Origin: Clostridiales bacterium
Lineage (GTDB): Bacteria; Bacillota; Clostridia; Christensenellales; Christensenellaceae
Length of the DNA stretch: 64,000 nt
Direction of reading: 5' to 3'
Assembly: GCA_015056045.1 (NCBI GenBank)
Contig: SVGZ01000007.1
Coordinates: 10,866 to 74,865 of the forward strand
The translations under genes and the position numbers were made by a program. The notes under the pieces were generated by a model. It worked only from the letters and a program-made list of their open reading frames with translations, had not been told where the DNA came from and did not search any database. Position 1 is the stretch's first letter; every line of letters starts with the position of its first letter. Positions 1-64,000 of this stretch are shown here, one piece after another.

Positions 1-17
1 GATAGAAAGGAAAATGT

Positions 18-356
18 ATGACAGAACTGATTTGCATCCGCTGTCCCATTGGCTGCAGGCTTATGGTTACGGATTTTCTTACGGTTTCGGGCAATCAATG
101 TAAGCACGGAATGGAATATGCTATTGAGGAAATGACTGCGCCGAAACGCATTGTCACAAGCCTGATCAAACTCATTGGTGCAGATGAACCGCTTTCCGTT
201 AAAACCGAAGTGCCGATCCCGAAAGAATTGATTTTCAATGTACTTGAAGAGATCAAAAAACTTCGTTTACAAGCACCCGTTGAAATCGGAACGGTGCTCA
301 TCGAAAATATTCTGGGTACAGGCGTCAATATTATTGCAACAAAAACAGTAAAATAA
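18..356 (+). CDS. DUF1667 domain-containing protein (small Cys-rich protein usually encoded next to FAD-dependent glycerol-3-phosphate-dehydrogenase-like oxidoreductases)
   Basis: 112-aa ORF with CIRCPIGC...GNQCKHG cysteine pattern and length typical of DUF1667. A hairpin terminator follows. Confidence 0.7.
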   Translation: MTELICIRCPIGCRLMVTDFLTVSGNQCKHGMEYAIEEMTAPKRIVTSLIKLIGADEPLSVKTEVPIPKELIFNVLEEIKKLRLQAPVEIGTVLIENILGTGVNIIATKTVK

Positions 357-363
357 AAATAAC

Positions 364-396
364 AGCCGGTCTGTGTTTAGCAGCCCGGCTTTTTGT
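364..396. terminator. Bidirectional intrinsic terminator between convergent genes
   Basis: AGCCGG (364-369) pairs with CCGGCT (385-390). T-run on + strand (391-395) and T-rich run on - strand. Confidence 0.6.
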
Positions 397-408
397 TCAA
401 ACAGGAAT

Positions 409-810
409 TTATCGGATTTTCAGTTGTTGAAAGATTTCCTCTGTTTCGGATTTTGCTCCTTCGAAATGCGGCCATGCGTCAATGCCGTCAGCGTTTTTTC
501 TCGGGATAATATGGAAACGGAAATGCGGAACGGATTGTCCTGCGCTTTCCTCACTTGCATTCAAAAGGTTCACGCCGTCATAGCCGCATTTTTCTGTGCA
601 GTGAATCGAAATCTTTTTCACGGTTTCCATCAGATGATGCAAGGTTTCGGTATCGCAATCGAGTATGCTCTTCACGTGCTTCTTTGGTATGGCAAGCATA
701 TGCCCATCGACGTCTCCGGCAATATCCATAAAAACCAAGGTATTGTCATCCTCATAGACCTTGGAACAGGGGATTTCACCTTTTGCAATTTTACAGAATA
801 CACAGTCCAT
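409..810 (-). CDS. HIT (histidine triad) family protein with atypical H-x-R-x-H triad
   Basis: Starts MDCVFCKIAKGEIP, preceded by AAAGGAAAAA. C-terminal QSVPHFRFHIIPR aligns to the QxVxHxHxHxxPR HIT motif. Internal ATG at 810 chosen over the ORF-track start at 873. Confidence 0.85.
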   Translation of the reverse strand: MDCVFCKIAKGEIPCSKVYEDDNTLVFMDIAGDVDGHMLAIPKKHVKSILDCDTETLHHLMETVKKISIHCTEKCGYDGVNLLNASEESAGQSVPHFRFHIIPRKNADGIDAWPHFEGAKSETEEIFQQLKIR

Positions 811-862
811 GGTATTTTTCCTTTGCAATAAATCGTTCGGCAAGTTGTTGTTTGATGAAAAA

Positions 863-1186
863 TTATTTATCAAGAATAAACTGCCATCTCTTTGCTATTT
901 CAACGGGCATCAGTTTGCCAAGAGTTTCACCATCACGAATAAGCTCTTTTTTGCCAAAATGGAAAAAGAAAAATTCTCCAACTTCATTGTTGTATCCAAG
1001 TTGAAATTCAAGTTCTCCTTTGAAATAAGGAAATATCGGTTTTAATTTTTCGTCTATTGCCCATACAAAGGCTGCATCATGATTGTTAATACAGCTGATT
1101 ATCCATTCCTCTTTCTCCGTAAACCACATCCAAAAAGATTTAGCTGCATCTTCATTCATAGCTTTTTTAGTAAATAATGAAAGCAT
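863..1186 (-). CDS. Hypothetical protein (AT-rich orphan)
   Basis: 107-aa ORF with AAGGAGGAAAAAA directly upstream of the ATG. No family recognised. Visibly lower GC than neighbours (about 32-42% in the 60-nt lines I counted). Confidence 0.6.
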   Translation of the reverse strand: MLSLFTKKAMNEDAAKSFWMWFTEKEEWIISCINNHDAAFVWAIDEKLKPIFPYFKGELEFQLGYNNEVGEFFFFHFGKKELIRDGETLGKLMPVEIAKRWQFILDK

Positions 1187-1201
1187 ATTTTTTCCTCCTT
1201 A

Positions 1202-1221
1202 GTATGTTCAGGTATGTTCAA
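1202..1221. repeat. Tandem direct repeat GTATGTTCAG / GTATGTTCAA in the 5' leader of the 863..1186 gene
   Basis: Two adjacent 10-nt units identical at 9 of 10 positions, read directly from the sequence. Confidence 0.8.
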
Positions 1222-1289
1222 GTGCGTTTAATAGTTAAATAAATTCGTTTTAATAATTGTATTTATATTATCATATCGATTACCGATAT

Positions 1290-1323
1290 ACAAGAAAGGC
1301 ACGGCAGAGTAGTCTGCAATGCC
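1290..1323 (-). terminator. Intrinsic terminator after the FliB-like gene
   Basis: Minus-strand hairpin GGCAUUGCAG-ACUACU-CUGCCGUGCC (1298-1323), followed by UUUCUU. Confidence 0.55.
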
Positions 1324-1332
1324 ATGAATTTT

Positions 1333-2262
1333 TTACTCCAGTTCTTCGATCATCGCTTCAAGGTTTTCTTCGGAATATTCGATCTCCGCAGAGAAAAGCC
1401 TTGCGATTTCAACCTGATCTTCAAAATCAAAGTGACCGAAATTCTTGTAAAAAGCGATGCCCATGTTGCGGATAAATGTGCAGCCGAATACCGCAAAAGC
1501 CGCTCTTGCGCCGATGTCGATCTCATCAAAGGCGATACCAAGATGCCTGTAGACAAAATAGACAAGAAGCTGTTCATATTCCGTCTGTCTGTCCTGCATC
1601 AGTGTGTTGAAGTTCTCTTCATCGCGGTCGGAATAGCCTGCAAAGAGCATATTTAAAAGCTCTGTCCATTTTTCATCCATGCGTTCGAGGAAAACCACAG
1701 CCTGCATGAGTTCAGCCATCTTTTTCCGCGGATCCTTTGCCTTGCACATGGCAAGAAGCTTATCCATGCGCTGATCAATGGAAAGACTGCGATCCTGTAA
1801 TACAAGGGTCACTTCATCGCGTAGATCGAGGAGTTCATCTTCCGCATAGCTTTCGCCTTCGATAACAAGTTTAACGGGTTCTTTTCTTCCAAGAATAATG
1901 CGACCGGCTTCTTCACAGCAAAGCCCCAAGCCTGTTTCGAGGCGATCGTCATATTTGTTCTTGAACCTTGGGTGTTCCGTGCAGATCTGACAAAGGTGTT
2001 CTTCGCCAAGTTCTATGAAAACATCGCAAAGCCCGTCTTTATTGAGGAAAGGGCAGCGGTCATGTTCATCCATGATGAAATGCGGAATACCTTTTTTTGT
2101 CGTATATTTTTTAAGCTTTTTGCCAAATTCGCCGCGAATATTATGGTAATAATGATAGGTTTCTTTGTCAATATCCACTTCCCAGCCTTGGCAGCAGGTG
2201 TGTTTGCAATCGCCTGCGATGCATTTGAATTCTTTATAATAATCCGGATAAACGTATTGCAT
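1333..2262 (-). CDS. Flagellin lysine-N-methylase (FliB)-like, YkgJ-type Cys-rich protein
   Basis: MQYVYPDYYKEFKCIAGDCKHTCCQGWEVDID Cys cluster typical of the FliB/CxxCxxCC family. GAGGAAAC lies upstream of the ATG at 2262. The ORF-track extension to 2349 adds only a hydrophobic read-through. Confidence 0.65.
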   Translation of the reverse strand: MQYVYPDYYKEFKCIAGDCKHTCCQGWEVDIDKETYHYYHNIRGEFGKKLKKYTTKKGIPHFIMDEHDRCPFLNKDGLCDVFIELGEEHLCQICTEHPRFKNKYDDRLETGLGLCCEEAGRIILGRKEPVKLVIEGESYAEDELLDLRDEVTLVLQDRSLSIDQRMDKLLAMCKAKDPRKKMAELMQAVVFLERMDEKWTELLNMLFAGYSDRDEENFNTLMQDRQTEYEQLLVYFVYRHLGIAFDEIDIGARAAFAVFGCTFIRNMGIAFYKNFGHFDFEDQVEIARLFSAEIEYSEENLEAMIEELE

Positions 2263-2357
2263 AGTTTCCTCGCTTTCCCCAAAAATGATACCATTAAAAA
2301 GAAAAACAAGCAAGCACACAAAAAAAGCTCCCGTGAAAGGAGCTTTCATTGCGTATT

Positions 2358-3275
2358 TTATCTGATGCGTTCGAGCTTTGTAACGGAATAATCGCCTAAA
2401 ATATGGCCGATATAAAGGTTGCCGTTTTCATCGCCGCAGAGGCTGTGACCGCCATGGAGCGGACTGCCGATATAGCCGATCTCGGCAACTTTTTCCAGTT
2501 TTTCGATATCAAAGATGGAAAGCGTGCCGTAATCTTCGACAACATAGACATAGTTTTCATCTGCCCAGGGTTCGCTCGGGTAATTCATTTTTTTGAAATC
2601 GGTGATGAAATTTCCTTCAAGGTCAAATACCTGCATACGGAAACCTTCGCGGTCTGCGACCCAAAGTCTGTTTTTGCTGTCTTCCCATACGGAGTGCGGT
2701 AAACGGAAAAGACCGGGTTCAGCACCGGGTCCTCCCCATGTTTTCAAATGATTGCCGTCTTTGTCAAATTTGTGCATTGCAACGTTGCCGTAACCATCGC
2801 AGCAATACAGATCACCATTTTTAGCCTGGATCATTCTTGTCGGTCGGTTAAAGGGTTCGCCTGCGCGTTTGATCGTGTAAATATCGTGCGGCCACGGAAC
2901 CGTCGGGTCATATCCGTTATCGCTGGGCTGGTCGATCGTGCCGTAAGTAGCCTCGAGCTTGCCGTAAATATCGAGTTTGTAGACAACGTGTCTGCCGTCA
3001 TCACAGACAAAAAGCTTGTCGTCTTCGGTAACGTATAAACCGTGTGTGCGGTTGAAATTCAGTTCGCTGCCGAAGCCGCGCTTGAAGTTGCCATCCATAT
3101 CAAAAACAGCGATCGGGTATTCTTTGCTGCGGTTTGCTACAAAAAATTCACCGTTCTTTGCAAAAACACCGCAGGTCTGCTGCATTTTTCCGTCGGGCCA
3201 TTTTAAGAAATGAGGAACAAAGCGATAGGAAAAATCACCGCATCTGTAGATGACTTCACTTGCAAATGTAGACAT
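2358..3275 (-). CDS. NHL-repeat / six-bladed beta-propeller protein
   Basis: 305-aa ORF with repeated 'G..L..P.G(V/I)..D..G..(Y/W)V(A/C)D' blades. Confidence 0.6.
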   Translation of the reverse strand: MSTFASEVIYRCGDFSYRFVPHFLKWPDGKMQQTCGVFAKNGEFFVANRSKEYPIAVFDMDGNFKRGFGSELNFNRTHGLYVTEDDKLFVCDDGRHVVYKLDIYGKLEATYGTIDQPSDNGYDPTVPWPHDIYTIKRAGEPFNRPTRMIQAKNGDLYCCDGYGNVAMHKFDKDGNHLKTWGGPGAEPGLFRLPHSVWEDSKNRLWVADREGFRMQVFDLEGNFITDFKKMNYPSEPWADENYVYVVEDYGTLSIFDIEKLEKVAEIGYIGSPLHGGHSLCGDENGNLYIGHILGDYSVTKLERIR

Positions 3276-3289
3276 AAAAACACCTCGTT

Positions 3290-3553
3290 TTAGATTTCAA
3301 AATTATTGTTGATAAGGTCGCCGAGACCGTTGATCGCTTCCTGTTCATCAACGCCGTTTGCATGGATAAAAAGGCTTTCGCCGGGTTTAACGCCGAGTGT
3401 CAAAACGCCCATAATACTTTTGGCGTTGATTTTTTTATTTTCATATTCGATGAGGATCGTTGCATCGTAATTGTTGGCTTTTTCGACAAGAATTGCCGCA
3501 GCTCTTGCGCGAAGGGCTTCTGTTCCTGTGAGTTTAAATTCTTTATAAATCAT
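3290..3553 (-). CDS. crh: HPr-like phosphocarrier paralogue lacking the His15 site (Crh-like)
   Basis: 87 aa. The NAKSIMGVLTLG Ser46 region is conserved, but GxHARPA is replaced by EALRARAA. Overlaps the whiA stop, as in the B. subtilis yvc-crh operon. Confidence 0.8.
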   Translation of the reverse strand: MIYKEFKLTGTEALRARAAAILVEKANNYDATILIEYENKKINAKSIMGVLTLGVKPGESLFIHANGVDEQEAINGLGDLINNNFEI

Positions 3554-4490
3554 GATTTCCTCCTTTTGTTTCGGGCAGGGATTGTGCGATGATGTTAAGT
3601 CTTCGTAAGCGATGGTTCATGCCGGATCTTGTCGTATTGCCGGCCATTTCCGCAAGTTCCGTCAAGGTTGCTTCGGGGTTTTCGAGCCTCAGCTCAGCAG
3701 CTTCACGGAGACCTCGCGAAAGCTTATCAAGTCCCATCGTTTCGGCAATTTTTCTGATGCTGGCAAGCTGTTCCTGCGCAGCGTTGATCGTCTTGTCGAT
3801 ATTGGCATTATCGAAATTCGTCTGTCTGTTGATGTCGTTGCGGATGCTTTTCATGATGCGGATGTTTTCCAGTTCAAGAACTGTTCCCGCTGCACCTGCA
3901 AGCCCAAAAAACTGAATGATCTTTTCAAGGTCTTTGATATAAACCACCGTGGCATTTTTCTTGATGCTGATGCCGGGGATGATATTTTTATCCATAAGAA
4001 CGCTCAGAAGTGCTTCTGCAAGTTCTTCGCTGTGCATGACGAATTCTGTATGGTAAGCGCTGTTCGGGTCTGTGATGCTTCCGCTTCCTAAAAATGCACC
4101 GCGCATAAAAGCGGCTTTACAGCAATCCTTTTCGATGATTTTGAAGAACACTTCTTTTTCAAGGCGAATACCGCCGTCAAGTAAAAGCCCTGCTGCGTTG
4201 AGCGTATCCATAAAGATGCCTTCGGCACGAACCTGATAGGCAACGGTGTTTTTCGGCTGTCTTAAAACTTCGGAAAAGCTGCAGTCGATCGAAAAAACTT
4301 TTTTAAAAAGACCGAGCGCCAGAAGAGCAGTCTGTTTATGTTCCGTAACGATGGAAAGGGAAAAGCCCCTTCTTGTAAATGAAATTGTACCTGCTGAATA
4401 TATTATACCGCAAAGCTGCGCTTTTTCGCAATGAGAATGACGAAGATTGACACGGCAAAGCTCATCTTTGACGCCGGAAGAAAAGGACAT
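3543..4490 (-). CDS. whiA: DNA-binding protein WhiA
   Basis: MSFSSGVKDELCRV N-terminus, LAGLIDADG-like middle region, C-terminal HTH (TLTELAEM...RSGMNHRLRRL). Confidence 0.95.
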   Translation of the reverse strand: MSFSSGVKDELCRVNLRHSHCEKAQLCGIIYSAGTISFTRRGFSLSIVTEHKQTALLALGLFKKVFSIDCSFSEVLRQPKNTVAYQVRAEGIFMDTLNAAGLLLDGGIRLEKEVFFKIIEKDCCKAAFMRGAFLGSGSITDPNSAYHTEFVMHSEELAEALLSVLMDKNIIPGISIKKNATVVYIKDLEKIIQFFGLAGAAGTVLELENIRIMKSIRNDINRQTNFDNANIDKTINAAQEQLASIRKIAETMGLDKLSRGLREAAELRLENPEATLTELAEMAGNTTRSGMNHRLRRLNIIAQSLPETKGGNHDL

Positions 4491-4506
4491 ATCTGCTCCT
4501 GAAAAA

Positions 4507-5394
4507 TTATCTGGGGAAACGCTCTAAAACGGAAAGCTGTTCGATCGCAGCATCGCGGTGGACAAGCTCGACCTGAAGCCCTGAATTGCTGAGTCTTTCG
4601 GAAAGCGCATGGGAAATCGCAACGCTCCTGTGCATACCGCCTGTACAGCCGATGGCAATGGCAATATGCTTCTTATCCTGTTCGATATAATGCGGTGCAA
4701 GCTCAAGGATAAGCGAAGTCGTTTTTTCCAAAAATTCCTGCGTGATCGGGAAAGACATGACATAGTTGTAAACATTTTCCGAAAGCCCTGTATCGCGCTT
4801 AAGATCATCGATATAAAAGGGATTGGGAATAAAACGCACATCAAACATCAGGTCTGCATCGACTGGTATCCCGCGCTTATAGCCAAAGCTGATGATGGAG
4901 ATCTGTGCGGTCATGCTTTTTCCGCTGCGATAATAGCGTTCGATCGCGGAGGCAAGCTGCCTTGAACCGAAAGTCGTCGTATCAAGAACATAATCCGCCA
5001 TTTCTTTGATCCGCTGCAGGCGTTCTCTTTCTGCCATGATACCGGGGCTGATCATACCGCTGTTTGTCAATGGGTGATTCCTTCTTGTTTGTTCAAAACG
5101 GGAAAGCAGCGCATCATCCGAAGCATCGAGGAAGAGGATATCGACCGGAATTTCCATATCTTTTTCCAGATGATCGATAACGTCATAGATCTCATCAAAC
5201 ATCGGACCCATACGAAGATCTGCAACGATGGCAATATTTTCCGGCGGAGTAGGCTTGGACATGATGATCCGCATAAAATCGGGGATCAATGCCGGCGGGA
5301 TATTATCTGCACAAAAGCAGCCGAGATCTTCCAGAACTTTGAGCGAAGAAGTACGCCCTGCGCCTGAAAGCCCGGTGATGATCGTTAATCGCAT
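4507..5394 (-). CDS. rapZ: RNase adapter / nucleotide-binding protein RapZ (YvcJ)
   Basis: MRLTIITGLSGAGRTS P-loop, FCADNIPP, and the C-terminal IGCTGGMHRSV motif. Confidence 0.93.
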   Translation of the reverse strand: MRLTIITGLSGAGRTSSLKVLEDLGCFCADNIPPALIPDFMRIIMSKPTPPENIAIVADLRMGPMFDEIYDVIDHLEKDMEIPVDILFLDASDDALLSRFEQTRRNHPLTNSGMISPGIMAERERLQRIKEMADYVLDTTTFGSRQLASAIERYYRSGKSMTAQISIISFGYKRGIPVDADLMFDVRFIPNPFYIDDLKRDTGLSENVYNYVMSFPITQEFLEKTTSLILELAPHYIEQDKKHIAIAIGCTGGMHRSVAISHALSERLSNSGLQVELVHRDAAIEQLSVLERFPR

Positions 5395-5409
5395 GCAAAT
5401 CCTCCCGTT

Positions 5410-6120
5410 TTATAAAACAGCGTTATCGATTCTCTTGGGGTCGATTCCCGCAAGAATGGTTTTTTCGATAGAATGGGGTGCTTTGCCGACGGCTGCGCTT
5501 GCGTGTGCATCCGTTCCGATAACAAAGCGAACGTTTGTTTTTTCTGCGGCATTTCTGATATCTTCAACGGTCAGGTCCGGATGTTTGTTGTTGATCTCAT
5601 ATAAAACGCCGTATTTTTCGCAGATATGGGCAAGCTCGAGCTTGTCCACAGAAACGGCATAACCCGGATGTGCCAGAATATCGACAAGACCTGTCGCCAA
5701 AGCTTTTTCAAAAGCCTTTGTGTGTTTTGCCGAAAGGGAAGGCGTAAGTCTTCGTAAACCGAGCTGCCATGCCGATCGTAAATCGACCTGTTTGCCGCAT
5801 TTATGATAGCCGAGAAGCTTGATGTCGAATTTATCTGCGTATTTTTCGGGAATATCAAGATCTCCCTTCATACCGACAAGATTCAGTTCGATCCCCAAAA
5901 GAACATCGATCTTTCCCTTGTATTCTTCTTTCAAAGAAAGAACGGTATCGACATAGCGGTCAATATCACGGATGCCGTACCATGCGTGTCCGATGGAATG
6001 ATCGGAAATGGCGATCCTCTTTAAGCCAAGGGCAATGGCAGCCTCGATGTTTTCTCTTGCTGTGCCTGTCCCGTGGCTCATATCGGTGTGTGTATGATAA
6101 TCTGCATAGATGTTAAGCAT
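5410..6120 (-). CDS. PHP-domain phosphoesterase (histidinol-phosphatase family)
   Basis: The N-terminal ADYHTHTDMSHG metal-binding motif and AISDH, plus a C-terminal GTDAH motif. Confidence 0.75.
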   Translation of the reverse strand: MLNIYADYHTHTDMSHGTGTARENIEAAIALGLKRIAISDHSIGHAWYGIRDIDRYVDTVLSLKEEYKGKIDVLLGIELNLVGMKGDLDIPEKYADKFDIKLLGYHKCGKQVDLRSAWQLGLRRLTPSLSAKHTKAFEKALATGLVDILAHPGYAVSVDKLELAHICEKYGVLYEINNKHPDLTVEDIRNAAEKTNVRFVIGTDAHASAAVGKAPHSIEKTILAGIDPKRIDNAVL

Positions 6121-7036
6121 TAAAATCTCCTATTAAAATGACTTCCGGTTCAAGCGCTACGCCTTTTTTCTCCATGACCATAGACTGTACGCACTGCATG
6201 AGCAGGTAAATATCTCTTGCGCTTGCATGGAGATCGTTGACAACGAATCCTGCGTGCTTCATCGAAACGCAAGCACCGCCGACGCGGAATCCCTTTAATC
6301 CGCATTCATCGATAAGAGCCGCTGCATAATATCCCGTTGGGCGTTTAAAAGTACTGCCTGCACTCGGGAATTCAAGCGGCTGGGAAGTCTTTCTGCGGTT
6401 GTTCAGCTCCATGAGATGCTGCTTTGCTTCTTCGAGTTCGCTTTCTGTTTCGGCTTTTTTTAACCGGAAAGTTGCGGAAAGGATCGTCATGCCGCTGTTT
6501 TTAAAAACGCTCTTGCGATAGCCGAAAGCGCATTCTTCATTGGAAAGCGTTTCGACATTGCCATCGGGCATAAGAACTTCTGTGGAAATAAGAACGTCTT
6601 TGATCTCACCGCCGTATGCACCGGCATTCATCATCAGTGCACCGCCGACAGAACCGGGGATTCCGCCTGCAAATTCCATGCCGAAAAGCCCGTTCTTAAA
6701 ACCTGTCTGACAAACCGCAGATAACCTTGCGCCTGCCTGTGCGGTCAAAGTATCGCCGCTAATGGTAATAGCAGAGAAATTTTCCGCAAGACGAATGACA
6801 GCGCCATTGTAGCCTTTATCCGAAAATAAAAGATTGGAGCCAAGCCCGATGACCATATAAGGGAAATCATTTTCCGCAAAAAGAGAAGTGCAGAAAGCGA
6901 TCTCATCCGTATTTTTCGGCGAAATGAGTATTGCCGCATTACCGCCTGTGCGGAAGCTCGTATAGCTGCCCATCGGTGCGGATAATGTATAATCGATCCC
7001 TTTTTCGTTCAGTGCGGAAATAATATTTCTGATCAC
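6113..7036 (-). CDS. murB: UDP-N-acetylenolpyruvoylglucosamine reductase MurB
   Basis: SFRTGG, GLGSNLL and GGIPGSVGGA FAD-domain motifs. GTG start with GGAG 8 nt upstream. Confidence 0.93.
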   Translation of the reverse strand: MIRNIISALNEKGIDYTLSAPMGSYTSFRTGGNAAILISPKNTDEIAFCTSLFAENDFPYMVIGLGSNLLFSDKGYNGAVIRLAENFSAITISGDTLTAQAGARLSAVCQTGFKNGLFGMEFAGGIPGSVGGALMMNAGAYGGEIKDVLISTEVLMPDGNVETLSNEECAFGYRKSVFKNSGMTILSATFRLKKAETESELEEAKQHLMELNNRRKTSQPLEFPSAGSTFKRPTGYYAAALIDECGLKGFRVGGACVSMKHAGFVVNDLHASARDIYLLMQCVQSMVMEKKGVALEPEVILIGDFNA

Positions 7037-7073
7037 GTTGCTGCTCCGTCATTTTTCAATATTTAATATTATA

Positions 7074-7102
7074 ATCATACACGAAAACGCTAAGATTTAC
7101 AA
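7074..7102 (-). promoter_or_regulatory. Sigma-A-type promoter for murB-PHP-rapZ-whiA-crh
   Basis: Minus strand: TTGTAA (7097-7102), 17-nt spacer, TATGAT (7074-7079). Confidence 0.5.
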
Positions 7103-8233
7103 TCATTTTGCCCTTTCCTTTATCAAGAGTTCATAAAGCTTTTGCTTATCCGCATCATTTTTGCATGCGGAAATCGAAAGCTCTTTTAAGTTTTCTCTTT
7201 CAAAGTATATAAGGTCATTTTTCGGAATAATGCCGCTTGTGCCAATAAGAACAGCTTCTTCTTCCCGTTCGGAAAGTGCGGTGCGTTCTTCTCTTTTTTG
7301 CCTGATAACGGGCATCATATTGCAGGAAAGTACAGCTTTTTGTACAGCTTCCGAGAGCATACTTTCGCAAAACAGTTTGCAGATCGCATTTTTCTTTTCA
7401 TCTTCCTGCGGAAAATAGCCGATCATCTGCACAAGGTCTGTATAATGGCTGATGCGGTATGCTTGCAGCCCGAAGTTTCCCGCTGTCTTATCCGCAAGAA
7501 TCGTTTTCATTTCGGAAAGCGGTGCAACATAAAAAGCTGCTTCGGATTGAAAAAACAATTCCGAACCTTCAAGATAATTGATCTTTTTTATGATCTCGGT
7601 TTCTTCTTCCGTAATAAAGCTCATGTCTTCTTCCGCAAAATCGGGGAATGCAAGCGCGCAAGAGGGAAGATGATCGCTGGTTTTCGTTCCTGCAATTCTG
7701 TTTCCGTTGGTGATCCTGTAAAACTCATTTTCCGTTATTTCCGAAGAAAAGGGAAGCTGCTTTTCCGTGAGTAAAGAGCCGTTGCAAAACAGGCGATAAC
7801 TGTCTGCCATATAGGGGTAAGCGTTTGTGCAAAGATCGCTGTATGCCGGCATAAGTTCATTTGATTTTTCAAGATCTCCCAATTCTTCTTCTGCAATAAA
7901 GCCCAGAGGAAATGAAATCATATCGGGTCTTTCGCCTGCATTGAGTTTTTCTTTGGCTTCTTCTGCGGTCATGGCGTAAAGATCAATATAAACATAAGCA
8001 TTCTGCTTTTCAAAAACGCCTGCCCGTGTCGATAAAAGGGAAGTGCCGCTTCGCTCAGGCGTCTTGAAGCTGACGATATGCCAAAGCTCAAGCATGCCCG
8101 TGTATTTAGCCTCTTTTTCTTCTTTCCGCAGCGTATAGACGGATTTATCGATCCCGTTTCTGATAAATGAAGGCGAAAGAACGATGAAAGCGATCACGAT
8201 TAAGGCAAAGATCAGCCGAAAAAACTTTTTCAT
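7103..8233 (-). CDS. Hypothetical membrane-anchored extracytoplasmic protein
   Basis: 376-aa ORF with N-terminal TM MKKFFRLIFALIVIAFIVL. No family recognised. Confidence 0.6.
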   Translation of the reverse strand: MKKFFRLIFALIVIAFIVLSPSFIRNGIDKSVYTLRKEEKEAKYTGMLELWHIVSFKTPERSGTSLLSTRAGVFEKQNAYVYIDLYAMTAEEAKEKLNAGERPDMISFPLGFIAEEELGDLEKSNELMPAYSDLCTNAYPYMADSYRLFCNGSLLTEKQLPFSSEITENEFYRITNGNRIAGTKTSDHLPSCALAFPDFAEEDMSFITEEETEIIKKINYLEGSELFFQSEAAFYVAPLSEMKTILADKTAGNFGLQAYRISHYTDLVQMIGYFPQEDEKKNAICKLFCESMLSEAVQKAVLSCNMMPVIRQKREERTALSEREEEAVLIGTSGIIPKNDLIYFERENLKELSISACKNDADKQKLYELLIKERAK

Positions 8234-8270
8234 AAAAAAACCTCCGCCTTATATATACAAAGCGGAGGCT
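8234..8270 (-). terminator. Intrinsic terminator after the thioesterase gene; its 3' arm carries the SD of the next gene
   Basis: Minus strand: CCUCCGC - 14-nt loop - GCGGAGG, then UUUUUUU, then the ATG at 8233. GGAGG sits 7 nt before the ATG. Confidence 0.7.
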
Positions 8271-8282
8271 TTAAATATGTTT

Positions 8283-8693
8283 TTAGTTGATTGCGTCTTT
8301 GAGGAGCTGATAGATTTCCGGGCAAACCCTTGGCAAAACGAAAGGTCTCTGTTTTTCATCGAGGCAGGCATAAACCGTCTTGCAGCTTGCCGCCTTTTTA
8401 TCGTTGGCAAAAAGCGTGTATTCGATCTCTACCTTGATGTTGGTAACGGAAAGCACATCCATTTCGACACGGACTTTATCGTCGATGCTGATCGGTCGGA
8501 TATACTTGCTGTACATTTCGTAGGGCATGAAGTTGATGCCGGATTTTGTCAGTTCGCGGAGGTTATGACCGTTCTTCGCAATGAATTCATACTGAAGCTG
8601 ATCATACCAGTTGATATAGTGGGCGTGATGAACAAAACCGTTTGCAGCCAGCTCTGAATAGCGGACCTGAATTTCGCAGCTTGCAGCGCTCAT
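8283..8693 (-). CDS. Acyl-CoA thioesterase, hotdog fold (YbgC/4HBT-like)
   Basis: 136 aa. V(R)YSE...NG.VHHA.Y..W N-terminal pattern typical of 4HBT thioesterases. AAGGAGAG SD. Confidence 0.7.
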   Translation of the reverse strand: MSAASCEIQVRYSELAANGFVHHAHYINWYDQLQYEFIAKNGHNLRELTKSGINFMPYEMYSKYIRPISIDDKVRVEMDVLSVTNIKVEIEYTLFANDKKAASCKTVYACLDEKQRPFVLPRVCPEIYQLLKDAIN

Positions 8694-8704
8694 GATATCT
8701 CTCC

Positions 8705-9667
8705 TTAATAATTATTGAGTTCCTGATGTCTCTTATAGAGTTCTTTGTCGAAGCGGTTTTCAATGGCAAGGGCTTCGCCGATGTCGTAATCCATGATCTG
8801 ATTGGTGGAAACGCCGATGACTCTTCCTGCTTTGCCTTCGAGCAGGAGATCAACTGCTCGGATACCCATTCTTGTTGCGATCAGGCGGTCAAAAGATGTC
8901 GGGATTCCACCACGCTGTGTATAGGAAAGGGCATTTGCCTTGACGTCAAAGCCTGTTTTCGCACGGATGTAGTTTGCCAATGCTTCACTTTTTCCTGCAC
9001 CTTCTGCAATGACAATGATGCTCGTTGTCTGACCTTTGATGCGTCTTGCACGGAGGCTCTGGCAGATTTCGTCAACATCAAATTCGATTTCGGGAACGAT
9101 GATGTATTCAACGTCTGCGGCTACGCCTGCATGGAGTGCAATATCACCGCATTTGTTTCCCATAACTTCCGTAACGCCGATCCTGTCGTGAGACTGCATC
9201 GTATCGCGGATCTTTGCGATTTCCGTAACGGCATAGTTGACGGATGTATCGAAACCGATCGTAAAATCCGTATAGGCAAGGTCGTTATCAACCGTTCCGG
9301 GGATGCCGATCGTTGGGATCCCTTTTTTGGCAAGCGTCTGTGCACCTTTGAAGCTGCCGTCACCGCCTATGATGACGAGCCCTTCAATGCCGAATGCATT
9401 TAAAACACGGATAGCCTGTTCCTGACCTTCTTCTGTCATCATTTCCGGGCAGCGGGATGTTTTTAAGATCGTGCCGCCTTTGTTGGCAATACCGCTGACC
9501 ATAGCAGAGGAGATCTCTACCAATGTACCTTCGATTAGACCCGCATAGCCGCGCATAACGCCCCATGCCGATAAACCTTTGCTTTTTGCTGTGCGTACGA
9601 CCGCTGCAATTGCCGCATTCATGCCGGGCGCATCGCCGCCGCTTGTTAAAACAGCAATTTTCCTCAT
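8705..9667 (-). CDS. pfkA: ATP-dependent 6-phosphofructokinase
   Basis: MRKIAVLTSGGDAPGMNAAI, IGGDGS, GIPGTVDNDL, MGNKCGDIAL motifs. Confidence 0.96.
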   Translation of the reverse strand: MRKIAVLTSGGDAPGMNAAIAAVVRTAKSKGLSAWGVMRGYAGLIEGTLVEISSAMVSGIANKGGTILKTSRCPEMMTEEGQEQAIRVLNAFGIEGLVIIGGDGSFKGAQTLAKKGIPTIGIPGTVDNDLAYTDFTIGFDTSVNYAVTEIAKIRDTMQSHDRIGVTEVMGNKCGDIALHAGVAADVEYIIVPEIEFDVDEICQSLRARRIKGQTTSIIVIAEGAGKSEALANYIRAKTGFDVKANALSYTQRGGIPTSFDRLIATRMGIRAVDLLLEGKAGRVIGVSTNQIMDYDIGEALAIENRFDKELYKRHQELNNY

Positions 9668-9742
9668 ATTAAAACTCCTTATAAACTTCTATAAACTTTA
9701 TGACCCGAAAACGGATCAATAATAAACCAAATTTCTAGTCTT

Positions 9743-9772
9743 ATTATAGCATTTGTGAGAATGTTTTTGCAA
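9743..9772 (-). promoter_or_regulatory. Sigma-A-type promoter for pfkA
   Basis: Minus strand: TTGCAA (9767-9772), 18-nt spacer, TATAAT (9743-9748). Confidence 0.55.
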
Positions 9773-9832
9773 TTCACAGCTATATTTTTCGTGTATAAAG
9801 ATTGAATAATTTATGAACATAAACCGGAAGCC

Positions 9833-9860
9833 TTGACGAAAGAAAATAACTTGCTATAAT
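9833..9860 (+). promoter_or_regulatory. Sigma-A-type promoter of the ctsR operon
   Basis: TTGACG (9833-9838), 16-nt spacer, TGcTATAAT extended -10 (9852-9860). Confidence 0.65.
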
Positions 9861-9863
9861 AAA

Positions 9864-9887
9864 GGTAAAAGAAAGTCAAAGTCAAAA
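9864..9887 (+). promoter_or_regulatory. CtsR operator (heptad direct repeats)
   Basis: GGTAAAA-GAA-AGTCAAA-GTCAAAA matches the (A/G)GTCAAA-NAN-(A/G)GTCAAA CtsR box, immediately after the -10. Confidence 0.75.
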
Positions 9888-9902
9888 AAGAAAGGAGATA
9901 CG

Positions 9903-10370
9903 ATGGCTGTACTAAGCGATAATATAGAAGAATTCATCAAAAACCTGATGAGCGAATATGAAGGTATCCTTGAATTGCAGAGGAACGAATTGGCAGAGTA
10001 TTTCCGCTGTGCTCCTTCACAGATCAACTATGTTTTAGCCACACGCTTTTCGCCCGAAAAAGGCTATATCATTGAAAGCAGACGCGGCGGCGGTGGTTTT
10101 ATCAAGCTGATCCGTGTCAATGAAAGCAAAGCGGAAAGGATCAAAAGCCTTGTCGGCGAAAAGCTCAGCAGCGGAAAGATCTCTCAAAGAGAAGCCAATC
10201 TGCTGATCGATTCGCTCTATGCTTCCGATTTGATCGATGAAAAACAGGGCAGCCTCATGCTTGCCGCCGTTTCGGATAAGGCGATCAATATCCCCGCAAG
10301 TATAAAGGATGAAGTCCGTGCAGGGATATTAAAACAAATGGTCCTGGCGATCTTGAAAGACCAAAACTGA
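9903..10370 (+). CDS. ctsR: Class III stress-gene repressor CtsR
   Basis: ISDIIE-like N-terminus (LSDNIEEFIK), APSQINYVLATRF HTH, ESRRGGGGFIKLIRV glycine loop. Confidence 0.95.
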   Translation: MAVLSDNIEEFIKNLMSEYEGILELQRNELAEYFRCAPSQINYVLATRFSPEKGYIIESRRGGGGFIKLIRVNESKAERIKSLVGEKLSSGKISQREANLLIDSLYASDLIDEKQGSLMLAAVSDKAINIPASIKDEVRAGILKQMVLAILKDQN

Positions 10371-10411
10371 TTTTTGTGAAAGGACGCTTATAAAAGCGAT
10401 GGTTAAAACAC

Positions 10412-10909
10412 ATGCTTTGTGATGTTTGCGGAAAAAACGAAGCAACGATCCATACGATCCAATATATAAACGGCACAACGAGCGAACAGCACCTCTGTCC
10501 CGATTGTGCGGCAAAACTGCAGAGCGAATTCGGTATGCTCGGCAAAATTTCGAACAATGATTTTATCAAGAATTTCTTTACGGTAAAGCATTCTGCGGAA
10601 AAGCGCTGTCCAAATTGCGGCTATTCCTTTGAAGATTTCAAAAAGAGCGGTTTCCTTGGCTGTCCGGATTGTTATCAGGCTTTCAGACAGGAGATCCTGC
10701 CTATGCTGCGTCGTGTGCATGGTCATACGAAACACATCGGCTCTGTTCCCGAAAAAGCAGACGAACGTGCAAAGGCAAGGCACGAGATCGAAGAATTAAA
10801 GCGCAGACTCGCCGAAGCCATAAGCGAAGAAAACTTTGAAGAAGCGGCGAAACTGCGCGATCAGATCAATGCAAAAAAGGAGGTCAGTGAAAATGGCACT
10901 TTGGCTTAA
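10412..10909 (+). CDS. mcsA: Protein-arginine kinase activator McsA
   Basis: Two CxxC...CxxC zinc-finger pairs and a C-terminal UVR motif (FEEAAKLRDQI). Confidence 0.9.
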   Translation: MLCDVCGKNEATIHTIQYINGTTSEQHLCPDCAAKLQSEFGMLGKISNNDFIKNFFTVKHSAEKRCPNCGYSFEDFKKSGFLGCPDCYQAFRQEILPMLRRVHGHTKHIGSVPEKADERAKARHEIEELKRRLAEAISEENFEEAAKLRDQINAKKEVSENGTLA

Positions 10910-11912
10910 AGAAGGCCCTGACAGCGATGTCGTGATCTCCACAAGGGCAAGGCTAGCACGCAATATGAAAGGCGTTGCCTTCCCGGCAATTATCAAAGGC
11001 ACACCGAAGGCAAAGGAAGTCATGCGTCCTGCGATCGAGACCTTTGTCGAAAATGCAGATTTCCGCTTTATCGGCATGAAAGAAATCGAACCGATCGAGC
11101 GTGCAAGACTTACGGAAGACCACATCATCAGCAAAGATCTGGCCATGCGTGAAGATGGTGCCGTGATCGTTTCCCCGGATGAAAGCCTTTCGATCATGCT
11201 GATGGAAGAGGATGCATACCGTTTGCAGTGTATGCTGCCGGGTCTGCAGACAGATAAAGCCTTGTCGCTCGTTTCCGAACTCGATAAAATGCTCGGGAAA
11301 AATGTTGAATACGCCTATGATGATGAATTAGGCTTTCTCACAGGCTGCATTACCAATGTAGGCACAGGGCTCAGAATGAGTGCAATGCTGCATTTGCCGG
11401 CGCTGACGATGACGCATGCGATCAATCGCCTGATTCAGCAGGTCGGTCAGCTGGGTCTTACAGTCCGTGGGATTTACGGTGAAGGTTCTGAGGCTTCGGG
11501 TAATATTTATCAGATCTCCAATCAGCTGACTTTGGGTCTTTCCGAAGCGGAGATCATACAGAACGTCCGTGCTGTTGTCGAGAATCTTGTTGAACAGGAA
11601 AGACGCCTGCGCCGTGAACTGATGACGGAAAAACACCTCGATATGTGTGATGCGATCTGCCGTGCGCTTGCAATTCTCAAAAGCGCAAGGAAAATGGATA
11701 CCAAAGAAGCGTTAAGGCTTTTATCCAGCGTCAATATCGGCATATCCGAAAAAGTCATCAGCGGTATGACCAGTGCGGAAATTTATAATACAATACTTGC
11801 AGTGCTGCCGGCAAATCTTTCGAGAAAAGGCATGACAGCAGAGCAAAGAGATGAAAGAAGAGCACAGCTCCTGCGGAAGATGACCGCTAAAGCTGTGATT
11901 GTTGAAGAGTAA
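10893..11912 (+). CDS. mcsB: Protein arginine kinase McsB
   Basis: Phosphagen-kinase C-terminal domain (VISTRARLARN, NEEDHLRIQ-like MEEDAYRLQ, TGLR). ATG at 10893 with AAAAGGAGG upstream. Overlaps the mcsA end. Confidence 0.92.
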   Translation: MALWLKEGPDSDVVISTRARLARNMKGVAFPAIIKGTPKAKEVMRPAIETFVENADFRFIGMKEIEPIERARLTEDHIISKDLAMREDGAVIVSPDESLSIMLMEEDAYRLQCMLPGLQTDKALSLVSELDKMLGKNVEYAYDDELGFLTGCITNVGTGLRMSAMLHLPALTMTHAINRLIQQVGQLGLTVRGIYGEGSEASGNIYQISNQLTLGLSEAEIIQNVRAVVENLVEQERRLRRELMTEKHLDMCDAICRALAILKSARKMDTKEALRLLSSVNIGISEKVISGMTSAEIYNTILAVLPANLSRKGMTAEQRDERRAQLLRKMTAKAVIVEE

Positions 11913-11925
11913 CGGAGGAAGTTAC

Positions 11926-14400
11926 ATGGATTATTTTGCAAGATTTACAGAAGGCGCAAAGCAGTCCCTGATGAAAGCGGCTGCGATCGCCAAAGAACTC
12001 GGACATAACTATGTCGCAACGGAACACCTTTTGGCAGGTATCGTCTCTGCAGGCGGTCATGCGGCAAGAATCCTCGTTGAAACCGGTCTCAGCGAAGATG
12101 TTTTGAAACAGGCGATCCTCGAAACAGACGGAAAAGGTGACTATATTTTCAATAATAATTTCGGCTATACACCCAGATGCAAACAGGTGCTTGAGCTTTC
12201 CAAAGCCATTGCCCGTCAGCTTGGCAATAATTATATCGGCAGCGAGCATATGCTCTATGCGATCTTAAAGGAAGATGATTGCCTGGCAAACCGCATCATG
12301 CAGGAAATTGGCGTCAATACCGCACAGGTCGAACAGGCTATCCTTTCGATCACGACAAAAAACGAAGCACCACAGGATTCCGCACAGCAGGCAAAAACGC
12401 AGGAAAATGGCGGATCTACGCCGAATCTTGAAAAATTCGGTACTGACCTGACCAAGCTCGCCAAAGAAGGTGCTCTTGATCCCGTTATCGGCAGAGCAAC
12501 GGAGATCTCCCGTATCATTCAGATCCTGATCCGCAGAACGAAAAACAATCCCGTTCTTGTCGGTGAACCCGGTGTCGGTAAATCTGCCATTGCCGAAGGT
12601 TTGGCACAGCGCATTGTTGAGGGCAATATCCCCGAAATGCTGAAGGATAAGCGAGTCATTTCTCTCGATCTTGCCGGTATGATCGCCGGTGCAAAATACA
12701 GAGGTGAATTTGAAGAACGCTTCAAATCTGCGATCGAAGAGCTGAAAAACGCCGGAAATGTCGTTCTGTTCATTGATGAGCTGCATACCATCGTCGGTGC
12801 AGGCGCAGCGGAAGGTTCCCTTGATGCGGCAAATATGCTGAAGCCTATGCTTGCAAGAGGCGAAATTCAGGTCATCGGCGCAACTACAATGTCTGAATAC
12901 AGAAAATACATTGAAAAAGATGCTGCTTTGGAGCGTCGTTTTGCTCCGGTTGAAGTCGGCGAACCGACAAAAGAGGAAGCTTTAGAGATCTTAAAAGGCC
13001 TCAGAGATAAATACGAAGCGCATCATAAAGTACGCATCAGCGATGAAGCACTTTCTGCGGCAGTCGAATATTCTTCCCGCTATATTTCCGACCGCTTCCT
13101 GCCCGATAAGGCGATCGACCTCATGGATGAAGCCGCTTCCAAAGTCCGTATCCGTATGTATATCGCTCCGCCCGATATGAAAAATCTTGAAGAAGAGATT
13201 TCCCGTATTGCTGCGGAAAAAGAACAGGCAGTCGCGCATCAGGATTATGAAAAAGCTGCTCAGCTCCGTGACCGTGAACGTGAACTGAAAAAGCAGATGG
13301 ATGAAACCAAACAGAACTGGGAAAAAGAGAGAAGTGCCGATAACGGTGCGGAAGTTACGGAAGAAGATATTGCAGAGATCGTTTCCGACTGGACGCACGT
13401 TCCCGTCAGCAAACTCGCCGAAACCGAATCCGAAAAGCTTCTTCATCTTGAAGAACTCCTCCATGAAAGGGTTGTCGGTCAGGGAGAAGCCGTCGATGCT
13501 GTTGCAAAGGCGATCCGCCGTGCACGTGCCGGCTTAAAAGACCCGAAGAGACCGATCGGTTCCTTTATCTTCCTTGGCCCGACAGGTGTCGGCAAGACGG
13601 AACTGACAAAAGCGCTCGCTTCTGCGATGTTCGGCAGTGAAGATGCGATGATCCGCCTTGATATGAGCGAATATATGGAAAAGCATACCGTTTCCAAGCT
13701 TATCGGTTCGCCTCCGGGTTATGTCGGTTTTGATGATGGCGGTCAGTTAACGGAAAAAGTCCGCAGAAGACCATATTCTGTCGTTCTCTTTGATGAGATC
13801 GAAAAAGCGCATCCCGATATTTTCAATACGCTGCTGCAGATCCTCGATGACGGCAGACTTACGGATTCTCACGGCAGAACGGTCGATTTCAAAAACACCG
13901 TTATCATCATGACGAGCAACGTCGGTGCAAGCTCCATCGGCAAGAGAAGAGCGATCGGTTTTGCTGCAAATAATGAAGCGCAGGTCATTGCCGAACACGA
14001 AAAGATGAAGGAAACACTGATGAGTGAACTCAAACAGTCCTTCAGACCCGAATTTTTAAACCGTGTCGATGATATCATCGTTTTCCATAAGCTCGACGAA
14101 AGCAACACCCGTGAGATCGCACAGCTTATGCTGAAAACCGTTGCCAAACGCCTGGAAGAACGCGATGTCCATATCAGCTTCACCGAAGAAACCGTTGATA
14201 AGCTCGCAAAACAGGGCTTTGACAGCGAATACGGTGCAAGACCTCTGCGAAGGGTCATTCAGCAGTCCGTTGAAGATGCGCTTTCCGAAGAACTCTTAAA
14301 GGGCAGCATCAGCTTCGGCGATCAGGTCGAAATGTATGTTGACGGCGAAAACTATGCTTTCCGCAGAATCACGCAGAGCGAAGAAAAAACAGCGGAATAA
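11926..14400 (+). CDS. clpC: ATP-dependent Clp protease ATP-binding subunit ClpC
   Basis: Clp_N repeats, two Walker A sites ([20 protein letters not shown]), a UVR linker ([11 protein letters not shown]). ATG at 11926 follows ACGGAGGAA. Confidence 0.96.
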
Positions 14401-14411
14401 ATCATAAAGTG

Positions 14412-14443
14412 AAGGCAGAGTCATACGCTCTGCCTTTTTTGTT
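14412..14443 (+). terminator. Intrinsic terminator of the ctsR-clpC operon
   Basis: AAGGCAGAG-tcatacg-CTCTGCCTT, followed by a TTTTT run. Confidence 0.8.
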
Positions 14444-14544
14444 TGCGAACAAGATGTAAAATCTTCCTGCATGCTTAATTTGCGTTGAGAAGAATGAAAA
14501 AATGTGATAAGATTTGATGTAGAAAAGAAGAGAGGTTCTGTCAA

Positions 14545-15150
14545 TTGAAGATCAACTGGCTTTCCGTTTTAAAGTTTTTCTTATATATCTTTGGTAAAAT
14601 AGCGGTCGTTGCCGTTTCGATATATTTCCTTGTTTTTTGTATGCTTTCAGCGATGAATACGGTCAATGCCAATGTCGTCGTCAAAGATGTCATGACGAAA
14701 CAGACGTCGATCATTCTTTCGCCGGATGAAAATAAGGAGATCGAACTCATCCAAAAGATCTGTACACCGGATTATATTGCTGAATCGGGGATCTTAACCG
14801 AAAAGAAAAATCCCTTTTTTACGATCTCTTCCTATCAGTTAAGAACGGATGTTCCCTATAATATCATTCTTCCGTGGCAGGAAAGTGCAGATTTTATCGT
14901 CAAAAATAAAATCGAAGATGTCTCAATCGGTTATTCCGAAGCCTATGTCGGCGGTGAAGCTGAGCCGTATTTTCCTGCGGGTGAATTTGTCGTCACCGTT
15001 GTTAAGGATGAAAAAGGCAGCTGGTTTGTTTCGGGTGTGTCGCTTTTGACGTCGTATGAAACGGAATATGAACTGCCCGTCTGGGAAGAAGCTGAGGAAG
15101 AAACTGTAGAAGAGATCGAATATACGGAAGAAGAGGAAGAAGCTGTCTGA
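14545..15150 (+). CDS. Hypothetical membrane-anchored protein with acidic C-terminus
   Basis: 201-aa ORF with TTG start 9 nt after GAGG. One N-terminal TM segment. EEEEAV tail. Confidence 0.55.
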   Translation: MKINWLSVLKFFLYIFGKIAVVAVSIYFLVFCMLSAMNTVNANVVVKDVMTKQTSIILSPDENKEIELIQKICTPDYIAESGILTEKKNPFFTISSYQLRTDVPYNIILPWQESADFIVKNKIEDVSIGYSEAYVGGEAEPYFPAGEFVVTVVKDEKGSWFVSGVSLLTSYETEYELPVWEEAEEETVEEIEYTEEEEEAV

Positions 15151-16100
15151 TGGCCTATGATTTTGTCAATAAACTCTTCATGGCGCCTTTGGCCGGTGTA
15201 ACGGATGCCGCTTTCAGGCTTCTGTGCCGTGAATTTGGCGCAGACATCTGCTATACGGAAATGATCAGCGCAAACGGCATCAAATACGGCAACAAAAAAA
15301 CAGCGGACATGCTGTTTTCTTTTCCCGGTGAGGGAAAAAAGGCTGTGCAGTTTTTCGGACCTGATGCGGAAACGATCCTTTCCGTTGTGGATTTCATCAA
15401 AGATCAGGAAGACATCGCTTTCATCGACATCAATATGGGCTGCCCTGTGCAGAAGATCGTCAAGAATAAAGAAGGTTCCTACCTTATGCGTGAACCAAAA
15501 AAAGCTGCAGAGATCATCAGCACGTTAAAAAAGAAGCTTGATCTTCCCGTTACGGCAAAATTCCGCAGAGGAACCGATCCTGCAAATGAAAATGCCGTGG
15601 ATTTTGCCAAAGCGTTGGCAGATGCCGGTGCAGATGCGATCGCAGTACACGGGCGTTTTGCTTCGCAGTTTTATGAGGGAACGGCAGATTGGCAGACGAT
15701 CGCCAAGGTCAAAAAAGCGGTAAACATCCCCGTTATCGGCAACGGCGATATTACTTCTTTTGAAGCGGCAAAGAGAATGTATGAAGAAACAGGCTGCGAC
15801 AGCCTCATGATCGCAAGAGCGGCACTAGGCAATCCCTTTATTTTTGCGGAAATCCGTGCCGGTTTTGCCGGTGAGGAGTATTTTCCGCCGAGTGTCAAAG
15901 AGCGCTTGGAGATCATGCTCAGGCAAGCAGAGCTTTGCTGTAGTGAAAAAGGCGAATTTATCGCCATCAAACAAATGCGGAAACACGCTGCGTGGTATAT
16001 CAAAGGCATGCGTTATTCCACAAAGCTGAAAAATAATTTTCTTAACGCAAACAGCCTTGCGGAGCTTCGCGAGCTTGCGGAAAAGATCATTGAATCATAA
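15150..16100 (+). CDS. dusB: tRNA-dihydrouridine synthase
   Basis: APLAGVTD, DINMGCP, the TAKFR motif, HGR, and IGNGDI motifs. ATG overlaps the upstream stop. Confidence 0.92.
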   Translation: MAYDFVNKLFMAPLAGVTDAAFRLLCREFGADICYTEMISANGIKYGNKKTADMLFSFPGEGKKAVQFFGPDAETILSVVDFIKDQEDIAFIDINMGCPVQKIVKNKEGSYLMREPKKAAEIISTLKKKLDLPVTAKFRRGTDPANENAVDFAKALADAGADAIAVHGRFASQFYEGTADWQTIAKVKKAVNIPVIGNGDITSFEAAKRMYEETGCDSLMIARAALGNPFIFAEIRAGFAGEEYFPPSVKERLEIMLRQAELCCSEKGEFIAIKQMRKHAAWYIKGMRYSTKLKNNFLNANSLAELRELAEKIIES

Positions 16101-16109
16101 AGGGTAAAC

Positions 16110-17270
16110 ATGGAAGATAAAGAAAAATTAGAAGAGATCTCTGCCGAAGAAGCGGAAACAAATTCTGCTCCGGAAAAAGAAGAACCGGCAGAAAACCAAT
16201 CTGTGGAAGAAACTCCCCCGGAATCACATCTGCACAGACGCAAAGAACGGAAAAAGAAAAAGCGCATGCTGCATATCTGGCTCAATTATACAATCGATAT
16301 CCTGATTGCGGGTATCCTTTTGCTTGTTTTTGCGCTTTTCCATCATGTTATTCCGGCAAGCGAACCGACAGTCGGTAAAGAACTCCCGACAGTTTCGCAG
16401 AATCAGCTCGTTATGGAGCCTATTTCTACACCGACATTGCAGCCTTCTGTTTCCATGGAAGCGGAACCGACGCCAACGCCGATCATTTATGAAGGGCAGT
16501 TCGGCGGTCTTTTTGAGGATAAATTCACCGATGGCGAACCGATCTGGACAGAAAATTCCTATACGGGCAAGAATATCAGCGTAACGATCGATAAGATCAA
16601 TTATTCCGGCGATGCCAATTATTTTGTTGCTGATATTTATGTTCGTGATCTGAAATATCTGCGTGCAGCTTTTGCGGGAAACGGCGAGTTCATCTCCGGA
16701 AAAAGCGATGAAGTCAAGAATATGGCAGCCGAAAATAACGGTATTTTGGCGATCAGCGGCGATTATTGCGGTTTCAGCAGCCGTGCAGGGTATATCGTCC
16801 GCAACGGACTTCTGTACAGAGATAAGGCGTGGGAAGATGTCTGCGTTCTTTATCAGGATGGCGAAATGGTCACCTATGAGAATAACGAATTTGATCTGGA
16901 AACCATGAGTCAGCGCGGTATCTGGCAGATCTGGAGCTTTGGCCCGATGCTTCTTGATGATGGCAATGTTATGGAAAAATTCAACAGCCGCTTAAATCCG
17001 CAGAACCCGCGAACAGCGATCGGTTATTATGAACCGGGTCATTACTGCTTTGTCGTTGTTGAAGGCAGGATCGGCAATGTCAACGGTTTCAGCACAAAGG
17101 AAATGTCGCAGCTGATGTATGATCTTGGCTGCAAAGCTGCATATAACCTTGATGGAGGCGGTACTGCAGCAATGGTCTTTAACGGTGAGCTTTTGAACGT
17201 ACAGGCAGACGGCGGCAGAGGCTGCAGTGATATCATTTATGTTACGGATACATGGGAGGATGCACAATGA
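16110..17270 (+). CDS. Phosphodiester glycosidase family protein (DUF2233/NAGPA-like), membrane-anchored
   Basis: Charged N-terminus, one TM, and a C-terminal domain with the NLDGGGTAAM motif. Confidence 0.7.
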   Translation: MEDKEKLEEISAEEAETNSAPEKEEPAENQSVEETPPESHLHRRKERKKKKRMLHIWLNYTIDILIAGILLLVFALFHHVIPASEPTVGKELPTVSQNQLVMEPISTPTLQPSVSMEAEPTPTPIIYEGQFGGLFEDKFTDGEPIWTENSYTGKNISVTIDKINYSGDANYFVADIYVRDLKYLRAAFAGNGEFISGKSDEVKNMAAENNGILAISGDYCGFSSRAGYIVRNGLLYRDKAWEDVCVLYQDGEMVTYENNEFDLETMSQRGIWQIWSFGPMLLDDGNVMEKFNSRLNPQNPRTAIGYYEPGHYCFVVVEGRIGNVNGFSTKEMSQLMYDLGCKAAYNLDGGGTAAMVFNGELLNVQADGGRGCSDIIYVTDTWEDAQ

Positions 17271-17452
17271 AAAAAATAATACCTCATATCACGATCATCT
17301 TTTCGGTATTCAGCCTTGTCCTGCTCATCATCGATAAGATCAACGAGCCGATGAATTTCATCAACAATGATATTTATAAAAACTTATTGATCATCTTCTT
17401 TGCGGGTTCGCTCGTATGGTCGGTGATCGATACATGGAGAAGTGAAAAATAA
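17267..17452 (+). CDS. Small membrane protein
   Basis: 61 aa, two hydrophobic segments. ATGA overlap with the upstream stop. Confidence 0.5.
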   Translation: MKKIIPHITIIFSVFSLVLLIIDKINEPMNFINNDIYKNLLIIFFAGSLVWSVIDTWRSEK

Positions 17453-17886
17453 TGGAAAACAATAAGAATATTCAGGCTTTTAATTGCGGATATAACTGTG
17501 CACAGGCGGTTCTTTTGGGCAAATGCGAAGAACTGGGACTCGATGTCAAGATGGCTTCCAAACTCGCGGAGCTTTTCGGCGGTGGTCTTTCGGGGATGAG
17601 AACCGATGTCTGCGGTGCAGTTTCGGGTGCACTCATGCTTCTTGGACTTCATTTCGGCAGAACGGAAGGCGAAGATACCGAAACAAAAGAATCCGCAGGT
17701 AAATTGGGCAGAGAATTTATCGCCACTTTTACGGAAAAGTTTGGTGCGATTCGCTGCGGTGAGCTGATCAAAATCGCTGCAGAAAAAGACCCTGAATCCG
17801 TCAAAAGAGTCGGTGCACATATGCCCGTCTGCACAGAAATGGTCTGTTATGCTGCGGAACTTGCGGAAAAAATGATCGGAGAATAA
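17452..17886 (+). CDS. C_GCAxxG_C_C family protein
   Basis: FNCGYNCAQAVL signature plus downstream conserved Cys residues (CGAVSG, CGELI, C..MVC). Confidence 0.8.
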   Translation: MENNKNIQAFNCGYNCAQAVLLGKCEELGLDVKMASKLAELFGGGLSGMRTDVCGAVSGALMLLGLHFGRTEGEDTETKESAGKLGREFIATFTEKFGAIRCGELIKIAAEKDPESVKRVGAHMPVCTEMVCYAAELAEKMIGE

Positions 17887-18849
17887 ATGGATCTGCCTCG
17901 TGAACTTACGGCTGCGATTGAAGAAGCAGCCGCTTCTTTTCAATTAAAAGAACTACAGGAAAGTGCTGGAAAGATCCGTTCGGTATATCTTGAGGAAAAA
18001 TCTGACGGCATAAGCATCGTTTCAAAGGAAGCGGAAGCCATGGCCTATGCCTTGACGCGTATGCCGGCTTGTTATGCTGCAGTAAGAAAAAGCCTTGACC
18101 TGACGCTGGAATTTACAGAGGATGTTCCGAGAACTTTGCTCGATATCGGCGCAGGAACAGGTGCTGTTCTTTGGGCTGCGGATAGTCTTATCGCTCTGAA
18201 AAAAGCGAAACTTCTCGAAAGAGAATCTTCCATGTCTTCTCTTGGGAAAAAGCTTGCGGAATACGGTGAAGACGTCGTATCCGAAGCTTCCTGGGCATCT
18301 TTTGACCTTGTGAACGGAGAAATCGGCGAAACCGCGGAGCTTGTTACGGCTTCGTATATCTTAAACGAACTGAGGGAAGAAGATTTTCTTCCTTCTGCAA
18401 AGAAGCTCTATGACGCTGCAGAGAAAATTCTTTTGATCGTTGAACCGGGTACACCGAAGGCTTTTGCCAGAATGCGCAGACTCAGGGAATATTTTATTTC
18501 CATCGGTGGAAAAATCGTTGCACCTTGTCCGCATATGGAAAGCTGCCCGATGCCGGAGGACGATTGGTGCCATTTTACGGCAAGAATTTCCCGCAGCAGC
18601 CTGCAGAAGAAACTTAAAGAAGCGGAAGCGCCTTTTGAAGATGAAAAATTTACTTTCCTTGCTGTTGCCAAAAAGGAAAGCGGCAGAGCAGAGGCAAGGA
18701 TCATCCGTCATCCGCAGATCAGAAGCGGTCATATCATTCTTTCGCTTTGCAAAAAAGAAGGACCCGTACAGCTTACCCTTACAAAAAAAGACGGACAAGC
18801 CTATAAACTTGCCCGTAAAGCGGAAGCCGGTGACAGCTTCGATGAATGA
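17887..18849 (+). CDS. Rsm22-family SAM-dependent methyltransferase
   Basis: LDIGAGTG SAM motif and a C-terminal APCPHMESCPM...WCHF cysteine cluster typical of bacterial Rsm22 homologues. Confidence 0.65.
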   Translation: MDLPRELTAAIEEAAASFQLKELQESAGKIRSVYLEEKSDGISIVSKEAEAMAYALTRMPACYAAVRKSLDLTLEFTEDVPRTLLDIGAGTGAVLWAADSLIALKKAKLLERESSMSSLGKKLAEYGEDVVSEASWASFDLVNGEIGETAELVTASYILNELREEDFLPSAKKLYDAAEKILLIVEPGTPKAFARMRRLREYFISIGGKIVAPCPHMESCPMPEDDWCHFTARISRSSLQKKLKEAEAPFEDEKFTFLAVAKKESGRAEARIIRHPQIRSGHIILSLCKKEGPVQLTLTKKDGQAYKLARKAEAGDSFDE

Positions 18850-18909
18850 TAGAATGGAAATGTAAATGGAAAAATTTATGTGAAGATCGGCAAAATGCCG
18901 GTCTTACTT

Positions 18910-19737
18910 TTATACTTTTGCTTTGTTTGTCATGTGGCTCAATGCCGCAAGCCCAAGGCAAAGCGTACTCATGATCGGATAGAGAATGGAAAAGCCAAAT
19001 ACTAGCGGCCAGATACCAAAGAAGATGGCACAGCCCGTATAGAAGAGACTGCCTTTTCCTAAAATGGCTTTTTTCTCTTCATTTTTCTGTTCGCGGTAAA
19101 GCTCCATTTCAAAATTGAGGGCTTCATCGATCTCTTTTTCGGAAACTTCGATCATATCCGTATTTTTTAAGACTTCGCCAATGTTCAGGATCTCGATTTT
19201 CTGTACTCGCGCGAGGCTCTTTGCATCGAAAGAGAATTCTGCCGAAGAGAGAACAGCGCATTTTTCAGCATGCATGCTGCGCTTTTTCAAGACGATCTCT
19301 GCAATATCGATCGCACCGATCTCCGAATCCTGAAGATGCGGGAAAATGTAGTAAAAGGTGTTGCTTGTGCGGTCAAATAAACCGCCGTATTTCTTTTCCA
19401 AATGATCGGTTTTAAGATATTTTGTAAGGATCGCCTGTTTTTCTTCCGTTTCGAGTAAAGAGAACTTTTCAAGTCGGCATCGTTCTTTTAATTCAGCACG
19501 ATAGGCTTCTTCAAATTCTTTGCTCTTTTCTTTTTTTACAGCGTGCTGGATGATCGCAAAAGCTGCGCAAAGGAAAGCTGCTGCCAACAGGGAGGCTTTT
19601 ATGGAATAGCTGAACGAGAATACGAGGGAATAGCTGAACATAAAGGCGAAAATATCAAGAAGCACCTCATCCGTTATGCGTGCAAAAGCTGTTTTTCCGC
19701 CGGTTCTTTTGAGGTCAAGATAATGTTTCCTGGTCAT
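18910..19737 (-). CDS. Hypothetical polytopic membrane protein with a central soluble domain
   Basis: ATG at 19737 preceded by AAAGGAGAA. TM pairs at both ends. Central SSAEFSFDAKSLA...IEILNIGEVL segment resembles the C-terminal part of Mrr-type nuclease folds (tentative). Confidence 0.55.
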   Translation of the reverse strand: MTRKHYLDLKRTGGKTAFARITDEVLLDIFAFMFSYSLVFSFSYSIKASLLAAAFLCAAFAIIQHAVKKEKSKEFEEAYRAELKERCRLEKFSLLETEEKQAILTKYLKTDHLEKKYGGLFDRTSNTFYYIFPHLQDSEIGAIDIAEIVLKKRSMHAEKCAVLSSAEFSFDAKSLARVQKIEILNIGEVLKNTDMIEVSEKEIDEALNFEMELYREQKNEEKKAILGKGSLFYTGCAIFFGIWPLVFGFSILYPIMSTLCLGLAALSHMTNKAKV

Positions 19738-19762
19738 TATTGTTCTCCTTTCTTTTTTTAGT

Positions 19763-19799
19763 ATTGCCAATGAGAAAATATTTATTCGGGTTTGGCAAT
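19763..19799. repeat. Perfect 8-bp inverted repeat ATTGCCAA-N21-TTGGCAAT in the divergent promoter region
   Basis: Read directly. The right arm coincides with the -35 of the predicted nadD promoter. Confidence 0.8.
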
Positions 19800-19821
19800 A
19801 TCATGTTCTACATGTTATACT
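19792..19821 (+). promoter_or_regulatory. Sigma-A-type promoter for nadD-yqeK-rsfS
   Basis: TTGGCA (19792-19797), 18-nt spacer, TATACT (19816-19821). Confidence 0.5.
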
Positions 19822-19864
19822 ATACAAAAGAATTGTGAAGCTGTTTCAAATAAGAGGTAAACAA

Positions 19865-20479
19865 TTGGTTAAGATAGGCATTTTGGGCGGAACGTTTAAT
19901 CCGCCGCATTTGGGGCATCTTTATATGGCAGAACAGATCCTTGCGGAATTTGCGCTTGATAAAGCGGTACTTTTGCCTTCGGGTCAGCCTCCGCATAAAC
20001 CGGGCCGTATTATTGCGGATAAAAACACCCGTTATGAAATGTGCAGGCTTCTTTGCCATGGAAAAGAGAAGATCGAAGTTTGGGATATGGAGCTTCTGCG
20101 GGAAAAAATGACCTATACCGTCGATACGATGTCGGAGCTTTCCGAAAAATATGCCCAGAATGAGCTGTATTATATGATCGGTTCGGATACTTTATTCGTC
20201 CTTGAAAGCTGGAAAAGTTTCCCCGAGGTTGCCAAACGAACCTATTTTGTTTGTCTTCCCAGACCGGATGAGGATGCGATCAAACGGGAAGAAATAAGAA
20301 ATAAAGCTCATGAGATCGAAGAAAAGTATCAGACAAAGGTCTTTATTTCAAAATATGCCGGGCCGGATATTTCGTCATCCATGATACGGGAAAAATTGCG
20401 CAAAGGCGAAGATATTATGGGGCTTGTTCCGGAAAATCTCAGGCAATATATGCAGGAAAATCATTTGTATGAAGAATAA
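19865..20479 (+). CDS. nadD: Nicotinate-nucleotide adenylyltransferase
   Basis: KIGILGGTFNPPHLGH motif. TTG at 19865 lies 7 nt after AAGAGG. The ORF-track GTG at 19835 is an alternative start. Confidence 0.92.
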   Translation: MVKIGILGGTFNPPHLGHLYMAEQILAEFALDKAVLLPSGQPPHKPGRIIADKNTRYEMCRLLCHGKEKIEVWDMELLREKMTYTVDTMSELSEKYAQNELYYMIGSDTLFVLESWKSFPEVAKRTYFVCLPRPDEDAIKREEIRNKAHEIEEKYQTKVFISKYAGPDISSSMIREKLRKGEDIMGLVPENLRQYMQENHLYEE

Positions 20480-21047
20480 AATTCTTATCGAATTGCAAAA
20501 ACGCTTAAAACCGTCCCGCTATCAGCATACGCTTGGCGTCTGTGAAACGGCGATGCAGTTGGCAAAAATACATGGCGTTGACCTTGAAAAAGCCGAACTT
20601 GCAGCCTTATTGCACGATATTGCCAAACACGAATCTGATGACAAAATGCTTCAGGCGGCAAAGGAAATGCATTTTCCGCTTGAAGAAGCATATCTCGAAA
20701 CGCCGAACTTATTGCACGGCGTAATGTCGGCAAAAATCGCAAAAGATGAATTCGGGATCGATGATGAAGATATTCTGAATTCTCTTATATATCATACAGC
20801 CGGCAGAGAAAATATGAGCCTGCTGGAAAAAATCATCTACCTTGCGGATATTGCCGAACCGGGAAGAAAATTTTTTTCAGGAATAGAGGAGATTCGGCAT
20901 GCGATGTCGAATAATATTAATAGAGCGATGATTTTAGCGCTTCGCTCATCCATGACATATGTCATGCAGCAGGAAAAACTCCTTATCAAGGATACAGTAA
21001 AAGCATACAACAGCCTCATTGCGGAAGAACTGCAGAAAGGAACTTAA
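20469..21047 (+). CDS. yqeK: HD-domain bis(5'-nucleosyl)-tetraphosphatase YqeK
   Basis: RYQHTLGV and LLHDIAK HD motifs. Start overlaps the nadD stop. Conserved nadD-yqeK-rsfS order. Confidence 0.88.
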   Translation: MKNKILIELQKRLKPSRYQHTLGVCETAMQLAKIHGVDLEKAELAALLHDIAKHESDDKMLQAAKEMHFPLEEAYLETPNLLHGVMSAKIAKDEFGIDDEDILNSLIYHTAGRENMSLLEKIIYLADIAEPGRKFFSGIEEIRHAMSNNINRAMILALRSSMTYVMQQEKLLIKDTVKAYNSLIAEELQKGT

Positions 21048-21395
21048 ATGGTATTTTCTAAAAGAGTAAAAGAAGTAGCGAAAATATTGGATGATAAAAA
21101 AGCATCGGAGGTTTTGCTTCTCGATGTTTCGGGATCGACGATCATGGCGGATTATTTCGTTGTCTGCAGCGGTAATTCCAATCTTCATGTTCGCAGACTC
21201 GCCGAAGAGCTCGATGATGAGCTGATCAAACTCGGTTATGAAAGAATCAGAGTCGAAGGTTTAAGAGAAGGCAGATGGGTAGTTGCCGATTATGGCGATA
21301 TTTTGGTCCATATTTTCCATAAAGATGAACGAGAATTCTATGATATCGAACGTCTTTGGAAAAACGGAGATAACTATCTCGAATATGAAGGCTGA
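21048..21395 (+). CDS. rsfS: Ribosome silencing factor RsfS
   Basis: 115 aa with ADYFVVCSGNS, WVVADYGDILVHIF and YDIERLW motifs. Confidence 0.93.
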   Translation: MVFSKRVKEVAKILDDKKASEVLLLDVSGSTIMADYFVVCSGNSNLHVRRLAEELDDELIKLGYERIRVEGLREGRWVVADYGDILVHIFHKDEREFYDIERLWKNGDNYLEYEG

Positions 21396-21404
21396 TGACG
21401 GAAT

Positions 21405-21440
21405 AAAAAAAGGCGTGCATTTGCACGCCTCTTTCTTTTT
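21405..21440. terminator. Bidirectional intrinsic terminator
   Basis: AGGCGTGCA-TT-TGCACGCCT perfect palindrome, flanked by an A-run upstream and a T-rich run downstream. Confidence 0.8.
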
Positions 21441-21442
21441 GT

Positions 21443-22420
21443 TTATTCGGTTTTTGCTTCTTCTTTTGTTTCTTCGGCTGCTTTTGTTGCTGCATATTTT
21501 GCCATGCGCTTTTTATCGCCGCGCTTGATGAGAAGAACGATAACGACAACGATCACCGCCAGAATAAGCAGTACAGGCGATGCACCGATCAGGAATACAA
21601 CGAAATCTTCGAAGAATATCTTCATTTCATAAAGTGTATCGCCAAAGCTTTCGGAAATACGTTCGCCTAAAGTCTTTTCGGTCTTTGTTGTTACTGTCGC
21701 GCGGAAATATTCACGGATGTAGATTGTAACAGTGCTGTAATTGATCTGATTATCAAGGCGACGTTTGCTTCCGGAAAGTTTTTCGATCTGATAAATAATC
21801 TCGGAAAGCTCTTCGTTGAGGATGATGATATCTTCCATCTCTGTCGCCTGTTTCAAAAGCTCTTCCAGTTTTTCTTTTCTGAGTTCGAGAACTTCGAGTC
21901 TGCTTTCAAGATCAAAATACTGATCGGTAACATCTTCAACGGACTGTTCGAGGGAGATGTTTTTGCCGATGCCCTTTAAGGCTTCAATAAACTGCGGGTA
22001 AGCTTCCGCAGGAATGCGTGCTGTCAGCGTAGAGGTTCTCCCGGCATCACCTGCGACTTCGGGTTCTTTGCCATAGCTGCTTTCATCGGAAATATAGCCG
22101 CCGTAAACTTTGATGTTCTCCTTGATCTTCTGCAGGTCATCGGTATATTGTTCGCTAGTCATTTCGATGCGTGCGTTATAGATCAGTTTGAGGTTGCCCG
22201 TATCGAATTCGATCGCTTCTATGCTGTCTGCCATGGCTGCACTTTCCATTTCAATGGCTTCTTCTTCCATGACTTCTTCCATCATGACATCTTCGGCATA
22301 AAATTCCTGTGCTGTTGTGGAATAGCCCATTTCCATAGGAGCTTCGGATTTTGCAGCACAGCCTGCAAAAAGCATAGCAAGCATCAGCAGGATGGCAATC
22401 ATTCTTGTATTTCTCTTCAT
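21443..22420 (-). CDS. DUF4349 domain-containing lipoprotein
   Basis: LFAGCAA lipobox, coiled-coil middle, C-terminal TM. Y(N)A.I.. ..GGYISDES segment typical of DUF4349. Confidence 0.65.
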   Translation of the reverse strand: MKRNTRMIAILLMLAMLFAGCAAKSEAPMEMGYSTTAQEFYAEDVMMEEVMEEEAIEMESAAMADSIEAIEFDTGNLKLIYNARIEMTSEQYTDDLQKIKENIKVYGGYISDESSYGKEPEVAGDAGRTSTLTARIPAEAYPQFIEALKGIGKNISLEQSVEDVTDQYFDLESRLEVLELRKEKLEELLKQATEMEDIIILNEELSEIIYQIEKLSGSKRRLDNQINYSTVTIYIREYFRATVTTKTEKTLGERISESFGDTLYEMKIFFEDFVVFLIGASPVLLILAVIVVVIVLLIKRGDKKRMAKYAATKAAEETKEEAKTE

Positions 22421-22531
22421 ATTTTCCTCCTTATAAGCGGTTCTACTTAATAGACGAAAAAAAACGAAAGATTGTTCCCGAAAAATAAAAAATATTTATA
22501 CAGTCCGAATGTATTTTTTTCTTGTTTGCTC

Positions 22532-22560
22532 TTTACATTTATATTTCACGGTGCTATACT
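22532..22560 (+). promoter_or_regulatory. Sigma-A-type promoter of the aromatic amino-acid operon leader
   Basis: TTTACA (22532-22537), 17-nt spacer, TGcTATACT extended -10 (22552-22560). Confidence 0.6.
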
Positions 22561-22591
22561 TTTCATGTAAAAATTAAAGGAGACAAAAACC

Positions 22592-22678
22592 GTGCAGAAA
22601 CAGCATAGTTCAAAAGCATACTACTTTTACGGCAGCTTTACCTATTATTTTGGTAAGGCTTCTTTGGGTTTATGCTGA
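22592..22678 (+). CDS. Candidate leader peptide (28 aa, VQKQHSSKAYYFYGSFTYYFGKASLGLC) of an aromatic amino-acid attenuator
   Basis: GTG start 8 nt after AAAGGAG (22577-22583). Codons 10-20 (22619-22651) contain 5 Tyr and 3 Phe. Too short to appear in the ORF track. Confidence 0.55.
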   Translation: MQKQHSSKAYYFYGSFTYYFGKASLGLC

Positions 22679-22712
22679 CGAGCTTTCGGTTTTTGTTTTA
22701 ACTTGACCGTTC

Positions 22713-22744
22713 AAGCCCTGTGGGATAGACCCGCAGGGTTTTTT
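22713..22744 (+). terminator. Attenuator-type intrinsic terminator inside the aro operon 5' leader
   Basis: CCCUGUGGG-AUAGA-CCCGCAGGG (one G-U pair), extendable by AAG/UUU, followed by UUUUUU. It lies 35 nt before the aroF ATG. No upstream + strand gene needs it. Confidence 0.75.
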
Positions 22745-22778
22745 CATTATTAAGCAATCATTTTTTGAGGTATATATT

Positions 22779-23789
22779 ATGATCGTCGTATTAAAAAGCA
22801 ATCCGAACCAGAAACAGCTTGATAACCTGATGATGTGGCTCAGAAGCATGGATCTTGATATCCATACAAGTGAAGGTTCAAAACATACGATCCTCGGTCT
22901 CGTCGGTGATACTTCCAAGGTGGATATCGACCTGATCTCTGCGCTCGATATCGTAGATGAAGTCAAACGAATTCAGGAACCCTATAAAAATGCAAACAGA
23001 AAATTCCATCCCGAAGACAGCGTTATTGACGTCAATGGCGTTAAGATCGGCGGCGGTAATTTCCAGATCATTGCAGGCCCTTGTTCTGTTGAAACGGAAG
23101 AACAGATTTGTGAAGTTGCAAAAGATGTCAAAGCTTCTGGTGCAACACTTCTTCGCGGTGGTGCATTCAAACCGCGTACATCCCCTTATTCCTTCCAGGG
23201 TCTTGCAAACGAAGGTTTAAGACTCCTCCTTGAAGCAAAAGCAATGACAGGCCTTCCGATCGTTACGGAGATCATGGATATGTCTCAGCTCGATCTTTTT
23301 GGTGAAGTTGATATTATTCAGGTCGGTGCAAGAAATATGCAGAACTTCATGCTCTTAAAGGAACTCGGCAAAACAAATAAACCGATCCTCCTCAAGCGCG
23401 GTCTTTCGAGCACTTTGGAAGAGCTCCTGATGAGTGCGGAATACATTATGGCCGGCGGCAATGAAAAAGTTATTCTTTGCGAAAGAGGCATCCGTACATT
23501 CGAAACTTATACAAGAAATACGCTCGATCTATCCGCAATTCCTGTGCTCAAGAGATTAACGCATCTTCCGATCATCATTGACCCGAGCCATTCGACGGGC
23601 AAAGCTGCTCTTGTTGAGCCGATGTCCCTTGCGGCAACGGCAGCCGGTGCAGATGGCCTCATTATCGAAGTACATAATGATCCGCAGCATGCACTCTGTG
23701 ATGGTCCGCAGTCCATTACACCGGCAGCATTCGATAAACTTTCGAAGAAGATTTTTGGCTTAAGAAACTTCCTCACAGAAGAAAACTGA
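22779..23789 (+). CDS. aroF: 3-deoxy-7-phosphoheptulonate (DAHP) synthase, type I-beta with N-terminal ferredoxin-like regulatory domain
   Basis: GPCSVE, KPRTSPYSFQGL and DPSH motifs, plus an extra N-terminal domain of about 70 aa as in Thermotoga-type DAHPS. Confidence 0.95.
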   Translation: MIVVLKSNPNQKQLDNLMMWLRSMDLDIHTSEGSKHTILGLVGDTSKVDIDLISALDIVDEVKRIQEPYKNANRKFHPEDSVIDVNGVKIGGGNFQIIAGPCSVETEEQICEVAKDVKASGATLLRGGAFKPRTSPYSFQGLANEGLRLLLEAKAMTGLPIVTEIMDMSQLDLFGEVDIIQVGARNMQNFMLLKELGKTNKPILLKRGLSSTLEELLMSAEYIMAGGNEKVILCERGIRTFETYTRNTLDLSAIPVLKRLTHLPIIIDPSHSTGKAALVEPMSLAATAAGADGLIIEVHNDPQHALCDGPQSITPAAFDKLSKKIFGLRNFLTEEN

Positions 23790-23796
23790 GGTTCTT

Positions 23797-24645
23797 ATGA
23801 AAATTGGAGTAGTGGGAATGGGCCTTATCGGCGGTTCCCTTGCAAAAGCGATCAAAGAAAAAACAGAACACGAAGTCTACGGCTTTGATATTGCAAAAGA
23901 AGTCATGGCAAGAGCGATCCTTCTTGAAGCGATGGATGGCGCTCTTGATGATGCTATGCTTCAGCAATGCGAAATGCTTATTATTGCGCTTTACCCCGAG
24001 GCAGCACTTGATTATTTAAGAACACACGCATCGCTGATAAATAAGAATGCGATCGTCGTCGATACCTGCGGTGTCAAAGGCTATGTCTGTGATGAAGCAT
24101 GGTCGCTTGCGGATGAATACGGTTTCCGTTTTATCGGTGGTCACCCGATGGCCGGTCTTGCCAAAATCGGTTTTGGTCACGCAACTTCCGAAATGTTCTT
24201 CGGTGCTTCGATGATCATCTGCCCACGGAAAGACATCGATATCGAAACGATGAAAACTTTCAAAGATGTTTTCGATGCGATTGGTTTTGGTCATTACGAA
24301 ATTGCAACGCCCGAAAAGCATGACCGCATCATTGCCTATACGAGTCAGCTCGCACACGTCCTTTCCAATGCCTACATCAAAAGCGAAACGGCAAAAGATC
24401 ATTACGGTTATTCTGCCGGCAGCTTCCGTGATATGACGCGTGTTGCTTACCTCAATGAAAATATGTGGACGGAGCTTTTCTTTGAAAACAAAGACTTTCT
24501 GGCAAACGAGATCGATGGTTTGGCGGAAAGACTTCTGCAGTATTCCAAAGCCTTAAAAGAAAACGATGAAGAAGGCATGAAATCGCTTCTCCGTGAAGGC
24601 CGTCTGGCAAAAATGGATGTTGACGAAAGAAGCAAAAGAAACTAA
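23797..24645 (+). CDS. tyrA: Prephenate dehydrogenase
   Basis: VVGMGLIGGSLA Rossmann motif, GGHPMAG catalytic motif. Confidence 0.92.
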   Translation: MKIGVVGMGLIGGSLAKAIKEKTEHEVYGFDIAKEVMARAILLEAMDGALDDAMLQQCEMLIIALYPEAALDYLRTHASLINKNAIVVDTCGVKGYVCDEAWSLADEYGFRFIGGHPMAGLAKIGFGHATSEMFFGASMIICPRKDIDIETMKTFKDVFDAIGFGHYEIATPEKHDRIIAYTSQLAHVLSNAYIKSETAKDHYGYSAGSFRDMTRVAYLNENMWTELFFENKDFLANEIDGLAERLLQYSKALKENDEEGMKSLLREGRLAKMDVDERSKRN

Positions 24646-24646
24646 C

Positions 24647-25702
24647 ATGAAAAAACTGACGATCAATACAACAAAACCTTATGATATCTATATCGGCGCA
24701 GGCATTCTTTCCCAAGCCGGCAAACTCATCAAAGAACGCTTCAGCAAGAGCCGCATTGCGCTCGTTTCCGAAACCAATGTCTTTCCGCTTTACGGGGAAA
24801 AAGTTCTTTCCGTTTTACGGGAAGAAGGCTTCGATGTTGTTACCCATATTTTTGAAGCCGGCGAAGCGCAGAAAAATATGCAGACTGTCATCGAGATTTT
24901 GGGTACACTCAGCGAAAATAAGCTCACAAGAACGGATATCGTTGTTGCTTTGGGCGGTGGTGTAACGGGTGATATGGCTGGTTTTGCTTCGGCAATTTAT
25001 CTGCGCGGAATCAAATGCGTACAGATCCCAACGAGCTACCTTGCAGCGGTCGATTCCTCAACCGGCGGAAAAACGGCAGTTGACCTTCCTGCAGGCAAAA
25101 ACCTTGCCGGTGCATTCCATATGCCTTCGCTCGTCATCTGTGATACGGATTGTTTCAAAACGCTCAGCAAAGAAACTTTTGAAGACGGCGTTGCCGAAAG
25201 CATAAAGCACGGTCTTATCGCCGATGCGGATTTCTTCCGTTTTATGCTTGAAAACGATATTACAGAAAATATTGAAGAAGTTGTTCGCCGCAATGTTGAG
25301 ATCAAAACAAGCTTTGTACTTGGTGATGAAAAAGATACGGGCAAGCGGCAGATGCTGAATTTTGGTCATACGATCGGCCATGCTGCCGAAAAGGTCAGCA
25401 ATTTTGCCTTGACACACGGTCATGCCATTGCGATCGGTATGGCAGTCGTCCTTCGTGCACAGGAAAAACTCGGTATCGGTGAAGCCGGTATGACGGAAAA
25501 ACTTCTTGCTGCTTTGAAAAAATATGATCTTCCGAGCGAATGCCCCTATTCCGCAGAACAGCTGATGAGTGCAGCATTGCAGGATAAAAAACGTGCAGGC
25601 GATAAGATCAGCCTTGTCTGCCTCGAAAAACCGGGCAAAGCTTTCTTAAAACCGATGAATATGGAGGAGCTTGAAGATATCATCAGGCTTGGACTCGAAT
25701 AA
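24647..25702 (+). CDS. aroB: 3-dehydroquinate synthase
   Basis: GGGVTGDMAGFA, PTSYLAAVDSSTGGKTAV and FGHTIGHA motifs. ATG at 24647 lies just after the tyrA stop. Confidence 0.95.
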   Translation: MKKLTINTTKPYDIYIGAGILSQAGKLIKERFSKSRIALVSETNVFPLYGEKVLSVLREEGFDVVTHIFEAGEAQKNMQTVIEILGTLSENKLTRTDIVVALGGGVTGDMAGFASAIYLRGIKCVQIPTSYLAAVDSSTGGKTAVDLPAGKNLAGAFHMPSLVICDTDCFKTLSKETFEDGVAESIKHGLIADADFFRFMLENDITENIEEVVRRNVEIKTSFVLGDEKDTGKRQMLNFGHTIGHAAEKVSNFALTHGHAIAIGMAVVLRAQEKLGIGEAGMTEKLLAALKKYDLPSECPYSAEQLMSAALQDKKRAGDKISLVCLEKPGKAFLKPMNMEELEDIIRLGLE

Positions 25703-26967
25703 TGGACAGAATCGTTAAAAATATGCCGCTTTATGGAGTGATTCCTGCGATCGCTTCCAAATCGCAGGCACACAGAGCGCTGATCTGTGCAGCTTTTGCT
25801 GACGGTGTTTCCAAAATCATCATCAATGCTGCATCAAAAGATATCGATGCGACGGCAAATTGCCTTTGTGCGCTTGGCGCCAGGATCAGCCAAAACGGAG
25901 CAATCTGGGAAGTTACACCAATCAAAAACAAATCTATAGAAAAGCCTTTGCTCGCTTGCGGTGAAAGCGGTTCAACATTCCGTTTTCTGCTTCCCGTTGC
26001 GGCGGCAGCTTTTGAAAATATCAGCTTTTGCGGCGAGGGAAGATTACCCGAAAGACCGATCGGCCCGTTGATGGATGAAATGAAAAAGCACGGTTCTGTG
26101 TTTTCTGCGGAAAAGCTTCCGTTCAGTGTTTCAAAACTCCAAAACGGCGGTGATTTCTATCTTCCCGGCAATGTCAGCTCACAGTTTGCCAGCGGACTTT
26201 TGATGGCAGCTCCGCTTCTTCCGGATGGTGTTCAAATCCATTTTGATAAAACACGCGAATCTATGGGTTATATTGAAATGACAGTCCACATGTTGAAAAA
26301 CTTCGGCGTTGTCGTGGAAAAAACAGAAGACGGTTTCTCTGTTGCAAAAGGGCAGCATTATCACGCAGTTCCCGAACTAATGGTCGAAGGCGACTGGTCC
26401 AATGCCGCTTTCTGGCTTTGCGGAGCTGCGATCGCAGGCGAAGTAACGGTTACGGGTCTTGCGCTTGATTCCGCACAGGGCGACAGAGCAGTGCTCAATG
26501 TCCTACGGGAAATGGGTGCGGAAATCATAACTGACGGAAATTCCGTTACGGTAAAAAAATCAAAGCTCAGAGCAACGGTGATCGATGCAAGAGAAATTCC
26601 CGATCTTGTGCCGGTTTTATCGCTGACAGCCGCTTTGGCAGAAGGAGAAACAAAAGTTATCAATGCCGCAAGGCTCCGCATCAAGGAAAGCGACAGATTA
26701 AAGACAACGACAGAGCTCTTATCCGGTTTGGGAGCCGATATTACAGAGCTTGAAGACGGGCTTATCATCCGCGGAAAAGATATGCTTTTTGGCGGTGAAG
26801 CTGACGGTGCAAACGATCATCGCATCGTCATGACGGCAGCCATTGCAGCATCCCGTTCGGAAAATCCTGTTCTGATCAAAGGGACAGAGGCAGCGGCAAA
26901 ATCCTATCCCGCATTTTTTGAAGACTTGGAAAAAACAGGAGGTCATTCCGATGTCGTTTTACGGTGA
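25702..26967 (+). CDS. aroA: 3-phosphoshikimate 1-carboxyvinyltransferase (EPSP synthase)
   Basis: SKSQAHRALI, GESGSTFRFL, LRIKESDR and DHRIVM motifs. 1-nt overlap with the aroB stop. Confidence 0.95.
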   Translation: MDRIVKNMPLYGVIPAIASKSQAHRALICAAFADGVSKIIINAASKDIDATANCLCALGARISQNGAIWEVTPIKNKSIEKPLLACGESGSTFRFLLPVAAAAFENISFCGEGRLPERPIGPLMDEMKKHGSVFSAEKLPFSVSKLQNGGDFYLPGNVSSQFASGLLMAAPLLPDGVQIHFDKTRESMGYIEMTVHMLKNFGVVVEKTEDGFSVAKGQHYHAVPELMVEGDWSNAAFWLCGAAIAGEVTVTGLALDSAQGDRAVLNVLREMGAEIITDGNSVTVKKSKLRATVIDAREIPDLVPVLSLTAALAEGETKVINAARLRIKESDRLKTTTELLSGLGADITELEDGLIIRGKDMLFGGEADGANDHRIVMTAAIAASRSENPVLIKGTEAAAKSYPAFFEDLEKTGGHSDVVLR

Positions 26968-28018
26968 TAAAATTCGGATAAGCGTTTTTGGTGAATCGCA
27001 TGGCGAAGCCATCGGTACTGTGATCGAAGGGCTTCCCGCAGGATTCAGAATTGATATGGAAAAGCTCGGTGATTTCCTGAAAAGAAGAGCACCCGGCGGA
27101 AAATACACAACAAAACGTAAAGAAGCAGATGAACCGAAGTTTATTTCGGGGCTTATGGATGGCGTCACAACAGGCGCTCCTTTAACGGCACTCATTTATA
27201 ACACAAATACCCGTTCGGGCGATTATGCCAAATTAAAGGAAATCCCTCGTCCTTCTCATGCAGATTATCCTGCCTATGTGAAATTCGGCGGATTTAACGA
27301 TATCCGCGGTGGCGGTCATTTTTCCGCAAGGATAACAGCGCCTCTCTGCATCGCAGGCGGTATATTGCTGCAGATGCTTGAGGAAAAGGGAATTCACATT
27401 GGATCTCATATCTATGAGATCGCCGGTGTTCCCGATGAAGCTTTTGATCCGATGCTGTGTGATTTGGAAAAGCTTCACGCAGCCGGAAAAAAAGATTTTG
27501 CCGTTCTTGATGACGATGCAGGTGAGAAGATGAAAGAAAAAATCGCCTCCGCAGCACTTGCCGGTGATTCCGTCGGCGGTATCATCGAATGTGCAATTCT
27601 GGGTCTTCCTGCAGGGCTTGGCGATACGCTTTTCTCCGGTCTTGAGGGAATGATCGCACAGGCGGTTTTTGCGATTCCTGCGGTCAAAGGGCTTGAATTC
27701 GGTGCAGGTTTTGCTGCTGCTAGAAAAATGGGCTCGGAAAATAACGATCCTTATGCCTATATCGATGGGGAAGTGAAAACACTCAGCAATAATGCCGGCG
27801 GTATTCTTGGCGGAATTTCGACAGGTATGCCGATCATCTTCCGTGCAGCATTTAAGCCGACGCCTTCCATCGCAAAGGAACAGAATTCCATCAATTTAGC
27901 AAGCAAAGAAAATGTTAAGCTGGCGATCACAGGGAGACATGACCCTTGTGTAGCCGTGCGTGCAGCAGCCATTGTTGAAGCCGTTGCAGCCGCAGCCATC
28001 GCCGGGCTTGTTTTATAA
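26951..28018 (+). CDS. aroC: Chorismate synthase
   Basis: FGESHG, RPSHADY, GGGHFSAR and GRHDPCV motifs. ATG at 26951 follows ACAGGAGG. Confidence 0.95.
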   Translation: MSFYGDKIRISVFGESHGEAIGTVIEGLPAGFRIDMEKLGDFLKRRAPGGKYTTKRKEADEPKFISGLMDGVTTGAPLTALIYNTNTRSGDYAKLKEIPRPSHADYPAYVKFGGFNDIRGGGHFSARITAPLCIAGGILLQMLEEKGIHIGSHIYEIAGVPDEAFDPMLCDLEKLHAAGKKDFAVLDDDAGEKMKEKIASAALAGDSVGGIIECAILGLPAGLGDTLFSGLEGMIAQAVFAIPAVKGLEFGAGFAAARKMGSENNDPYAYIDGEVKTLSNNAGGILGGISTGMPIIFRAAFKPTPSIAKEQNSINLASKENVKLAITGRHDPCVAVRAAAIVEAVAAAAIAGLVL

Positions 28019-28037
28019 ATTTAAAGAGGTAAAAAAT

Positions 28038-29177
28038 ATGGGACTTTTGGAAATCCGTGATAAGATCAATACAGTTGATGACCAGTTATTGAAACTTTTC
28101 CTTGAAAGAATGGAACTTTCGAGAGAAATTGCCGAAGAAAAGATAAAACAGAATCTGCCGATCCTCAATACAAAGAGAGAAAGAGAAGTATTATCCCGTA
28201 TCAGCGCCAATTCCGGCGATATGGATGGCTATGCACGCATCCTTTTCTCGACATTGTTTGAGCTTTCCCGTTCCTATCAGGGCAGCTGCATGGGCACCAC
28301 AAAATCCAAGCTTGCTGAAAAGATCTATGCTGCGCTTGATGAAACACCGAAGCTTTTCCCCGCAAAGGCTGTTGTTGCCTGCCAGGGTATCGAAGGCGCA
28401 AATTCGCAGCAGGCTTGCGACAGAATGTTCTCTTTCGCAGATATCATGTATTTCAAAAATTTCGAAGGCGTTTTCAATGCTGTTGAAAAAGGTCTTTGCG
28501 AATACGGTGTTCTTCCGATCGAAAATTCCGCACACGGTTCTGTAAACGATGTTTATGACCTCATGCAGGGTCATAGTTTCAATATCGTCCGCAGTATCAA
28601 GCAGCATATTACCCATAATCTGCTCGTACTCCCGGGAACGAAGCTTTCCGATATCAAGGAAGTCATTTCTCATCCGCAGGCAATCGGTCAGTGCAGCAGC
28701 TTCATTGCGAAAATCGGTGCAAAATCGACCTACGTGGAAAATACTGCCGTTGCAGCCGAAATGCTCGCAGGAATGGGCAGAAGGGATGTTGCAGCGATCT
28801 CTTCCGAAGAATGTGCGGCGATGTATGGCCTTGAGATCTTAAAAGGCAATATCCAGAATACAGACAATAACTATACGCGCTTCATCGCAATCTCCAAAAA
28901 GCTGGAGATCTATCCCGGTTCGAGCAAGATCAGCCTCATGTTCACCACGACAGATACACCCGGTTCTTTATCCCGTATCATGTCCAGATTTTCTTCTATC
29001 GGCGTAAACCTTTCCAAGATCGAAAGCCGCCCGATGAGCGGATCGGATTTCAAATATGTCTTCTATACAGACCTCGATGCTTCTGTTTACTCCGAAGAAG
29101 TCATCAAGCTGCTTTCCGAAATGGAACGTGAGCTGAAATTCTTCGTCTTCCTCGGCAGCTATCAGGAAATCGTATGA
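28038..29177 (+). CDS. pheA: Bifunctional chorismate mutase / prephenate dehydratase
   Basis: N-terminal AroQ-type CM (LEIRDKINTVDDQLLKLF), PDT domain (ENSAHGSV, TRF) and a C-terminal ACT domain (PGSL...NLSKIESRP). Confidence 0.92.
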   Translation: MGLLEIRDKINTVDDQLLKLFLERMELSREIAEEKIKQNLPILNTKREREVLSRISANSGDMDGYARILFSTLFELSRSYQGSCMGTTKSKLAEKIYAALDETPKLFPAKAVVACQGIEGANSQQACDRMFSFADIMYFKNFEGVFNAVEKGLCEYGVLPIENSAHGSVNDVYDLMQGHSFNIVRSIKQHITHNLLVLPGTKLSDIKEVISHPQAIGQCSSFIAKIGAKSTYVENTAVAAEMLAGMGRRDVAAISSEECAAMYGLEILKGNIQNTDNNYTRFIAISKKLEIYPGSSKISLMFTTTDTPGSLSRIMSRFSSIGVNLSKIESRPMSGSDFKYVFYTDLDASVYSEEVIKLLSEMERELKFFVFLGSYQEIV

Positions 29178-30397
29178 AATACGCACTTATCGGCCGCACG
29201 CTTGGGCACAGCTATTCCGTTCCGATTCATGCCGGTTTCGGAAACAGCGATTATATCTTAAAAAATCTTGAACCCGAAGCACTTGAAGGATTCATCAAAG
29301 GGAGAGATTTCTGCGGTCTCAATGTAACGATCCCGTATAAACAGGCAGTCATGCCTTTCCTTGATGAAATTGATGCTTCTGCTCTTGCGATCGGCAGCGT
29401 CAATACCGTTGTCAATAAAAACGGCAAGCTCTATGGCTATAATACCGATATTGACGGAATGCGCCTGCTGGCAAAAAAAGCAGGTATTGCGCTTTCGGGG
29501 AAAAAAGTTCTTGTCTTAGGCAGCGGCGGAACTTCCCTTACGGCAAGAGCTTTGGCAAAAAGTGAAGGCGCAAAAGTGATCCTTGTCGTTTCAAGAAGCG
29601 GTAAGGTCAATTATGACAATGTCTATGACGAAAGCGATGCGGAGATCATCATCAATACAACGCCCGTGGGCATGTTCCCGAATAACGGAAAAGCAGCTCT
29701 TGATTTAAGCCGTTTCCCGAAATTGACAGGCGTTCTCGATGCCGTTTATAATCCGCTGAAAACAGAACTGATCTTAGAAGCGGAAAATTTAGGTATTCCT
29801 GCTGCAGGCGGACTTTTCATGCTCGTTGCGCAAGCAAAAAGAGCAGAGGAGCTTTTCTTTGATAAAGTGATCGCCGACGAAGAAAATGAGCGTGTCTATC
29901 GTATGCTGATGCAGAGCTTCCGCAATATCGTTCTGATCGGTATGCCCGGCTGTGGGAAAACGACCGTTGGGAAAGCCCTTGCAAAAAAACTCGGCAGAGA
30001 ATTTGTTGATATAGATGCTTTGATTGAAAAGAATGCAAAAAAGAGTATTCCCGAGATCTTCGCGGATGACGGCGAAGATGTTTTCAGACAGTTTGAAACG
30101 GAAGCTGCCATCGAAGCCGGCAAAATGACGGGTAAGATCATTGCCTGTGGCGGTGGGATCGTCACAAGGGAAAGAAACTATCGACCGCTGAAACAGAATG
30201 CTCTGATCGTTCGCCTTGTGCGCAGTCTGGATAGGCTCGCAATGGATGGCAGACCGCTTTCTTCTTCCCGCGAAAAACTCACAGAAATGCAGAAGGAAAG
30301 AGAACCGCTCTATCTGCGATTTGCCGATGTCAGCTTTGAAAATGATACAACGATCGAAGACCTGACGGAAAAGATCCTGGAGGAATTTAACAAATGA
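29174..30397 (+). CDS. aroE/aroK: Fused shikimate dehydrogenase / shikimate kinase
   Basis: N-terminal SDH (GHSYSVPIH, NVTIPYK, NTD.DG) and a C-terminal kinase of about 170 aa (GMPGCGKTTVGK, GGG). ATGA overlaps on both sides. Confidence 0.9.
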   Translation: MKYALIGRTLGHSYSVPIHAGFGNSDYILKNLEPEALEGFIKGRDFCGLNVTIPYKQAVMPFLDEIDASALAIGSVNTVVNKNGKLYGYNTDIDGMRLLAKKAGIALSGKKVLVLGSGGTSLTARALAKSEGAKVILVVSRSGKVNYDNVYDESDAEIIINTTPVGMFPNNGKAALDLSRFPKLTGVLDAVYNPLKTELILEAENLGIPAAGGLFMLVAQAKRAEELFFDKVIADEENERVYRMLMQSFRNIVLIGMPGCGKTTVGKALAKKLGREFVDIDALIEKNAKKSIPEIFADDGEDVFRQFETEAAIEAGKMTGKIIACGGGIVTRERNYRPLKQNALIVRLVRSLDRLAMDGRPLSSSREKLTEMQKEREPLYLRFADVSFENDTTIEDLTEKILEEFNK

Positions 30398-30828
30398 AAA
30401 TTCTTGTGATAAATGGTCCAAATATCAATATGCTGGGAATCCGTGAAAAGGGTATTTACGGAAAAGAAGATTTTGATTATCTGATCAATTTGATCGAAAA
30501 GACCTGTGCTGAAAATGAAATTGAAGTTGAGTGCTTCCAGTCCAATCATGAAGGTGCGATCGTCGATAAGATCCAGTCTGCTTACGGAAAATTTGATGGC
30601 ATCGTCATCAATCCCGCTGCTTATACGCATACAAGTGTTGCGATCCTCGATGCCTTAAAAGCCGTCAGTATTCCTGCTGTTGAAGTGCATATCTCCAATG
30701 TCTATGAGAGAGAAGCTTTCCGCCATATAAGCTATGCCGGCATGGCCTGCGAAGAGCATATGATCGGCAAAGGTCTTAATGGCTATGTCGAAGCGATTTT
30801 ATACCTCAAAAATAAATACGGAAACTAA
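30394..30828 (+). CDS. aroQ: Type II 3-dehydroquinate dehydratase
   Basis: INGPNINMLGIRE, the QSNHEG motif, INPAAYTHTS and HISN motifs. Confidence 0.95.
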   Translation: MKILVINGPNINMLGIREKGIYGKEDFDYLINLIEKTCAENEIEVECFQSNHEGAIVDKIQSAYGKFDGIVINPAAYTHTSVAILDALKAVSIPAVEVHISNVYEREAFRHISYAGMACEEHMIGKGLNGYVEAILYLKNKYGN

Positions 30829-30833
30829 AAATG

Positions 30834-30860
30834 AAAGCGCTCCAAACGGGCGCTTTTTTA
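30834..30860 (+). terminator. Intrinsic terminator of the aro operon
   Basis: AAAGCGC-tccaaacgg-GCGCTTT, followed by TTTT. Confidence 0.7.
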
Positions 30861-30980
30861 AATTATTGCTGTTTGAAAGAAATAAGCTTCCTCTTGTAAA
30901 TCGCTTGTCTAAACGGGAAAAAAGTTATACAATATATTTGTGCTTCTATGCATTCAACTTGTACATCAGCGGAGGAGATT

Positions 30981-32462
30981 ATGAAAAACATTCCTGAAGT
31001 GAAGCTTGGCGTCATTGCTGTCAGCAGAGATTGCTTCCCGATCACGCTTTCCACAAAGCGCAGAGAAAGGCTTGTCGAAGCGTTCAATGCGAAATACGGC
31101 GAGATCTATAACTGCAAAACAACAGTCGAAAATGAAACCGATATGCTGAAGGCAGTTGCCGATGTAAAAGAAAACGGTGTCAATGCTCTGGTCGTTTTCC
31201 TTGGCAACTTTGGTCCGGAAACACCCGAAACGCAGATCGCACAGTATTTTGATGGTCCTGTCATGTATGTCGCAGCTGCTGAAGAAGATATTGCTGTTTT
31301 ATCCTCCGAAAGAGGCGATGCTTATTGCGGAATGCTCAACTGTTCCTATAACCTTGGCCTTCGCAGGATCAAAGCCTATATTCCCGAATATCCCGTTGGC
31401 ACAGCTGAAGAAGTTGCCGATATGGTTGCGGAATTTGTTCCCGTGGCAACGGCACTGCTCGGTATCTCCAGCCTCAAAATTATTACATTCGGCCCGAGAC
31501 CGCAGGATTTCTTTGCATGCAATGCTCCGATCAACCAGCTCTATGAACTTGGTGTAGAAATCGAAGAAAATTCCGAACTCGATCTTTATGAATCCTATAA
31601 TGCACACGAAGGTGACCCGAGGATCGCTGATGTTATGGCAGATATGGCCGCTGAACTTGGCGATGGCAATAAGATGAGCGGTATTCTGCCAAGGCTCGCA
31701 CAGCTCGAACTTACGCTTCTCGATTGGGCAGAAGCACATAAAGGCAGCAGAAAGTATGTCGCATTTGCCAATAAGTGCTGGCCGGCTTTCCAGACGACAT
31801 TCAAATGCGTTCCCTGCTATGTCAACTCCCGCTTAACAGCAATGGGTATTCCCGTAGCCTGCGAAGTTGACGTCTACGGCGCACTTTCCGAATATATCGG
31901 AACCTGCATTTCCGGAGCACCTGTAACGCTGCTCGATATGAACAACACAGTTCCGAAGGAACTCTATGATGCAGAGATCAAGGGCAAATTCAACTATCGT
32001 CTCCGTGAGACATTCATGGGCTTCCATTGCGGAAACACGCCTATGTGCCGTCTGGCAAAAGGTGAAATGAAATATCAGCTCATCATGAAGCGCTCCCTTG
32101 AACCGGATAGTGAACCCGACATCACGCGCGGTACACTCGAAGGCGATATCGCACCCGGAGACATCACCTTATACAGACTTCAGGGTGCTGCAGACGGCTC
32201 ACTCAGAGCTTATATCGCACAGGGCGAAGTTCTTCCCGTTCCGACACATTCCTTCGGCGGTATCGGCGTAATGGCGATCCCCGAAATGGATCGTTTCTAT
32301 CGTCATGTTCTCATCGAAAAGCGTTATCCGCATCACGGCGCATTCGCTTTCGGCAAATGGGGCAAAGCGATCGACTCCGTATTCCGTTACCTTGGCGTAA
32401 AGGATATTGCCTATAATAAACCTGCCGGCAGCCTTTATGAAACGGAATGCCCTTTTAACTAA
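30981..32462 (+). CDS. L-fucose/L-arabinose isomerase family protein
   Basis: 493 aa. ATG follows GGAGGAG. The KLGVIAVSRDCFP N-terminus and overall architecture resemble the COG2407 sugar isomerase family. Substrate unknown. Confidence 0.6.
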   Translation: MKNIPEVKLGVIAVSRDCFPITLSTKRRERLVEAFNAKYGEIYNCKTTVENETDMLKAVADVKENGVNALVVFLGNFGPETPETQIAQYFDGPVMYVAAAEEDIAVLSSERGDAYCGMLNCSYNLGLRRIKAYIPEYPVGTAEEVADMVAEFVPVATALLGISSLKIITFGPRPQDFFACNAPINQLYELGVEIEENSELDLYESYNAHEGDPRIADVMADMAAELGDGNKMSGILPRLAQLELTLLDWAEAHKGSRKYVAFANKCWPAFQTTFKCVPCYVNSRLTAMGIPVACEVDVYGALSEYIGTCISGAPVTLLDMNNTVPKELYDAEIKGKFNYRLRETFMGFHCGNTPMCRLAKGEMKYQLIMKRSLEPDSEPDITRGTLEGDIAPGDITLYRLQGAADGSLRAYIAQGEVLPVPTHSFGGIGVMAIPEMDRFYRHVLIEKRYPHHGAFAFGKWGKAIDSVFRYLGVKDIAYNKPAGSLYETECPFN

Positions 32463-32492
32463 TCAACAATATCGAAAGGATATCAAATAACT

Positions 32493-33494
32493 ATGTATGT
32501 AGCAAATGAAAACAGATATGACAAGATGTTATATCGTCGCTGCGGCAAGAGCGGTGTACTTCTCTCTGCTGTCGGTCTTGGTTTCTGGCACAACTTCGGC
32601 GTAACCGCTTCTTTCGAAAACTGCACGAATCTCGTTCGTACAGCATTCGATCTTGGCATCACCTATTTTGACCTTGCTAACAACTATGGTCCTTATGATG
32701 GTTATGCAGAAGAAACATTCGGCAAGATCCTCGAAAAGGATATGAAGCCCTATCGTGATGAAATGTTCATCGCAACAAAAGCCGGTTACTATATGTGGCC
32801 CGGTCCTTATGGCGATGGCGGCAGCAAGAAATACCTCGTTTCTTCCCTCGATCAGAGCTTGAAACGCATGGGTCTTGACTATGTAGATCTCTATTATCAT
32901 CACAGACCCGATCCGGAAACACCCATCGAAGAAACAGCTGACGCTCTTGCAGGCATCGTTCGCAGCGGCAAGGCTCTCTATGTCGGTATTTCCAACTACA
33001 CACCCGAACAGACAAAGGCTATCGTTGATGAGCTCGCAAAGCTTGGCGTACACTGCCTGATCCATCAGCCGAGATACAACATGTTCAACAGAACAGTTGA
33101 AGAAGGACTCTATGATGTTTTAGCACAGGAAGGCATGGGCGCAGCTCCGTTCTGCCCGCTCGCACAGGGTCTCCTCACAAACCGTTACTTCAACGGTATT
33201 CCGGAAGATTCCCGCGCAAACGGCCATTCCAGATTCTTAACATCTGAATCCGTTACAGAGGAAAATGTTGAAAAAGCTAAGAAGCTCAACGTTATCGCTG
33301 AAAGAAGAGGCCAGACACTGGCTCAGATGGCTCTTGCTTGGAACCTCCGTACAGAAGTCACCACTTCCGTTATCATCGGCGCAAGCAAAACAAGCCAGAT
33401 CATCGACAATGTCAAGGCTGTTGAAAACGTTAAGTTCACAAAAGAAGAATTAGACGAAATCGACGCTATCCTTGGCAATACAAAGGTATTCTAA
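32493..33494 (+). CDS. Aldo/keto reductase (YghZ/L-glyceraldehyde-3-phosphate reductase-like)
   Basis: GLGFWHNFG, FDLANNYG and the DLYYHHRPD motif. Residues consistent with the AKR catalytic tetrad are present. Confidence 0.85.
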   Translation: MYVANENRYDKMLYRRCGKSGVLLSAVGLGFWHNFGVTASFENCTNLVRTAFDLGITYFDLANNYGPYDGYAEETFGKILEKDMKPYRDEMFIATKAGYYMWPGPYGDGGSKKYLVSSLDQSLKRMGLDYVDLYYHHRPDPETPIEETADALAGIVRSGKALYVGISNYTPEQTKAIVDELAKLGVHCLIHQPRYNMFNRTVEEGLYDVLAQEGMGAAPFCPLAQGLLTNRYFNGIPEDSRANGHSRFLTSESVTEENVEKAKKLNVIAERRGQTLAQMALAWNLRTEVTTSVIIGASKTSQIIDNVKAVENVKFTKEELDEIDAILGNTKVF

Positions 33495-33502
33495 GAACTA
33501 TA

Positions 33503-33536
33503 AAAAAGAGCAGGGTATAAACCCTGCTTTTTTGTT
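33503..33536. terminator. Bidirectional intrinsic terminator
   Basis: AGCAGGG-tataaa-CCCTGCT, flanked by A-run and T-run. Confidence 0.8.
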
Positions 33537-34114
33537 TATTCTTTTGAAAAAACCTTCATGCCGACGCCGTAATCATAAATCAGAATATCTTTTGGCATAC
33601 GCGAAAAGAGAACCGTCACATAAAGATCGCCAGCAGCTCCTGAAATATTAAAAGCCTGGATCAGGAAAACCACCCAGAACCATTCCGTGGGAACAAACAG
33701 CTGTACGATTAGAAGGACGATGCCCCAAAGGACGATCGGTGACAAAGCGATAAAAATATAAGCTTTTTTATTATAATAATCTTCGCTGCCTGCAAAAGCG
33801 TATTGCCCGACAAATCCGTATTTGACTTTCTTTGTTCCGCAGATCTTCATGGCGATCCCATGCACCATTTCATGGAGAACAATATAAAGAACCGAAAGGA
33901 TCAGCAGAGCAAAAAATCTGATCAGAAAAAGACTTTCTCCCTGTTCATAGGAGAATAACTCCGTGATAGGGATATAAAAATGCATCGGGACGATCATCAA
34001 AATGCTGATGACGATCGCAAGAAGGTTTACCGTAATGTTCGCTTTTTTATTTTTCTTCAGGTCGAGCGAAAAAATCTCTTCATATCTTTCGGGCAAAGCG
34101 CTGTATGCTTTCAT
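33536..34114 (-). CDS. DUF3267 putative membrane zincin peptidase
   Basis: Polytopic membrane protein with an HEMVHG (HExxH) motif in a hydrophobic context. Confidence 0.6.
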   Translation of the reverse strand: MKAYSALPERYEEIFSLDLKKNKKANITVNLLAIVISILMIVPMHFYIPITELFSYEQGESLFLIRFFALLILSVLYIVLHEMVHGIAMKICGTKKVKYGFVGQYAFAGSEDYYNKKAYIFIALSPIVLWGIVLLIVQLFVPTEWFWVVFLIQAFNISGAAGDLYVTVLFSRMPKDILIYDYGVGMKVFSKE

Positions 34115-34231
34115 TTGGAAATCTCCCTTTTCTCATATTCTTTGCTCATGATAACGCTTTTTCCTTTTCAAGTAAACATCTTTATAAAGAAAAAGACCTG
34201 CCGGTTAAAGCAGGTCTTTCTTATATTCGTC

Positions 34232-35197
34232 TTAGATTCTGTTGGAGCTGCCGAGAACGTTTGCGATCTTGTTCTTAACAACTTCTTTGACCATAGCACG
34301 TGCCGGTTTGAGGTACTGTCTGGGGTCGAAGTGAGACGGATTTTCTGCGAAGTGCTTGCGGATGGAAGCTGTGAGAGCAAGACGGAGGTCGGAGTCGATG
34401 TTGATCTTGCAGACAGAAAGCTTAGCAGCTTCGCGAAGCTGTTCTTCCGGAATACCGATAGCATCGGGCATTTCGCCGCCATACTTGTTGATGATAGCTA
34501 CGAGGTCCTGCGGAACGGAAGAGGAACCGTGGAGAACGATCGGGAACTGGGGAAGTCTGTTGCAGATTTCCTTGAGGATGTCGAAACGAAGCGGCGGCGG
34601 TACGAGGATACCCTTTTCATTGCGTGTGCACTGTTCAGCTCTGAATTTGTAAGCACCGTGGCTTGTACCGATAGCGATAGCCAGGGAGTCAACACCTGTC
34701 TTGGAAACGAATTCTTCAACTTCTTCAGGTCTTGTGTAGGAAGAATCTTCAGCGGAAACCTTGATTTCATCTTCTACGCCTGCGAGTCTGCCAAGTTCGC
34801 CTTCAACAACAACGCCTCTGTCGTGAGCATATTCAACGACTTTCTTTGTGAGAGCGATGTTTTCTTCAAAGGGAAGATGGGAACCGTCGATCATAACGGA
34901 TGTGAAACCGCCTTCGATGCAGGAAACGCATGTTTCGAAGCTGTCACCATGGTCGAGGTGAAGAACGATCGGGAGACCTGTTACGTCGACTGCTGCTTCG
35001 ACGAGCTTCTTCAGATATACAGGGTTAGCATAAGCTCTTGCGCCTTTGGAAACCTGAAGGATAAGAGGAGAGTTTTCTTCTCTTGCAGCTTCGGTAATAC
35101 CCTGGATAAGTTCCATGTTGTTTACGTTGAATGCGCCGATAGCGTATCCGCCTTCGTAAGCTTTTTTGAACATTTCGGTAGATGTTACGAGTGGCAT
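34232..35197 (-). CDS. fba: Class II fructose-1,6-bisphosphate aldolase
   Basis: GAFNVNN, LHLDHG, MIDGS, GTSHGAYK and LVLHGSSSVP-like motifs. Confidence 0.95.
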   Translation of the reverse strand: MPLVTSTEMFKKAYEGGYAIGAFNVNNMELIQGITEAAREENSPLILQVSKGARAYANPVYLKKLVEAAVDVTGLPIVLHLDHGDSFETCVSCIEGGFTSVMIDGSHLPFEENIALTKKVVEYAHDRGVVVEGELGRLAGVEDEIKVSAEDSSYTRPEEVEEFVSKTGVDSLAIAIGTSHGAYKFRAEQCTRNEKGILVPPPLRFDILKEICNRLPQFPIVLHGSSSVPQDLVAIINKYGGEMPDAIGIPEEQLREAAKLSVCKINIDSDLRLALTASIRKHFAENPSHFDPRQYLKPARAMVKEVVKNKIANVLGSSNRI

Positions 35198-35259
35198 AGT
35201 TTAGTCCTCCATATAAATTTATAAAGTCTGCTTTTTACGGCAGCTCATAATCCTTTACT

Positions 35260-35288
35260 ATTGTAGCAATTTCCACGCTTTTAAGCAA
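35260..35288 (-). promoter_or_regulatory. Sigma-A-type promoter for fba
   Basis: Minus strand: TTGCTT (35283-35288), 17-nt spacer, TACAAT (35260-35265). Confidence 0.5.
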
Positions 35289-35580
35289 GATAAATTTACC
35301 TGAAAACAAAAAAGCACAGCGTTGCGTATGGATTTTTGAAAATGGACCCGGTGCCAATGCCCGAATCAAAAATATTATAGCATTGAACGCCAAAATACTC
35401 AAACCTTTTTGCTCTTTATTTCACATTTTTGGTATAAAAAATACTGACAAGCGCATTATTCCCCAAAATACAAACTTGTATGACTTTAAAATAAACCTTC
35501 TCTTGTAAAAAGGCATAAAAGCGTATAAAATAAAACCATACGAATATGTATAATATTACCTTAACTGAAAGGGAAACAAA

Positions 35581-37068
35581 ATGGAACTGAAGAAATTGCA
35601 GAACGGAAGCGATATCAGAGGTATCGGTATTGAAGGAATCGAAGGGCAGCATGTCAACCTGACAGATGAAGCTGTTCGTGCATTTGGTGCCGCTTTCGCA
35701 AAATGGCTCGTCAATGATAAGAAAAAAGAAGCAAAGGATCTCCGCGTTCTCATCGGCCGCGACAGCAGACTTTCCGGTGAAAGGATCCGCACAGCTTTCG
35801 CAGAAGGTTTAAATTCCGAAGGCGTTCAGGTTTTTGATACAGGTCTTGGTTCGACACCGGCAATGTTCATGAGCACTGTTACGGAAGGCTACGAATTTGA
35901 CGGCGCTGTTATGGTTACCGCAAGCCATCTCCCGTTCAACAGAAACGGTCTTAAATTCTTTACCAATAAAGGAGGCTTCGGCAGCGGAGAAGTCAAGGAA
36001 CTCATCGCTATCGCTGAAGAACTCGGCGAAATCAAAGCAGAAGCTAAGGCAACGCAGATCGATTTCATGAGCGTTTATGGCAAGACACTCCGAGATAAGA
36101 TCATCGCAGGCACAGGTATGGAAAAACCCTTTGCAGGCATGAAGATCGTCGTCGATGCCGGCAACGGTGCAGGCGGTTTCTTTGTAGATAAGGTGCTCAT
36201 TCCGCTCGGTGCAGATACAGATGGCAGCCGCTACCTCGAACCCGATGGCAGATTCCCGAACCATGTTCCGAATCCGGAAGATAAAGCCGCTGCAGCAGCA
36301 ATTTCCGAAGCTGTTATCGAAAGCAAAGCGGATTTCGGTATCATTTTCGATACAGACGTAGACAGAGCAGCCGCTGTTGACAGACACGGCCGCGTATTAA
36401 ACAAAAACAGACTGATCGCTCTTATTTCCGCAATTCTCCTTGAAGAACATCCGGGAACAACGATCGTTACAGACTCCGTTACAAGCAACGGTCTTGCAGC
36501 ATTCATCGCTGAAAAAGGCGGCGTTCATCATCGTTTCAAGAGAGGCTACAAGAACGTTATCAATGAATCCATCCGCTTAAACAACGAAGGCACGGATTCT
36601 CAGCTCGCAATGGAAACATCCGGTCACGGCGCATTAAAGGAAAATTACTTCCTCGATGACGGCGCATACCTTATGGTTAAGCTCCTCATCAAGCTTGCGA
36701 TCGAAAAAGACAGACTCTTCGATCTTATCGCAACGCTTCCCGAACCGAAGGAAGAAAAAGAAGTTCGCATGAACATCCTCGTTGATGATTTCAAGAGCTA
36801 CGGACAGATGGTCATCGAAGAACTCGGCAAATTCGTTGCAGAAACCGACGGCTTAACGCTTGCACCGACAAACTATGAAGGTCTCCGCGTCAATACAGAT
36901 AAGGATCATGGCGATGGCTGGTTCCTTCTCCGTATGTCTCTGCATGATCCGCTCCTTCCGCTCAATATCGAAAGCGATTCCGAAGGCGGCGTAGAAAAAG
37001 CAGTCGAAATCATCAAAGGCTTCTTATCCCGCTTCGATAAACTCGATCTTTCGGGTTTCAATAAATAA
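35581..37068 (+). CDS. Phosphoglucomutase/phosphomannomutase family protein
   Basis: TASHLPFNRNG active-site serine loop, DTDVDR metal loop, ETSGH sugar-binding loop. Confidence 0.88.
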   Translation: MELKKLQNGSDIRGIGIEGIEGQHVNLTDEAVRAFGAAFAKWLVNDKKKEAKDLRVLIGRDSRLSGERIRTAFAEGLNSEGVQVFDTGLGSTPAMFMSTVTEGYEFDGAVMVTASHLPFNRNGLKFFTNKGGFGSGEVKELIAIAEELGEIKAEAKATQIDFMSVYGKTLRDKIIAGTGMEKPFAGMKIVVDAGNGAGGFFVDKVLIPLGADTDGSRYLEPDGRFPNHVPNPEDKAAAAAISEAVIESKADFGIIFDTDVDRAAAVDRHGRVLNKNRLIALISAILLEEHPGTTIVTDSVTSNGLAAFIAEKGGVHHRFKRGYKNVINESIRLNNEGTDSQLAMETSGHGALKENYFLDDGAYLMVKLLIKLAIEKDRLFDLIATLPEPKEEKEVRMNILVDDFKSYGQMVIEELGKFVAETDGLTLAPTNYEGLRVNTDKDHGDGWFLLRMSLHDPLLPLNIESDSEGGVEKAVEIIKGFLSRFDKLDLSGFNK

Positions 37069-37085
37069 GAGGAGGAAATTTTCGA

Positions 37086-37424
37086 TTGGCAAAATTCTCC
37101 GATACCAAAGAAAAATGGCTGAAAAAGGCGGAGGATTCTATCGAAAAAAACAAGCTCAGAGCAGCACTCATGGAGCTTGAAGAAGAACAAAAAGAGGCGT
37201 TTTTATCCCTTGGGCGGGAAGTTTACCGCGCTGTTTCGGAGGATGGCATTGCCGAATCTGCGCAGTTTGTCAACAGAATCAATGCTCTTGCACAGAAAAA
37301 AGAGAGTCTTGAGAAAAAGATCGCTCTTTTATCGGGCAGATATATCTGCCCGAATTGCAGAAAAGAGCAGAGTGCAGAGCATCTCTATTGCAGTGCCTGC
37401 GGAACGCCGAAAATCACAACATAA
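37086..37424 (+). CDS. Coiled-coil protein with C-terminal zinc ribbon
   Basis: 112-aa ORF (TTG start) with CPNC...CSAC at the C-terminus. Confidence 0.5.
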   Translation: MAKFSDTKEKWLKKAEDSIEKNKLRAALMELEEEQKEAFLSLGREVYRAVSEDGIAESAQFVNRINALAQKKESLEKKIALLSGRYICPNCRKEQSAEHLYCSACGTPKITT

Positions 37425-37425
37425 G

Positions 37426-37464
37426 AAAAAGCCGGATGAGATTTCTCGTCCGGCTTCATTTTAT
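37426..37464. terminator. Bidirectional intrinsic terminator
   Basis: AAGCCGGA-12 nt-TCCGGCTT with T-rich runs on both strands. Confidence 0.7.
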
Positions 37465-38093
37465 TTCTTTTTGATCGGGTAACGGATCACCGTTTTAAAT
37501 TTTTCCGACGGTACTTTTCTTGCGTCGGAAAGATAGATCTCATGGTGCTGTCTTGTTTTTGAAATATCGGTTTCATATCCGTTTTCAAGAAGATACGCCT
37601 CCATTTTGGCAATGCTTTCGGCTTCGCTGTCAAATGGTCCGAAATGCATGATCTGTGCACACAAACCTTCTTCGACTGGCAGGAATTCGGCAATACTGCA
37701 GTCGATCTTTTTCGTTTTCAAAGCGCTTTCTTTAGCCCAGTTAAGATCATCTTCTTTGATAAAATCGGGTAGGCGAATGACGGAGATCCAGCTGAAATTT
37801 GCTTTATCGGAAAGGTCGATCTCGCTTTTTCCGTTCTGCTCCCAGAATCCTTCGAGCGGAGGAACGACATATTCGAAAAATCCATCGATTTTGTAATCCG
37901 TTTTATAGCTCATTTTGAGCGTATAAGCGAGGGTATATAGGATATTGATCGCTTTCTGATAATCGCCGTTTTCTTCGTTTGGGTCGCCTTTTCCGCGGAC
38001 AGCAATATAATTTGCCAAAGGAACCTCAACGATCATCGGCTTATCCTTCGGCATATAAAACTCTTTATATTCCTTTTTGAAATCAAATGCCAT
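37461..38093 (-). CDS. GyrI-like small-molecule-binding domain protein
   Basis: 210 aa. The MAFDFKKEYKEFY...VEVP...YIAVRGKGDP N-terminus and the duplicated beta-alpha-beta-beta layout are typical of standalone GyrI-like proteins. Confidence 0.6.
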   Translation of the reverse strand: MAFDFKKEYKEFYMPKDKPMIVEVPLANYIAVRGKGDPNEENGDYQKAINILYTLAYTLKMSYKTDYKIDGFFEYVVPPLEGFWEQNGKSEIDLSDKANFSWISVIRLPDFIKEDDLNWAKESALKTKKIDCSIAEFLPVEEGLCAQIMHFGPFDSEAESIAKMEAYLLENGYETDISKTRQHHEIYLSDARKVPSEKFKTVIRYPIKKK

Positions 38094-38135
38094 AATACAG
38101 AAAAACAGCGGCTTTATGAGCCGCTGCGTTTTGTT

Positions 38136-38513
38136 TTAGTCTTCAAGTGCGTGTGCGATCGTTGTTGTAAGCGACATCTGGGGCTGTGTTGTATCGAGTC
38201 TGGAATACTGGCAGACAACCGGAACACTGCTTTCAACGAGGAGTGCATAGGGTTTGCCTTTCGGGATATGGTTGCCGTCTTTATCGGTGATCATATCGAG
38301 GCGGATATGGTGTGTACGGCGTGCACCGCATTTGGAAGCGAAACCAAAATCGGGTTCATCATGTTCAAAATAAAGTGTCAGCTTGATTTCTGCATCTTCA
38401 TCGCTTGTGTTGAGAACGCAGATCGCTTCGTGGCTGATGTAGGGACCTTCAACAGAAATTTCCGGGTAGTAGCAATCCGGAACGAGCCAAACTTTTTTAC
38501 CAAGTGCTTTCAT
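38136..38513 (-). CDS. Sensory rhodopsin transducer (ASRT, PF07100-like) family protein
   Basis: 125 aa. ISHEAICVLN, DEDAEI, ARRTHHIRL, VPVVCQYSRLD and TTIAHA blocks parallel Anabaena ASRT / Thermotoga TM1070, as I recall them. Confidence 0.7.
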   Translation of the reverse strand: MKALGKKVWLVPDCYYPEISVEGPYISHEAICVLNTSDEDAEIKLTLYFEHDEPDFGFASKCGARRTHHIRLDMITDKDGNHIPKGKPYALLVESSVPVVCQYSRLDTTQPQMSLTTTIAHALED

Positions 38514-38581
38514 GACTATATTCCTCCAATAATAGTGGTTTGGTGTCCTTGTGGATAGTTATATTCTAACAGAACAATTGC

Positions 38582-39589
38582 TTATCGGCAAGTATTCGTT
38601 ACGATGCGTGCGCCAAAATTTGTGATATCGATAATGCGACCGCCGGGTTCGATGTTTTCTGCCTTGTAAACGCCATAGCCGGATAAATGCCCATAGGCAA
38701 GGACTACGCCTGCAACGCTTCCGCAGAAATCATTTCTGTGGTCATGGCCAAAGAAGATACCTTTTGCACCGCATCTGCAGGCAACATCGAAAAAGGCTGT
38801 ATCAAGCCTGGAAAAACTCGGGTGTTCGTGCATTTCGCCCGTGTACTCATGGAGCAGTGCAGGCTGCATGATCTCCGGCAGCGGGAAATGACAGAAGACG
38901 ATGTTGTTTTCGATGCCCATTTTGCCTAAACTTTCTTCGTACCAAAGGCTCTGCTGTTTTGTAATGCGTCCGTATTCGAGCTTCTTTGAACCTTCCGAAT
39001 AGGTATAGGAACCGGAATCGATCAGCGCGATGGCAAAAAGATCATTGCCTTCTCGGTCAGATACGCGGATAAAGCTGTCTGTATAACCGCCTTCGGCATA
39101 TGTTGGCAGTGTATTCAGGCATCTTTCATAGCGTAAAAGTCTTTTTTGGATCTTTGCTTTGGAAAAACCGATATGGCAGTCGTGGTTGCCGAAAGTGACT
39201 GCCCAGCGCATATTGAGCTTGTCCATTTTCCTCGCAAAAGCATCGTACACAAGGAAATTGACCGGCGATAAAGCGAGATCTCCGCTGACGACGATGAGGT
39301 TCGGCTTTTGTTCAGAAACAAGCTTTTCGATCAGATCAAAGCATTTCTTGGTGTTTTTCCCGAAAGGAAGAAGCAGATGCAGGTCTGTCAGCTGCAGGAT
39401 GCGCAGATTTCCTCGTTTGTTGAAACGAACGGAAGGGATTTCGCCGTTTTCCGCAATTTGTTTTTTGCCTGTACGGAAAGTGAGCAGATAGATCAGATAG
39501 AGAATTGCCAATGCAGCCAAAATATATAAGATGAACAAATACATACTCCTAAAATCATTTTCCCTAAAATAATACCAAAAAGGCGCCAT
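38582..39589 (-). CDS. Membrane-anchored metallophosphoesterase
   Basis: LQLTDLHL, SGDLA, GNHD and FCHFPL calcineurin-like motifs after an N-terminal TM. Start uncertain (39589 or 39544). Confidence 0.85.
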   Translation of the reverse strand: MAPFWYYFRENDFRSMYLFILYILAALAILYLIYLLTFRTGKKQIAENGEIPSVRFNKRGNLRILQLTDLHLLLPFGKNTKKCFDLIEKLVSEQKPNLIVVSGDLALSPVNFLVYDAFARKMDKLNMRWAVTFGNHDCHIGFSKAKIQKRLLRYERCLNTLPTYAEGGYTDSFIRVSDREGNDLFAIALIDSGSYTYSEGSKKLEYGRITKQQSLWYEESLGKMGIENNIVFCHFPLPEIMQPALLHEYTGEMHEHPSFSRLDTAFFDVACRCGAKGIFFGHDHRNDFCGSVAGVVLAYGHLSGYGVYKAENIEPGGRIIDITNFGARIVTNTCR

Positions 39590-39639
39590 TGTTGCAATAT
39601 TTTCTCTTTTATATAAAAAAGAACTGCGGAAAACGCAGT

Positions 39640-40488
39640 TCAGGAATATATTTTTGAAAAGAATTCTTCGGAAGAAATGCCGTAGGGTCTGTTATATCTG
39701 CCGAGCTCAAAGAGGCTCTTCGGGTCATGGCAAAGCGTGTTGATATGCTCATAGCAGGATAGAGAAGCCTCAAAGCCCATATTGCGGATGAGTGCTTTGT
39801 TTTCTTCCGTAATATAGCCGTAAGGATAGGTAAAGGTGCGGCAGTTTATCCCAAGTTGTTCTTTTAATAATGCCTGCATTTTTGCAATATCAGCGCCGAC
39901 TTTTTCCTGAAAAGAAGCCTTGCTTTCGTTAGGTAAAAACCTGAGTCCCATGCGCGTTTCTTCCGAATGCAGATCGTAACTGTGGTTCAGAATCTCAAAG
40001 CGGCTGCTGAGTTCTTTCAGATCATCCCATGTCAGGTGAGAATAATTATTGTTCGGTGTATCGCTGCTCTTTGAATATTCCTCTGTATAACGCCCGATCA
40101 CGGAAATAACGGCTTTCATATCATATTTTTCAAGCAGCGGAAGTGCATAGGAAAGATTATTGAAATACCCGTCATCAAAGCTTAAAACGATCGGCTTTTT
40201 CGGCAAATCGCATCCGTTCTTTACCCATTCGATAAGGTCGCTGATGAAAACCGTCGTAAAACCCTGTTCTTTTAAATACCGGAGATCATTTTCGAGTACC
40301 TCTGGTGTGATAACATATTTTCCTGCTTTTTCATCACTCCCAAGGATGCTGTGATACATGACGATGCCGACTTCGATTTCCTCGTTTTCCGAAAACGCCG
40401 GTACGGAAATTCTCGATAAAAATAAAAGGATGAGAAAAGCCGCCAGCAGAACAGGCAGCTTTCCCTTTAGTTTCTTCATGGCGTTCAT
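39640..40488 (-). CDS. Polysaccharide deacetylase (NodB homology domain) family protein
   Basis: Signal/TM MKKLKGKLPVLLAAFLILLFL. VLSFDDGY and HSYDLH motifs. ATG at 40488 preferred over the ORF-track start at 40551. Confidence 0.85.
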   Translation of the reverse strand: MNAMKKLKGKLPVLLAAFLILLFLSRISVPAFSENEEIEVGIVMYHSILGSDEKAGKYVITPEVLENDLRYLKEQGFTTVFISDLIEWVKNGCDLPKKPIVLSFDDGYFNNLSYALPLLEKYDMKAVISVIGRYTEEYSKSSDTPNNNYSHLTWDDLKELSSRFEILNHSYDLHSEETRMGLRFLPNESKASFQEKVGADIAKMQALLKEQLGINCRTFTYPYGYITEENKALIRNMGFEASLSCYEHINTLCHDPKSLFELGRYNRPYGISSEEFFSKIYS

Positions 40489-40578
40489 GCACTTTTCTCT
40501 TTGATAAACAGTTTTAAGAACGAGCGTAAAAATTTTGGTGCTTTGATACAAACGATTTTCAATATAATACCTCCTTTG

Positions 40579-40728
40579 TCAGCAAGTGGAAAGAAGAATG
40601 AGCCCGATAAGAAAAAGAACAATGCCGATAAGGATGCTCCATATCGAAAAGGGCAGGCAGGAAAGAATAAGTACAGAACCGATGATCAGAAGCAGCCAGC
40701 CTAAAAATCTTTGTTTATGGAATTGCAT
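40579..40728 (-). CDS. Candidate 49-aa two-TM small membrane protein
   Basis: MQFHKQRFLGWLLLIIGSVLILSCLPFSIWSILIGIVLFLIGLILLSTC. Below the ORF-track cutoff. Weak SD (GAAAGG). Confidence 0.35.
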   Translation of the reverse strand: MQFHKQRFLGWLLLIIGSVLILSCLPFSIWSILIGIVLFLIGLILLSTC

Positions 40729-40803
40729 ATCCCGCTGCCTTTCTTTTAAACTTTGTTTTATCTTATGCGGAAAAATTGTCAGATATGATAATTGCTGCTT
40801 CTA

Positions 40804-40832
40804 TTGAAAAAAATTTAATCTGCCATTATAAT
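40804..40832 (+). promoter_or_regulatory. Sigma-A-type promoter for the ABC exporter / mscL
   Basis: TTGAAA (40804-40809), 17-nt spacer, TATAAT (40827-40832). Confidence 0.65.
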
Positions 40833-40860
40833 AAAACTGACACCAATTTTGGGAGGCAAT

Positions 40861-42618
40861 ATGAAACTTTTAGCCCGATTAGCGCGTGAGGCAAGCAGTA
40901 AAAAATGGTTGCTCATCATTTCGATGTTCAGTACGCTTGCACTTACTTTCGTCAATATGTATCAGCCGCGTGTCCTTTCGGACTTTATTGAGCTCGTCGG
41001 CGGAGGAATAACCGAGGCTTCTTTCACTATGATCTGGCGGTTTACCTTTATTCTGCTCGGATTATATCTGGTAAAAGTCTTATTCCGCTATCTTTCCAAC
41101 TATATGGCACATAAAGCCGCTTGGGAGCTCGTGCAGAGCATTGGGCAGAAGGTCTATAATAAAATACAGACTTTCTCCATGTCCTATTTCCACGATAAAC
41201 CCACGGGCGAATTGACAAGCCGCATTATCAACGACGTCAGCAAATTTGAGCTTCTCTATGCCCATCTCATCCCTGAAATGGTCACAAATATCATTTATTT
41301 CGTCGGCGTCAGCATCATCCTCTTTACGATGAACGCAAAGCTTGCACTTCTGACCTGTCTGCCGCTGCCGTTTTTGGCATATGCTTCCTGGTTCTTTGCG
41401 AAAAAAGTACGCCCAAGCTTCAGACTTCGTTCCCGTGCGGAAGCACAGCTTTTGGCACAGCTGCAGGATAATTTCTCCGGTATGCAGGAGATTCAGGCAT
41501 TTGTTCAGCAGGAAAAGGCCAGCGAAAAGGTATCTTCCCGTTATGATGTCTTTACGACAAGCATGCTCAATGCCCTGAACCTGAGTGCGATCTTCCATCC
41601 TTCGGTCGAATTTCTCGTCAATTTAGGCTCGATCGCCGTTGTCGCTTTCGGTGGATTCCTTGCCTTCCGCGGTGAGCTTTCCGTTTCCGATATTGTCGCC
41701 TTCATGCTCTATATCAACCTTTTCTATACGCCCGTTACCAATGCCGCACAGCTCCTTGAAAATGCACAGCAGTGCATTGCCGGTGTTGAGCGTGTTGTCG
41801 AAGTTTTAGATACACAGTCGGAGATCGAAGATCTTCCCGGTGCAAAGCCAATCGAAAACGTCAAAGGTAAAGTTGAATTTTCGGATGTTTCTTTCTCCTA
41901 TACAGAGGAAAAACCCGTTCTTTCCGACATTGATTTCACGATCGAACCGGGGCAGATGGTTGCACTTGTCGGTCCAACAGGTGTCGGCAAAACAACGCTT
42001 GTACAGCTGATCGCAAGATTCTATGATCCCGTCAAAGGCAAAGTCATGATCGACGGACAGGACATCAAATATGCAACGCTGGAAAGCTTGCGCAGCAGTA
42101 TTTCCTATGTCTTGCAGGATACCTTCCTTTTCAACGGCACAGTCTATGAAAATATCGCCTATGCCAATAATCAGGCGACGATGGAAGAAATCATCGAAGC
42201 CGCAAAAGCAGCCCGTATCCATGACGATATTTTAAGCATGCCGATGGGCTACGATACACCTGTTGGTGAACGCGGAACAAAGCTTTCCGGCGGACAAAAA
42301 CAGCGTATCGCCATTGCCAGAGCGATTTTACGAAATTCGCCGATCCTCATCCTCGATGAAGCGACGGCTTCTGTCGATACGGAAACGGAAAAGCATATTC
42401 AGGATGCGATCAACAACCTCGCAGGAACAAGAACGATCTTTGCCATTGCGCATAGATTATCGACCGTCAAGCGTGCGGATGTGATCTTCGTCTTTGAAGA
42501 AGGCAGGATCATCCAGCGCGGTACACATGAAGAGCTTTCGCAGCAGGAAGGTCTTTATAAACGACTTTGTACAGTACAGGGAGAGGGTACTCCCCTGAAT
42601 ATTGGAGATATTGGTTAA
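40861..42618 (+). CDS. ABC exporter, fused permease/ATPase (MsbA/multidrug type)
   Basis: Six-TM domain followed by an NBD with [24 protein letters not shown] and ILILDEATAS. ATG follows GGGAGG. Confidence 0.92.
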   Translation: MKLLARLAREASSKKWLLIISMFSTLALTFVNMYQPRVLSDFIELVGGGITEASFTMIWRFTFILLGLYLVKVLFRYLSNYMAHKAAWELVQSIGQKVYNKIQTFSMSYFHDKPTGELTSRIINDVSKFELLYAHLIPEMVTNIIYFVGVSIILFTMNAKLALLTCLPLPFLAYASWFFAKKVRPSFRLRSRAEAQLLAQLQDNFSGMQEIQAFVQQEKASEKVSSRYDVFTTSMLNALNLSAIFHPSVEFLVNLGSIAVVAFGGFLAFRGELSVSDIVAFMLYINLFYTPVTNAAQLLENAQQCIAGVERVVEVLDTQSEIEDLPGAKPIENVKGKVEFSDVSFSYTEEKPVLSDIDFTIEPGQMVALVGPTGVGKTTLVQLIARFYDPVKGKVMIDGQDIKYATLESLRSSISYVLQDTFLFNGTVYENIAYANNQATMEEIIEAAKAARIHDDILSMPMGYDTPVGERGTKLSGGQKQRIAIARAILRNSPILILDEATASVDTETEKHIQDAINNLAGTRTIFAIAHRLSTVKRADVIFVFEEGRIIQRGTHEELSQQEGLYKRLCTVQGEGTPLNIGDIG

Positions 42619-42631
42619 AGGAGAAAATCAC

Positions 42632-43066
42632 ATGTCATTCTTAAAAGAATTCAAAGAATTCGCCATGAGAGGCAATGTCTTCGACATGGCAGTTGGTGTT
42701 GTCATCGGCTCCACATTCACCGCAATCGTCAATTCCCTTGTTGGGAATATCATCATGCCGCTTGTCAGCGTGATCACCGGCGGTTACGATATCGCTTCCC
42801 TTGGCGTAGAGCTTGCACCGGCAGTTGGCGAAACACCTGCAGTCGTTCTTGGCTACGGTGCATTCCTTTCTGCAATCGTAGATTTCCTTCTCGTTGCTTT
42901 CGTTCTCTTCCTTTTTGTTAAAGGCATGAACAAGCTCAGAGAAAAGTCCCACAAAAAAGAAGAACCGGCACCGGCTCCTGCTCCGAAGAGAGTATGCCCC
43001 TTCTGCAAAATGGAAATTGCAGACGATGCAACAAGATGCCCGCACTGCACATCTGTTCTTGAATAA
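42632..43066 (+). CDS. mscL: Large-conductance mechanosensitive channel MscL with C-terminal CxxC...CxxC tail
   Basis: MSFLKEFKEFAMRGNVFDMAVGVVIG N-terminus. C-terminal CPFC...CPHC. ATG follows AAAGGAG. Confidence 0.93.
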   Translation: MSFLKEFKEFAMRGNVFDMAVGVVIGSTFTAIVNSLVGNIIMPLVSVITGGYDIASLGVELAPAVGETPAVVLGYGAFLSAIVDFLLVAFVLFLFVKGMNKLREKSHKKEEPAPAPAPKRVCPFCKMEIADDATRCPHCTSVLE

Positions 43067-43077
43067 GCAAAAAATAT

Positions 43078-43111
43078 CGGAGATACTTTTAAAAGGTATC
43101 TCCGTTTTTTT
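43078..43111 (+). terminator. Intrinsic terminator after mscL
   Basis: CGGAGATAC-9 nt-GTATCTCCG, followed by TTTTTTT. Confidence 0.85.
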
Positions 43112-43121
43112 ATTCCTTTGG

Positions 43122-43151
43122 TTGCAATGAATCATGCCGCTGGAGTATAAT
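43122..43151 (+). promoter_or_regulatory. Sigma-A-type promoter for metF-(orf)-metH
   Basis: TTGCAA (43122-43127), 18-nt spacer, TATAAT (43146-43151). Confidence 0.6.
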
Positions 43152-43177
43152 GGGCTTAATAATTCAAAGGATATTGT

Positions 43178-44059
43178 ATGATGAAGATCAGAGATTTTTT
43201 ACAACAGGATAAACCGGCACTTTCTTTTGAAGTTTTTCCGCCGAAAACGGCAAGTAATTTTGAAAGTGTAAAAATCGCTACCGAAGAAATTGCCAAGCTG
43301 AAACCCTCTTTTATGAGCGTTACCTATGGTGCTGGCGGCGGTACAAGCCAATATACGCTGGATATTGCCAAAAACATCAAAGAGCTTCATCATGTGCCGA
43401 CTTTAGCGCATTTGACCTGTGTTTCCTCAACAAGGGAAACTGTCAAGAGCAAAATTCAGGCAATGAAAGAAGCCGGTATTGAAAATGTCATGGCACTTCG
43501 CGGAGATATTCCAAAAGACATGATGAATGACGACAGAAGCAACTGGCATTATAAATATGCGATCGAACTCGTCCGTGAATTAAAAGAATCGGGTGAAGAT
43601 TTCTGCGTCGGCGGCGCTTGTTACCCGGAGATTCACCCCGAAAGCCTGAATCAGAAAGAAGATATCCGCAGATTAAAGGAAAAAATCGATGCGGGATGCG
43701 AATTTTTAACAACGCAGATGTTCTTCGACAACAATCTTTTCTATAATTTTATGTATAAGATCAGAGAAGCAGGGATCACCGTGCCGATCATTCCGGGGAT
43801 CATGCCGATCACCAACGCCAAACAGGTCGAACGCGCTGTCAAGCTTTCCGGTTCCTTTATGCCGCAGCGGTTCAAGAGCCTTGTAGACAGATTCGGTTCC
43901 GATCCTGCTGCTATGAAACAGGCCGGTATCGCCTATGCGACGGATCAGATCATCGATCTTTATGCCAATAACATTTGCAATGTCCATGTCTATTCCATGA
44001 ACAAACCGGAAGTCGCAGAAAAAATACAGAGCAATCTTTCCGATATTATAGGTAAATAA
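43178..44059 (+). CDS. metF: Methylenetetrahydrofolate reductase
   Basis: SFEVFPPKT, SVTYGAGG, AHLTC, ALRGD and TQMFFD motifs. Confidence 0.93.
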   Translation: MMKIRDFLQQDKPALSFEVFPPKTASNFESVKIATEEIAKLKPSFMSVTYGAGGGTSQYTLDIAKNIKELHHVPTLAHLTCVSSTRETVKSKIQAMKEAGIENVMALRGDIPKDMMNDDRSNWHYKYAIELVRELKESGEDFCVGGACYPEIHPESLNQKEDIRRLKEKIDAGCEFLTTQMFFDNNLFYNFMYKIREAGITVPIIPGIMPITNAKQVERAVKLSGSFMPQRFKSLVDRFGSDPAAMKQAGIAYATDQIIDLYANNICNVHVYSMNKPEVAEKIQSNLSDIIGK

Positions 44060-44062
44060 ACA

Positions 44063-44818
44063 ATGAAAAAAGCCAAAACGATAAGTCTTATCTGTTTGCT
44101 GTTGGTCATCATCACGGTGGCTGTCGTTTGGCTGTCTCCATATGTAAAGGAAAAAACAAAGGAAGAGGTCTATCCCTTCGGCTTATTCGTTGACCCGATG
44201 TTTATGGGTATCAATGATTTAGAAAGGCTGAACAACATCATAGGACAGGATATAAGCGGTGTGCAGTTTCTTGCTCTGGATGATGAAACGGAGCTCGTAA
44301 AAGAGCTTATTGACTTTATTTCTGAAAAAGAAAATATGAAAATCAGCGAAGATAAAGTCGTTCCGTCATACGATGAGGATTCTGATCGCTGGTTTATCAA
44401 AATAAATGATGGCGAATTGTATTTGATCATCAATGCTTCTACAGGAAAGCTTTTATTTTATGTAAAAGGAGATAAGCTTGCCCAGGAAGCAAATGATCAA
44501 CTCGATGATTTCATCTTATATTTGGATATTCTCCATTATTCTGAAGAAGAATTAAAGGCATTGCAGCCGTTGTCTATCTTTGACTCAATTGATTTTCAAT
44601 GCAGTATAAAGGAAATTCCCGATGAAGAAACGGCTTACGTGGTTGCGTTGGAATTATGGCACAAATATTCTAAAAAAACGTTTAAAGAACCTGAGAGCTT
44701 TACTATGCAGTTTAGCGAAAGACACAATGCATGGTTTATCAATCTGCGTGGAAGAAACGTGCTGATGGCTGTTGTGGATGCAGAAAACGCCGAACTCATA
44801 GCACTTTTAGAAATCTAA
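44063..44818 (+). CDS. Hypothetical membrane-anchored protein (AT-rich)
   Basis: 251-aa ORF with N-terminal TM. About 28-35% GC in the 60-nt lines I counted, versus about 57% in a metH line. Confidence 0.55.
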   Translation: MKKAKTISLICLLLVIITVAVVWLSPYVKEKTKEEVYPFGLFVDPMFMGINDLERLNNIIGQDISGVQFLALDDETELVKELIDFISEKENMKISEDKVVPSYDEDSDRWFIKINDGELYLIINASTGKLLFYVKGDKLAQEANDQLDDFILYLDILHYSEEELKALQPLSIFDSIDFQCSIKEIPDEETAYVVALELWHKYSKKTFKEPESFTMQFSERHNAWFINLRGRNVLMAVVDAENAELIALLEI

Positions 44819-44872
44819 ATATAGTATTTTTCGGGGTATTCGGTATATTCCGTTTTTATAGCAGGGTAAATA

Positions 44873-47266
44873 ATGAATTTCAGAGAATTTTTAAAAAACA
44901 ATAAAGTATATCTTGATGGCGGCATGGGGACACTTTTGCAGGAAAAAGGCCTGAAACCCGGTGAACTTCCGGAGCGATGGAATCTTCTTCACCCGGAAAT
45001 TATTCAGGAGATCCATAAAGGCTATTACGATGCAGGCAGCAATGTCGTTTCGACCTGTACTTTTGGCGCAAACTGTCTCAAATATTCCGAAGATGAATTG
45101 GATAAGATCGTAAAAGCGGCCATGAATAATGCCGAGATCGCACGCGAAAAGACAACAAATCCGGCGGAAAAATTCATTGCGCTCAATGTCGGCCCAACGG
45201 GAAAATTATTGGCACCTTTGGGCGATCTTCCGTTTGAAGATGCTGTGGAGATTTTCGCCAAAACAATCCGCTTAGGTGCAAAATACGGCGCAGAGCTTAT
45301 CATCATCGAAACAATGAACGACAGCTACGAAACGAAAGCTGCGCTTCTTGCTGCGAAAGAAAACAGCGATATTCCTGTTCTTGTTTCCAATGCATACAGT
45401 GAAGATGGCAAGCTCATGACAGGTGCTTCGCCTGCAGCTATGGTTGCCATGCTTGAAGCAATGGGTGCGGATGCAATCGGTGCGAATTGTTCGATGGGTC
45501 CTGCACAGTTAAAACCCGTTATGCGTGAGATTTTATCGGCAGCTTCTGTTCCCGTTGTCTTAAAACCCAATGCCGGAATGCCGCGAAGTGTTGACGGAAA
45601 AACGGTCTATGATGTCATGCCCGAAGAATTTGCTTCGGAAATTGCCGACATGATGGAAGAAGGCGTTCGTCTTGTTGGCGGATGCTGCGGAACTTCACCC
45701 GAATATATTTCCGCATTATATCAGAAAACAAAAGATATCGAAGCAAAGCCTGTCATAAAAAAGAACGATACTGTCGTTTCTTCCTATACGCATGCGGTAA
45801 GTTTCGGTAAAAAGCCTGTCCTCATCGGTGAACGCATCAACCCGACGGGCAAAAAGCGCATGAAAAAGGCGCTGATCGAAAAGGATATTGGCTATATTCT
45901 GCAGGAAGGTACGAAACAGGCGGAAAAAGGCGCAGATATCCTCGATGTCAATGTCGGTTTGCCCGAAATCGATGAAAAAGCGATGCTCGAACGTGCGGTT
46001 TATGCTTTGCAATCGGTAACGGACCTTCCGCTGCAGATCGATACGGCAAATCCGGAAGCGATGGAAGCTGCCATGCGAATCTACAACGGAAAAGCGCTGA
46101 TCAACTCCGTCAACGGTAAAGAAGAGAGTATGCGGGCGGTTTTCCCGTTGGTTAAAAAATATGGCGGTGCTGTGATCGCATTAACACTTGATGAAAACGG
46201 TATTCCTGCATCGGCTGAAGGTCGTTTTGCCATTGCCGAAAAGATTTTGAAAAAAGCGGAAGAATACGGCATCGATAAGAAAGACATCATTTTCGATACG
46301 CTTGCCATGACGATCAGCGCAGATAATACATCTGCTATGACAACGCTCAAAGCGCTGAAAATGATCAGGGAAAAACTTGGCTGCCATACTTCGCTCGGTG
46401 TTTCCAATGTTTCCTTCGGTTTGCCGGAAAGAGACGCCGTCAACGGGACATTCTTTACCATGGCACTCACAAACGGTCTTTCTACTGCGATCATGAATCC
46501 TTTCTCGACGGAAATGATGAAGAGCTATTACAGCTATCTGGCTCTTTCGGGAATGGATGAAAACTGCGAAAACTATATCCGTGAAGCTGCAAATTTTGCC
46601 ACGGTGGCAAAATCGGCAGCGTTACCCGTAAAAAAAGAAGAACCCAATACCTCGGGTGATCTGCAGGCGGCGATTGCACGCGGTTTTAAGGATAAATCCG
46701 CGGCTTTGACAACAGAATTGTTAAAAACAAAAGCACCGCTTTCGATCGTTCAGGAAGAGATCATTCCAGCGCTGAATACCGTTGGCGAAGGTTTTGAAGC
46801 AAAAAAGATCTATCTGCCGCAGCTGCTCATGAGTGCAGAAGCTGCAAAATCCGCCTTCGAAGTCATTAAGGCAAATATGGGCGATGCTAAAACCGATGGA
46901 AAAGGCAAGATCGTTATCGCGACTGTCAAAGGCGATATCCACGATATCGGTAAAAACATCGTCAGATTATTGCTCGAAAACTATGGCTTTGATGTCCTTG
47001 ATTTGGGAAAAGATGTCGCTCCTGAAACAATTCTTGAAGCCGTTCTTGCGGAAAATATTGCGCTTGTCGGGCTTAGTGCGCTGATGACGACGACTGTTCC
47101 CGCAATGGAAGAAACGATCAGACTTCTCCGTGCAAAAGTACCTTTCTGTAAGGTCGTTGTCGGCGGAGCTGTTTTAACGGAAGACTATGCAAAGCAGATC
47201 GGCGCGGATCATTACGCAAAGGATGCGATGGAAACCGTCCGTTATGCGGAAGAAATTTTGAAATAA
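44873..47266 (+). CDS. metH: Cobalamin-dependent methionine synthase, short form without the AdoMet reactivation domain
   Basis: Hcy S-methyltransferase domain (GGCCGT), pterin-binding domain, B12 cap and B12-binding domain (DIHDIGKNIV, SALMTTT). Ends at 797 aa. Confidence 0.92.
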   Translation: MNFREFLKNNKVYLDGGMGTLLQEKGLKPGELPERWNLLHPEIIQEIHKGYYDAGSNVVSTCTFGANCLKYSEDELDKIVKAAMNNAEIAREKTTNPAEKFIALNVGPTGKLLAPLGDLPFEDAVEIFAKTIRLGAKYGAELIIIETMNDSYETKAALLAAKENSDIPVLVSNAYSEDGKLMTGASPAAMVAMLEAMGADAIGANCSMGPAQLKPVMREILSAASVPVVLKPNAGMPRSVDGKTVYDVMPEEFASEIADMMEEGVRLVGGCCGTSPEYISALYQKTKDIEAKPVIKKNDTVVSSYTHAVSFGKKPVLIGERINPTGKKRMKKALIEKDIGYILQEGTKQAEKGADILDVNVGLPEIDEKAMLERAVYALQSVTDLPLQIDTANPEAMEAAMRIYNGKALINSVNGKEESMRAVFPLVKKYGGAVIALTLDENGIPASAEGRFAIAEKILKKAEEYGIDKKDIIFDTLAMTISADNTSAMTTLKALKMIREKLGCHTSLGVSNVSFGLPERDAVNGTFFTMALTNGLSTAIMNPFSTEMMKSYYSYLALSGMDENCENYIREAANFATVAKSAALPVKKEEPNTSGDLQAAIARGFKDKSAALTTELLKTKAPLSIVQEEIIPALNTVGEGFEAKKIYLPQLLMSAEAAKSAFEVIKANMGDAKTDGKGKIVIATVKGDIHDIGKNIVRLLLENYGFDVLDLGKDVAPETILEAVLAENIALVGLSALMTTTVPAMEETIRLLRAKVPFCKVVVGGAVLTEDYAKQIGADHYAKDAMETVRYAEEILK

Positions 47267-47269
47267 CAA

Positions 47270-47302
47270 GAAAGGCTTTTACCTTGTGTAGAAGCCTTTT
47301 CC
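47270..47302 (+). terminator. Intrinsic terminator after metH
   Basis: AAAGGCTT-13 nt-AAGCCTTT, followed by a short T-rich stretch. Confidence 0.6.
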
Positions 47303-47394
47303 TATTAACAAACCATAAACTTTTTGATCGCTTGGTTGTTGGAAGTATTTTTGGCATGATATAATGAGGAAAAACAGGGAAGGAAGAATTTGTC

Positions 47395-49026
47395 ATGATC
47401 TGTAATCATTGTGGAAAAGAAATAGAGAATCCGGCAGAAAAATGCCCGCATTGCGGCAGCAAAATTGGCGTTATGGAAGAAAATAAAACTGTAATTTGCG
47501 AAAAATGCGGTGAAGTCTATGACAGCGCACTTGGGAAATGCCCCTTATGCGGTACTGCGCCTGTGATAAGTGCAGCGGAAAAGACTTCCGTTCCGAAGAA
47601 GAAAAATAAACTGTGGCTGTATATCGGCGGAAGTGTCCTTGTCGTTGCGGCATTGATCTTCTGCTTTGTTTCGGGCGTTTTCAAATCAAATGCAGAGCGT
47701 TTCATTGATTACGAAAGGGAAACGATCATTGAACCGATAAAATCGCTTGCCGTGATGATGGAAGAAAAAGAAATCGAAAATGCAGATATTTCGATGGATT
47801 TTGATTTCAAAGGCCTTTCGCTGAATACTTTCGGTGCTGCTTTGTATGAAGATTATGCCGAAGAATTGCTCAATCAGCTGAGCCTTGATATGCGCACTGA
47901 AATCGATGCGGAAAATGCAGAAACACATCTGCAGCTCGGTCTTATGCTTGCGGATACGGAGCTTCTTCAAATGCAGCTTTTATCGGATCAGGAAAAGATC
48001 TCCGTATATTTGCCGTCCTATGATGAAAAAATCTATACGATCAGCCGAGACAAGCTTGTTTCCGAATATGACATGACCATCAACGAAGGCATGAGTGCAG
48101 AAAAACTGAATGCTCTGATCGATCGATATGCGGAGCTGTTTTTTACCTTGCCCAATAAAGATAATCTGACCGTTGAAAAAGAAGAGATCGAGCTGCCGAT
48201 CTCGGAGAATGTTTTAAAAGCAAAGGTCTATACCTTAAAGCCGACAGCAGAAGAATTGTCTCATTTCATCGCTTCTTTGGGCGAAATGATGAAAGGCGAT
48301 GAAGATTTAAAAGCTCTTTTGGGTTATGATATCAGCGAATCTCTTTCCACATCTTTTGATGAAGAAGCAGAGCGCATGATAAGCGAATCTAAAAATATTG
48401 CCCGTGATCTTGCGGAAAGCTTTGAGGTCGAAATGATTGTTCATGATGGTAAAGTTGCTGCGCAGAGCCTTTCTTTTGCAGATGATCTGGGCAATATGCG
48501 CACCTATTATATGGAAAGCTATTACGACCTGACAAAGTTTGGCATCTTCGGCTTCGGCTGGAAAAATGAAGACGATCTGGAAACAGAATTATTTGCCAAT
48601 TATCAGGTTGGAGACGGCGAAATCGTCGGAGATCTGTATTACGGGTTTGCATCGGATGGAAATGCGGAATATACGCTTGATGCGGATTTTGTGATCGATA
48701 TTTCCGAAGTCGAATGGGATGATATCAAGAATATGGATTTCAGAAATTGTCCTGTGACGATGCAGATGGATTTCGATGCCGGTGAGTTTTTCTCCTATAC
48801 TTTTGATATTACAACGGAAGCGGATGAAGGGCTTTATACAACGGTATTGTCTGTCAATGATATTAACATTTCCGAGATGATCAGTATTGAAGAGATCACC
48901 TTAAAAGTGGAATCCCGCTATGATACGGAAGATAAGCTCGAAATGCCCGCTCTTGAAGAACAGGAGCTGGATAACAGTACATTTGCCAATATCATAAATT
49001 CCGTCGGCAATATTTCGCTGTTCTGA
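47395..49026 (+). CDS. Double zinc-ribbon, single-pass membrane protein with a large extracytoplasmic domain
   Basis: CNHC...CPHC and CEKC...CPLC ribbons, one TM (LWLYIGGSVLVVAALIFCFV), then an acidic domain of about 450 aa with no recognised family. Confidence 0.7.
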   Translation: MICNHCGKEIENPAEKCPHCGSKIGVMEENKTVICEKCGEVYDSALGKCPLCGTAPVISAAEKTSVPKKKNKLWLYIGGSVLVVAALIFCFVSGVFKSNAERFIDYERETIIEPIKSLAVMMEEKEIENADISMDFDFKGLSLNTFGAALYEDYAEELLNQLSLDMRTEIDAENAETHLQLGLMLADTELLQMQLLSDQEKISVYLPSYDEKIYTISRDKLVSEYDMTINEGMSAEKLNALIDRYAELFFTLPNKDNLTVEKEEIELPISENVLKAKVYTLKPTAEELSHFIASLGEMMKGDEDLKALLGYDISESLSTSFDEEAERMISESKNIARDLAESFEVEMIVHDGKVAAQSLSFADDLGNMRTYYMESYYDLTKFGIFGFGWKNEDDLETELFANYQVGDGEIVGDLYYGFASDGNAEYTLDADFVIDISEVEWDDIKNMDFRNCPVTMQMDFDAGEFFSYTFDITTEADEGLYTTVLSVNDINISEMISIEEITLKVESRYDTEDKLEMPALEEQELDNSTFANIINSVGNISLF

Positions 49027-49033
49027 GGATGTC

Positions 49034-49654
49034 ATGAAAGAAAGTTTGCTTCGCCTTGAAAAAATCGAAAAAAGCTACGGAAAAACAAAAGTTTTAGGTC
49101 CGATCGATCTTGAAATCAGAAAAGGCGAGATTATTGGCATCAAAGGCAAAAACGGTGCCGGAAAAAGTACGCTGCTTAAAATCATGGCAGGTGTTTTAAA
49201 AGAAAGTGTCGGAAAAGTCATCATAGATCATAATTTGATCATTGGCTATGTTCCGCAGGATATTGCGCTGTATCCGGAGCTTACGGGAAAGCAGAATCTT
49301 CGTTTCTTTGCCGATCTGGAAAATATCCCGCAAAAATCGGCAAAACGCCGTATCGATTGGCTGCTTGAAAGATTGATGCTCAGCGATGCGGCAAATAAAA
49401 AGCTTTCCCAGTATTCCGGCGGAATGAAGCGGAGGCTTAACCTTGCAGCTGCTCTTATCAAAACACCGCAGCTCATCCTTCTTGATGAACCGACCGTTGG
49501 CGCAGATGCCGAATCGGCAGAGATCATTTTAAAACTGATCAAAGATCTTGCTGCCGCGGGTTCTGCTGTCGTGCTCATTGACCATTACGAGGAAGAGCTT
49601 AATTCCGCTGCAAACAGGCTCATCACCATACATGACGGAAAAATCAGCGAGTGA
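49034..49654 (+). CDS. ABC transporter ATP-binding protein (ABC-2 system)
   Basis: GKNGAGKST, YSGGMKRRL and LILLDEP motifs. Confidence 0.92.
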   Translation: MKESLLRLEKIEKSYGKTKVLGPIDLEIRKGEIIGIKGKNGAGKSTLLKIMAGVLKESVGKVIIDHNLIIGYVPQDIALYPELTGKQNLRFFADLENIPQKSAKRRIDWLLERLMLSDAANKKLSQYSGGMKRRLNLAAALIKTPQLILLDEPTVGADAESAEIILKLIKDLAAAGSAVVLIDHYEEELNSAANRLITIHDGKISE

Positions 49655-49662
49655 AAGGGAAG

Positions 49663-50850
49663 ATGATGAGAAGCTTTTTTGCCTGCCTGAAAAAAGATAT
49701 GATGCTCTTTTTTGCGCATAAAACTTCGGCGATCCTGACACTGGTTCTTCCGCTTGCCGTCTTTTTTGTCATGCAGTTTGGTATGGCAGAAACGGTCAGC
49801 AAGAGAAATTATGTAGAGAGCTTCAAAATCGCCGTTGTCGATGAAGATCAGACTCTCATGTCAAAGACGCTTACGGAGCAGCTGAAAAATATATCGCTGT
49901 TTTCCGAAGTATATGAAACGGATGCTGCCGTAAATTCGCTTTTTGAAGAAGATTTTGCAGGCGTGATCACGATCCCGAAGGATTTTTTCTATGCTGCTTA
50001 TGATATGGAAAATATCCCGATCGGGCTTGTTTTAAACAGCCAAATGCCTGTGGAATCTGAAATCCTGTATTCACTCGTTTCCTCTGTTTCGGATATTCTG
50101 GCTGCAGATCAGCGTGCTGTTTTGGCGGAGTATCTCCTGCAATACGGAGAACTTAGTGAAGAGCACAAGTCTGCATTATATGAGGAAGCATCCCTGCAGG
50201 TGATCCGTGATGCTTTAAACCGGCAGGAAATTTTTTCCATTGCAGAGCAAGGTGCAGAGGAAGAACGCCTGATAAAGCTTTCGATCTATTCCTGTTCTTT
50301 GACCTTGCTGATCATGCTTGTCTGTCTGCAGGTCGTCAAAACCGTTCCCGAAGAAATGGAAATGGGCATTGCGGAAAGATTTATCGCTGCAGGCGGAAAG
50401 AGCAGTTCGCTTTTTTTGTCAAAATTTACCGCTGCTGTGCTGCTTCTTTTGCCGGTCGTGCTCATTTTAAACTTTGTCTTTGGCTTTGAAAATGATCTTT
50501 CCTTGCTTTTGCTTGTTTTCGTTTCGGTCTTCATTTCCTTTTCGATCTATCTGTTTTTTGCGGTCATATGCAGAAATACGGCAAAAGTACAGATGCTGAG
50601 CAATGCTTTTTTGATCGTATCGCTTATTGCAGGCGGTGCGATTTATCCGGTGCAATTACTTCCGGCGTATATCAGGCCGTTAAGCAGCCTGACCGTGCCG
50701 TTTTTGGTCAATACATCCCTGCAGCTCTATTATTTTGAAGCTGATTTTCCGTCGGTAATGAAACCGTTTTTTGTGCCCTTGGGATTATCGTTAGCACTGA
50801 TGGTCGTTTCGTTCGTTTTGTATAAAAAGGGAAGGAGAGGATCCGTATGA
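49663..50850 (+). CDS. ABC-2 type transporter permease
   Basis: TM1, a large extracellular loop, then five C-terminal TMs. Start could be GTG 49651 or ATG 49663/49666. Confidence 0.8.
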   Translation: MMRSFFACLKKDMMLFFAHKTSAILTLVLPLAVFFVMQFGMAETVSKRNYVESFKIAVVDEDQTLMSKTLTEQLKNISLFSEVYETDAAVNSLFEEDFAGVITIPKDFFYAAYDMENIPIGLVLNSQMPVESEILYSLVSSVSDILAADQRAVLAEYLLQYGELSEEHKSALYEEASLQVIRDALNRQEIFSIAEQGAEEERLIKLSIYSCSLTLLIMLVCLQVVKTVPEEMEMGIAERFIAAGGKSSSLFLSKFTAAVLLLLPVVLILNFVFGFENDLSLLLLVFVSVFISFSIYLFFAVICRNTAKVQMLSNAFLIVSLIAGGAIYPVQLLPAYIRPLSSLTVPFLVNTSLQLYYFEADFPSVMKPFFVPLGLSLALMVVSFVLYKKGRRGSV

Positions 50851-51962
50851 GTATACTTCGCCTTTCCCTATATAAAACAAAAATGGCTTTTGGCGGAATA
50901 GGCATACTGCTCGTCGTATTGCTCGTTTTTGGTTTTGTGTTTTCCCTTGTTTCGGAAATTACACAGATAAAAGCACCGGAAGCGATCCCTTTCGCTGTTG
51001 TCGATGAAGATAATTCTCCGCAATCAAAAGCTTTGGTCCGTGCCTTTGCGGAAGAAAATGGGCTTGAGATGGCGGTTCTTACTGAAGATGCTGCCATATT
51101 GGCGCTTTCCTATGGTGATGCGGAAGGTATGCTGAAAATTGAAAAAAGCTACGGGGATAAGATCACACGGGAAACGAAGATGCTTCCCTTGGCGTTTTAT
51201 GCAGCACCTTCTTCGGTTTCCGCGGAAGCGTTAAGAGAAATCGTCAGCGGAACTGTTTTATCGCAGGCTGCCTTTGAACGGGGAATGCTTCATGCCGGCG
51301 AAAAACAAGAGGCTTACCGTGCAATTTTCGATTCGCTTGAAGTCAAAGTTCCCTTTACTGCGCAATACAACAACAGCGATATGCAGGCAAAAGATAGCTT
51401 CCTTTTTGAAGATATACAGGCCATGACTTACGGTTTCTTTATGTTCTCGCTTATCATGGTCCTGTTTTCTGCCGCAAGAAGGCTTGGCGAAACATCGTCA
51501 AGAGCGGTTTGCGAAAGAGCCCGCAGTATTATTTTGGGTGCTTTTAAAGACTATTGTTCGGATTTGCTTTCGCTGGTGTTCTGCGCATGTAGCGTTGTTT
51601 TCTGTGCTTTTCCGGTTCTGCAGATCGATTTATATGCCGCAGCGGTCATTTTTGTGACGATCCTTCTTCTTTCGGCTTTCCTTGTTTTGTTCAAAAACAT
51701 CTTTGTCGAAGGAAAGGCGGATTCGCTCAGCGTTATTCTGCTCATTTTAACGAGCATCATCGGCGGTTGTTTTGGGGAAGCCTCTTTCAACCATGTCCTT
51801 TTCGGCAAACTGGCATACTGCACACCGCAGGGCTTATTCCTTGCCGCAATCCGTGGGGAAAGTCATTGTCTTGCGATCCTTGCCGCACTTGCTGTCCTAT
51901 TGATCGCATTTGGCTTATATAGATTCGTTTTCCCATATCGCAGGCAGAACAAGCGTGCTTGA
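50847..51962 (+). CDS. ABC-2 type transporter permease (second subunit)
   Basis: Same topology as the preceding permease. ATGA overlap and GGAAGGAGAGG SD. Confidence 0.8.
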   Translation: MSILRLSLYKTKMAFGGIGILLVVLLVFGFVFSLVSEITQIKAPEAIPFAVVDEDNSPQSKALVRAFAEENGLEMAVLTEDAAILALSYGDAEGMLKIEKSYGDKITRETKMLPLAFYAAPSSVSAEALREIVSGTVLSQAAFERGMLHAGEKQEAYRAIFDSLEVKVPFTAQYNNSDMQAKDSFLFEDIQAMTYGFFMFSLIMVLFSAARRLGETSSRAVCERARSIILGAFKDYCSDLLSLVFCACSVVFCAFPVLQIDLYAAAVIFVTILLLSAFLVLFKNIFVEGKADSLSVILLILTSIIGGCFGEASFNHVLFGKLAYCTPQGLFLAAIRGESHCLAILAALAVLLIAFGLYRFVFPYRRQNKRA

Positions 51963-52016
51963 CGCCTTCTTTTTTTCTGTGCTATACTTTCACATATTGA
52001 TTTGATCGGAGTTTTT

Positions 52017-52664
52017 ATGGAAGGCTATCTTCTTGGTTATATCATCGGTTTTGTTTATGTCTTTGCCCTTATTTTCGGCATCGGGCTTTTGCAGAAGCTT
52101 CTCAGATTTGATCTCGAGCTTTCTCGAAAGCTGATCCATACTTTTCTTGGCTTTACATGGGTCATTTTGTATAAGTTTTTTGCGGGAAACTGGCAGATCG
52201 TCGTGATCCCCATTGCGTTCATCATCGTCAACGCACTTTCCTATAAATTCAAGCTTTTCAAAATGATCGAAAGGGAAGACGATAACCATTGCGGAACGGT
52301 ATATTTTGCCATTGCGATGACGATACTCATGTTCTGCACGCTTCTTTGGCCGGAAACGATGCCGATGAGCGGTATTGCCGTTTTCTGCCTGACTTTCGGC
52401 GATGGTTTTGCGGCGATTATCGGCAGCAAGGTAAAAAAGAAGATCCATATCCTTCCGCATAAAACCCTTGCCGGAACGATCGCTTGCTTCATTTTTTCGG
52501 TGATCGGCATTTTCGTCTGCCGTATCTTCATTCCCTTTGAGATCAACCTTTGGAAATTTCTTTTGATCGGTCTTGTTTCTGCGGCTGCGGAGCTTGTCGG
52601 CAAAGGTCTTGATAATTTCAGCGTGACATTCGGTGTCTATGCCGTTTCGATCCTGCTTTTGTGA
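52017..52664 (+). CDS. CTP-dependent polyprenol kinase family protein (dolichol/phytol kinase, COG0170-like)
   Basis: Polytopic membrane protein with GDGFAAIIGSK...KTLAGTIA, matching the DxxAxxxG...K(S/T)xxG(S/T) motif of the Sec59/VTE5/CdsA superfamily. Confidence 0.7.
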   Translation: MEGYLLGYIIGFVYVFALIFGIGLLQKLLRFDLELSRKLIHTFLGFTWVILYKFFAGNWQIVVIPIAFIIVNALSYKFKLFKMIEREDDNHCGTVYFAIAMTILMFCTLLWPETMPMSGIAVFCLTFGDGFAAIIGSKVKKKIHILPHKTLAGTIACFIFSVIGIFVCRIFIPFEINLWKFLLIGLVSAAAELVGKGLDNFSVTFGVYAVSILLL

Positions 52665-52673
52665 GGAATATCC

Positions 52674-53462
52674 ATGGAAAATATTTTATGGTCAGCTTTG
52701 ATCGCCTTTGTGGTCGGCTGCCTTGTCGTCTATAAAAAAAGCCTGACATTGCCTGCTGCTTCGCTTGCGGCGTTTATGATCATGCTGCTGAGCTTTTTTG
52801 TCGGGCTGAAAAATATGACTTTTCTTTTGGTCGCCTTTTTTGCCATCAGTGCGGCAGATCATGCGGTCAAAAATAAAAAAGCACCTCTTGCGGAAAAGGA
52901 CAAAGAGGAAGAAAAACACGGAAGAAGATTCATTCAGGTTGCGGCCAATGGCTTTGTCGCATGCCTGATGACGCTGATCTATGCGCTGACAAAAAAAGAA
53001 GTTTTTATCGTTGCTTATATTGCTGTTTTGACGGAATCTTTGGCAGACAGCTTGGCTTCGGATATCGGTATCTTTTCCAAAAAAGCTCCGATCGATATTT
53101 GCAGACTGAAAAGAACGGAACCTGGCATTTCCGGCGGCATCAGCCTTCTTGGCAGTATGAGTGCCCTTGCGGGTTCTGTGTTTATGGCGGTCTATACGGC
53201 GCTGATCCGTGGTTTTGTCGTAAAGGAATTTCTTATAATCATCGCAGCTCCGATGATCGGTATGTTTTTCGACAGTGTATTGGGTTCGCTTTTTCAGATC
53301 CGTTATCGCTGTACCGTGTGCGGAAAGCTGACGGAAAAGAAAACACATTGCAAAAAGCTCTGTGAAAGAGTCAAAGGACCGCGCTTCCTTGATAATAACG
53401 CCGTCAACTTTATGGGGAATCTGATGGCAGCGGCAGCAGCATATCTTATGTACAGCATGTAA
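52674..53462 (+). CDS. DUF92 (TMEM19/VTE6-like, COG1836) integral membrane protein with C-terminal Cys4 insert
   Basis: Polytopic. ESLADSLASDIG and GGISLLGS motifs. CTVCGKL...HCKKLC near the C-terminus. Confidence 0.7.
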   Translation: MENILWSALIAFVVGCLVVYKKSLTLPAASLAAFMIMLLSFFVGLKNMTFLLVAFFAISAADHAVKNKKAPLAEKDKEEEKHGRRFIQVAANGFVACLMTLIYALTKKEVFIVAYIAVLTESLADSLASDIGIFSKKAPIDICRLKRTEPGISGGISLLGSMSALAGSVFMAVYTALIRGFVVKEFLIIIAAPMIGMFFDSVLGSLFQIRYRCTVCGKLTEKKTHCKKLCERVKGPRFLDNNAVNFMGNLMAAAAAYLMYSM

Positions 53463-53487
53463 AACCGAGTAAGCTCGGTTTTTTCTT
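53462..53487 (+). terminator. Intrinsic terminator
   Basis: AAACCGAG-taag-CTCGGTTT, followed by TTTTC. Confidence 0.8.
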
Positions 53488-53577
53488 TTGTTAAAAATTA
53501 AAATAATTATGAATAAGATGTCCTTTTTGCCGATCTTATGCTATAATATCAAAGCCAATACGGCGTTGGAGGTTTTT

Positions 53578-54753
53578 ATGAAGAAAGAAAACAAAGCGCT
53601 CGCAAAGAAAGCTAAGGCTGAAGCGCAGAAAAAAGCGGCAAGAAAAGACCGCTTGAAAACAATTTTGCTTATCGGCATTCCGGCTCTGATCGTTATTGCG
53701 GTATTTCTGACCACAGTTATCGATTTCAAGGCGCTTTTTAACGGTACACTCAACACATCCAAGTTTTTCAGCAAGTACCTGACAGAAGAAGGGTATATTG
53801 AAAATGTCGATATCAATGACTATGTCACGATCGGCGACTATACCAATTTCACTATCGCACATGCCGATATCGCTGCAGATGAAGATGAAATTCAGGAACG
53901 TATTCAGAAAGAACTTGATGAAGAACGTGAAATGCTCAAAGTCAAGGCGATCACCGTTGCAGAAGGCGATACGATCAATATCGACTTTGACGGCACAGTT
54001 GACGGTGTACCTTTTGAAGGCGGCAGCAGCAACGATGGCGGTTATGAATTGACACTGGGTTCCGGAAAAATGATCCCTGGTTTTGAAGAAGCGATCGTGG
54101 GCCATAACGTCGGCGAAACCTTCATGATCGATGTCACATTCCCCGAAGACTATTCCGAAGAACTCGGCGGAAAAGCTGCCGTTTTTGAAATCAAGATCAA
54201 CGGCATCTATCAGGCGCCTGAACTGACGGATGAATTTGTCCAAGAGCATCTGAACGCCTATGCAGATACCGCTGAAGAATACCGTGCGTATGTTCGCGAA
54301 ACCATCGAAAAGGAAAATATCATTGCGTATGTCAAGAACGACATTACAGAAAGCAATACGGTAAATTCCTATCCGGCAGGTTATTTTGAACATTTGGAAA
54401 AACTGACAAACTTCGTTCTGGAAAGCGAATTTGATTATTATGTACAGTATTACGGCGACAACGGCTATGATGAAGTGCATGATTATTACAATATGACCGA
54501 AGAAGAGTATGCAGAATATGTCAGCGAAAAAGCAAAGCTTGACGGCGATTATTATATGATCGTGGAAGCGATCTATCGTCAGCTCGGTCTTTCGCTTACG
54601 GCAACGGAAGTAACGAATTTCTGGCAGTCTCAGGGTATTCTTGATGGCTATGAAGCGCTTATCGATGTTTATGGCGTTCCCTATGCAACGAGAATGGCAA
54701 TGGCAGAAACCGTTATCGATTACCTTGCAGAAAACGCAGTCATCGCTGAGTAA
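53578..54753 (+). CDS. Membrane-anchored trigger-factor-like FKBP-type peptidyl-prolyl isomerase
   Basis: Lys-rich N-terminus and TM (ILLIGIPALIVIAVF), then a TF-type PPIase (GDTINIDFDGTVDGVPFEGG...LGSGKMIPGFEEAI) and a TF C-terminal-like domain. ATG at 53578 follows GGAGG. Confidence 0.8.
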   Translation: MKKENKALAKKAKAEAQKKAARKDRLKTILLIGIPALIVIAVFLTTVIDFKALFNGTLNTSKFFSKYLTEEGYIENVDINDYVTIGDYTNFTIAHADIAADEDEIQERIQKELDEEREMLKVKAITVAEGDTINIDFDGTVDGVPFEGGSSNDGGYELTLGSGKMIPGFEEAIVGHNVGETFMIDVTFPEDYSEELGGKAAVFEIKINGIYQAPELTDEFVQEHLNAYADTAEEYRAYVRETIEKENIIAYVKNDITESNTVNSYPAGYFEHLEKLTNFVLESEFDYYVQYYGDNGYDEVHDYYNMTEEEYAEYVSEKAKLDGDYYMIVEAIYRQLGLSLTATEVTNFWQSQGILDGYEALIDVYGVPYATRMAMAETVIDYLAENAVIAE

Positions 54754-55115
54754 TGTTCTTTATTTTCGGGATCAATAACGAAGAAAAAAATACAGATATA
54801 AGTTGGCAAGCCGTCTGTCCAATATGCGGGCGGCTTTCCCGTGTTTTCCTTGTGGAAAGCTATATGGTCTTTTCACTTTTCTTTATTCCGCTTATCAAAT
54901 GGAACAGGCGATACCGTTTGCAGATGCAATGCTGCGGCGGAGTATCCGAAATTGATAAAGCTCTGGCCGAAAGCCTGAAAAAACATGAGATAGAAAAAAT
55001 TGATATTGAGAATTTGATTTTTAACGGCGGAAGAAGAGAAAAACGCTGCAGAAACTGCGGTGCTTTTGTGCAGGATGATTTTGCGTTCTGCCCGAAATGC
55101 GGTTCTGCTTTATAA
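54753..55115 (+). CDS. Zinc-ribbon membrane protein
   Basis: CPICG...CCGG and CRNCG...CPKCG motifs flank one hydrophobic segment. 1-nt overlap with the upstream stop. Confidence 0.6.
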   Translation: MFFIFGINNEEKNTDISWQAVCPICGRLSRVFLVESYMVFSLFFIPLIKWNRRYRLQMQCCGGVSEIDKALAESLKKHEIEKIDIENLIFNGGRREKRCRNCGAFVQDDFAFCPKCGSAL

Positions 55116-55130
55116 ATTTTGGAGGAAATT

Positions 55131-55817
55131 ATGATCGGCATAATTGGCGCAATGAATATAGAAGTTGAGGCGCTTCGCGAATCTATGACGGATCTTATCA
55201 GCGAAAAAGTCGGCAATATCGTTTTCAGCAGAGGCAGGATCTTTGGCAAAGAGGTCGTTACGGCTGTCTGTGGTGAAGGCAAGGTCGCTTCGGCTGTCTG
55301 TACAGAAGCCATGATCTTAAAATATTCGCCCGATGTTATCATCAATACAGGTGTTGGCGGTGCCTTAAACAGCAAGCTCCGTGTTGGCGATATCGTGATT
55401 GCGGAAAAACTCGTTCAGCATGACTTCGATATTTCTCCTTTGGGCTATGACAAGGGCTATATTCCCGAGCTGAAAGGGATTTTCATGGAAAGCGACAAGA
55501 GAGTCTGCGATATTATCGAATCTTCTGCAAAAGAAGCCGGTTTCCCCTATATGCGCGGTAAAGTGGCAACAGGCGACCGATTCATCAGCTCCAAGGCAGA
55601 TAAAGCTTCCATTGTCGGGGCTTTTGGTGCGGATGTATGCGAAATGGAAGGCGGAAGTATTGCACAGGTCTGCACATCCTGGCATATTCCGTTCTGTGTA
55701 CTTCGTGCGATCAGCGATAATGCAGATGGCGATGCTAAGGTCAGCTTCAATGAATTTGTCAATGATGCGGCAAAGAAAGCAATTTTTGTTTTAAAAGGCT
55801 TTATTCACGAATATTAA
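55131..55817 (+). CDS. mtnN: 5'-methylthioadenosine/S-adenosylhomocysteine nucleosidase
   Basis: MIGIIGAMNIEVE, GVGGAL, the CEMEG motif and AISD. ATG follows GGAGGAAATT. Confidence 0.93.
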   Translation: MIGIIGAMNIEVEALRESMTDLISEKVGNIVFSRGRIFGKEVVTAVCGEGKVASAVCTEAMILKYSPDVIINTGVGGALNSKLRVGDIVIAEKLVQHDFDISPLGYDKGYIPELKGIFMESDKRVCDIIESSAKEAGFPYMRGKVATGDRFISSKADKASIVGAFGADVCEMEGGSIAQVCTSWHIPFCVLRAISDNADGDAKVSFNEFVNDAAKKAIFVLKGFIHEY

Positions 55818-55821
55818 AAAT

Positions 55822-55851
55822 AAACGCAGGATCTTGTGTCCTGCGTTTTTC
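55822..55851. terminator. Bidirectional intrinsic terminator
   Basis: AAACGCAGGA-7 nt-TCCTGCGTTT with T-rich flanks on both strands. Confidence 0.8.
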
Positions 55852-56037
55852 TTATTTCAGTCTGTGGCTGATGAGCTGACGCATACCGTTTAAGGTAACG
55901 ATGTTGGATGCTCTGTGCAGTATTTCGCTTTTCGCTGCCGTAGTCAAAGTATCAAATTTTTCCTTTGCAAGCGGGTTTTCATGTAAAAGCATATAAAATG
56001 CCTGCGTTTTTTCGCTCAAAAAAATCACCTCCGACAT
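55852..56037 (-). CDS. Small hypothetical protein
   Basis: 61-aa ORF. An internal TTG preceded by GGAGGTG would give a 55-aa product. No family recognised. Confidence 0.4.
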   Translation of the reverse strand: MSEVIFLSEKTQAFYMLLHENPLAKEKFDTLTTAAKSEILHRASNIVTLNGMRQLISHRLK

Positions 56038-56090
56038 TTAGTATGTTCGGAGGCGCTTTTTATAGTACGGAAAGATTTTCAAATCAAATT

Positions 56091-57131
56091 TTAGCAAAAA
56101 ACGATGTTTGTCGGAACCGGAATATCCATGGAAATGCCCATCGGCTCGGGCATGCCTGTGCGGTGGTTCATCTTGTGCAGGTAAATTTTTCCTTCAAACA
56201 TGCTGGCAACGAGCATATATTCTTCATCCGGCGTAAAGGAGAAGTCACGGCTGTATCCAACGCCTGTGCGGACAAAACCGATCCTCTCGAACGATTCGCC
56301 GTTATTTGTGATTTCAAAAACTGCGATATTATCATATCCGCGGTTGGTTACGTAGAGATATTTACCGTCTTTTGTCGTTTTGATCGCCGCTGTCGAATTC
56401 TGCTTTTTCTCTTCTTCAAGCGTAGATGCACAGCAGAGCTCTTTCATATTGCCGTTTTCATCGATCTGCATGACGTGTACTTTGCTGCCGTATTCTGCCA
56501 GAACATAGTACAAATCATCGCGGAAAGGACAGTCTGTGATAAATCGGGTAGCTTCGCCGCGTTCAAACTGATATTCCGTTTTTAAAACAAGTTTTTCGTT
56601 TTCAACGGCAAAGGTCGTGAGTCTGTCGCCGGAATAATCCGTAATGGCGATCAGATCGCTGTTTTTTAACGGGTAAACGCAATGGCATCTGGGCGTTCCC
56701 TGACCGAAAGTGCCGTCGTTGCAGGCTGTTCCCGTTGTTTCAAATTGATAGCTGTCGAGAAGCTCTGTAACGGCACCGTTTTCATCAACGGCAAAAAGCT
56801 CCGCAACACCGTCAAAAAAGCTTGCACCGATCAGGTATTTTCCGTCTTTTGTAAGTGCGGCAAATGCCGGGCCATGATTGCCGGGTTTAATATCGCCTGT
56901 GAGCATCGGCTGCAAAGGTTTCAAAAGAGAGTAGGAAGATACACCGCCGGGTCCGTCGCTGTTTTCGTTGGCTGTGTAAAGAACCGTCATATCATGGTTC
57001 ATACTGAGCTGAGCAGGTCTGAATTCATGGGCAACACCGCCGATTTTTTCCATCTGCAGCGTTTCCGTATCGATGGAGCAGACGGAAAGTTCATTTTCAA
57101 AACTGCCGACATAAAAATAATATTTCATCAT
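56091..57131 (-). CDS. Lactonase, 7-bladed beta-propeller (6-phosphogluconolactonase/YbhE-like)
   Basis: 346 aa with repeated L(Y/F)(V/A).N....(I/V).(V/F) blades and the MKYYFYVGS N-terminus typical of this family. Confidence 0.65.
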   Translation of the reverse strand: MMKYYFYVGSFENELSVCSIDTETLQMEKIGGVAHEFRPAQLSMNHDMTVLYTANENSDGPGGVSSYSLLKPLQPMLTGDIKPGNHGPAFAALTKDGKYLIGASFFDGVAELFAVDENGAVTELLDSYQFETTGTACNDGTFGQGTPRCHCVYPLKNSDLIAITDYSGDRLTTFAVENEKLVLKTEYQFERGEATRFITDCPFRDDLYYVLAEYGSKVHVMQIDENGNMKELCCASTLEEEKKQNSTAAIKTTKDGKYLYVTNRGYDNIAVFEITNNGESFERIGFVRTGVGYSRDFSFTPDEEYMLVASMFEGKIYLHKMNHRTGMPEPMGISMDIPVPTNIVFC

Positions 57132-57138
57132 TCACCTT

Positions 57139-57165
57139 AAAAATAAAAGGGCGATAAACGCCCGG
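57139..57165 (-). terminator. Intrinsic terminator between two minus-strand genes
   Basis: Minus strand: GGGCG-UUUAU-CGCCC, followed by UUUUAUUUUU. Confidence 0.6.
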
Positions 57166-57170
57166 ATTTT

Positions 57171-57494
57171 TTAATTCATAAAAGCTTCACCGGAAATAAA
57201 ACCGTAAAGTGCCATCAGGACGAAAAGTGCGGAAGCGATCCCGAGTGTGATGAGTTTGTAATACCGTGTATTCCAGCCCGTGTGCCTTTCGAAGTAATTG
57301 GCTAAAAGAACCATGATAAGAAGCACGATGCAGAAGAAGAAGCTCATGATGCCTTCCGCAAACTGCATGGATACAAATACCGCTGCTAAAAGGATAACGC
57401 CGCTGATGATCGCTGCCGTAAGCTGCAGTTTTTTTCTTTCTTCCTGCGTTTTTTCTGCGCATTTTTCAAAAAAGATAGCAAGTTTTTCTTTCAT
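57171..57494 (-). CDS. Small membrane protein
   Basis: 107 aa from the ATG at 57494 (AAAGGGAA upstream). Three hydrophobic segments. Confidence 0.5.
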   Translation of the reverse strand: MKEKLAIFFEKCAEKTQEERKKLQLTAAIISGVILLAAVFVSMQFAEGIMSFFFCIVLLIMVLLANYFERHTGWNTRYYKLITLGIASALFVLMALYGFISGEAFMN

Positions 57495-57655
57495 AAGGAT
57501 ATTCCCTTTCTTACTGATGCCATCAATTATCGCACAAAATGCTTCAGGATGCCAGTATTTTATAATTTGAATTGTAAATAATCTTGGATAAATGATTTTC
57601 AACAATTTTTATATAAGAAAATTGTGTTTTTTTGCGAAAAACTTAACAAAAACTC

Positions 57656-57684
57656 TTGGCAAGAGACGCTTTATTTGATAAAAT
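57656..57684 (+). promoter_or_regulatory. Sigma-A-type promoter for the EF-G paralogue
   Basis: TTGGCA (57656-57661), 17-nt spacer, TAAAAT (57679-57684). Confidence 0.55.
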
Positions 57685-57749
57685 TAAGCTAATTGTTTTA
57701 ATATGAAATCAGGTTTTCTTATATAGACGACTTTATCGGGAGGAACCAA

Positions 57750-59834
57750 ATGAAAATTTACGATGCTGCACACATTAAAAATATTGCAATCGTAGGTCAC
57801 GGCAGTGAAGGTAAAACAACCCTCACAGAAACAATGCTCTTTAACGCAAAAGCTATCGACAGAAGAGGCCGCGTTGAAGATGGCAACACAACAACGGACT
57901 ATGATCCGGAAGAAACAAGAAGAGGTATTTCCATTTCTTCCGCACTCGCTCCGTTTGAATGGGGCGGTTATAAACTCAACATTATCGACGTACCCGGCTA
58001 CTTCGATTTCGTTGGCGAACAGACACAGGGTTATATCCTTGGCGACAGCGCTCTGATCCTCGTAAACGGCTTCTCCGGCGTTGCTGTAGGTGCTGAAAAA
58101 GCTTTCAAAGCCTGCAAAAAATCCGGCAAACCCATGATGATCGCAGTCAACCAGCTCGACAAAGAACATGCTGACTTTGCAAAAGTTCTTGAACAGATGC
58201 AGGAAAAATTCGGCTCTGCTGTAACACCTCTCCAGTATCCTATCCTCAAGAACAACGCTTTTGTTGGTTATGTTGATATTCTCGACAATAAAGCTTTTGA
58301 ATTTGCTAAAGATGGCTCCACAAAAGAATGTGACATCCCCGGCAACATCGAAGCTGAAGTTGAATCCATCCGCGAAGCTGTTATCGAAAATGCAGCTGCA
58401 AACGACGAAGAACTCATGGAAAAATTCTTCGAAGGCGAAGAACTCTCCAAGGAAGACATCTTAGGCGGTCTCCAGATCGGTATCGAAGCAGGCGACGTAG
58501 TTCCGGTATTCTGCATCTCCGCACTCCAGAACCTCGGCGTAAAAGAACTCACAGAAGCTCTCGTTGCATACATGCCCACAGCTGATAAGGCAATCGTTCC
58601 GCATGCTGTTGCTGACGGTACAGAAAACGATGTCGAAGTTAAGCTCGATGTAAACGCTCCCTTCGCTGCACAGGTCATCAAGACAATCGCTGACCCGTTC
58701 GTAGGCAAGATCTCCATCTTCAAAGTTTACTCCGGCAAACTTACAGCTGAAACAGCACTCTTCAATACAAACAGCCAGAAAGCTGAAAAGTTCAGCAATA
58801 TCACAACCATGCTCGGCAAAAAGCAGATCGCTCTTACCGAAATCCAGGCCGGTGATATCGGCGCTTTAGCAAAGCTCGCCAACACAACAACAGGCGATAC
58901 CCTTTGCGCAGCTTCCAACAAAGTTCTCTTCGATTCCATCTCCTTCGGTGATCCCTGCATCTCCCTCGCAGTTGGTGCAAAGAAACAGGGCGAAGAAGAA
59001 AAAGTATTCGCAGGTCTCCATAGACTCGAAGAAGAAGACCCGACATTCAGACTTACAACCGAAAAAGAAACAGGCGAACAGCTTGCAAACGGTATGGGCG
59101 AAATGCATCTTGAAGTTATCATGCAGAAACTCAAGAATAAGTTTGGCGTTGAAGCTACACTCGTTGACCCGAAAGTTCCTTACAGAGAAACCATCCGCAA
59201 GGTTGCAAGTGCAGAAGGCAGACATAAGAAACAGTCCGGCGGCGCTGGTCAGTTTGGTGTTGTTAATATCGAATTTTCTCCGATCCTCGATGGTTCCGCA
59301 GACTTCGAATTTGTTAACGCAATCGTCGGCGGCGTAGTTCCGAAGGAATTCATCCCTGCTGTTGAAAAAGGTCTCCGCGACTGCATCCAGCACGGCGTTC
59401 TCGCTGGTTACCCGATGGTTGGTATCCGTGCAAAGCTTTTCGACGGCAAATATCATCCGGTTGACTCCAAAGAAGTTGCATTCCGTTCCGCAGCAAGACT
59501 TTCCTACAAAGCAGCTTGCGCAAATGCAAACCCTGTCATGCTCGAACCTATCTGCAAAGCAGAAGTTCTCATTCCCGATGAATTCATGGGCGACATCATT
59601 GGTGACCTCAACAAGAGAAGAGGCCGTATCCTTGGTATGAACCCCGTTGAAGATGGTCAGGAAGTTGTTGCAGAAGTTCCGATGTCCGAAATGACAAAAT
59701 ATGCAACAGACCTTCGTTCCATGACACAGGCAAGAGGCTCCTTCAAACTTTCCTTCGAAAGATATGAAGAAATGCCGGCAAACCTTGCTCAGAAAGTCAT
59801 CGCTTCTTCCAAATTCGTTGATGAAGAAGAATAA
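57750..59834 (+). CDS. Elongation factor G paralogue (EF-G2 type)
   Basis: IAIVGHGSEGKTT G1, RRGRVEDGNTTTDYDPEE, DVPG G3. The five-domain length and N-terminus resemble Thermus EF-G-2 rather than canonical FusA. Confidence 0.88.
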   Translation: MKIYDAAHIKNIAIVGHGSEGKTTLTETMLFNAKAIDRRGRVEDGNTTTDYDPEETRRGISISSALAPFEWGGYKLNIIDVPGYFDFVGEQTQGYILGDSALILVNGFSGVAVGAEKAFKACKKSGKPMMIAVNQLDKEHADFAKVLEQMQEKFGSAVTPLQYPILKNNAFVGYVDILDNKAFEFAKDGSTKECDIPGNIEAEVESIREAVIENAAANDEELMEKFFEGEELSKEDILGGLQIGIEAGDVVPVFCISALQNLGVKELTEALVAYMPTADKAIVPHAVADGTENDVEVKLDVNAPFAAQVIKTIADPFVGKISIFKVYSGKLTAETALFNTNSQKAEKFSNITTMLGKKQIALTEIQAGDIGALAKLANTTTGDTLCAASNKVLFDSISFGDPCISLAVGAKKQGEEEKVFAGLHRLEEEDPTFRLTTEKETGEQLANGMGEMHLEVIMQKLKNKFGVEATLVDPKVPYRETIRKVASAEGRHKKQSGGAGQFGVVNIEFSPILDGSADFEFVNAIVGGVVPKEFIPAVEKGLRDCIQHGVLAGYPMVGIRAKLFDGKYHPVDSKEVAFRSAARLSYKAACANANPVMLEPICKAEVLIPDEFMGDIIGDLNKRRGRILGMNPVEDGQEVVAEVPMSEMTKYATDLRSMTQARGSFKLSFERYEEMPANLAQKVIASSKFVDEEE

Positions 59835-59848
59835 TCGATCAAAAACAG

Positions 59849-59880
59849 AAACCGACGCTTATGCGTCGGTTTTCTTTTTT
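59849..59880. terminator. Bidirectional intrinsic terminator
   Basis: AAACCGACGC-ttat-GCGTCGGTTT with T-runs on both strands. Confidence 0.85.
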
Positions 59881-60328
59881 AAGCATACATACCGTTTGCA
59901 GACATATAGTCATAAAGCTCTTTGCCGTGTTCCTGTTCTTCGGACTGAATATGATTCAGCATTTTGCGTGCATTTTCATCGCGAAATTCAAAGACACTTG
60001 TGTTATATACGGTAGAAACATACTTTTCTGTCCCTAAAAGATCCTGACAGATCGTTTTGTCGCATTCCTTTGCCGCATCGGTGCATCCGGACATGGTAAA
60101 GCTGGGCTTTTCTTTCTGGGATGCCATCGGAACAGGCGGAACGGTTCCTTTCAGCATTTCGTTGATCGTATCAAGATGATTCTGTTCTGCCGATGCGATA
60201 CGCTGCAGAAGCTGCTTTAACTGTTCATCACAGGCTTTTTCTGCGCTTTCGTTGTATTTCTTAATGCAAAGTTCTTCCTGACTTTTGAGTTCTTCAAGGT
60301 ACATGCTTTCTTTCTGTGTTAAAACCAT
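59879..60328 (-). CDS. Spore coat protein, CotF-like (two Coat_F repeats)
   Basis: Two ferritin-like repeats (E..L..K.Y...A......L...L......E..H). AAAGGAG SD. Confidence 0.65.
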   Translation of the reverse strand: MVLTQKESMYLEELKSQEELCIKKYNESAEKACDEQLKQLLQRIASAEQNHLDTINEMLKGTVPPVPMASQKEKPSFTMSGCTDAAKECDKTICQDLLGTEKYVSTVYNTSVFEFRDENARKMLNHIQSEEQEHGKELYDYMSANGMYA

Positions 60329-60393
60329 GATTTGCTCCTTTATTGGGTTTTATTGTTAAATATAGTTTTGACGATATTTCTTTTTATATTCAC

Positions 60394-60422
60394 TTGTTGG
60401 TAAAAAATGTTTATAGTATAAT
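60394..60422 (+). promoter_or_regulatory. Sigma-A-type promoter for the SDR pair
   Basis: TTGTTG (60394-60399), 17-nt spacer, TATAAT (60417-60422). Confidence 0.55.
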
Positions 60423-60450
60423 CAAGTTATCAAAAATCATAGGAGAGCAC

Positions 60451-61173
60451 ATGAAGACAGTTTTAATTACAGGTGCAGACAGAGGTATTGGGCTTTCTTT
60501 TGCAAGGGCTTTCGCAAAAAAAGGTTTCCATGTTTATGCCGGAAAGCACAACATGGAATATAATTTGCTTGAAAAAGCTGCTGCGGAATACCCGAATATC
60601 ACACCCATCATGCTAGAAGTAGCGGACGACGAAAGTATTAAAGAAGTTTACAAAGTCATCGAAGCAGAAGAAGGTCACCTCGATGTATTCGTTTCGAATG
60701 CGGCATATATGGGCGGTCCGAATTCTTCGGATATCAAGGGAGAAATGCCTATCGATTATGAACTTCTCGAATTATCTTTTGATGTCAATGCATTAAGCCC
60801 GCTCAAAATCGTTGAAATATTCCTTCCGCTTCTTGAAAAAGGCGAAATGAAGAGGCTTTGCTTCATTTCGAGCGAAGTTTCGAGTATTATCAATATGCGC
60901 AGGGATAGCGGTTTCCGCTATACAATGAGCAAATCGGCACTCAATATGTCGATCAGAATGCTGTATAATACGCTTTTTGATGAAGGTTATACTTTCCGTA
61001 TCTATCACCCGGGTTGGGTAAAGAGAGAATTCCCCGATGGCAGCTTTGCCGAATCCGGCAGATTATTGCCCGACCAGACGACAGAAGTCGCTATTGAAGA
61101 TTTCCTCAGCGAAAGACCCGATGAAATGCGTTTCGTTATGACAGACTGGCATGGAAAGGAATGGGTATTCTGA
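60451..61173 (+). CDS. Short-chain dehydrogenase/reductase (classical SDR)
   Basis: VLITGADRGIGLS cofactor motif, NAA, S...YTMSK catalytic YxxxK. ATG follows AGGAGAG. Confidence 0.88.
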   Translation: MKTVLITGADRGIGLSFARAFAKKGFHVYAGKHNMEYNLLEKAAAEYPNITPIMLEVADDESIKEVYKVIEAEEGHLDVFVSNAAYMGGPNSSDIKGEMPIDYELLELSFDVNALSPLKIVEIFLPLLEKGEMKRLCFISSEVSSIINMRRDSGFRYTMSKSALNMSIRMLYNTLFDEGYTFRIYHPGWVKREFPDGSFAESGRLLPDQTTEVAIEDFLSERPDEMRFVMTDWHGKEWVF

Positions 61174-61838
61174 TGAAAACAGTATTTTTGACCAATATAA
61201 AGAATGATTTTGACAGAGAGCTTGCTGCTGTTTTTGCGAAGAATAATTGGGAAGTCATCTTCGGCGAAGGTGATTCTCCTTGTGCAAAAAAAGCCGATCT
61301 GAAAAACAGAACCGAAAGCTTATCCCTGCAGTGTGAAAAGATCGATCTCTATATCGATACGACCTGTTTCCATGAAGAAAATGATACCAAAACCGTAAAA
61401 GAAGGAATCGACAGAGAGGTTATCCTTGCAAGCTTCCGTGAAAATTTCTTAAAACCCGTCTGGTATCTTGAAACAGTGCTTCCCTTAATGGAAAAAGCAG
61501 AGGCTGAACATGAAGATGATGCGGTAAAGAGGATAGTCTTTATCAATACAGCGGAATCTTCCGTTAACTGGAATATCAATACGAGCGGTTACGGTTATTC
61601 GATGGCAAGAGCAGCGCTCAATAATGCGACAAGCACTTTTGTCAATAAACTCCTTCCGCTTAGCTATACCTTCAGAATGTTTGACCCGATGTACGGAAAA
61701 GTTTCCGCAAAAGCTGCAGCCGGTGCATGTTATGGTTATGTGCTCCGCGGCCGATGCGATGATGATGGTGACCCGAGATGTCAGGATGAACGCAGGCTCG
61801 TCATCCGTGATGCTATGGCAAGGGAAATCCCGTGGTAA
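61173..61838 (+). CDS. Degenerate SDR-like paralogue (no Gly-rich cofactor motif, YxxxR instead of YxxxK)
   Basis: MKTVFLTNIKNDFD replaces TGxxxGxG, and YSMAR replaces YxxxK. TGATG overlap with the upstream SDR. Confidence 0.7.
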   Translation: MKTVFLTNIKNDFDRELAAVFAKNNWEVIFGEGDSPCAKKADLKNRTESLSLQCEKIDLYIDTTCFHEENDTKTVKEGIDREVILASFRENFLKPVWYLETVLPLMEKAEAEHEDDAVKRIVFINTAESSVNWNINTSGYGYSMARAALNNATSTFVNKLLPLSYTFRMFDPMYGKVSAKAAAGACYGYVLRGRCDDDGDPRCQDERRLVIRDAMAREIPW

Positions 61839-61845
61839 AAGAAGA

Positions 61846-61876
61846 AAAAGATCATGCAAAAGCATGGTCTTTTTAT
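61846..61876 (+). terminator. Intrinsic terminator after the SDR pair
   Basis: GATCATGC-aaaa-GCATGGTC (one G-U pair), followed by TTTTT. Confidence 0.65.
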
Positions 61877-61975
61877 ATTTGTGAATAAATCTGCTTTTTG
61901 TTTGATAATGAGCCCTGTTTTATGGTACTATTATAGTTGAACATATTTTCCGGTTTTTCCGGGAAAAGAGGTTTC

Positions 61976-63190
61976 ATGAACAGGAATAATAAAGACGATT
62001 TCATTGAGATCGATACCAAAAGAATAGATGAAAACGAGACAGATATTTTCGGTGAAACGAGCAGCAGATTCAGCAGATCCGAACCTCTTTTAATGGGCGA
62101 AAAATCGACGGAAAATGATCCGGAGCTCATGATAAATACGGAAACGCCTTTCTTTAACGAAGAGGATTGGATCGAAATTGAGGAAAATCGCCGAAAAAGA
62201 AGAGAAGCAAGATTAAAGAGAAAGAGGAATATCGAGATCTCTGAAAACGAAACGGCTGCGGATTTCTTTGCTGCGGAAAAAAACAGCAGAGTAACAACGG
62301 ATCCTTCCTATGAAGATGAAATACTCGACGAAAGCTATGATGATGAAGAAGAGCTTTCCGAAGAAGAATGGGAACAGGAAGAAGAACGCCTTCGCAATCT
62401 ATCCGAAAAGATCGATCGCAATGTAGCGGCAAGACAGCGTTTTTACCGTATTCTGATGCTTGTTATCGCCGCTGTTACGCTTGTTTTTATGGTCTTCACC
62501 TTCCTTCGTGCAGAGGTCATCACGGTTGAAGGCAACATCAACTATTCGCCTGAATACATCGTTGCCTTAGCGGAAGTCAAGCCAAAACAGCATCTTTTCA
62601 CGATCGACAGATCAGATATCGAAGAAAACATTATGCGTGATCCCTTTATCAGGCTTGCTTCAGTGCGATATTCTTTCCCCAACAAGCTCAGGATCAGAGT
62701 AAATGAGCGCATTCCGGTCGGTGCGATAAAGATCAGTGCGCAGTATATTATCGTAGATAAAGAGTGCAACGCATTGGCCGTTCTGGATTCGGCGGCAATG
62801 TTTGATGTGCCGGTAGTTAATGGTGTCGGTGTCACGTCGATCGAGCTTGGTTATCAGCTTCGTTCGGATGATGCCTATAAGCTTTCTGTTATGCAGCATA
62901 TTCTTTACGAATTGAGTCTGAATAATCTTACGGAAAGGACGAACATGGTCGAACTTTCGGATATCAATGATATTGTGCTGCATATGAAAAGCGGTATGCT
63001 GATCGAATATGGTCAAGGCGATAGGATCAATGAAAAAACGGCCTGGGCAAAAGCGATCCTGGATACATTGACAGAAGAGGGCATCAAAAAAGGAACGGTA
63101 GATGTTTCAACAGAAAATTCTGCCATTTATCGTGAACCGCAGGCTTCACAGGATGCGGAACCTTCCGCGACACCGATTCCCGAAGGCTAA
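61976..63190 (+). CDS. ftsQ: Cell division protein FtsQ/DivIB with long charged N-terminal extension
   Basis: About 165 aa of Glu/Arg/Lys-rich sequence, one TM (ILMLVIAAVTLVFMVF), then POTRA (VITVEGN...IRVNERIPVG) and the FtsQ beta domain. Confidence 0.8.
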   Translation: MNRNNKDDFIEIDTKRIDENETDIFGETSSRFSRSEPLLMGEKSTENDPELMINTETPFFNEEDWIEIEENRRKRREARLKRKRNIEISENETAADFFAAEKNSRVTTDPSYEDEILDESYDDEEELSEEEWEQEEERLRNLSEKIDRNVAARQRFYRILMLVIAAVTLVFMVFTFLRAEVITVEGNINYSPEYIVALAEVKPKQHLFTIDRSDIEENIMRDPFIRLASVRYSFPNKLRIRVNERIPVGAIKISAQYIIVDKECNALAVLDSAAMFDVPVVNGVGVTSIELGYQLRSDDAYKLSVMQHILYELSLNNLTERTNMVELSDINDIVLHMKSGMLIEYGQGDRINEKTAWAKAILDTLTEEGIKKGTVDVSTENSAIYREPQASQDAEPSATPIPEG

Positions 63191-63202
63191 GACAGGAGAT
63201 TT

Positions 63203-64000
63203 ATGAAATTTGCGGATGTCGTGCTCGATATTGCCAACTCGAGCGTAGATAAAACATTTGAATATATCGATGAACTTGGCGTTTTGCCGGGTATGCGCGT
63301 CCGTGTTCCTTTCGGGGAAAAGCTGCAGCAGGGTTTCGTTGTCAAAGTCAAAGACGAAAACAGCTTTGACAGGGAAAAATTGAAAAGTATTGCCGCCATT
63401 ATTGACGATGAGCCTGTTTTGACGGAAGAACAGATCCGCCTTGCGTATTATATCGAGGCACAGTACCATACAACACTGACCTTTGCTCTGCGTTTTATGA
63501 TCCCTTCCGAGCTGCGAAGAGGTGCTGTTAAAGCAAAAAGCAGAAAAATGGTCCGTTTAAAAGTGCTTTCCAATGCAGAGCGTCTGCTTCTTCGGGAAAG
63601 CTGCTTATCGAAAGACGGGAAAATCAAATACAAAGCCCGTGCAAAAGCGATCGAAGAGCTTGAAAAAGCAGATCTTCCTTATGGCGATGTTCCGAAATCT
63701 GTTCTGGATTTTCTTTTTAAAAATGATGCGGCGGAAGTTTATGAAGAAGAGCTTTACCGCAACCCGATGAAGTTCCCGACAGCGGAGAAATCCGAAAGGT
63801 TTTCCTTGACAGAAGATCAGGAAAAAGCGGTTGTCAAGATCAACACTTCGCTTGAAGAAGGAAAAAAGAAAACGATCCTTCTGCATGGCGTAACCGGCAG
63901 CGGAAAAACGGAAGTCTATCTTCGTGCAGCGGAAAAAACGCTTTCGCTTGGGAAAACCGTCATCATGCTTGTTCCCGAAATCTCGCTCACACCGCAGCTT
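63203..64000 (+). CDS. priA: Primosomal protein N' (PriA helicase), 5' partial, continues beyond the window
   Basis: My own translation gives MKFADVVLDIANSSVDKTFEY...LTEDQEKAV...LLHGVTGSGKTEVYL...VPEISLTPQL. Open to the window end. ACAGGAG SD. Confidence 0.9.
   Translation, partial: MKFADVVLDIANSSVDKTFEYIDELGVLPGMRVRVPFGEKLQQGFVVKVKDENSFDREKLKSIAAIIDDEPVLTEEQIRLAYYIEAQYHTTLTFALRFMIPSELRRGAVKAKSRKMVRLKVLSNAERLLLRESCLSKDGKIKYKARAKAIEELEKADLPYGDVPKSVLDFLFKNDAAEVYEEELYRNPMKFPTAEKSERFSLTEDQEKAVVKINTSLEEGKKKTILLHGVTGSGKTEVYLRAAEKTLSLGKTVIMLVPEISLTPQL

Follow-up and report, generated by a model that had tools for sequence, protein, structure and literature searches.

The 64-kb window (the whole stretch of DNA analysed) carries on its forward strand an aromatic amino acid operon that runs from aroF, with its ATG at 22779, to aroQ and is preceded by a leader containing a short open reading frame and an intrinsic terminator (Table 1). 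NCBIfam assignments agreed with an earlier sequence-only reading in which the operon comprises shikimate pathway genes together with pheA and tyrA; the pheA product is a chorismate mutase/prephenate dehydratase, and no trp gene occurs among the genes downstream of the leader (aroF through aroQ). The best matches of the window AroF are 67-78% identical and belong mostly to Oscillospiraceae MAGs, and the gene order aroF-tyrA-aroB-aroA is common to 53 of 80 related loci. The neighbouring upstream gene is on the opposite strand and transcribed away, as had been noted. The promoter, the Shine-Dalgarno sequence (SD), the leader ORF, its Tyr/Phe run and the terminator are likewise all present where the sequence-only reading had placed them. 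It had given 8 nt between the SD and the GTG, which are in fact 9 nt apart, and 35 nt between the stop codon and the terminator, a gap that indeed falls within 34-37 nt with an exact value that varies with the chosen stem start. The promoter ranked third among the promoter-like sites scanned over 21000-35500 and would start transcription near 22567, and in relatives the 40 nt before the leader start codon carry a -10-like TATAAT or TATACT at their 5' end.

Table 1. Features of the aroF leader and its surroundings, in window positions.
Feature	Position	Strand	Remarks
Upstream gene	21443..22420	-	Divergent from the leader
Sigma-70-type promoter, TTTACA-17 nt-TG-n-TATACT	22532..22560	+	10/12 matches, extended -10 TG
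Shine-Dalgarno sequence of the leader ORF, AAAGGAG	22576..22582	+	9 nt upstream of GTG 22592
Long closing helix of the untranslated leader (predicted)	22580..22699	+	SD/start region 22580-22596 pairs with 22683-22699
Leader ORF, VQKQHSSKAYYFYGSFTYYFGKASLGLC*	22592..22678	+	28 codons and stop; GTG 22592 to TGA 22676-22678
Regulatory codon run YYFYGSFTYYF (codons 10-20)	22619..22651	+	Proposed ribosome stalling sites
Apex hairpin AGCUUUACC-UAUUAUUUU-GGUAAGGCU inside the ORF	22634..22660	+	Codons S-F-T ... G-K-A, then U-rich tract
Region 2, antiterminator 5' strand GGGUUUAUGCUGACGAGCUU	22666..22685	+	Last three codons, UGA stop and 7 nt
Region 3, terminator 5' arm, loop and first CCC of the 3' arm	22713..22732	+	Pairs with region 2 or region 4
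Intrinsic terminator AAGCCCUGUGGG-AUAGA-CCCGCAGGGUUU, then U run	22713..22744	+	12 pairs (7 G-C), -20.3 kcal/mol
Operon aroF, tyrA, aroB, aroA, aroC, pheA (CM/PDT), aroE-aroK fusion, aroQ	22779..30828	+	NCBIfam

The leader ORF is a short reading frame with an SD in the 5' leader, and its translation is predicted. Its codons 10-20 comprise five Tyr, three Phe and no Trp, and these 8 of 11 codons for the products of the operon fit its terminal enzymes, TyrA and PheA. Chance is excluded as the origin of this run: dinucleotide shuffles of 79 homologous upstream regions, 20 of each, contained no small ORF with at least eight Phe/Tyr in 11 codons. Across the whole 64-kb window only one other ORF reached that density (6416-6463), a Phe-rich frame that was rejected as spurious because it lies on the antisense strand of a 307-aa ORF.

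The intrinsic terminator, which ranked first among the terminator-like sites in the scan, separates the leader ORF from the first structural gene; its core is CCCUGUGGG-AUAGA-CCCGCAGGG followed by U6, and with the AAG/UUU extension the stem covers 22713-22741. Folding of the leader revealed a second structure, mutually exclusive with the terminator, where the sequence-only reading had seen no convincing antiterminator. Region 2 pairs with region 3, and the fold of 22664-22732 reaches -21.8 kcal/mol (z = -3.09; 1 of 200 shuffles as good). The two structures overlap by 20 nt and are therefore mutually exclusive. Of the short complementarities suggested earlier, GGGUUU (22666-22671) does begin the antiterminator strand; its partner is AUAGACCC (22725-22732), that is, the terminator loop and the start of the 3' arm, and not AAGCCC as had been supposed. 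The proposed GGCUU/AAGCC pairing is absent from the best folds, in which AAGC (22713-22716) pairs with GCUU (22682-22685). Once the full 3' arm is present, the terminator state is ahead by about 4 kcal/mol (-27.4 versus -23.3), which is the arrangement expected of a kinetically decided switch. At equilibrium the terminator is favoured (P ~0.997), so that the attenuator model has to rely on co-transcriptional kinetics. Region 2 spans the stop codon, and its first base lies 14 nt beyond the last Phe codon; in this position it would be exposed by a ribosome stalled in the codon run and masked by one terminating at the stop.

In the minimum free energy fold of the free leader, the 5' part of the codon run (region 1, ~22613-22632) pairs with 22662-22677, and hence with region 2, inside a long hairpin. 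This gives the leader an anti-antiterminator, with weaker support than that for the 2:3 pairing. The closing helix of the hairpin encloses the ORF and is predicted to sequester region 2; folded alone, the hairpin reaches about -41 kcal/mol, and the whole leader (22567-22790) folds at -65.4 kcal/mol (z = -4.67). A similar closing helix was found in three relatives (L001, L009 and L017). Since the SD and the start codon are paired in the untranslated fold, ribosome loading would have to precede transcription of 22683-22699.

The leader was compared with 79 AroF-upstream regions of other species-level genomes, with AroF proteins 67-78% identical to that of the window. A small ORF with at least six Phe/Tyr in 11 codons was present in 69 of these; the reverse strands contained none and dinucleotide shuffles 2.0. 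Under strict criteria, 61 of 79 have a terminator in the corresponding place, and nearly all of the leaders combine a terminator with the region 2:3 pairing treated below. The leader is absent in about 10 relatives; its carriers include Bacilliculturomica massiliensis Marseille-P3303 (L019). The short ORF, its Tyr/Phe run and the terminator, which the sequence-only reading had described for this locus alone, are thus kept upstream of aroF among the relatives, and the other computational checks suggested by that reading likewise came out in its favour. The conserved properties are those of a coding frame. Among the 44 non-redundant leader ORFs, 37 match the SD over at least 4 nt between positions -20 and -4, and 40 begin with ATG, against which the GTG of the window leader counts as a point against the model. 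Phe and Tyr account for about 30% of the in-frame codons, versus 8% and 13% for the two alternative frames, and internal stops number 0 in frame versus 39 and 90 out of frame. Synonymous codons are mixed across the family (TAC 85, TAT 84, TTT 171, TTC 48). Furthermore, the ORF ranges from 13 to 40 codons with a variable peptide sequence, the Phe/Tyr run being constant.

The antiterminator was examined in the same family. From the window alone its specificity is moderate: in the duplex test, the z-score of its own region 2:3 pairing against cross-locus pairings was -1.1 to -1.5 and that against shuffles -1.8. These values would suit a terminator that only dampens or insulates the operon by constitutive partial termination, or a chance arrangement, with a Phe/Tyr ORF that has no regulatory role. 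We give that explanation very little credence, as the Phe/Tyr ORF, the terminator, a covarying antiterminator and a fixed spacing recur in dozens of species and the element is associated exclusively with aroF. The region 2:3 duplex averages -18.96 kcal/mol within a locus versus -12.98 between loci, the own duplex beats the cross-locus mean in 44 of 44 non-redundant loci, and shuffling of region 2 gave a median duplex z of -2.53 across the family. Moreover, RNAalifold, applied to an unsupervised MAFFT alignment of 51 leaders ending before the terminator 3' arm, predicted the long-range 2:3 helix. Its positions are 87% canonical versus 78% in permuted pairings (maximum 81.7% in 1000) and 17-44% when the strands are slid, with exchanges of G-C/C-G, G-C/A-U and U-A/C-G. 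The antiterminator covaries with the terminator across species. From the last Phe/Tyr codon to the start of region 2 the family has a median of 16 nt (interquartile range 14-18), and region 2 thus starts just beyond a ribosome stalled at that codon. The region 1:2 pairing differs less, with -13.45 within versus -10.72 between loci, and is better within the locus in 27 of 37. In some relatives (the L003 group), region 2 sits 20-26 nt upstream of the stop codon, beyond the mask of a terminating ribosome, and such leaders would therefore have to use region 1:2 re-pairing.

About half of the family carries an additional element, the apex hairpin inside the codon run, which is present in 25 of the 44 non-redundant leaders and shows compensatory A-U to G-C changes across the family. 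A motif search with this ORF-internal hairpin retrieved 120 metagenome contigs. On every one with enough downstream DNA, bar one chance match, aroF was the next gene, and essentially only this aroF leader family carried the nucleotide-conserved hairpin. On these contigs AroF starts 79-192 nt past the leader stop, or 14 nt past the end of one ORF that has lost its stop. The hairpin is a candidate RNA polymerase pause hairpin. One could imagine that the structure (AGCUUUACC-[Y/F codons]-GGUAAGGCU with its U-rich tail) does more than act passively as part of region 1: that as a coupling device it holds RNA polymerase until the leading ribosome melts it, or that its loop shows the Tyr/Phe codons to uncharged tRNA or another trans factor; we consider such a role unlikely, though conceivable. 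If either idea is true, a dominant group of human-gut Clostridia would have a leader-peptide attenuator with a second sensing layer.

The hairpin bears on two other explanations of the leader. In one of them the product of the short ORF has a function of its own, as a small hydrophobic protein or as a nascent, TnaC-like arrest peptide by which free Phe/Tyr is sensed inside the ribosome tunnel, and the ORF does not simply count codons. About half of the family conserves the segment S-F-T-Y-Y-F-G-K-A well and gene callers predict these peptides on more than 1000 contigs, but the conserved residues are exactly the two arms of the RNA hairpin, with its compensatory changes, and the remaining sequence, the length and the C-terminus are not conserved. 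Many members are scarcely more than a Phe/Tyr run, and no Pfam or NCBIfam family matches the leader peptides. Furthermore, a sensor of free amino acids would be expected to induce a catabolic and not a biosynthetic operon. We thus hold a function of the peptide itself to be barely probable.

In the other explanation the ORF is incidental and the leader RNA senses something besides ribosome position, as a riboswitch or as a protein- or tRNA-binding attenuator (T-box, TRAP, PyrR-like, or a new aptamer on the GCUUUACC...GGUAAGGC hairpin). The strong structure of the leader (see the z-score above), the nucleotide conservation of the hairpin, which varies little among the 25 of 44 leaders that carry it and is specific to aroF, and the display of the Tyr/Phe codons in its loop all speak for such a sensor. 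The searches for known RNA families speak against it. At the gathering score Rfam 15 gave no match in the whole 64-kb window, including with Phe_leader and the other amino-acid leader models. At E ≤ 10 the leader had seven chance-level matches, and T-box was not among them, in line with what the sequence-only reading had noted. Three of the seven fell on the leader strand within the leader: the trpB motif (E = 0.41), PyrR (E = 4.6) and ceN30. The trpB-motif and PyrR matches were rejected, their alignments being confident mainly over the terminator and of low confidence upstream. The best match to the T-box 14-mer AGGGTGGTACCGCG in the leader had six mismatches, and the TRAP site, an array of 9-11 (G/U)AG triplets spaced 2-3 nt apart, had as counterpart only five isolated triplets in 212 nt, with a longest chain of 1. 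T-box leaders (RF00230) bind uncharged tRNA directly and need no translation. Those of Firmicute aromatic genes resemble the window leader in position, in their terminator/antiterminator output and in the tRNA-charging signal; the window leader differs from them in having neither a match to the model nor a T-box sequence. Nor was a T-box found by Rfam as a replacement in the 19 related loci that lack a strict leader-plus-terminator call. One of these 19 loci (L071) holds unrelated cobalamin and ZTP riboswitches, the sole Rfam matches among them. In addition, the hairpin is missing in 19 of the 44 leaders, which retain the Phe/Tyr ORF, the antiterminator and the terminator, and the family conserves an open frame with its start codon and SD, and Phe/Tyr codons whose synonymous choice is free, which is a coding signature and not the signature of an aptamer. 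We consider a sensor of this kind very unlikely.

From the directly observed elements, their conservation, covariation and spacing, we infer translation of the ORF, stalling of ribosomes, the timing of folding, a pausing role for the internal hairpin and the regulation itself as follows. The leader is very probably a classical ribosome-mediated attenuator of transcription with charged tRNA-Tyr and tRNA-Phe as its signals, and on this reading of the sequence the aromatic operon is most likely switched on when Tyr or Phe is short. Transcription would begin at ~22567 and a ribosome would load on the leader ORF at its GTG. With Tyr and Phe plentiful, the ribosome would reach the UGA and cover region 2, region 3 would pair with region 4, the terminator would form and RNA polymerase would stop at ~22744, leaving a terminated transcript of ~175 nt. 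With Tyr or Phe short, the ribosome would stall in the codon run, mask region 1 and expose region 2, which could pair with region 3, from the terminator 5' arm through the loop into the start of the 3' arm, before the remainder of that arm is made. Formation of the 2:3 helix would preclude the terminator, and transcription would run on into aroF-tyrA-...-pheA-...-aroQ. Where no ribosome has loaded, region 2 would be locked with region 1 and the SD region in the long hairpin, making termination the default.

In the attenuators of pheL-pheA, trpL, hisL and thrL, a short ORF close to the promoter holds a cluster of cognate codons, the 1:2, 2:3 and 3:4 hairpins are alternatives, an intrinsic terminator precedes the first biosynthetic gene, and termination is the default without translation. 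The window leader shares with this enterobacterial class the short ORF and its clustered codons, the alternative hairpins, the terminator and the predicted default termination, without similarity in sequence or to its Rfam models, and its host belongs to a Clostridia lineage, not to the proteobacteria. Its codon run mixes Tyr and Phe and it would control the whole common pathway with tyrA and pheA, whereas pheL has Phe alone and controls pheA alone. Unlike in the pheL class, the antiterminator extends into the terminator loop and 3' arm, and about half of the Clostridia family has the extra conserved hairpin inside the codon run.

The sequence-only reading had found such an attenuator surprising in a Firmicute. 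This was overstated, as earlier predictions exist for His leaders in Firmicutes (PMC2965389, PMC9413887) and, upstream of aroF, for Acholeplasma (PMC8632094) and Corynebacterium (PMC4046766). Histidine leader-peptide attenuators were predicted for hisS/hisZ in bacilli (PMC2965389) and for his operons in the B. cereus group, Peptostreptococcaceae and Erysipelotrichales (PMC9413887). Like the window leader, these comparative-genomics predictions are regular leader-peptide attenuators replacing T-boxes; they concern another amino acid and other operons, and their sequences are unrelated. Another parallel is uORFC-13-1 of Acholeplasma and unassigned environmental sequences, described from 24 sequences in Acholeplasma and found exclusively upstream of aroF, which has an RBS, a U run coding for at least one Phe, an intrinsic terminator directly after it and an additional conserved base-paired element, and for which attenuation was proposed (Brewer et al. 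2021, PMC8632094). It resembles the window leader as an aroF-only uORF with an RBS, Phe codons, a terminator and an extra base-paired element. No Tyr/Phe mixture was reported for it, in contrast to the Clostridia leader, and the two families are compared here by description. In Corynebacterium glutamicum, attenuation was proposed for a predicted leader peptide with Phe-Tyr-Phe upstream of aroF, the DAHP synthase gene (PMC4046766). That leader, compared by description, belongs to the Actinobacteria, has three regulatory codons only and shows no evident sequence relation to ours. In the full-text literature searched, which covers few subscription journals, no published description of a Clostridia aroF leader family was found, and this family, common in gut Clostridia, appears to be undescribed.

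The leader would provide a concrete regulatory mechanism for aromatic amino acid biosynthesis in Oscillospiraceae and related gut Clostridia, with joint sensing of Tyr and Phe predicted from its codons. Oscillospiraceae and related Clostridia, most of them uncultured, are abundant in human and animal guts, and almost nothing is known of their gene regulation. The mechanism is a textbook one and the conceptual advance is therefore modest; the family would nevertheless be a large, well-populated addition to the classical leader-peptide attenuators known outside Proteobacteria and Actinobacteria, of which there are still few. Its alignment could be the starting point for an Rfam or NCBIfam model, and the leader could find use in the engineering of gut anaerobes as a part that responds to Phe/Tyr. 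Databases label the leader peptides only as "hypothetical protein", and the small ORFs on the more than 1000 contigs mentioned above should be re-annotated as aro-operon leader peptides. Among the abundant leaders are MTVMNRSAEYRYFSFTYFMGKAYSGLAESKRV and MKLSAKLTAKYFPYYFSFTYFYGKAYLRLTADREMTAPSRA.

Every element that a sequence-only reading had listed ahead of the aroF operon (promoter, Shine-Dalgarno (SD) sequence, GTG-initiated ORF, Tyr/Phe run, terminator and aroF start) is present in the sequence, and its spacings required only trivial corrections, namely 9 rather than 8 nt between SD and GTG and a gap of 34-37 nt from the stop codon to the terminator. The promoter-like site was among the top three in a scan of 21000-35500 and the terminator (fold of -20.3 kcal/mol) was the highest-ranked terminator-like site. 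Since the upstream gene lies on the opposite strand and diverges from the leader, this terminator can act only on the leader transcript, as had been claimed. NCBIfam assigns the genes that follow as aroF, tyrA, aroB, aroA, aroC, pheA (chorismate mutase/prephenate dehydratase), an aroE-aroK fusion and aroQ. Taken together, the conserved Phe/Tyr (F/Y) ORF, the terminator and a covarying antiterminator support the earlier proposal. On this sequence and comparative evidence, the aro operon is very probably controlled by a ribosome-mediated attenuator that responds to Tyr and Phe and works on the same principle as pheL, trpL, hisL and thrL.

Features of the aroF leader and its surroundings in the window
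Feature	Position	Strand	Details
Upstream gene	21443-22420	-	diverges from leader
Promoter-like site TTTACA-17-TGcTATACT	22532-22560	+	10/12 matches, extended -10 TG
SD AAAGGAG	22576-22582	+	9 nt ahead of GTG 22592
Leader ORF VQKQHSSKAYYFYGSFTYYFGKASLGLC	GTG 22592 to UGA 22676-22678	+	28 codons
Codons 10-20, Y Y F Y G S F T Y Y F	22619-22651	+	sequence
Internal hairpin AGCUUUACC-UAUUAUUUU-GGUAAGGCU	22634-22660	+	fold, family conservation
Antiterminator helix, region 2 (GGGUUUAUGCUGACGAGCUU) with region 3	22666-22685 x 22713-22732	+	duplex folding
Intrinsic terminator	22713-22741 + U run	+	12 pairs, 7 G-C
aroF start	22779	+	sequence

Alignment of the regions upstream of related aroF operons had been suggested as a check. 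We compared 80 loci from species-representative genomes, fetched via AroF (67-78% identical) and derived mostly from Oscillospiraceae, Acutalibacteraceae, Lachnospiraceae and other Clostridia metagenome-assembled genomes (MAGs), while a few bins carry the label Synergistaceae/Fretibacterium and the cultured Bacilliculturomica massiliensis supplied one locus. Of the 79 usable upstream regions, 69 contain a short ORF with 6 or more F/Y in 11 codons, compared with 0 in reverse complements and 2.0 in dinucleotide shuffles; the level of the window leader (8/11) was reached at 33 loci versus 0/1580 shuffles. The start codon is ATG in 40 of 44 non-redundant leaders and 37 carry an SD; Phe and Tyr account for 17.4% and 13.4% of codons, and Trp is almost missing (7 codons). 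Read in frame, these ORFs have 30% F+Y and 0 internal stops, whereas the other two frames give 8% and 13% F+Y, with 39 and 90 internal stops. The family mixes synonymous codons freely (TAC 85, TAT 84, TTT 171, TTC 48), ORF length varies from 13 to 40 codons and the rest of the peptide is variable too. The pattern read from these sequences is one in which translated Tyr and Phe codons are under selection rather than a peptide or an aptamer.

The sequence-only reading had found no convincing antiterminator; nevertheless such a helix does exist, as seen by both duplex folding and minimum free energy (MFE) structure. Locus-by-locus duplex folding of the segment 3' of the F/Y run against the 5' half of the terminator revealed a recurrent helix, in which a strand starting ~16 nt past the last F/Y codon pairs with the distal part of the terminator's 5' arm, with the loop and with the initial bases of the 3' arm. 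In the window, GGGUUUAU pairs with AUAGACCC (the terminator loop plus CCC of the 3' arm), and GCUU-AAGC pairing forms the base. The antiterminator is the MFE structure of 22664-22732 (-21.8 kcal/mol; z = -3.09; 1/200 shuffles equally good) and shares 22713-22732 with the terminator, so that folding yields the mutually exclusive structures that had been looked for. With the whole 3' arm included, the terminator state is favoured (-27.4 vs -23.3 kcal/mol), thus the decision of the switch must be kinetic, as in classical attenuators. Region 2 takes in the final three codons of the ORF together with its stop, and extends 7 nt past it. A ribosome at the leader stop codon would mask region 2, and one stalled anywhere in the Tyr/Phe run would leave it unmasked, because region 2 begins 14 nt after the last Phe codon.

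The window's own duplex-specificity z-scores are modest (-1.1 to -1.8), hence the case for the antiterminator rests on the family. The duplex of regions 2 and 3 averaged -18.96 kcal/mol within a locus against -12.98 across loci, and the own duplex beat the cross-locus mean in 44/44 non-redundant loci; composition-preserving shuffles of region 2 gave a median z of -2.53, with 30/44 loci below -2. Furthermore, 51 non-redundant leaders, cut before the terminator 3' arm, were aligned with MAFFT without supervision, and RNAalifold returned exactly two elements from this alignment, a hairpin within the ORF and the long-range antiterminator helix. The latter is 87% canonical, versus 78% with partners permuted among sequences (at most 81.7% over 1000 permutations) and 17-44% after a shift of 1-3 columns, and it contains double-sided exchanges (G-C/C-G 26:8, G-C/A-U 31:7, U-A/C-G 27:8). 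The spacing between the last F/Y codon and region 2 is held within narrow limits (median 16 nt, IQR 14-18, 95% within 8-24), as expected if this strand has to lie immediately beyond a stalled ribosome.

The free leader (fold z = -4.67) forms a long hairpin, 22580-22699, with the terminator standing alongside. Here region 1 (the A-Y-Y-F codons, ~22613-22632) pairs with region 2, and this pairing is stronger within loci than between them (-13.45 vs -10.72; superior in 27/37). As region 2 is held by region 1, termination would be the default without translation. The SD/start region (22580-22596) pairs with 22683-22699 just past the leader stop and closes a helix around the entire ORF; a comparable closing helix occurs in the relatives L001, L009 and L017. 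On this folding model, the helix could restrict translation of the leader to the first ribosome or make termination the default.

The internal hairpin is present in 25/44 non-redundant leaders with some A-U/G-C compensation, and it accounts for the conserved peptide segment S-F-T...G-K-A. It is followed by a U-rich tract (22634-22671 with the hairpin), and a simple terminator scan flags it in L003, L004, L005, L009, L010, L013, L017, L031, L034, L035, L039, L041, L051 and L065. Hairpin and tract may be an RNA-polymerase pause or synchronisation site coupling transcription to the leading ribosome, a role suggested by that of the trp 1:2 pause hairpin. Leaders that lack the hairpin retain the F/Y run, antiterminator and terminator, therefore the codon run, not the hairpin, is the universal feature. 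A metagenome query with GCTTTACC-TWY-TWY-N0-6-GGTAAGGC matched at least 120 contigs, mostly from human gut. Among the matches listed with enough downstream sequence, AroF starts 79-192 nt past the leader stop in every contig except an evident chance match. In one further contig, L174, the stop has been lost and the leader ORF ends 14 nt short of aroF.

Known RNA elements were also searched for, as had been advised. Rfam 15 gave no match at gathering score in the whole 64-kb window, nor did its models match the Clostridia leader at that score, and at E<=10 the leader gave only chance-level matches, of which the top one, the trpB motif (E=0.41), was confidently aligned chiefly at the terminator. 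The leader has no T-box sequence (closest match to the conserved 14-mer, 6 mismatches) and no TRAP-type (G/U)AG array. Pfam and NCBIfam models did not match the leader peptides. Outside the Proteobacteria, known or predicted leader-peptide attenuators include His leaders of bacilli (PMC2965389) and of the B. cereus group, Peptostreptococcaceae and Erysipelotrichales (PMC9413887). Two further cases concern aroF: a predicted leader peptide with F-Y-F in Corynebacterium glutamicum (PMC4046766), and uORFC-13-1, a uORF-plus-terminator motif that precedes aroF in Acholeplasma and in environmental sequences without assignment (PMC8632094). No account of the Clostridia family was found in the full-text literature searched. 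The window leader belongs to a large and apparently undescribed leader family of gut Clostridia, with which the environmental members of uORFC-13-1 may overlap. This family is found widely, has clean support and lends itself to immediate testing, but its mechanism is textbook and aroF precedents exist in other phyla.

Several further observations were made. The F/Y leader ORF is missing in about 10 of the 79 close AroF relatives (L025, L045, L058, L061, L067, L068, L072, L078, L080), where no T-box or other Rfam element was found as a substitute. In L071, ZTP and cobalamin riboswitches (1285-1366 and 2490-2687, minus strand) lie <2 kb upstream of aroF and are unrelated to the aro leader. Close AroF relatives also occur in MAGs labelled as other phyla, with the F/Y leader in L049, L065 (both Fretibacterium) and L057 (Coriobacteriales) and without it in L025 (Spirochaetales), which points either to horizontal transfer of a leader-plus-operon unit or to binning contamination. 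A single Trp codon, absent from the window leader, is found in a minority (L001, L022, L023, L031, L034, L049, L189), often immediately 5' of G-K-A (e.g. YFWGKA), and may reflect differing feedback of Trp supply on the common pathway. Elsewhere in the window, a Phe-rich 15-codon ORF (MLLCFFEFAFCFGFF, 6416-6463) picked up by the F/Y ORF scan is spurious, being antisense within a 307-aa ORF (6113-7036, minus strand). The aroE-aroK fusion is one 407-aa ORF (29174-30397; shikimate dehydrogenase at residues ~3-237, shikimate kinase at ~250-407), and a perfect 12/12 sigma-70 consensus within its coding region (TTGACA-18-TATAAT, 29723-29752) could serve the distal genes of the operon as an additional promoter, or be due to chance. 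For several variants, gene callers predicted the leader peptide on >1000 contigs apiece, giving it no other name than "hypothetical protein" or "Uncharacterised protein", with Oscillospiraceae, Oscillibacter, Firmicutes bacterium CAG:129 and Acutalibacteraceae as annotated sources. One such peptide, MTVMNRSAEYRYFSFTYFMGKAYSGLAESKRV, is assigned to 'Bacteriophage sp.' in NCBI record DAN32647.1, probably a mis-binned bacterial contig.
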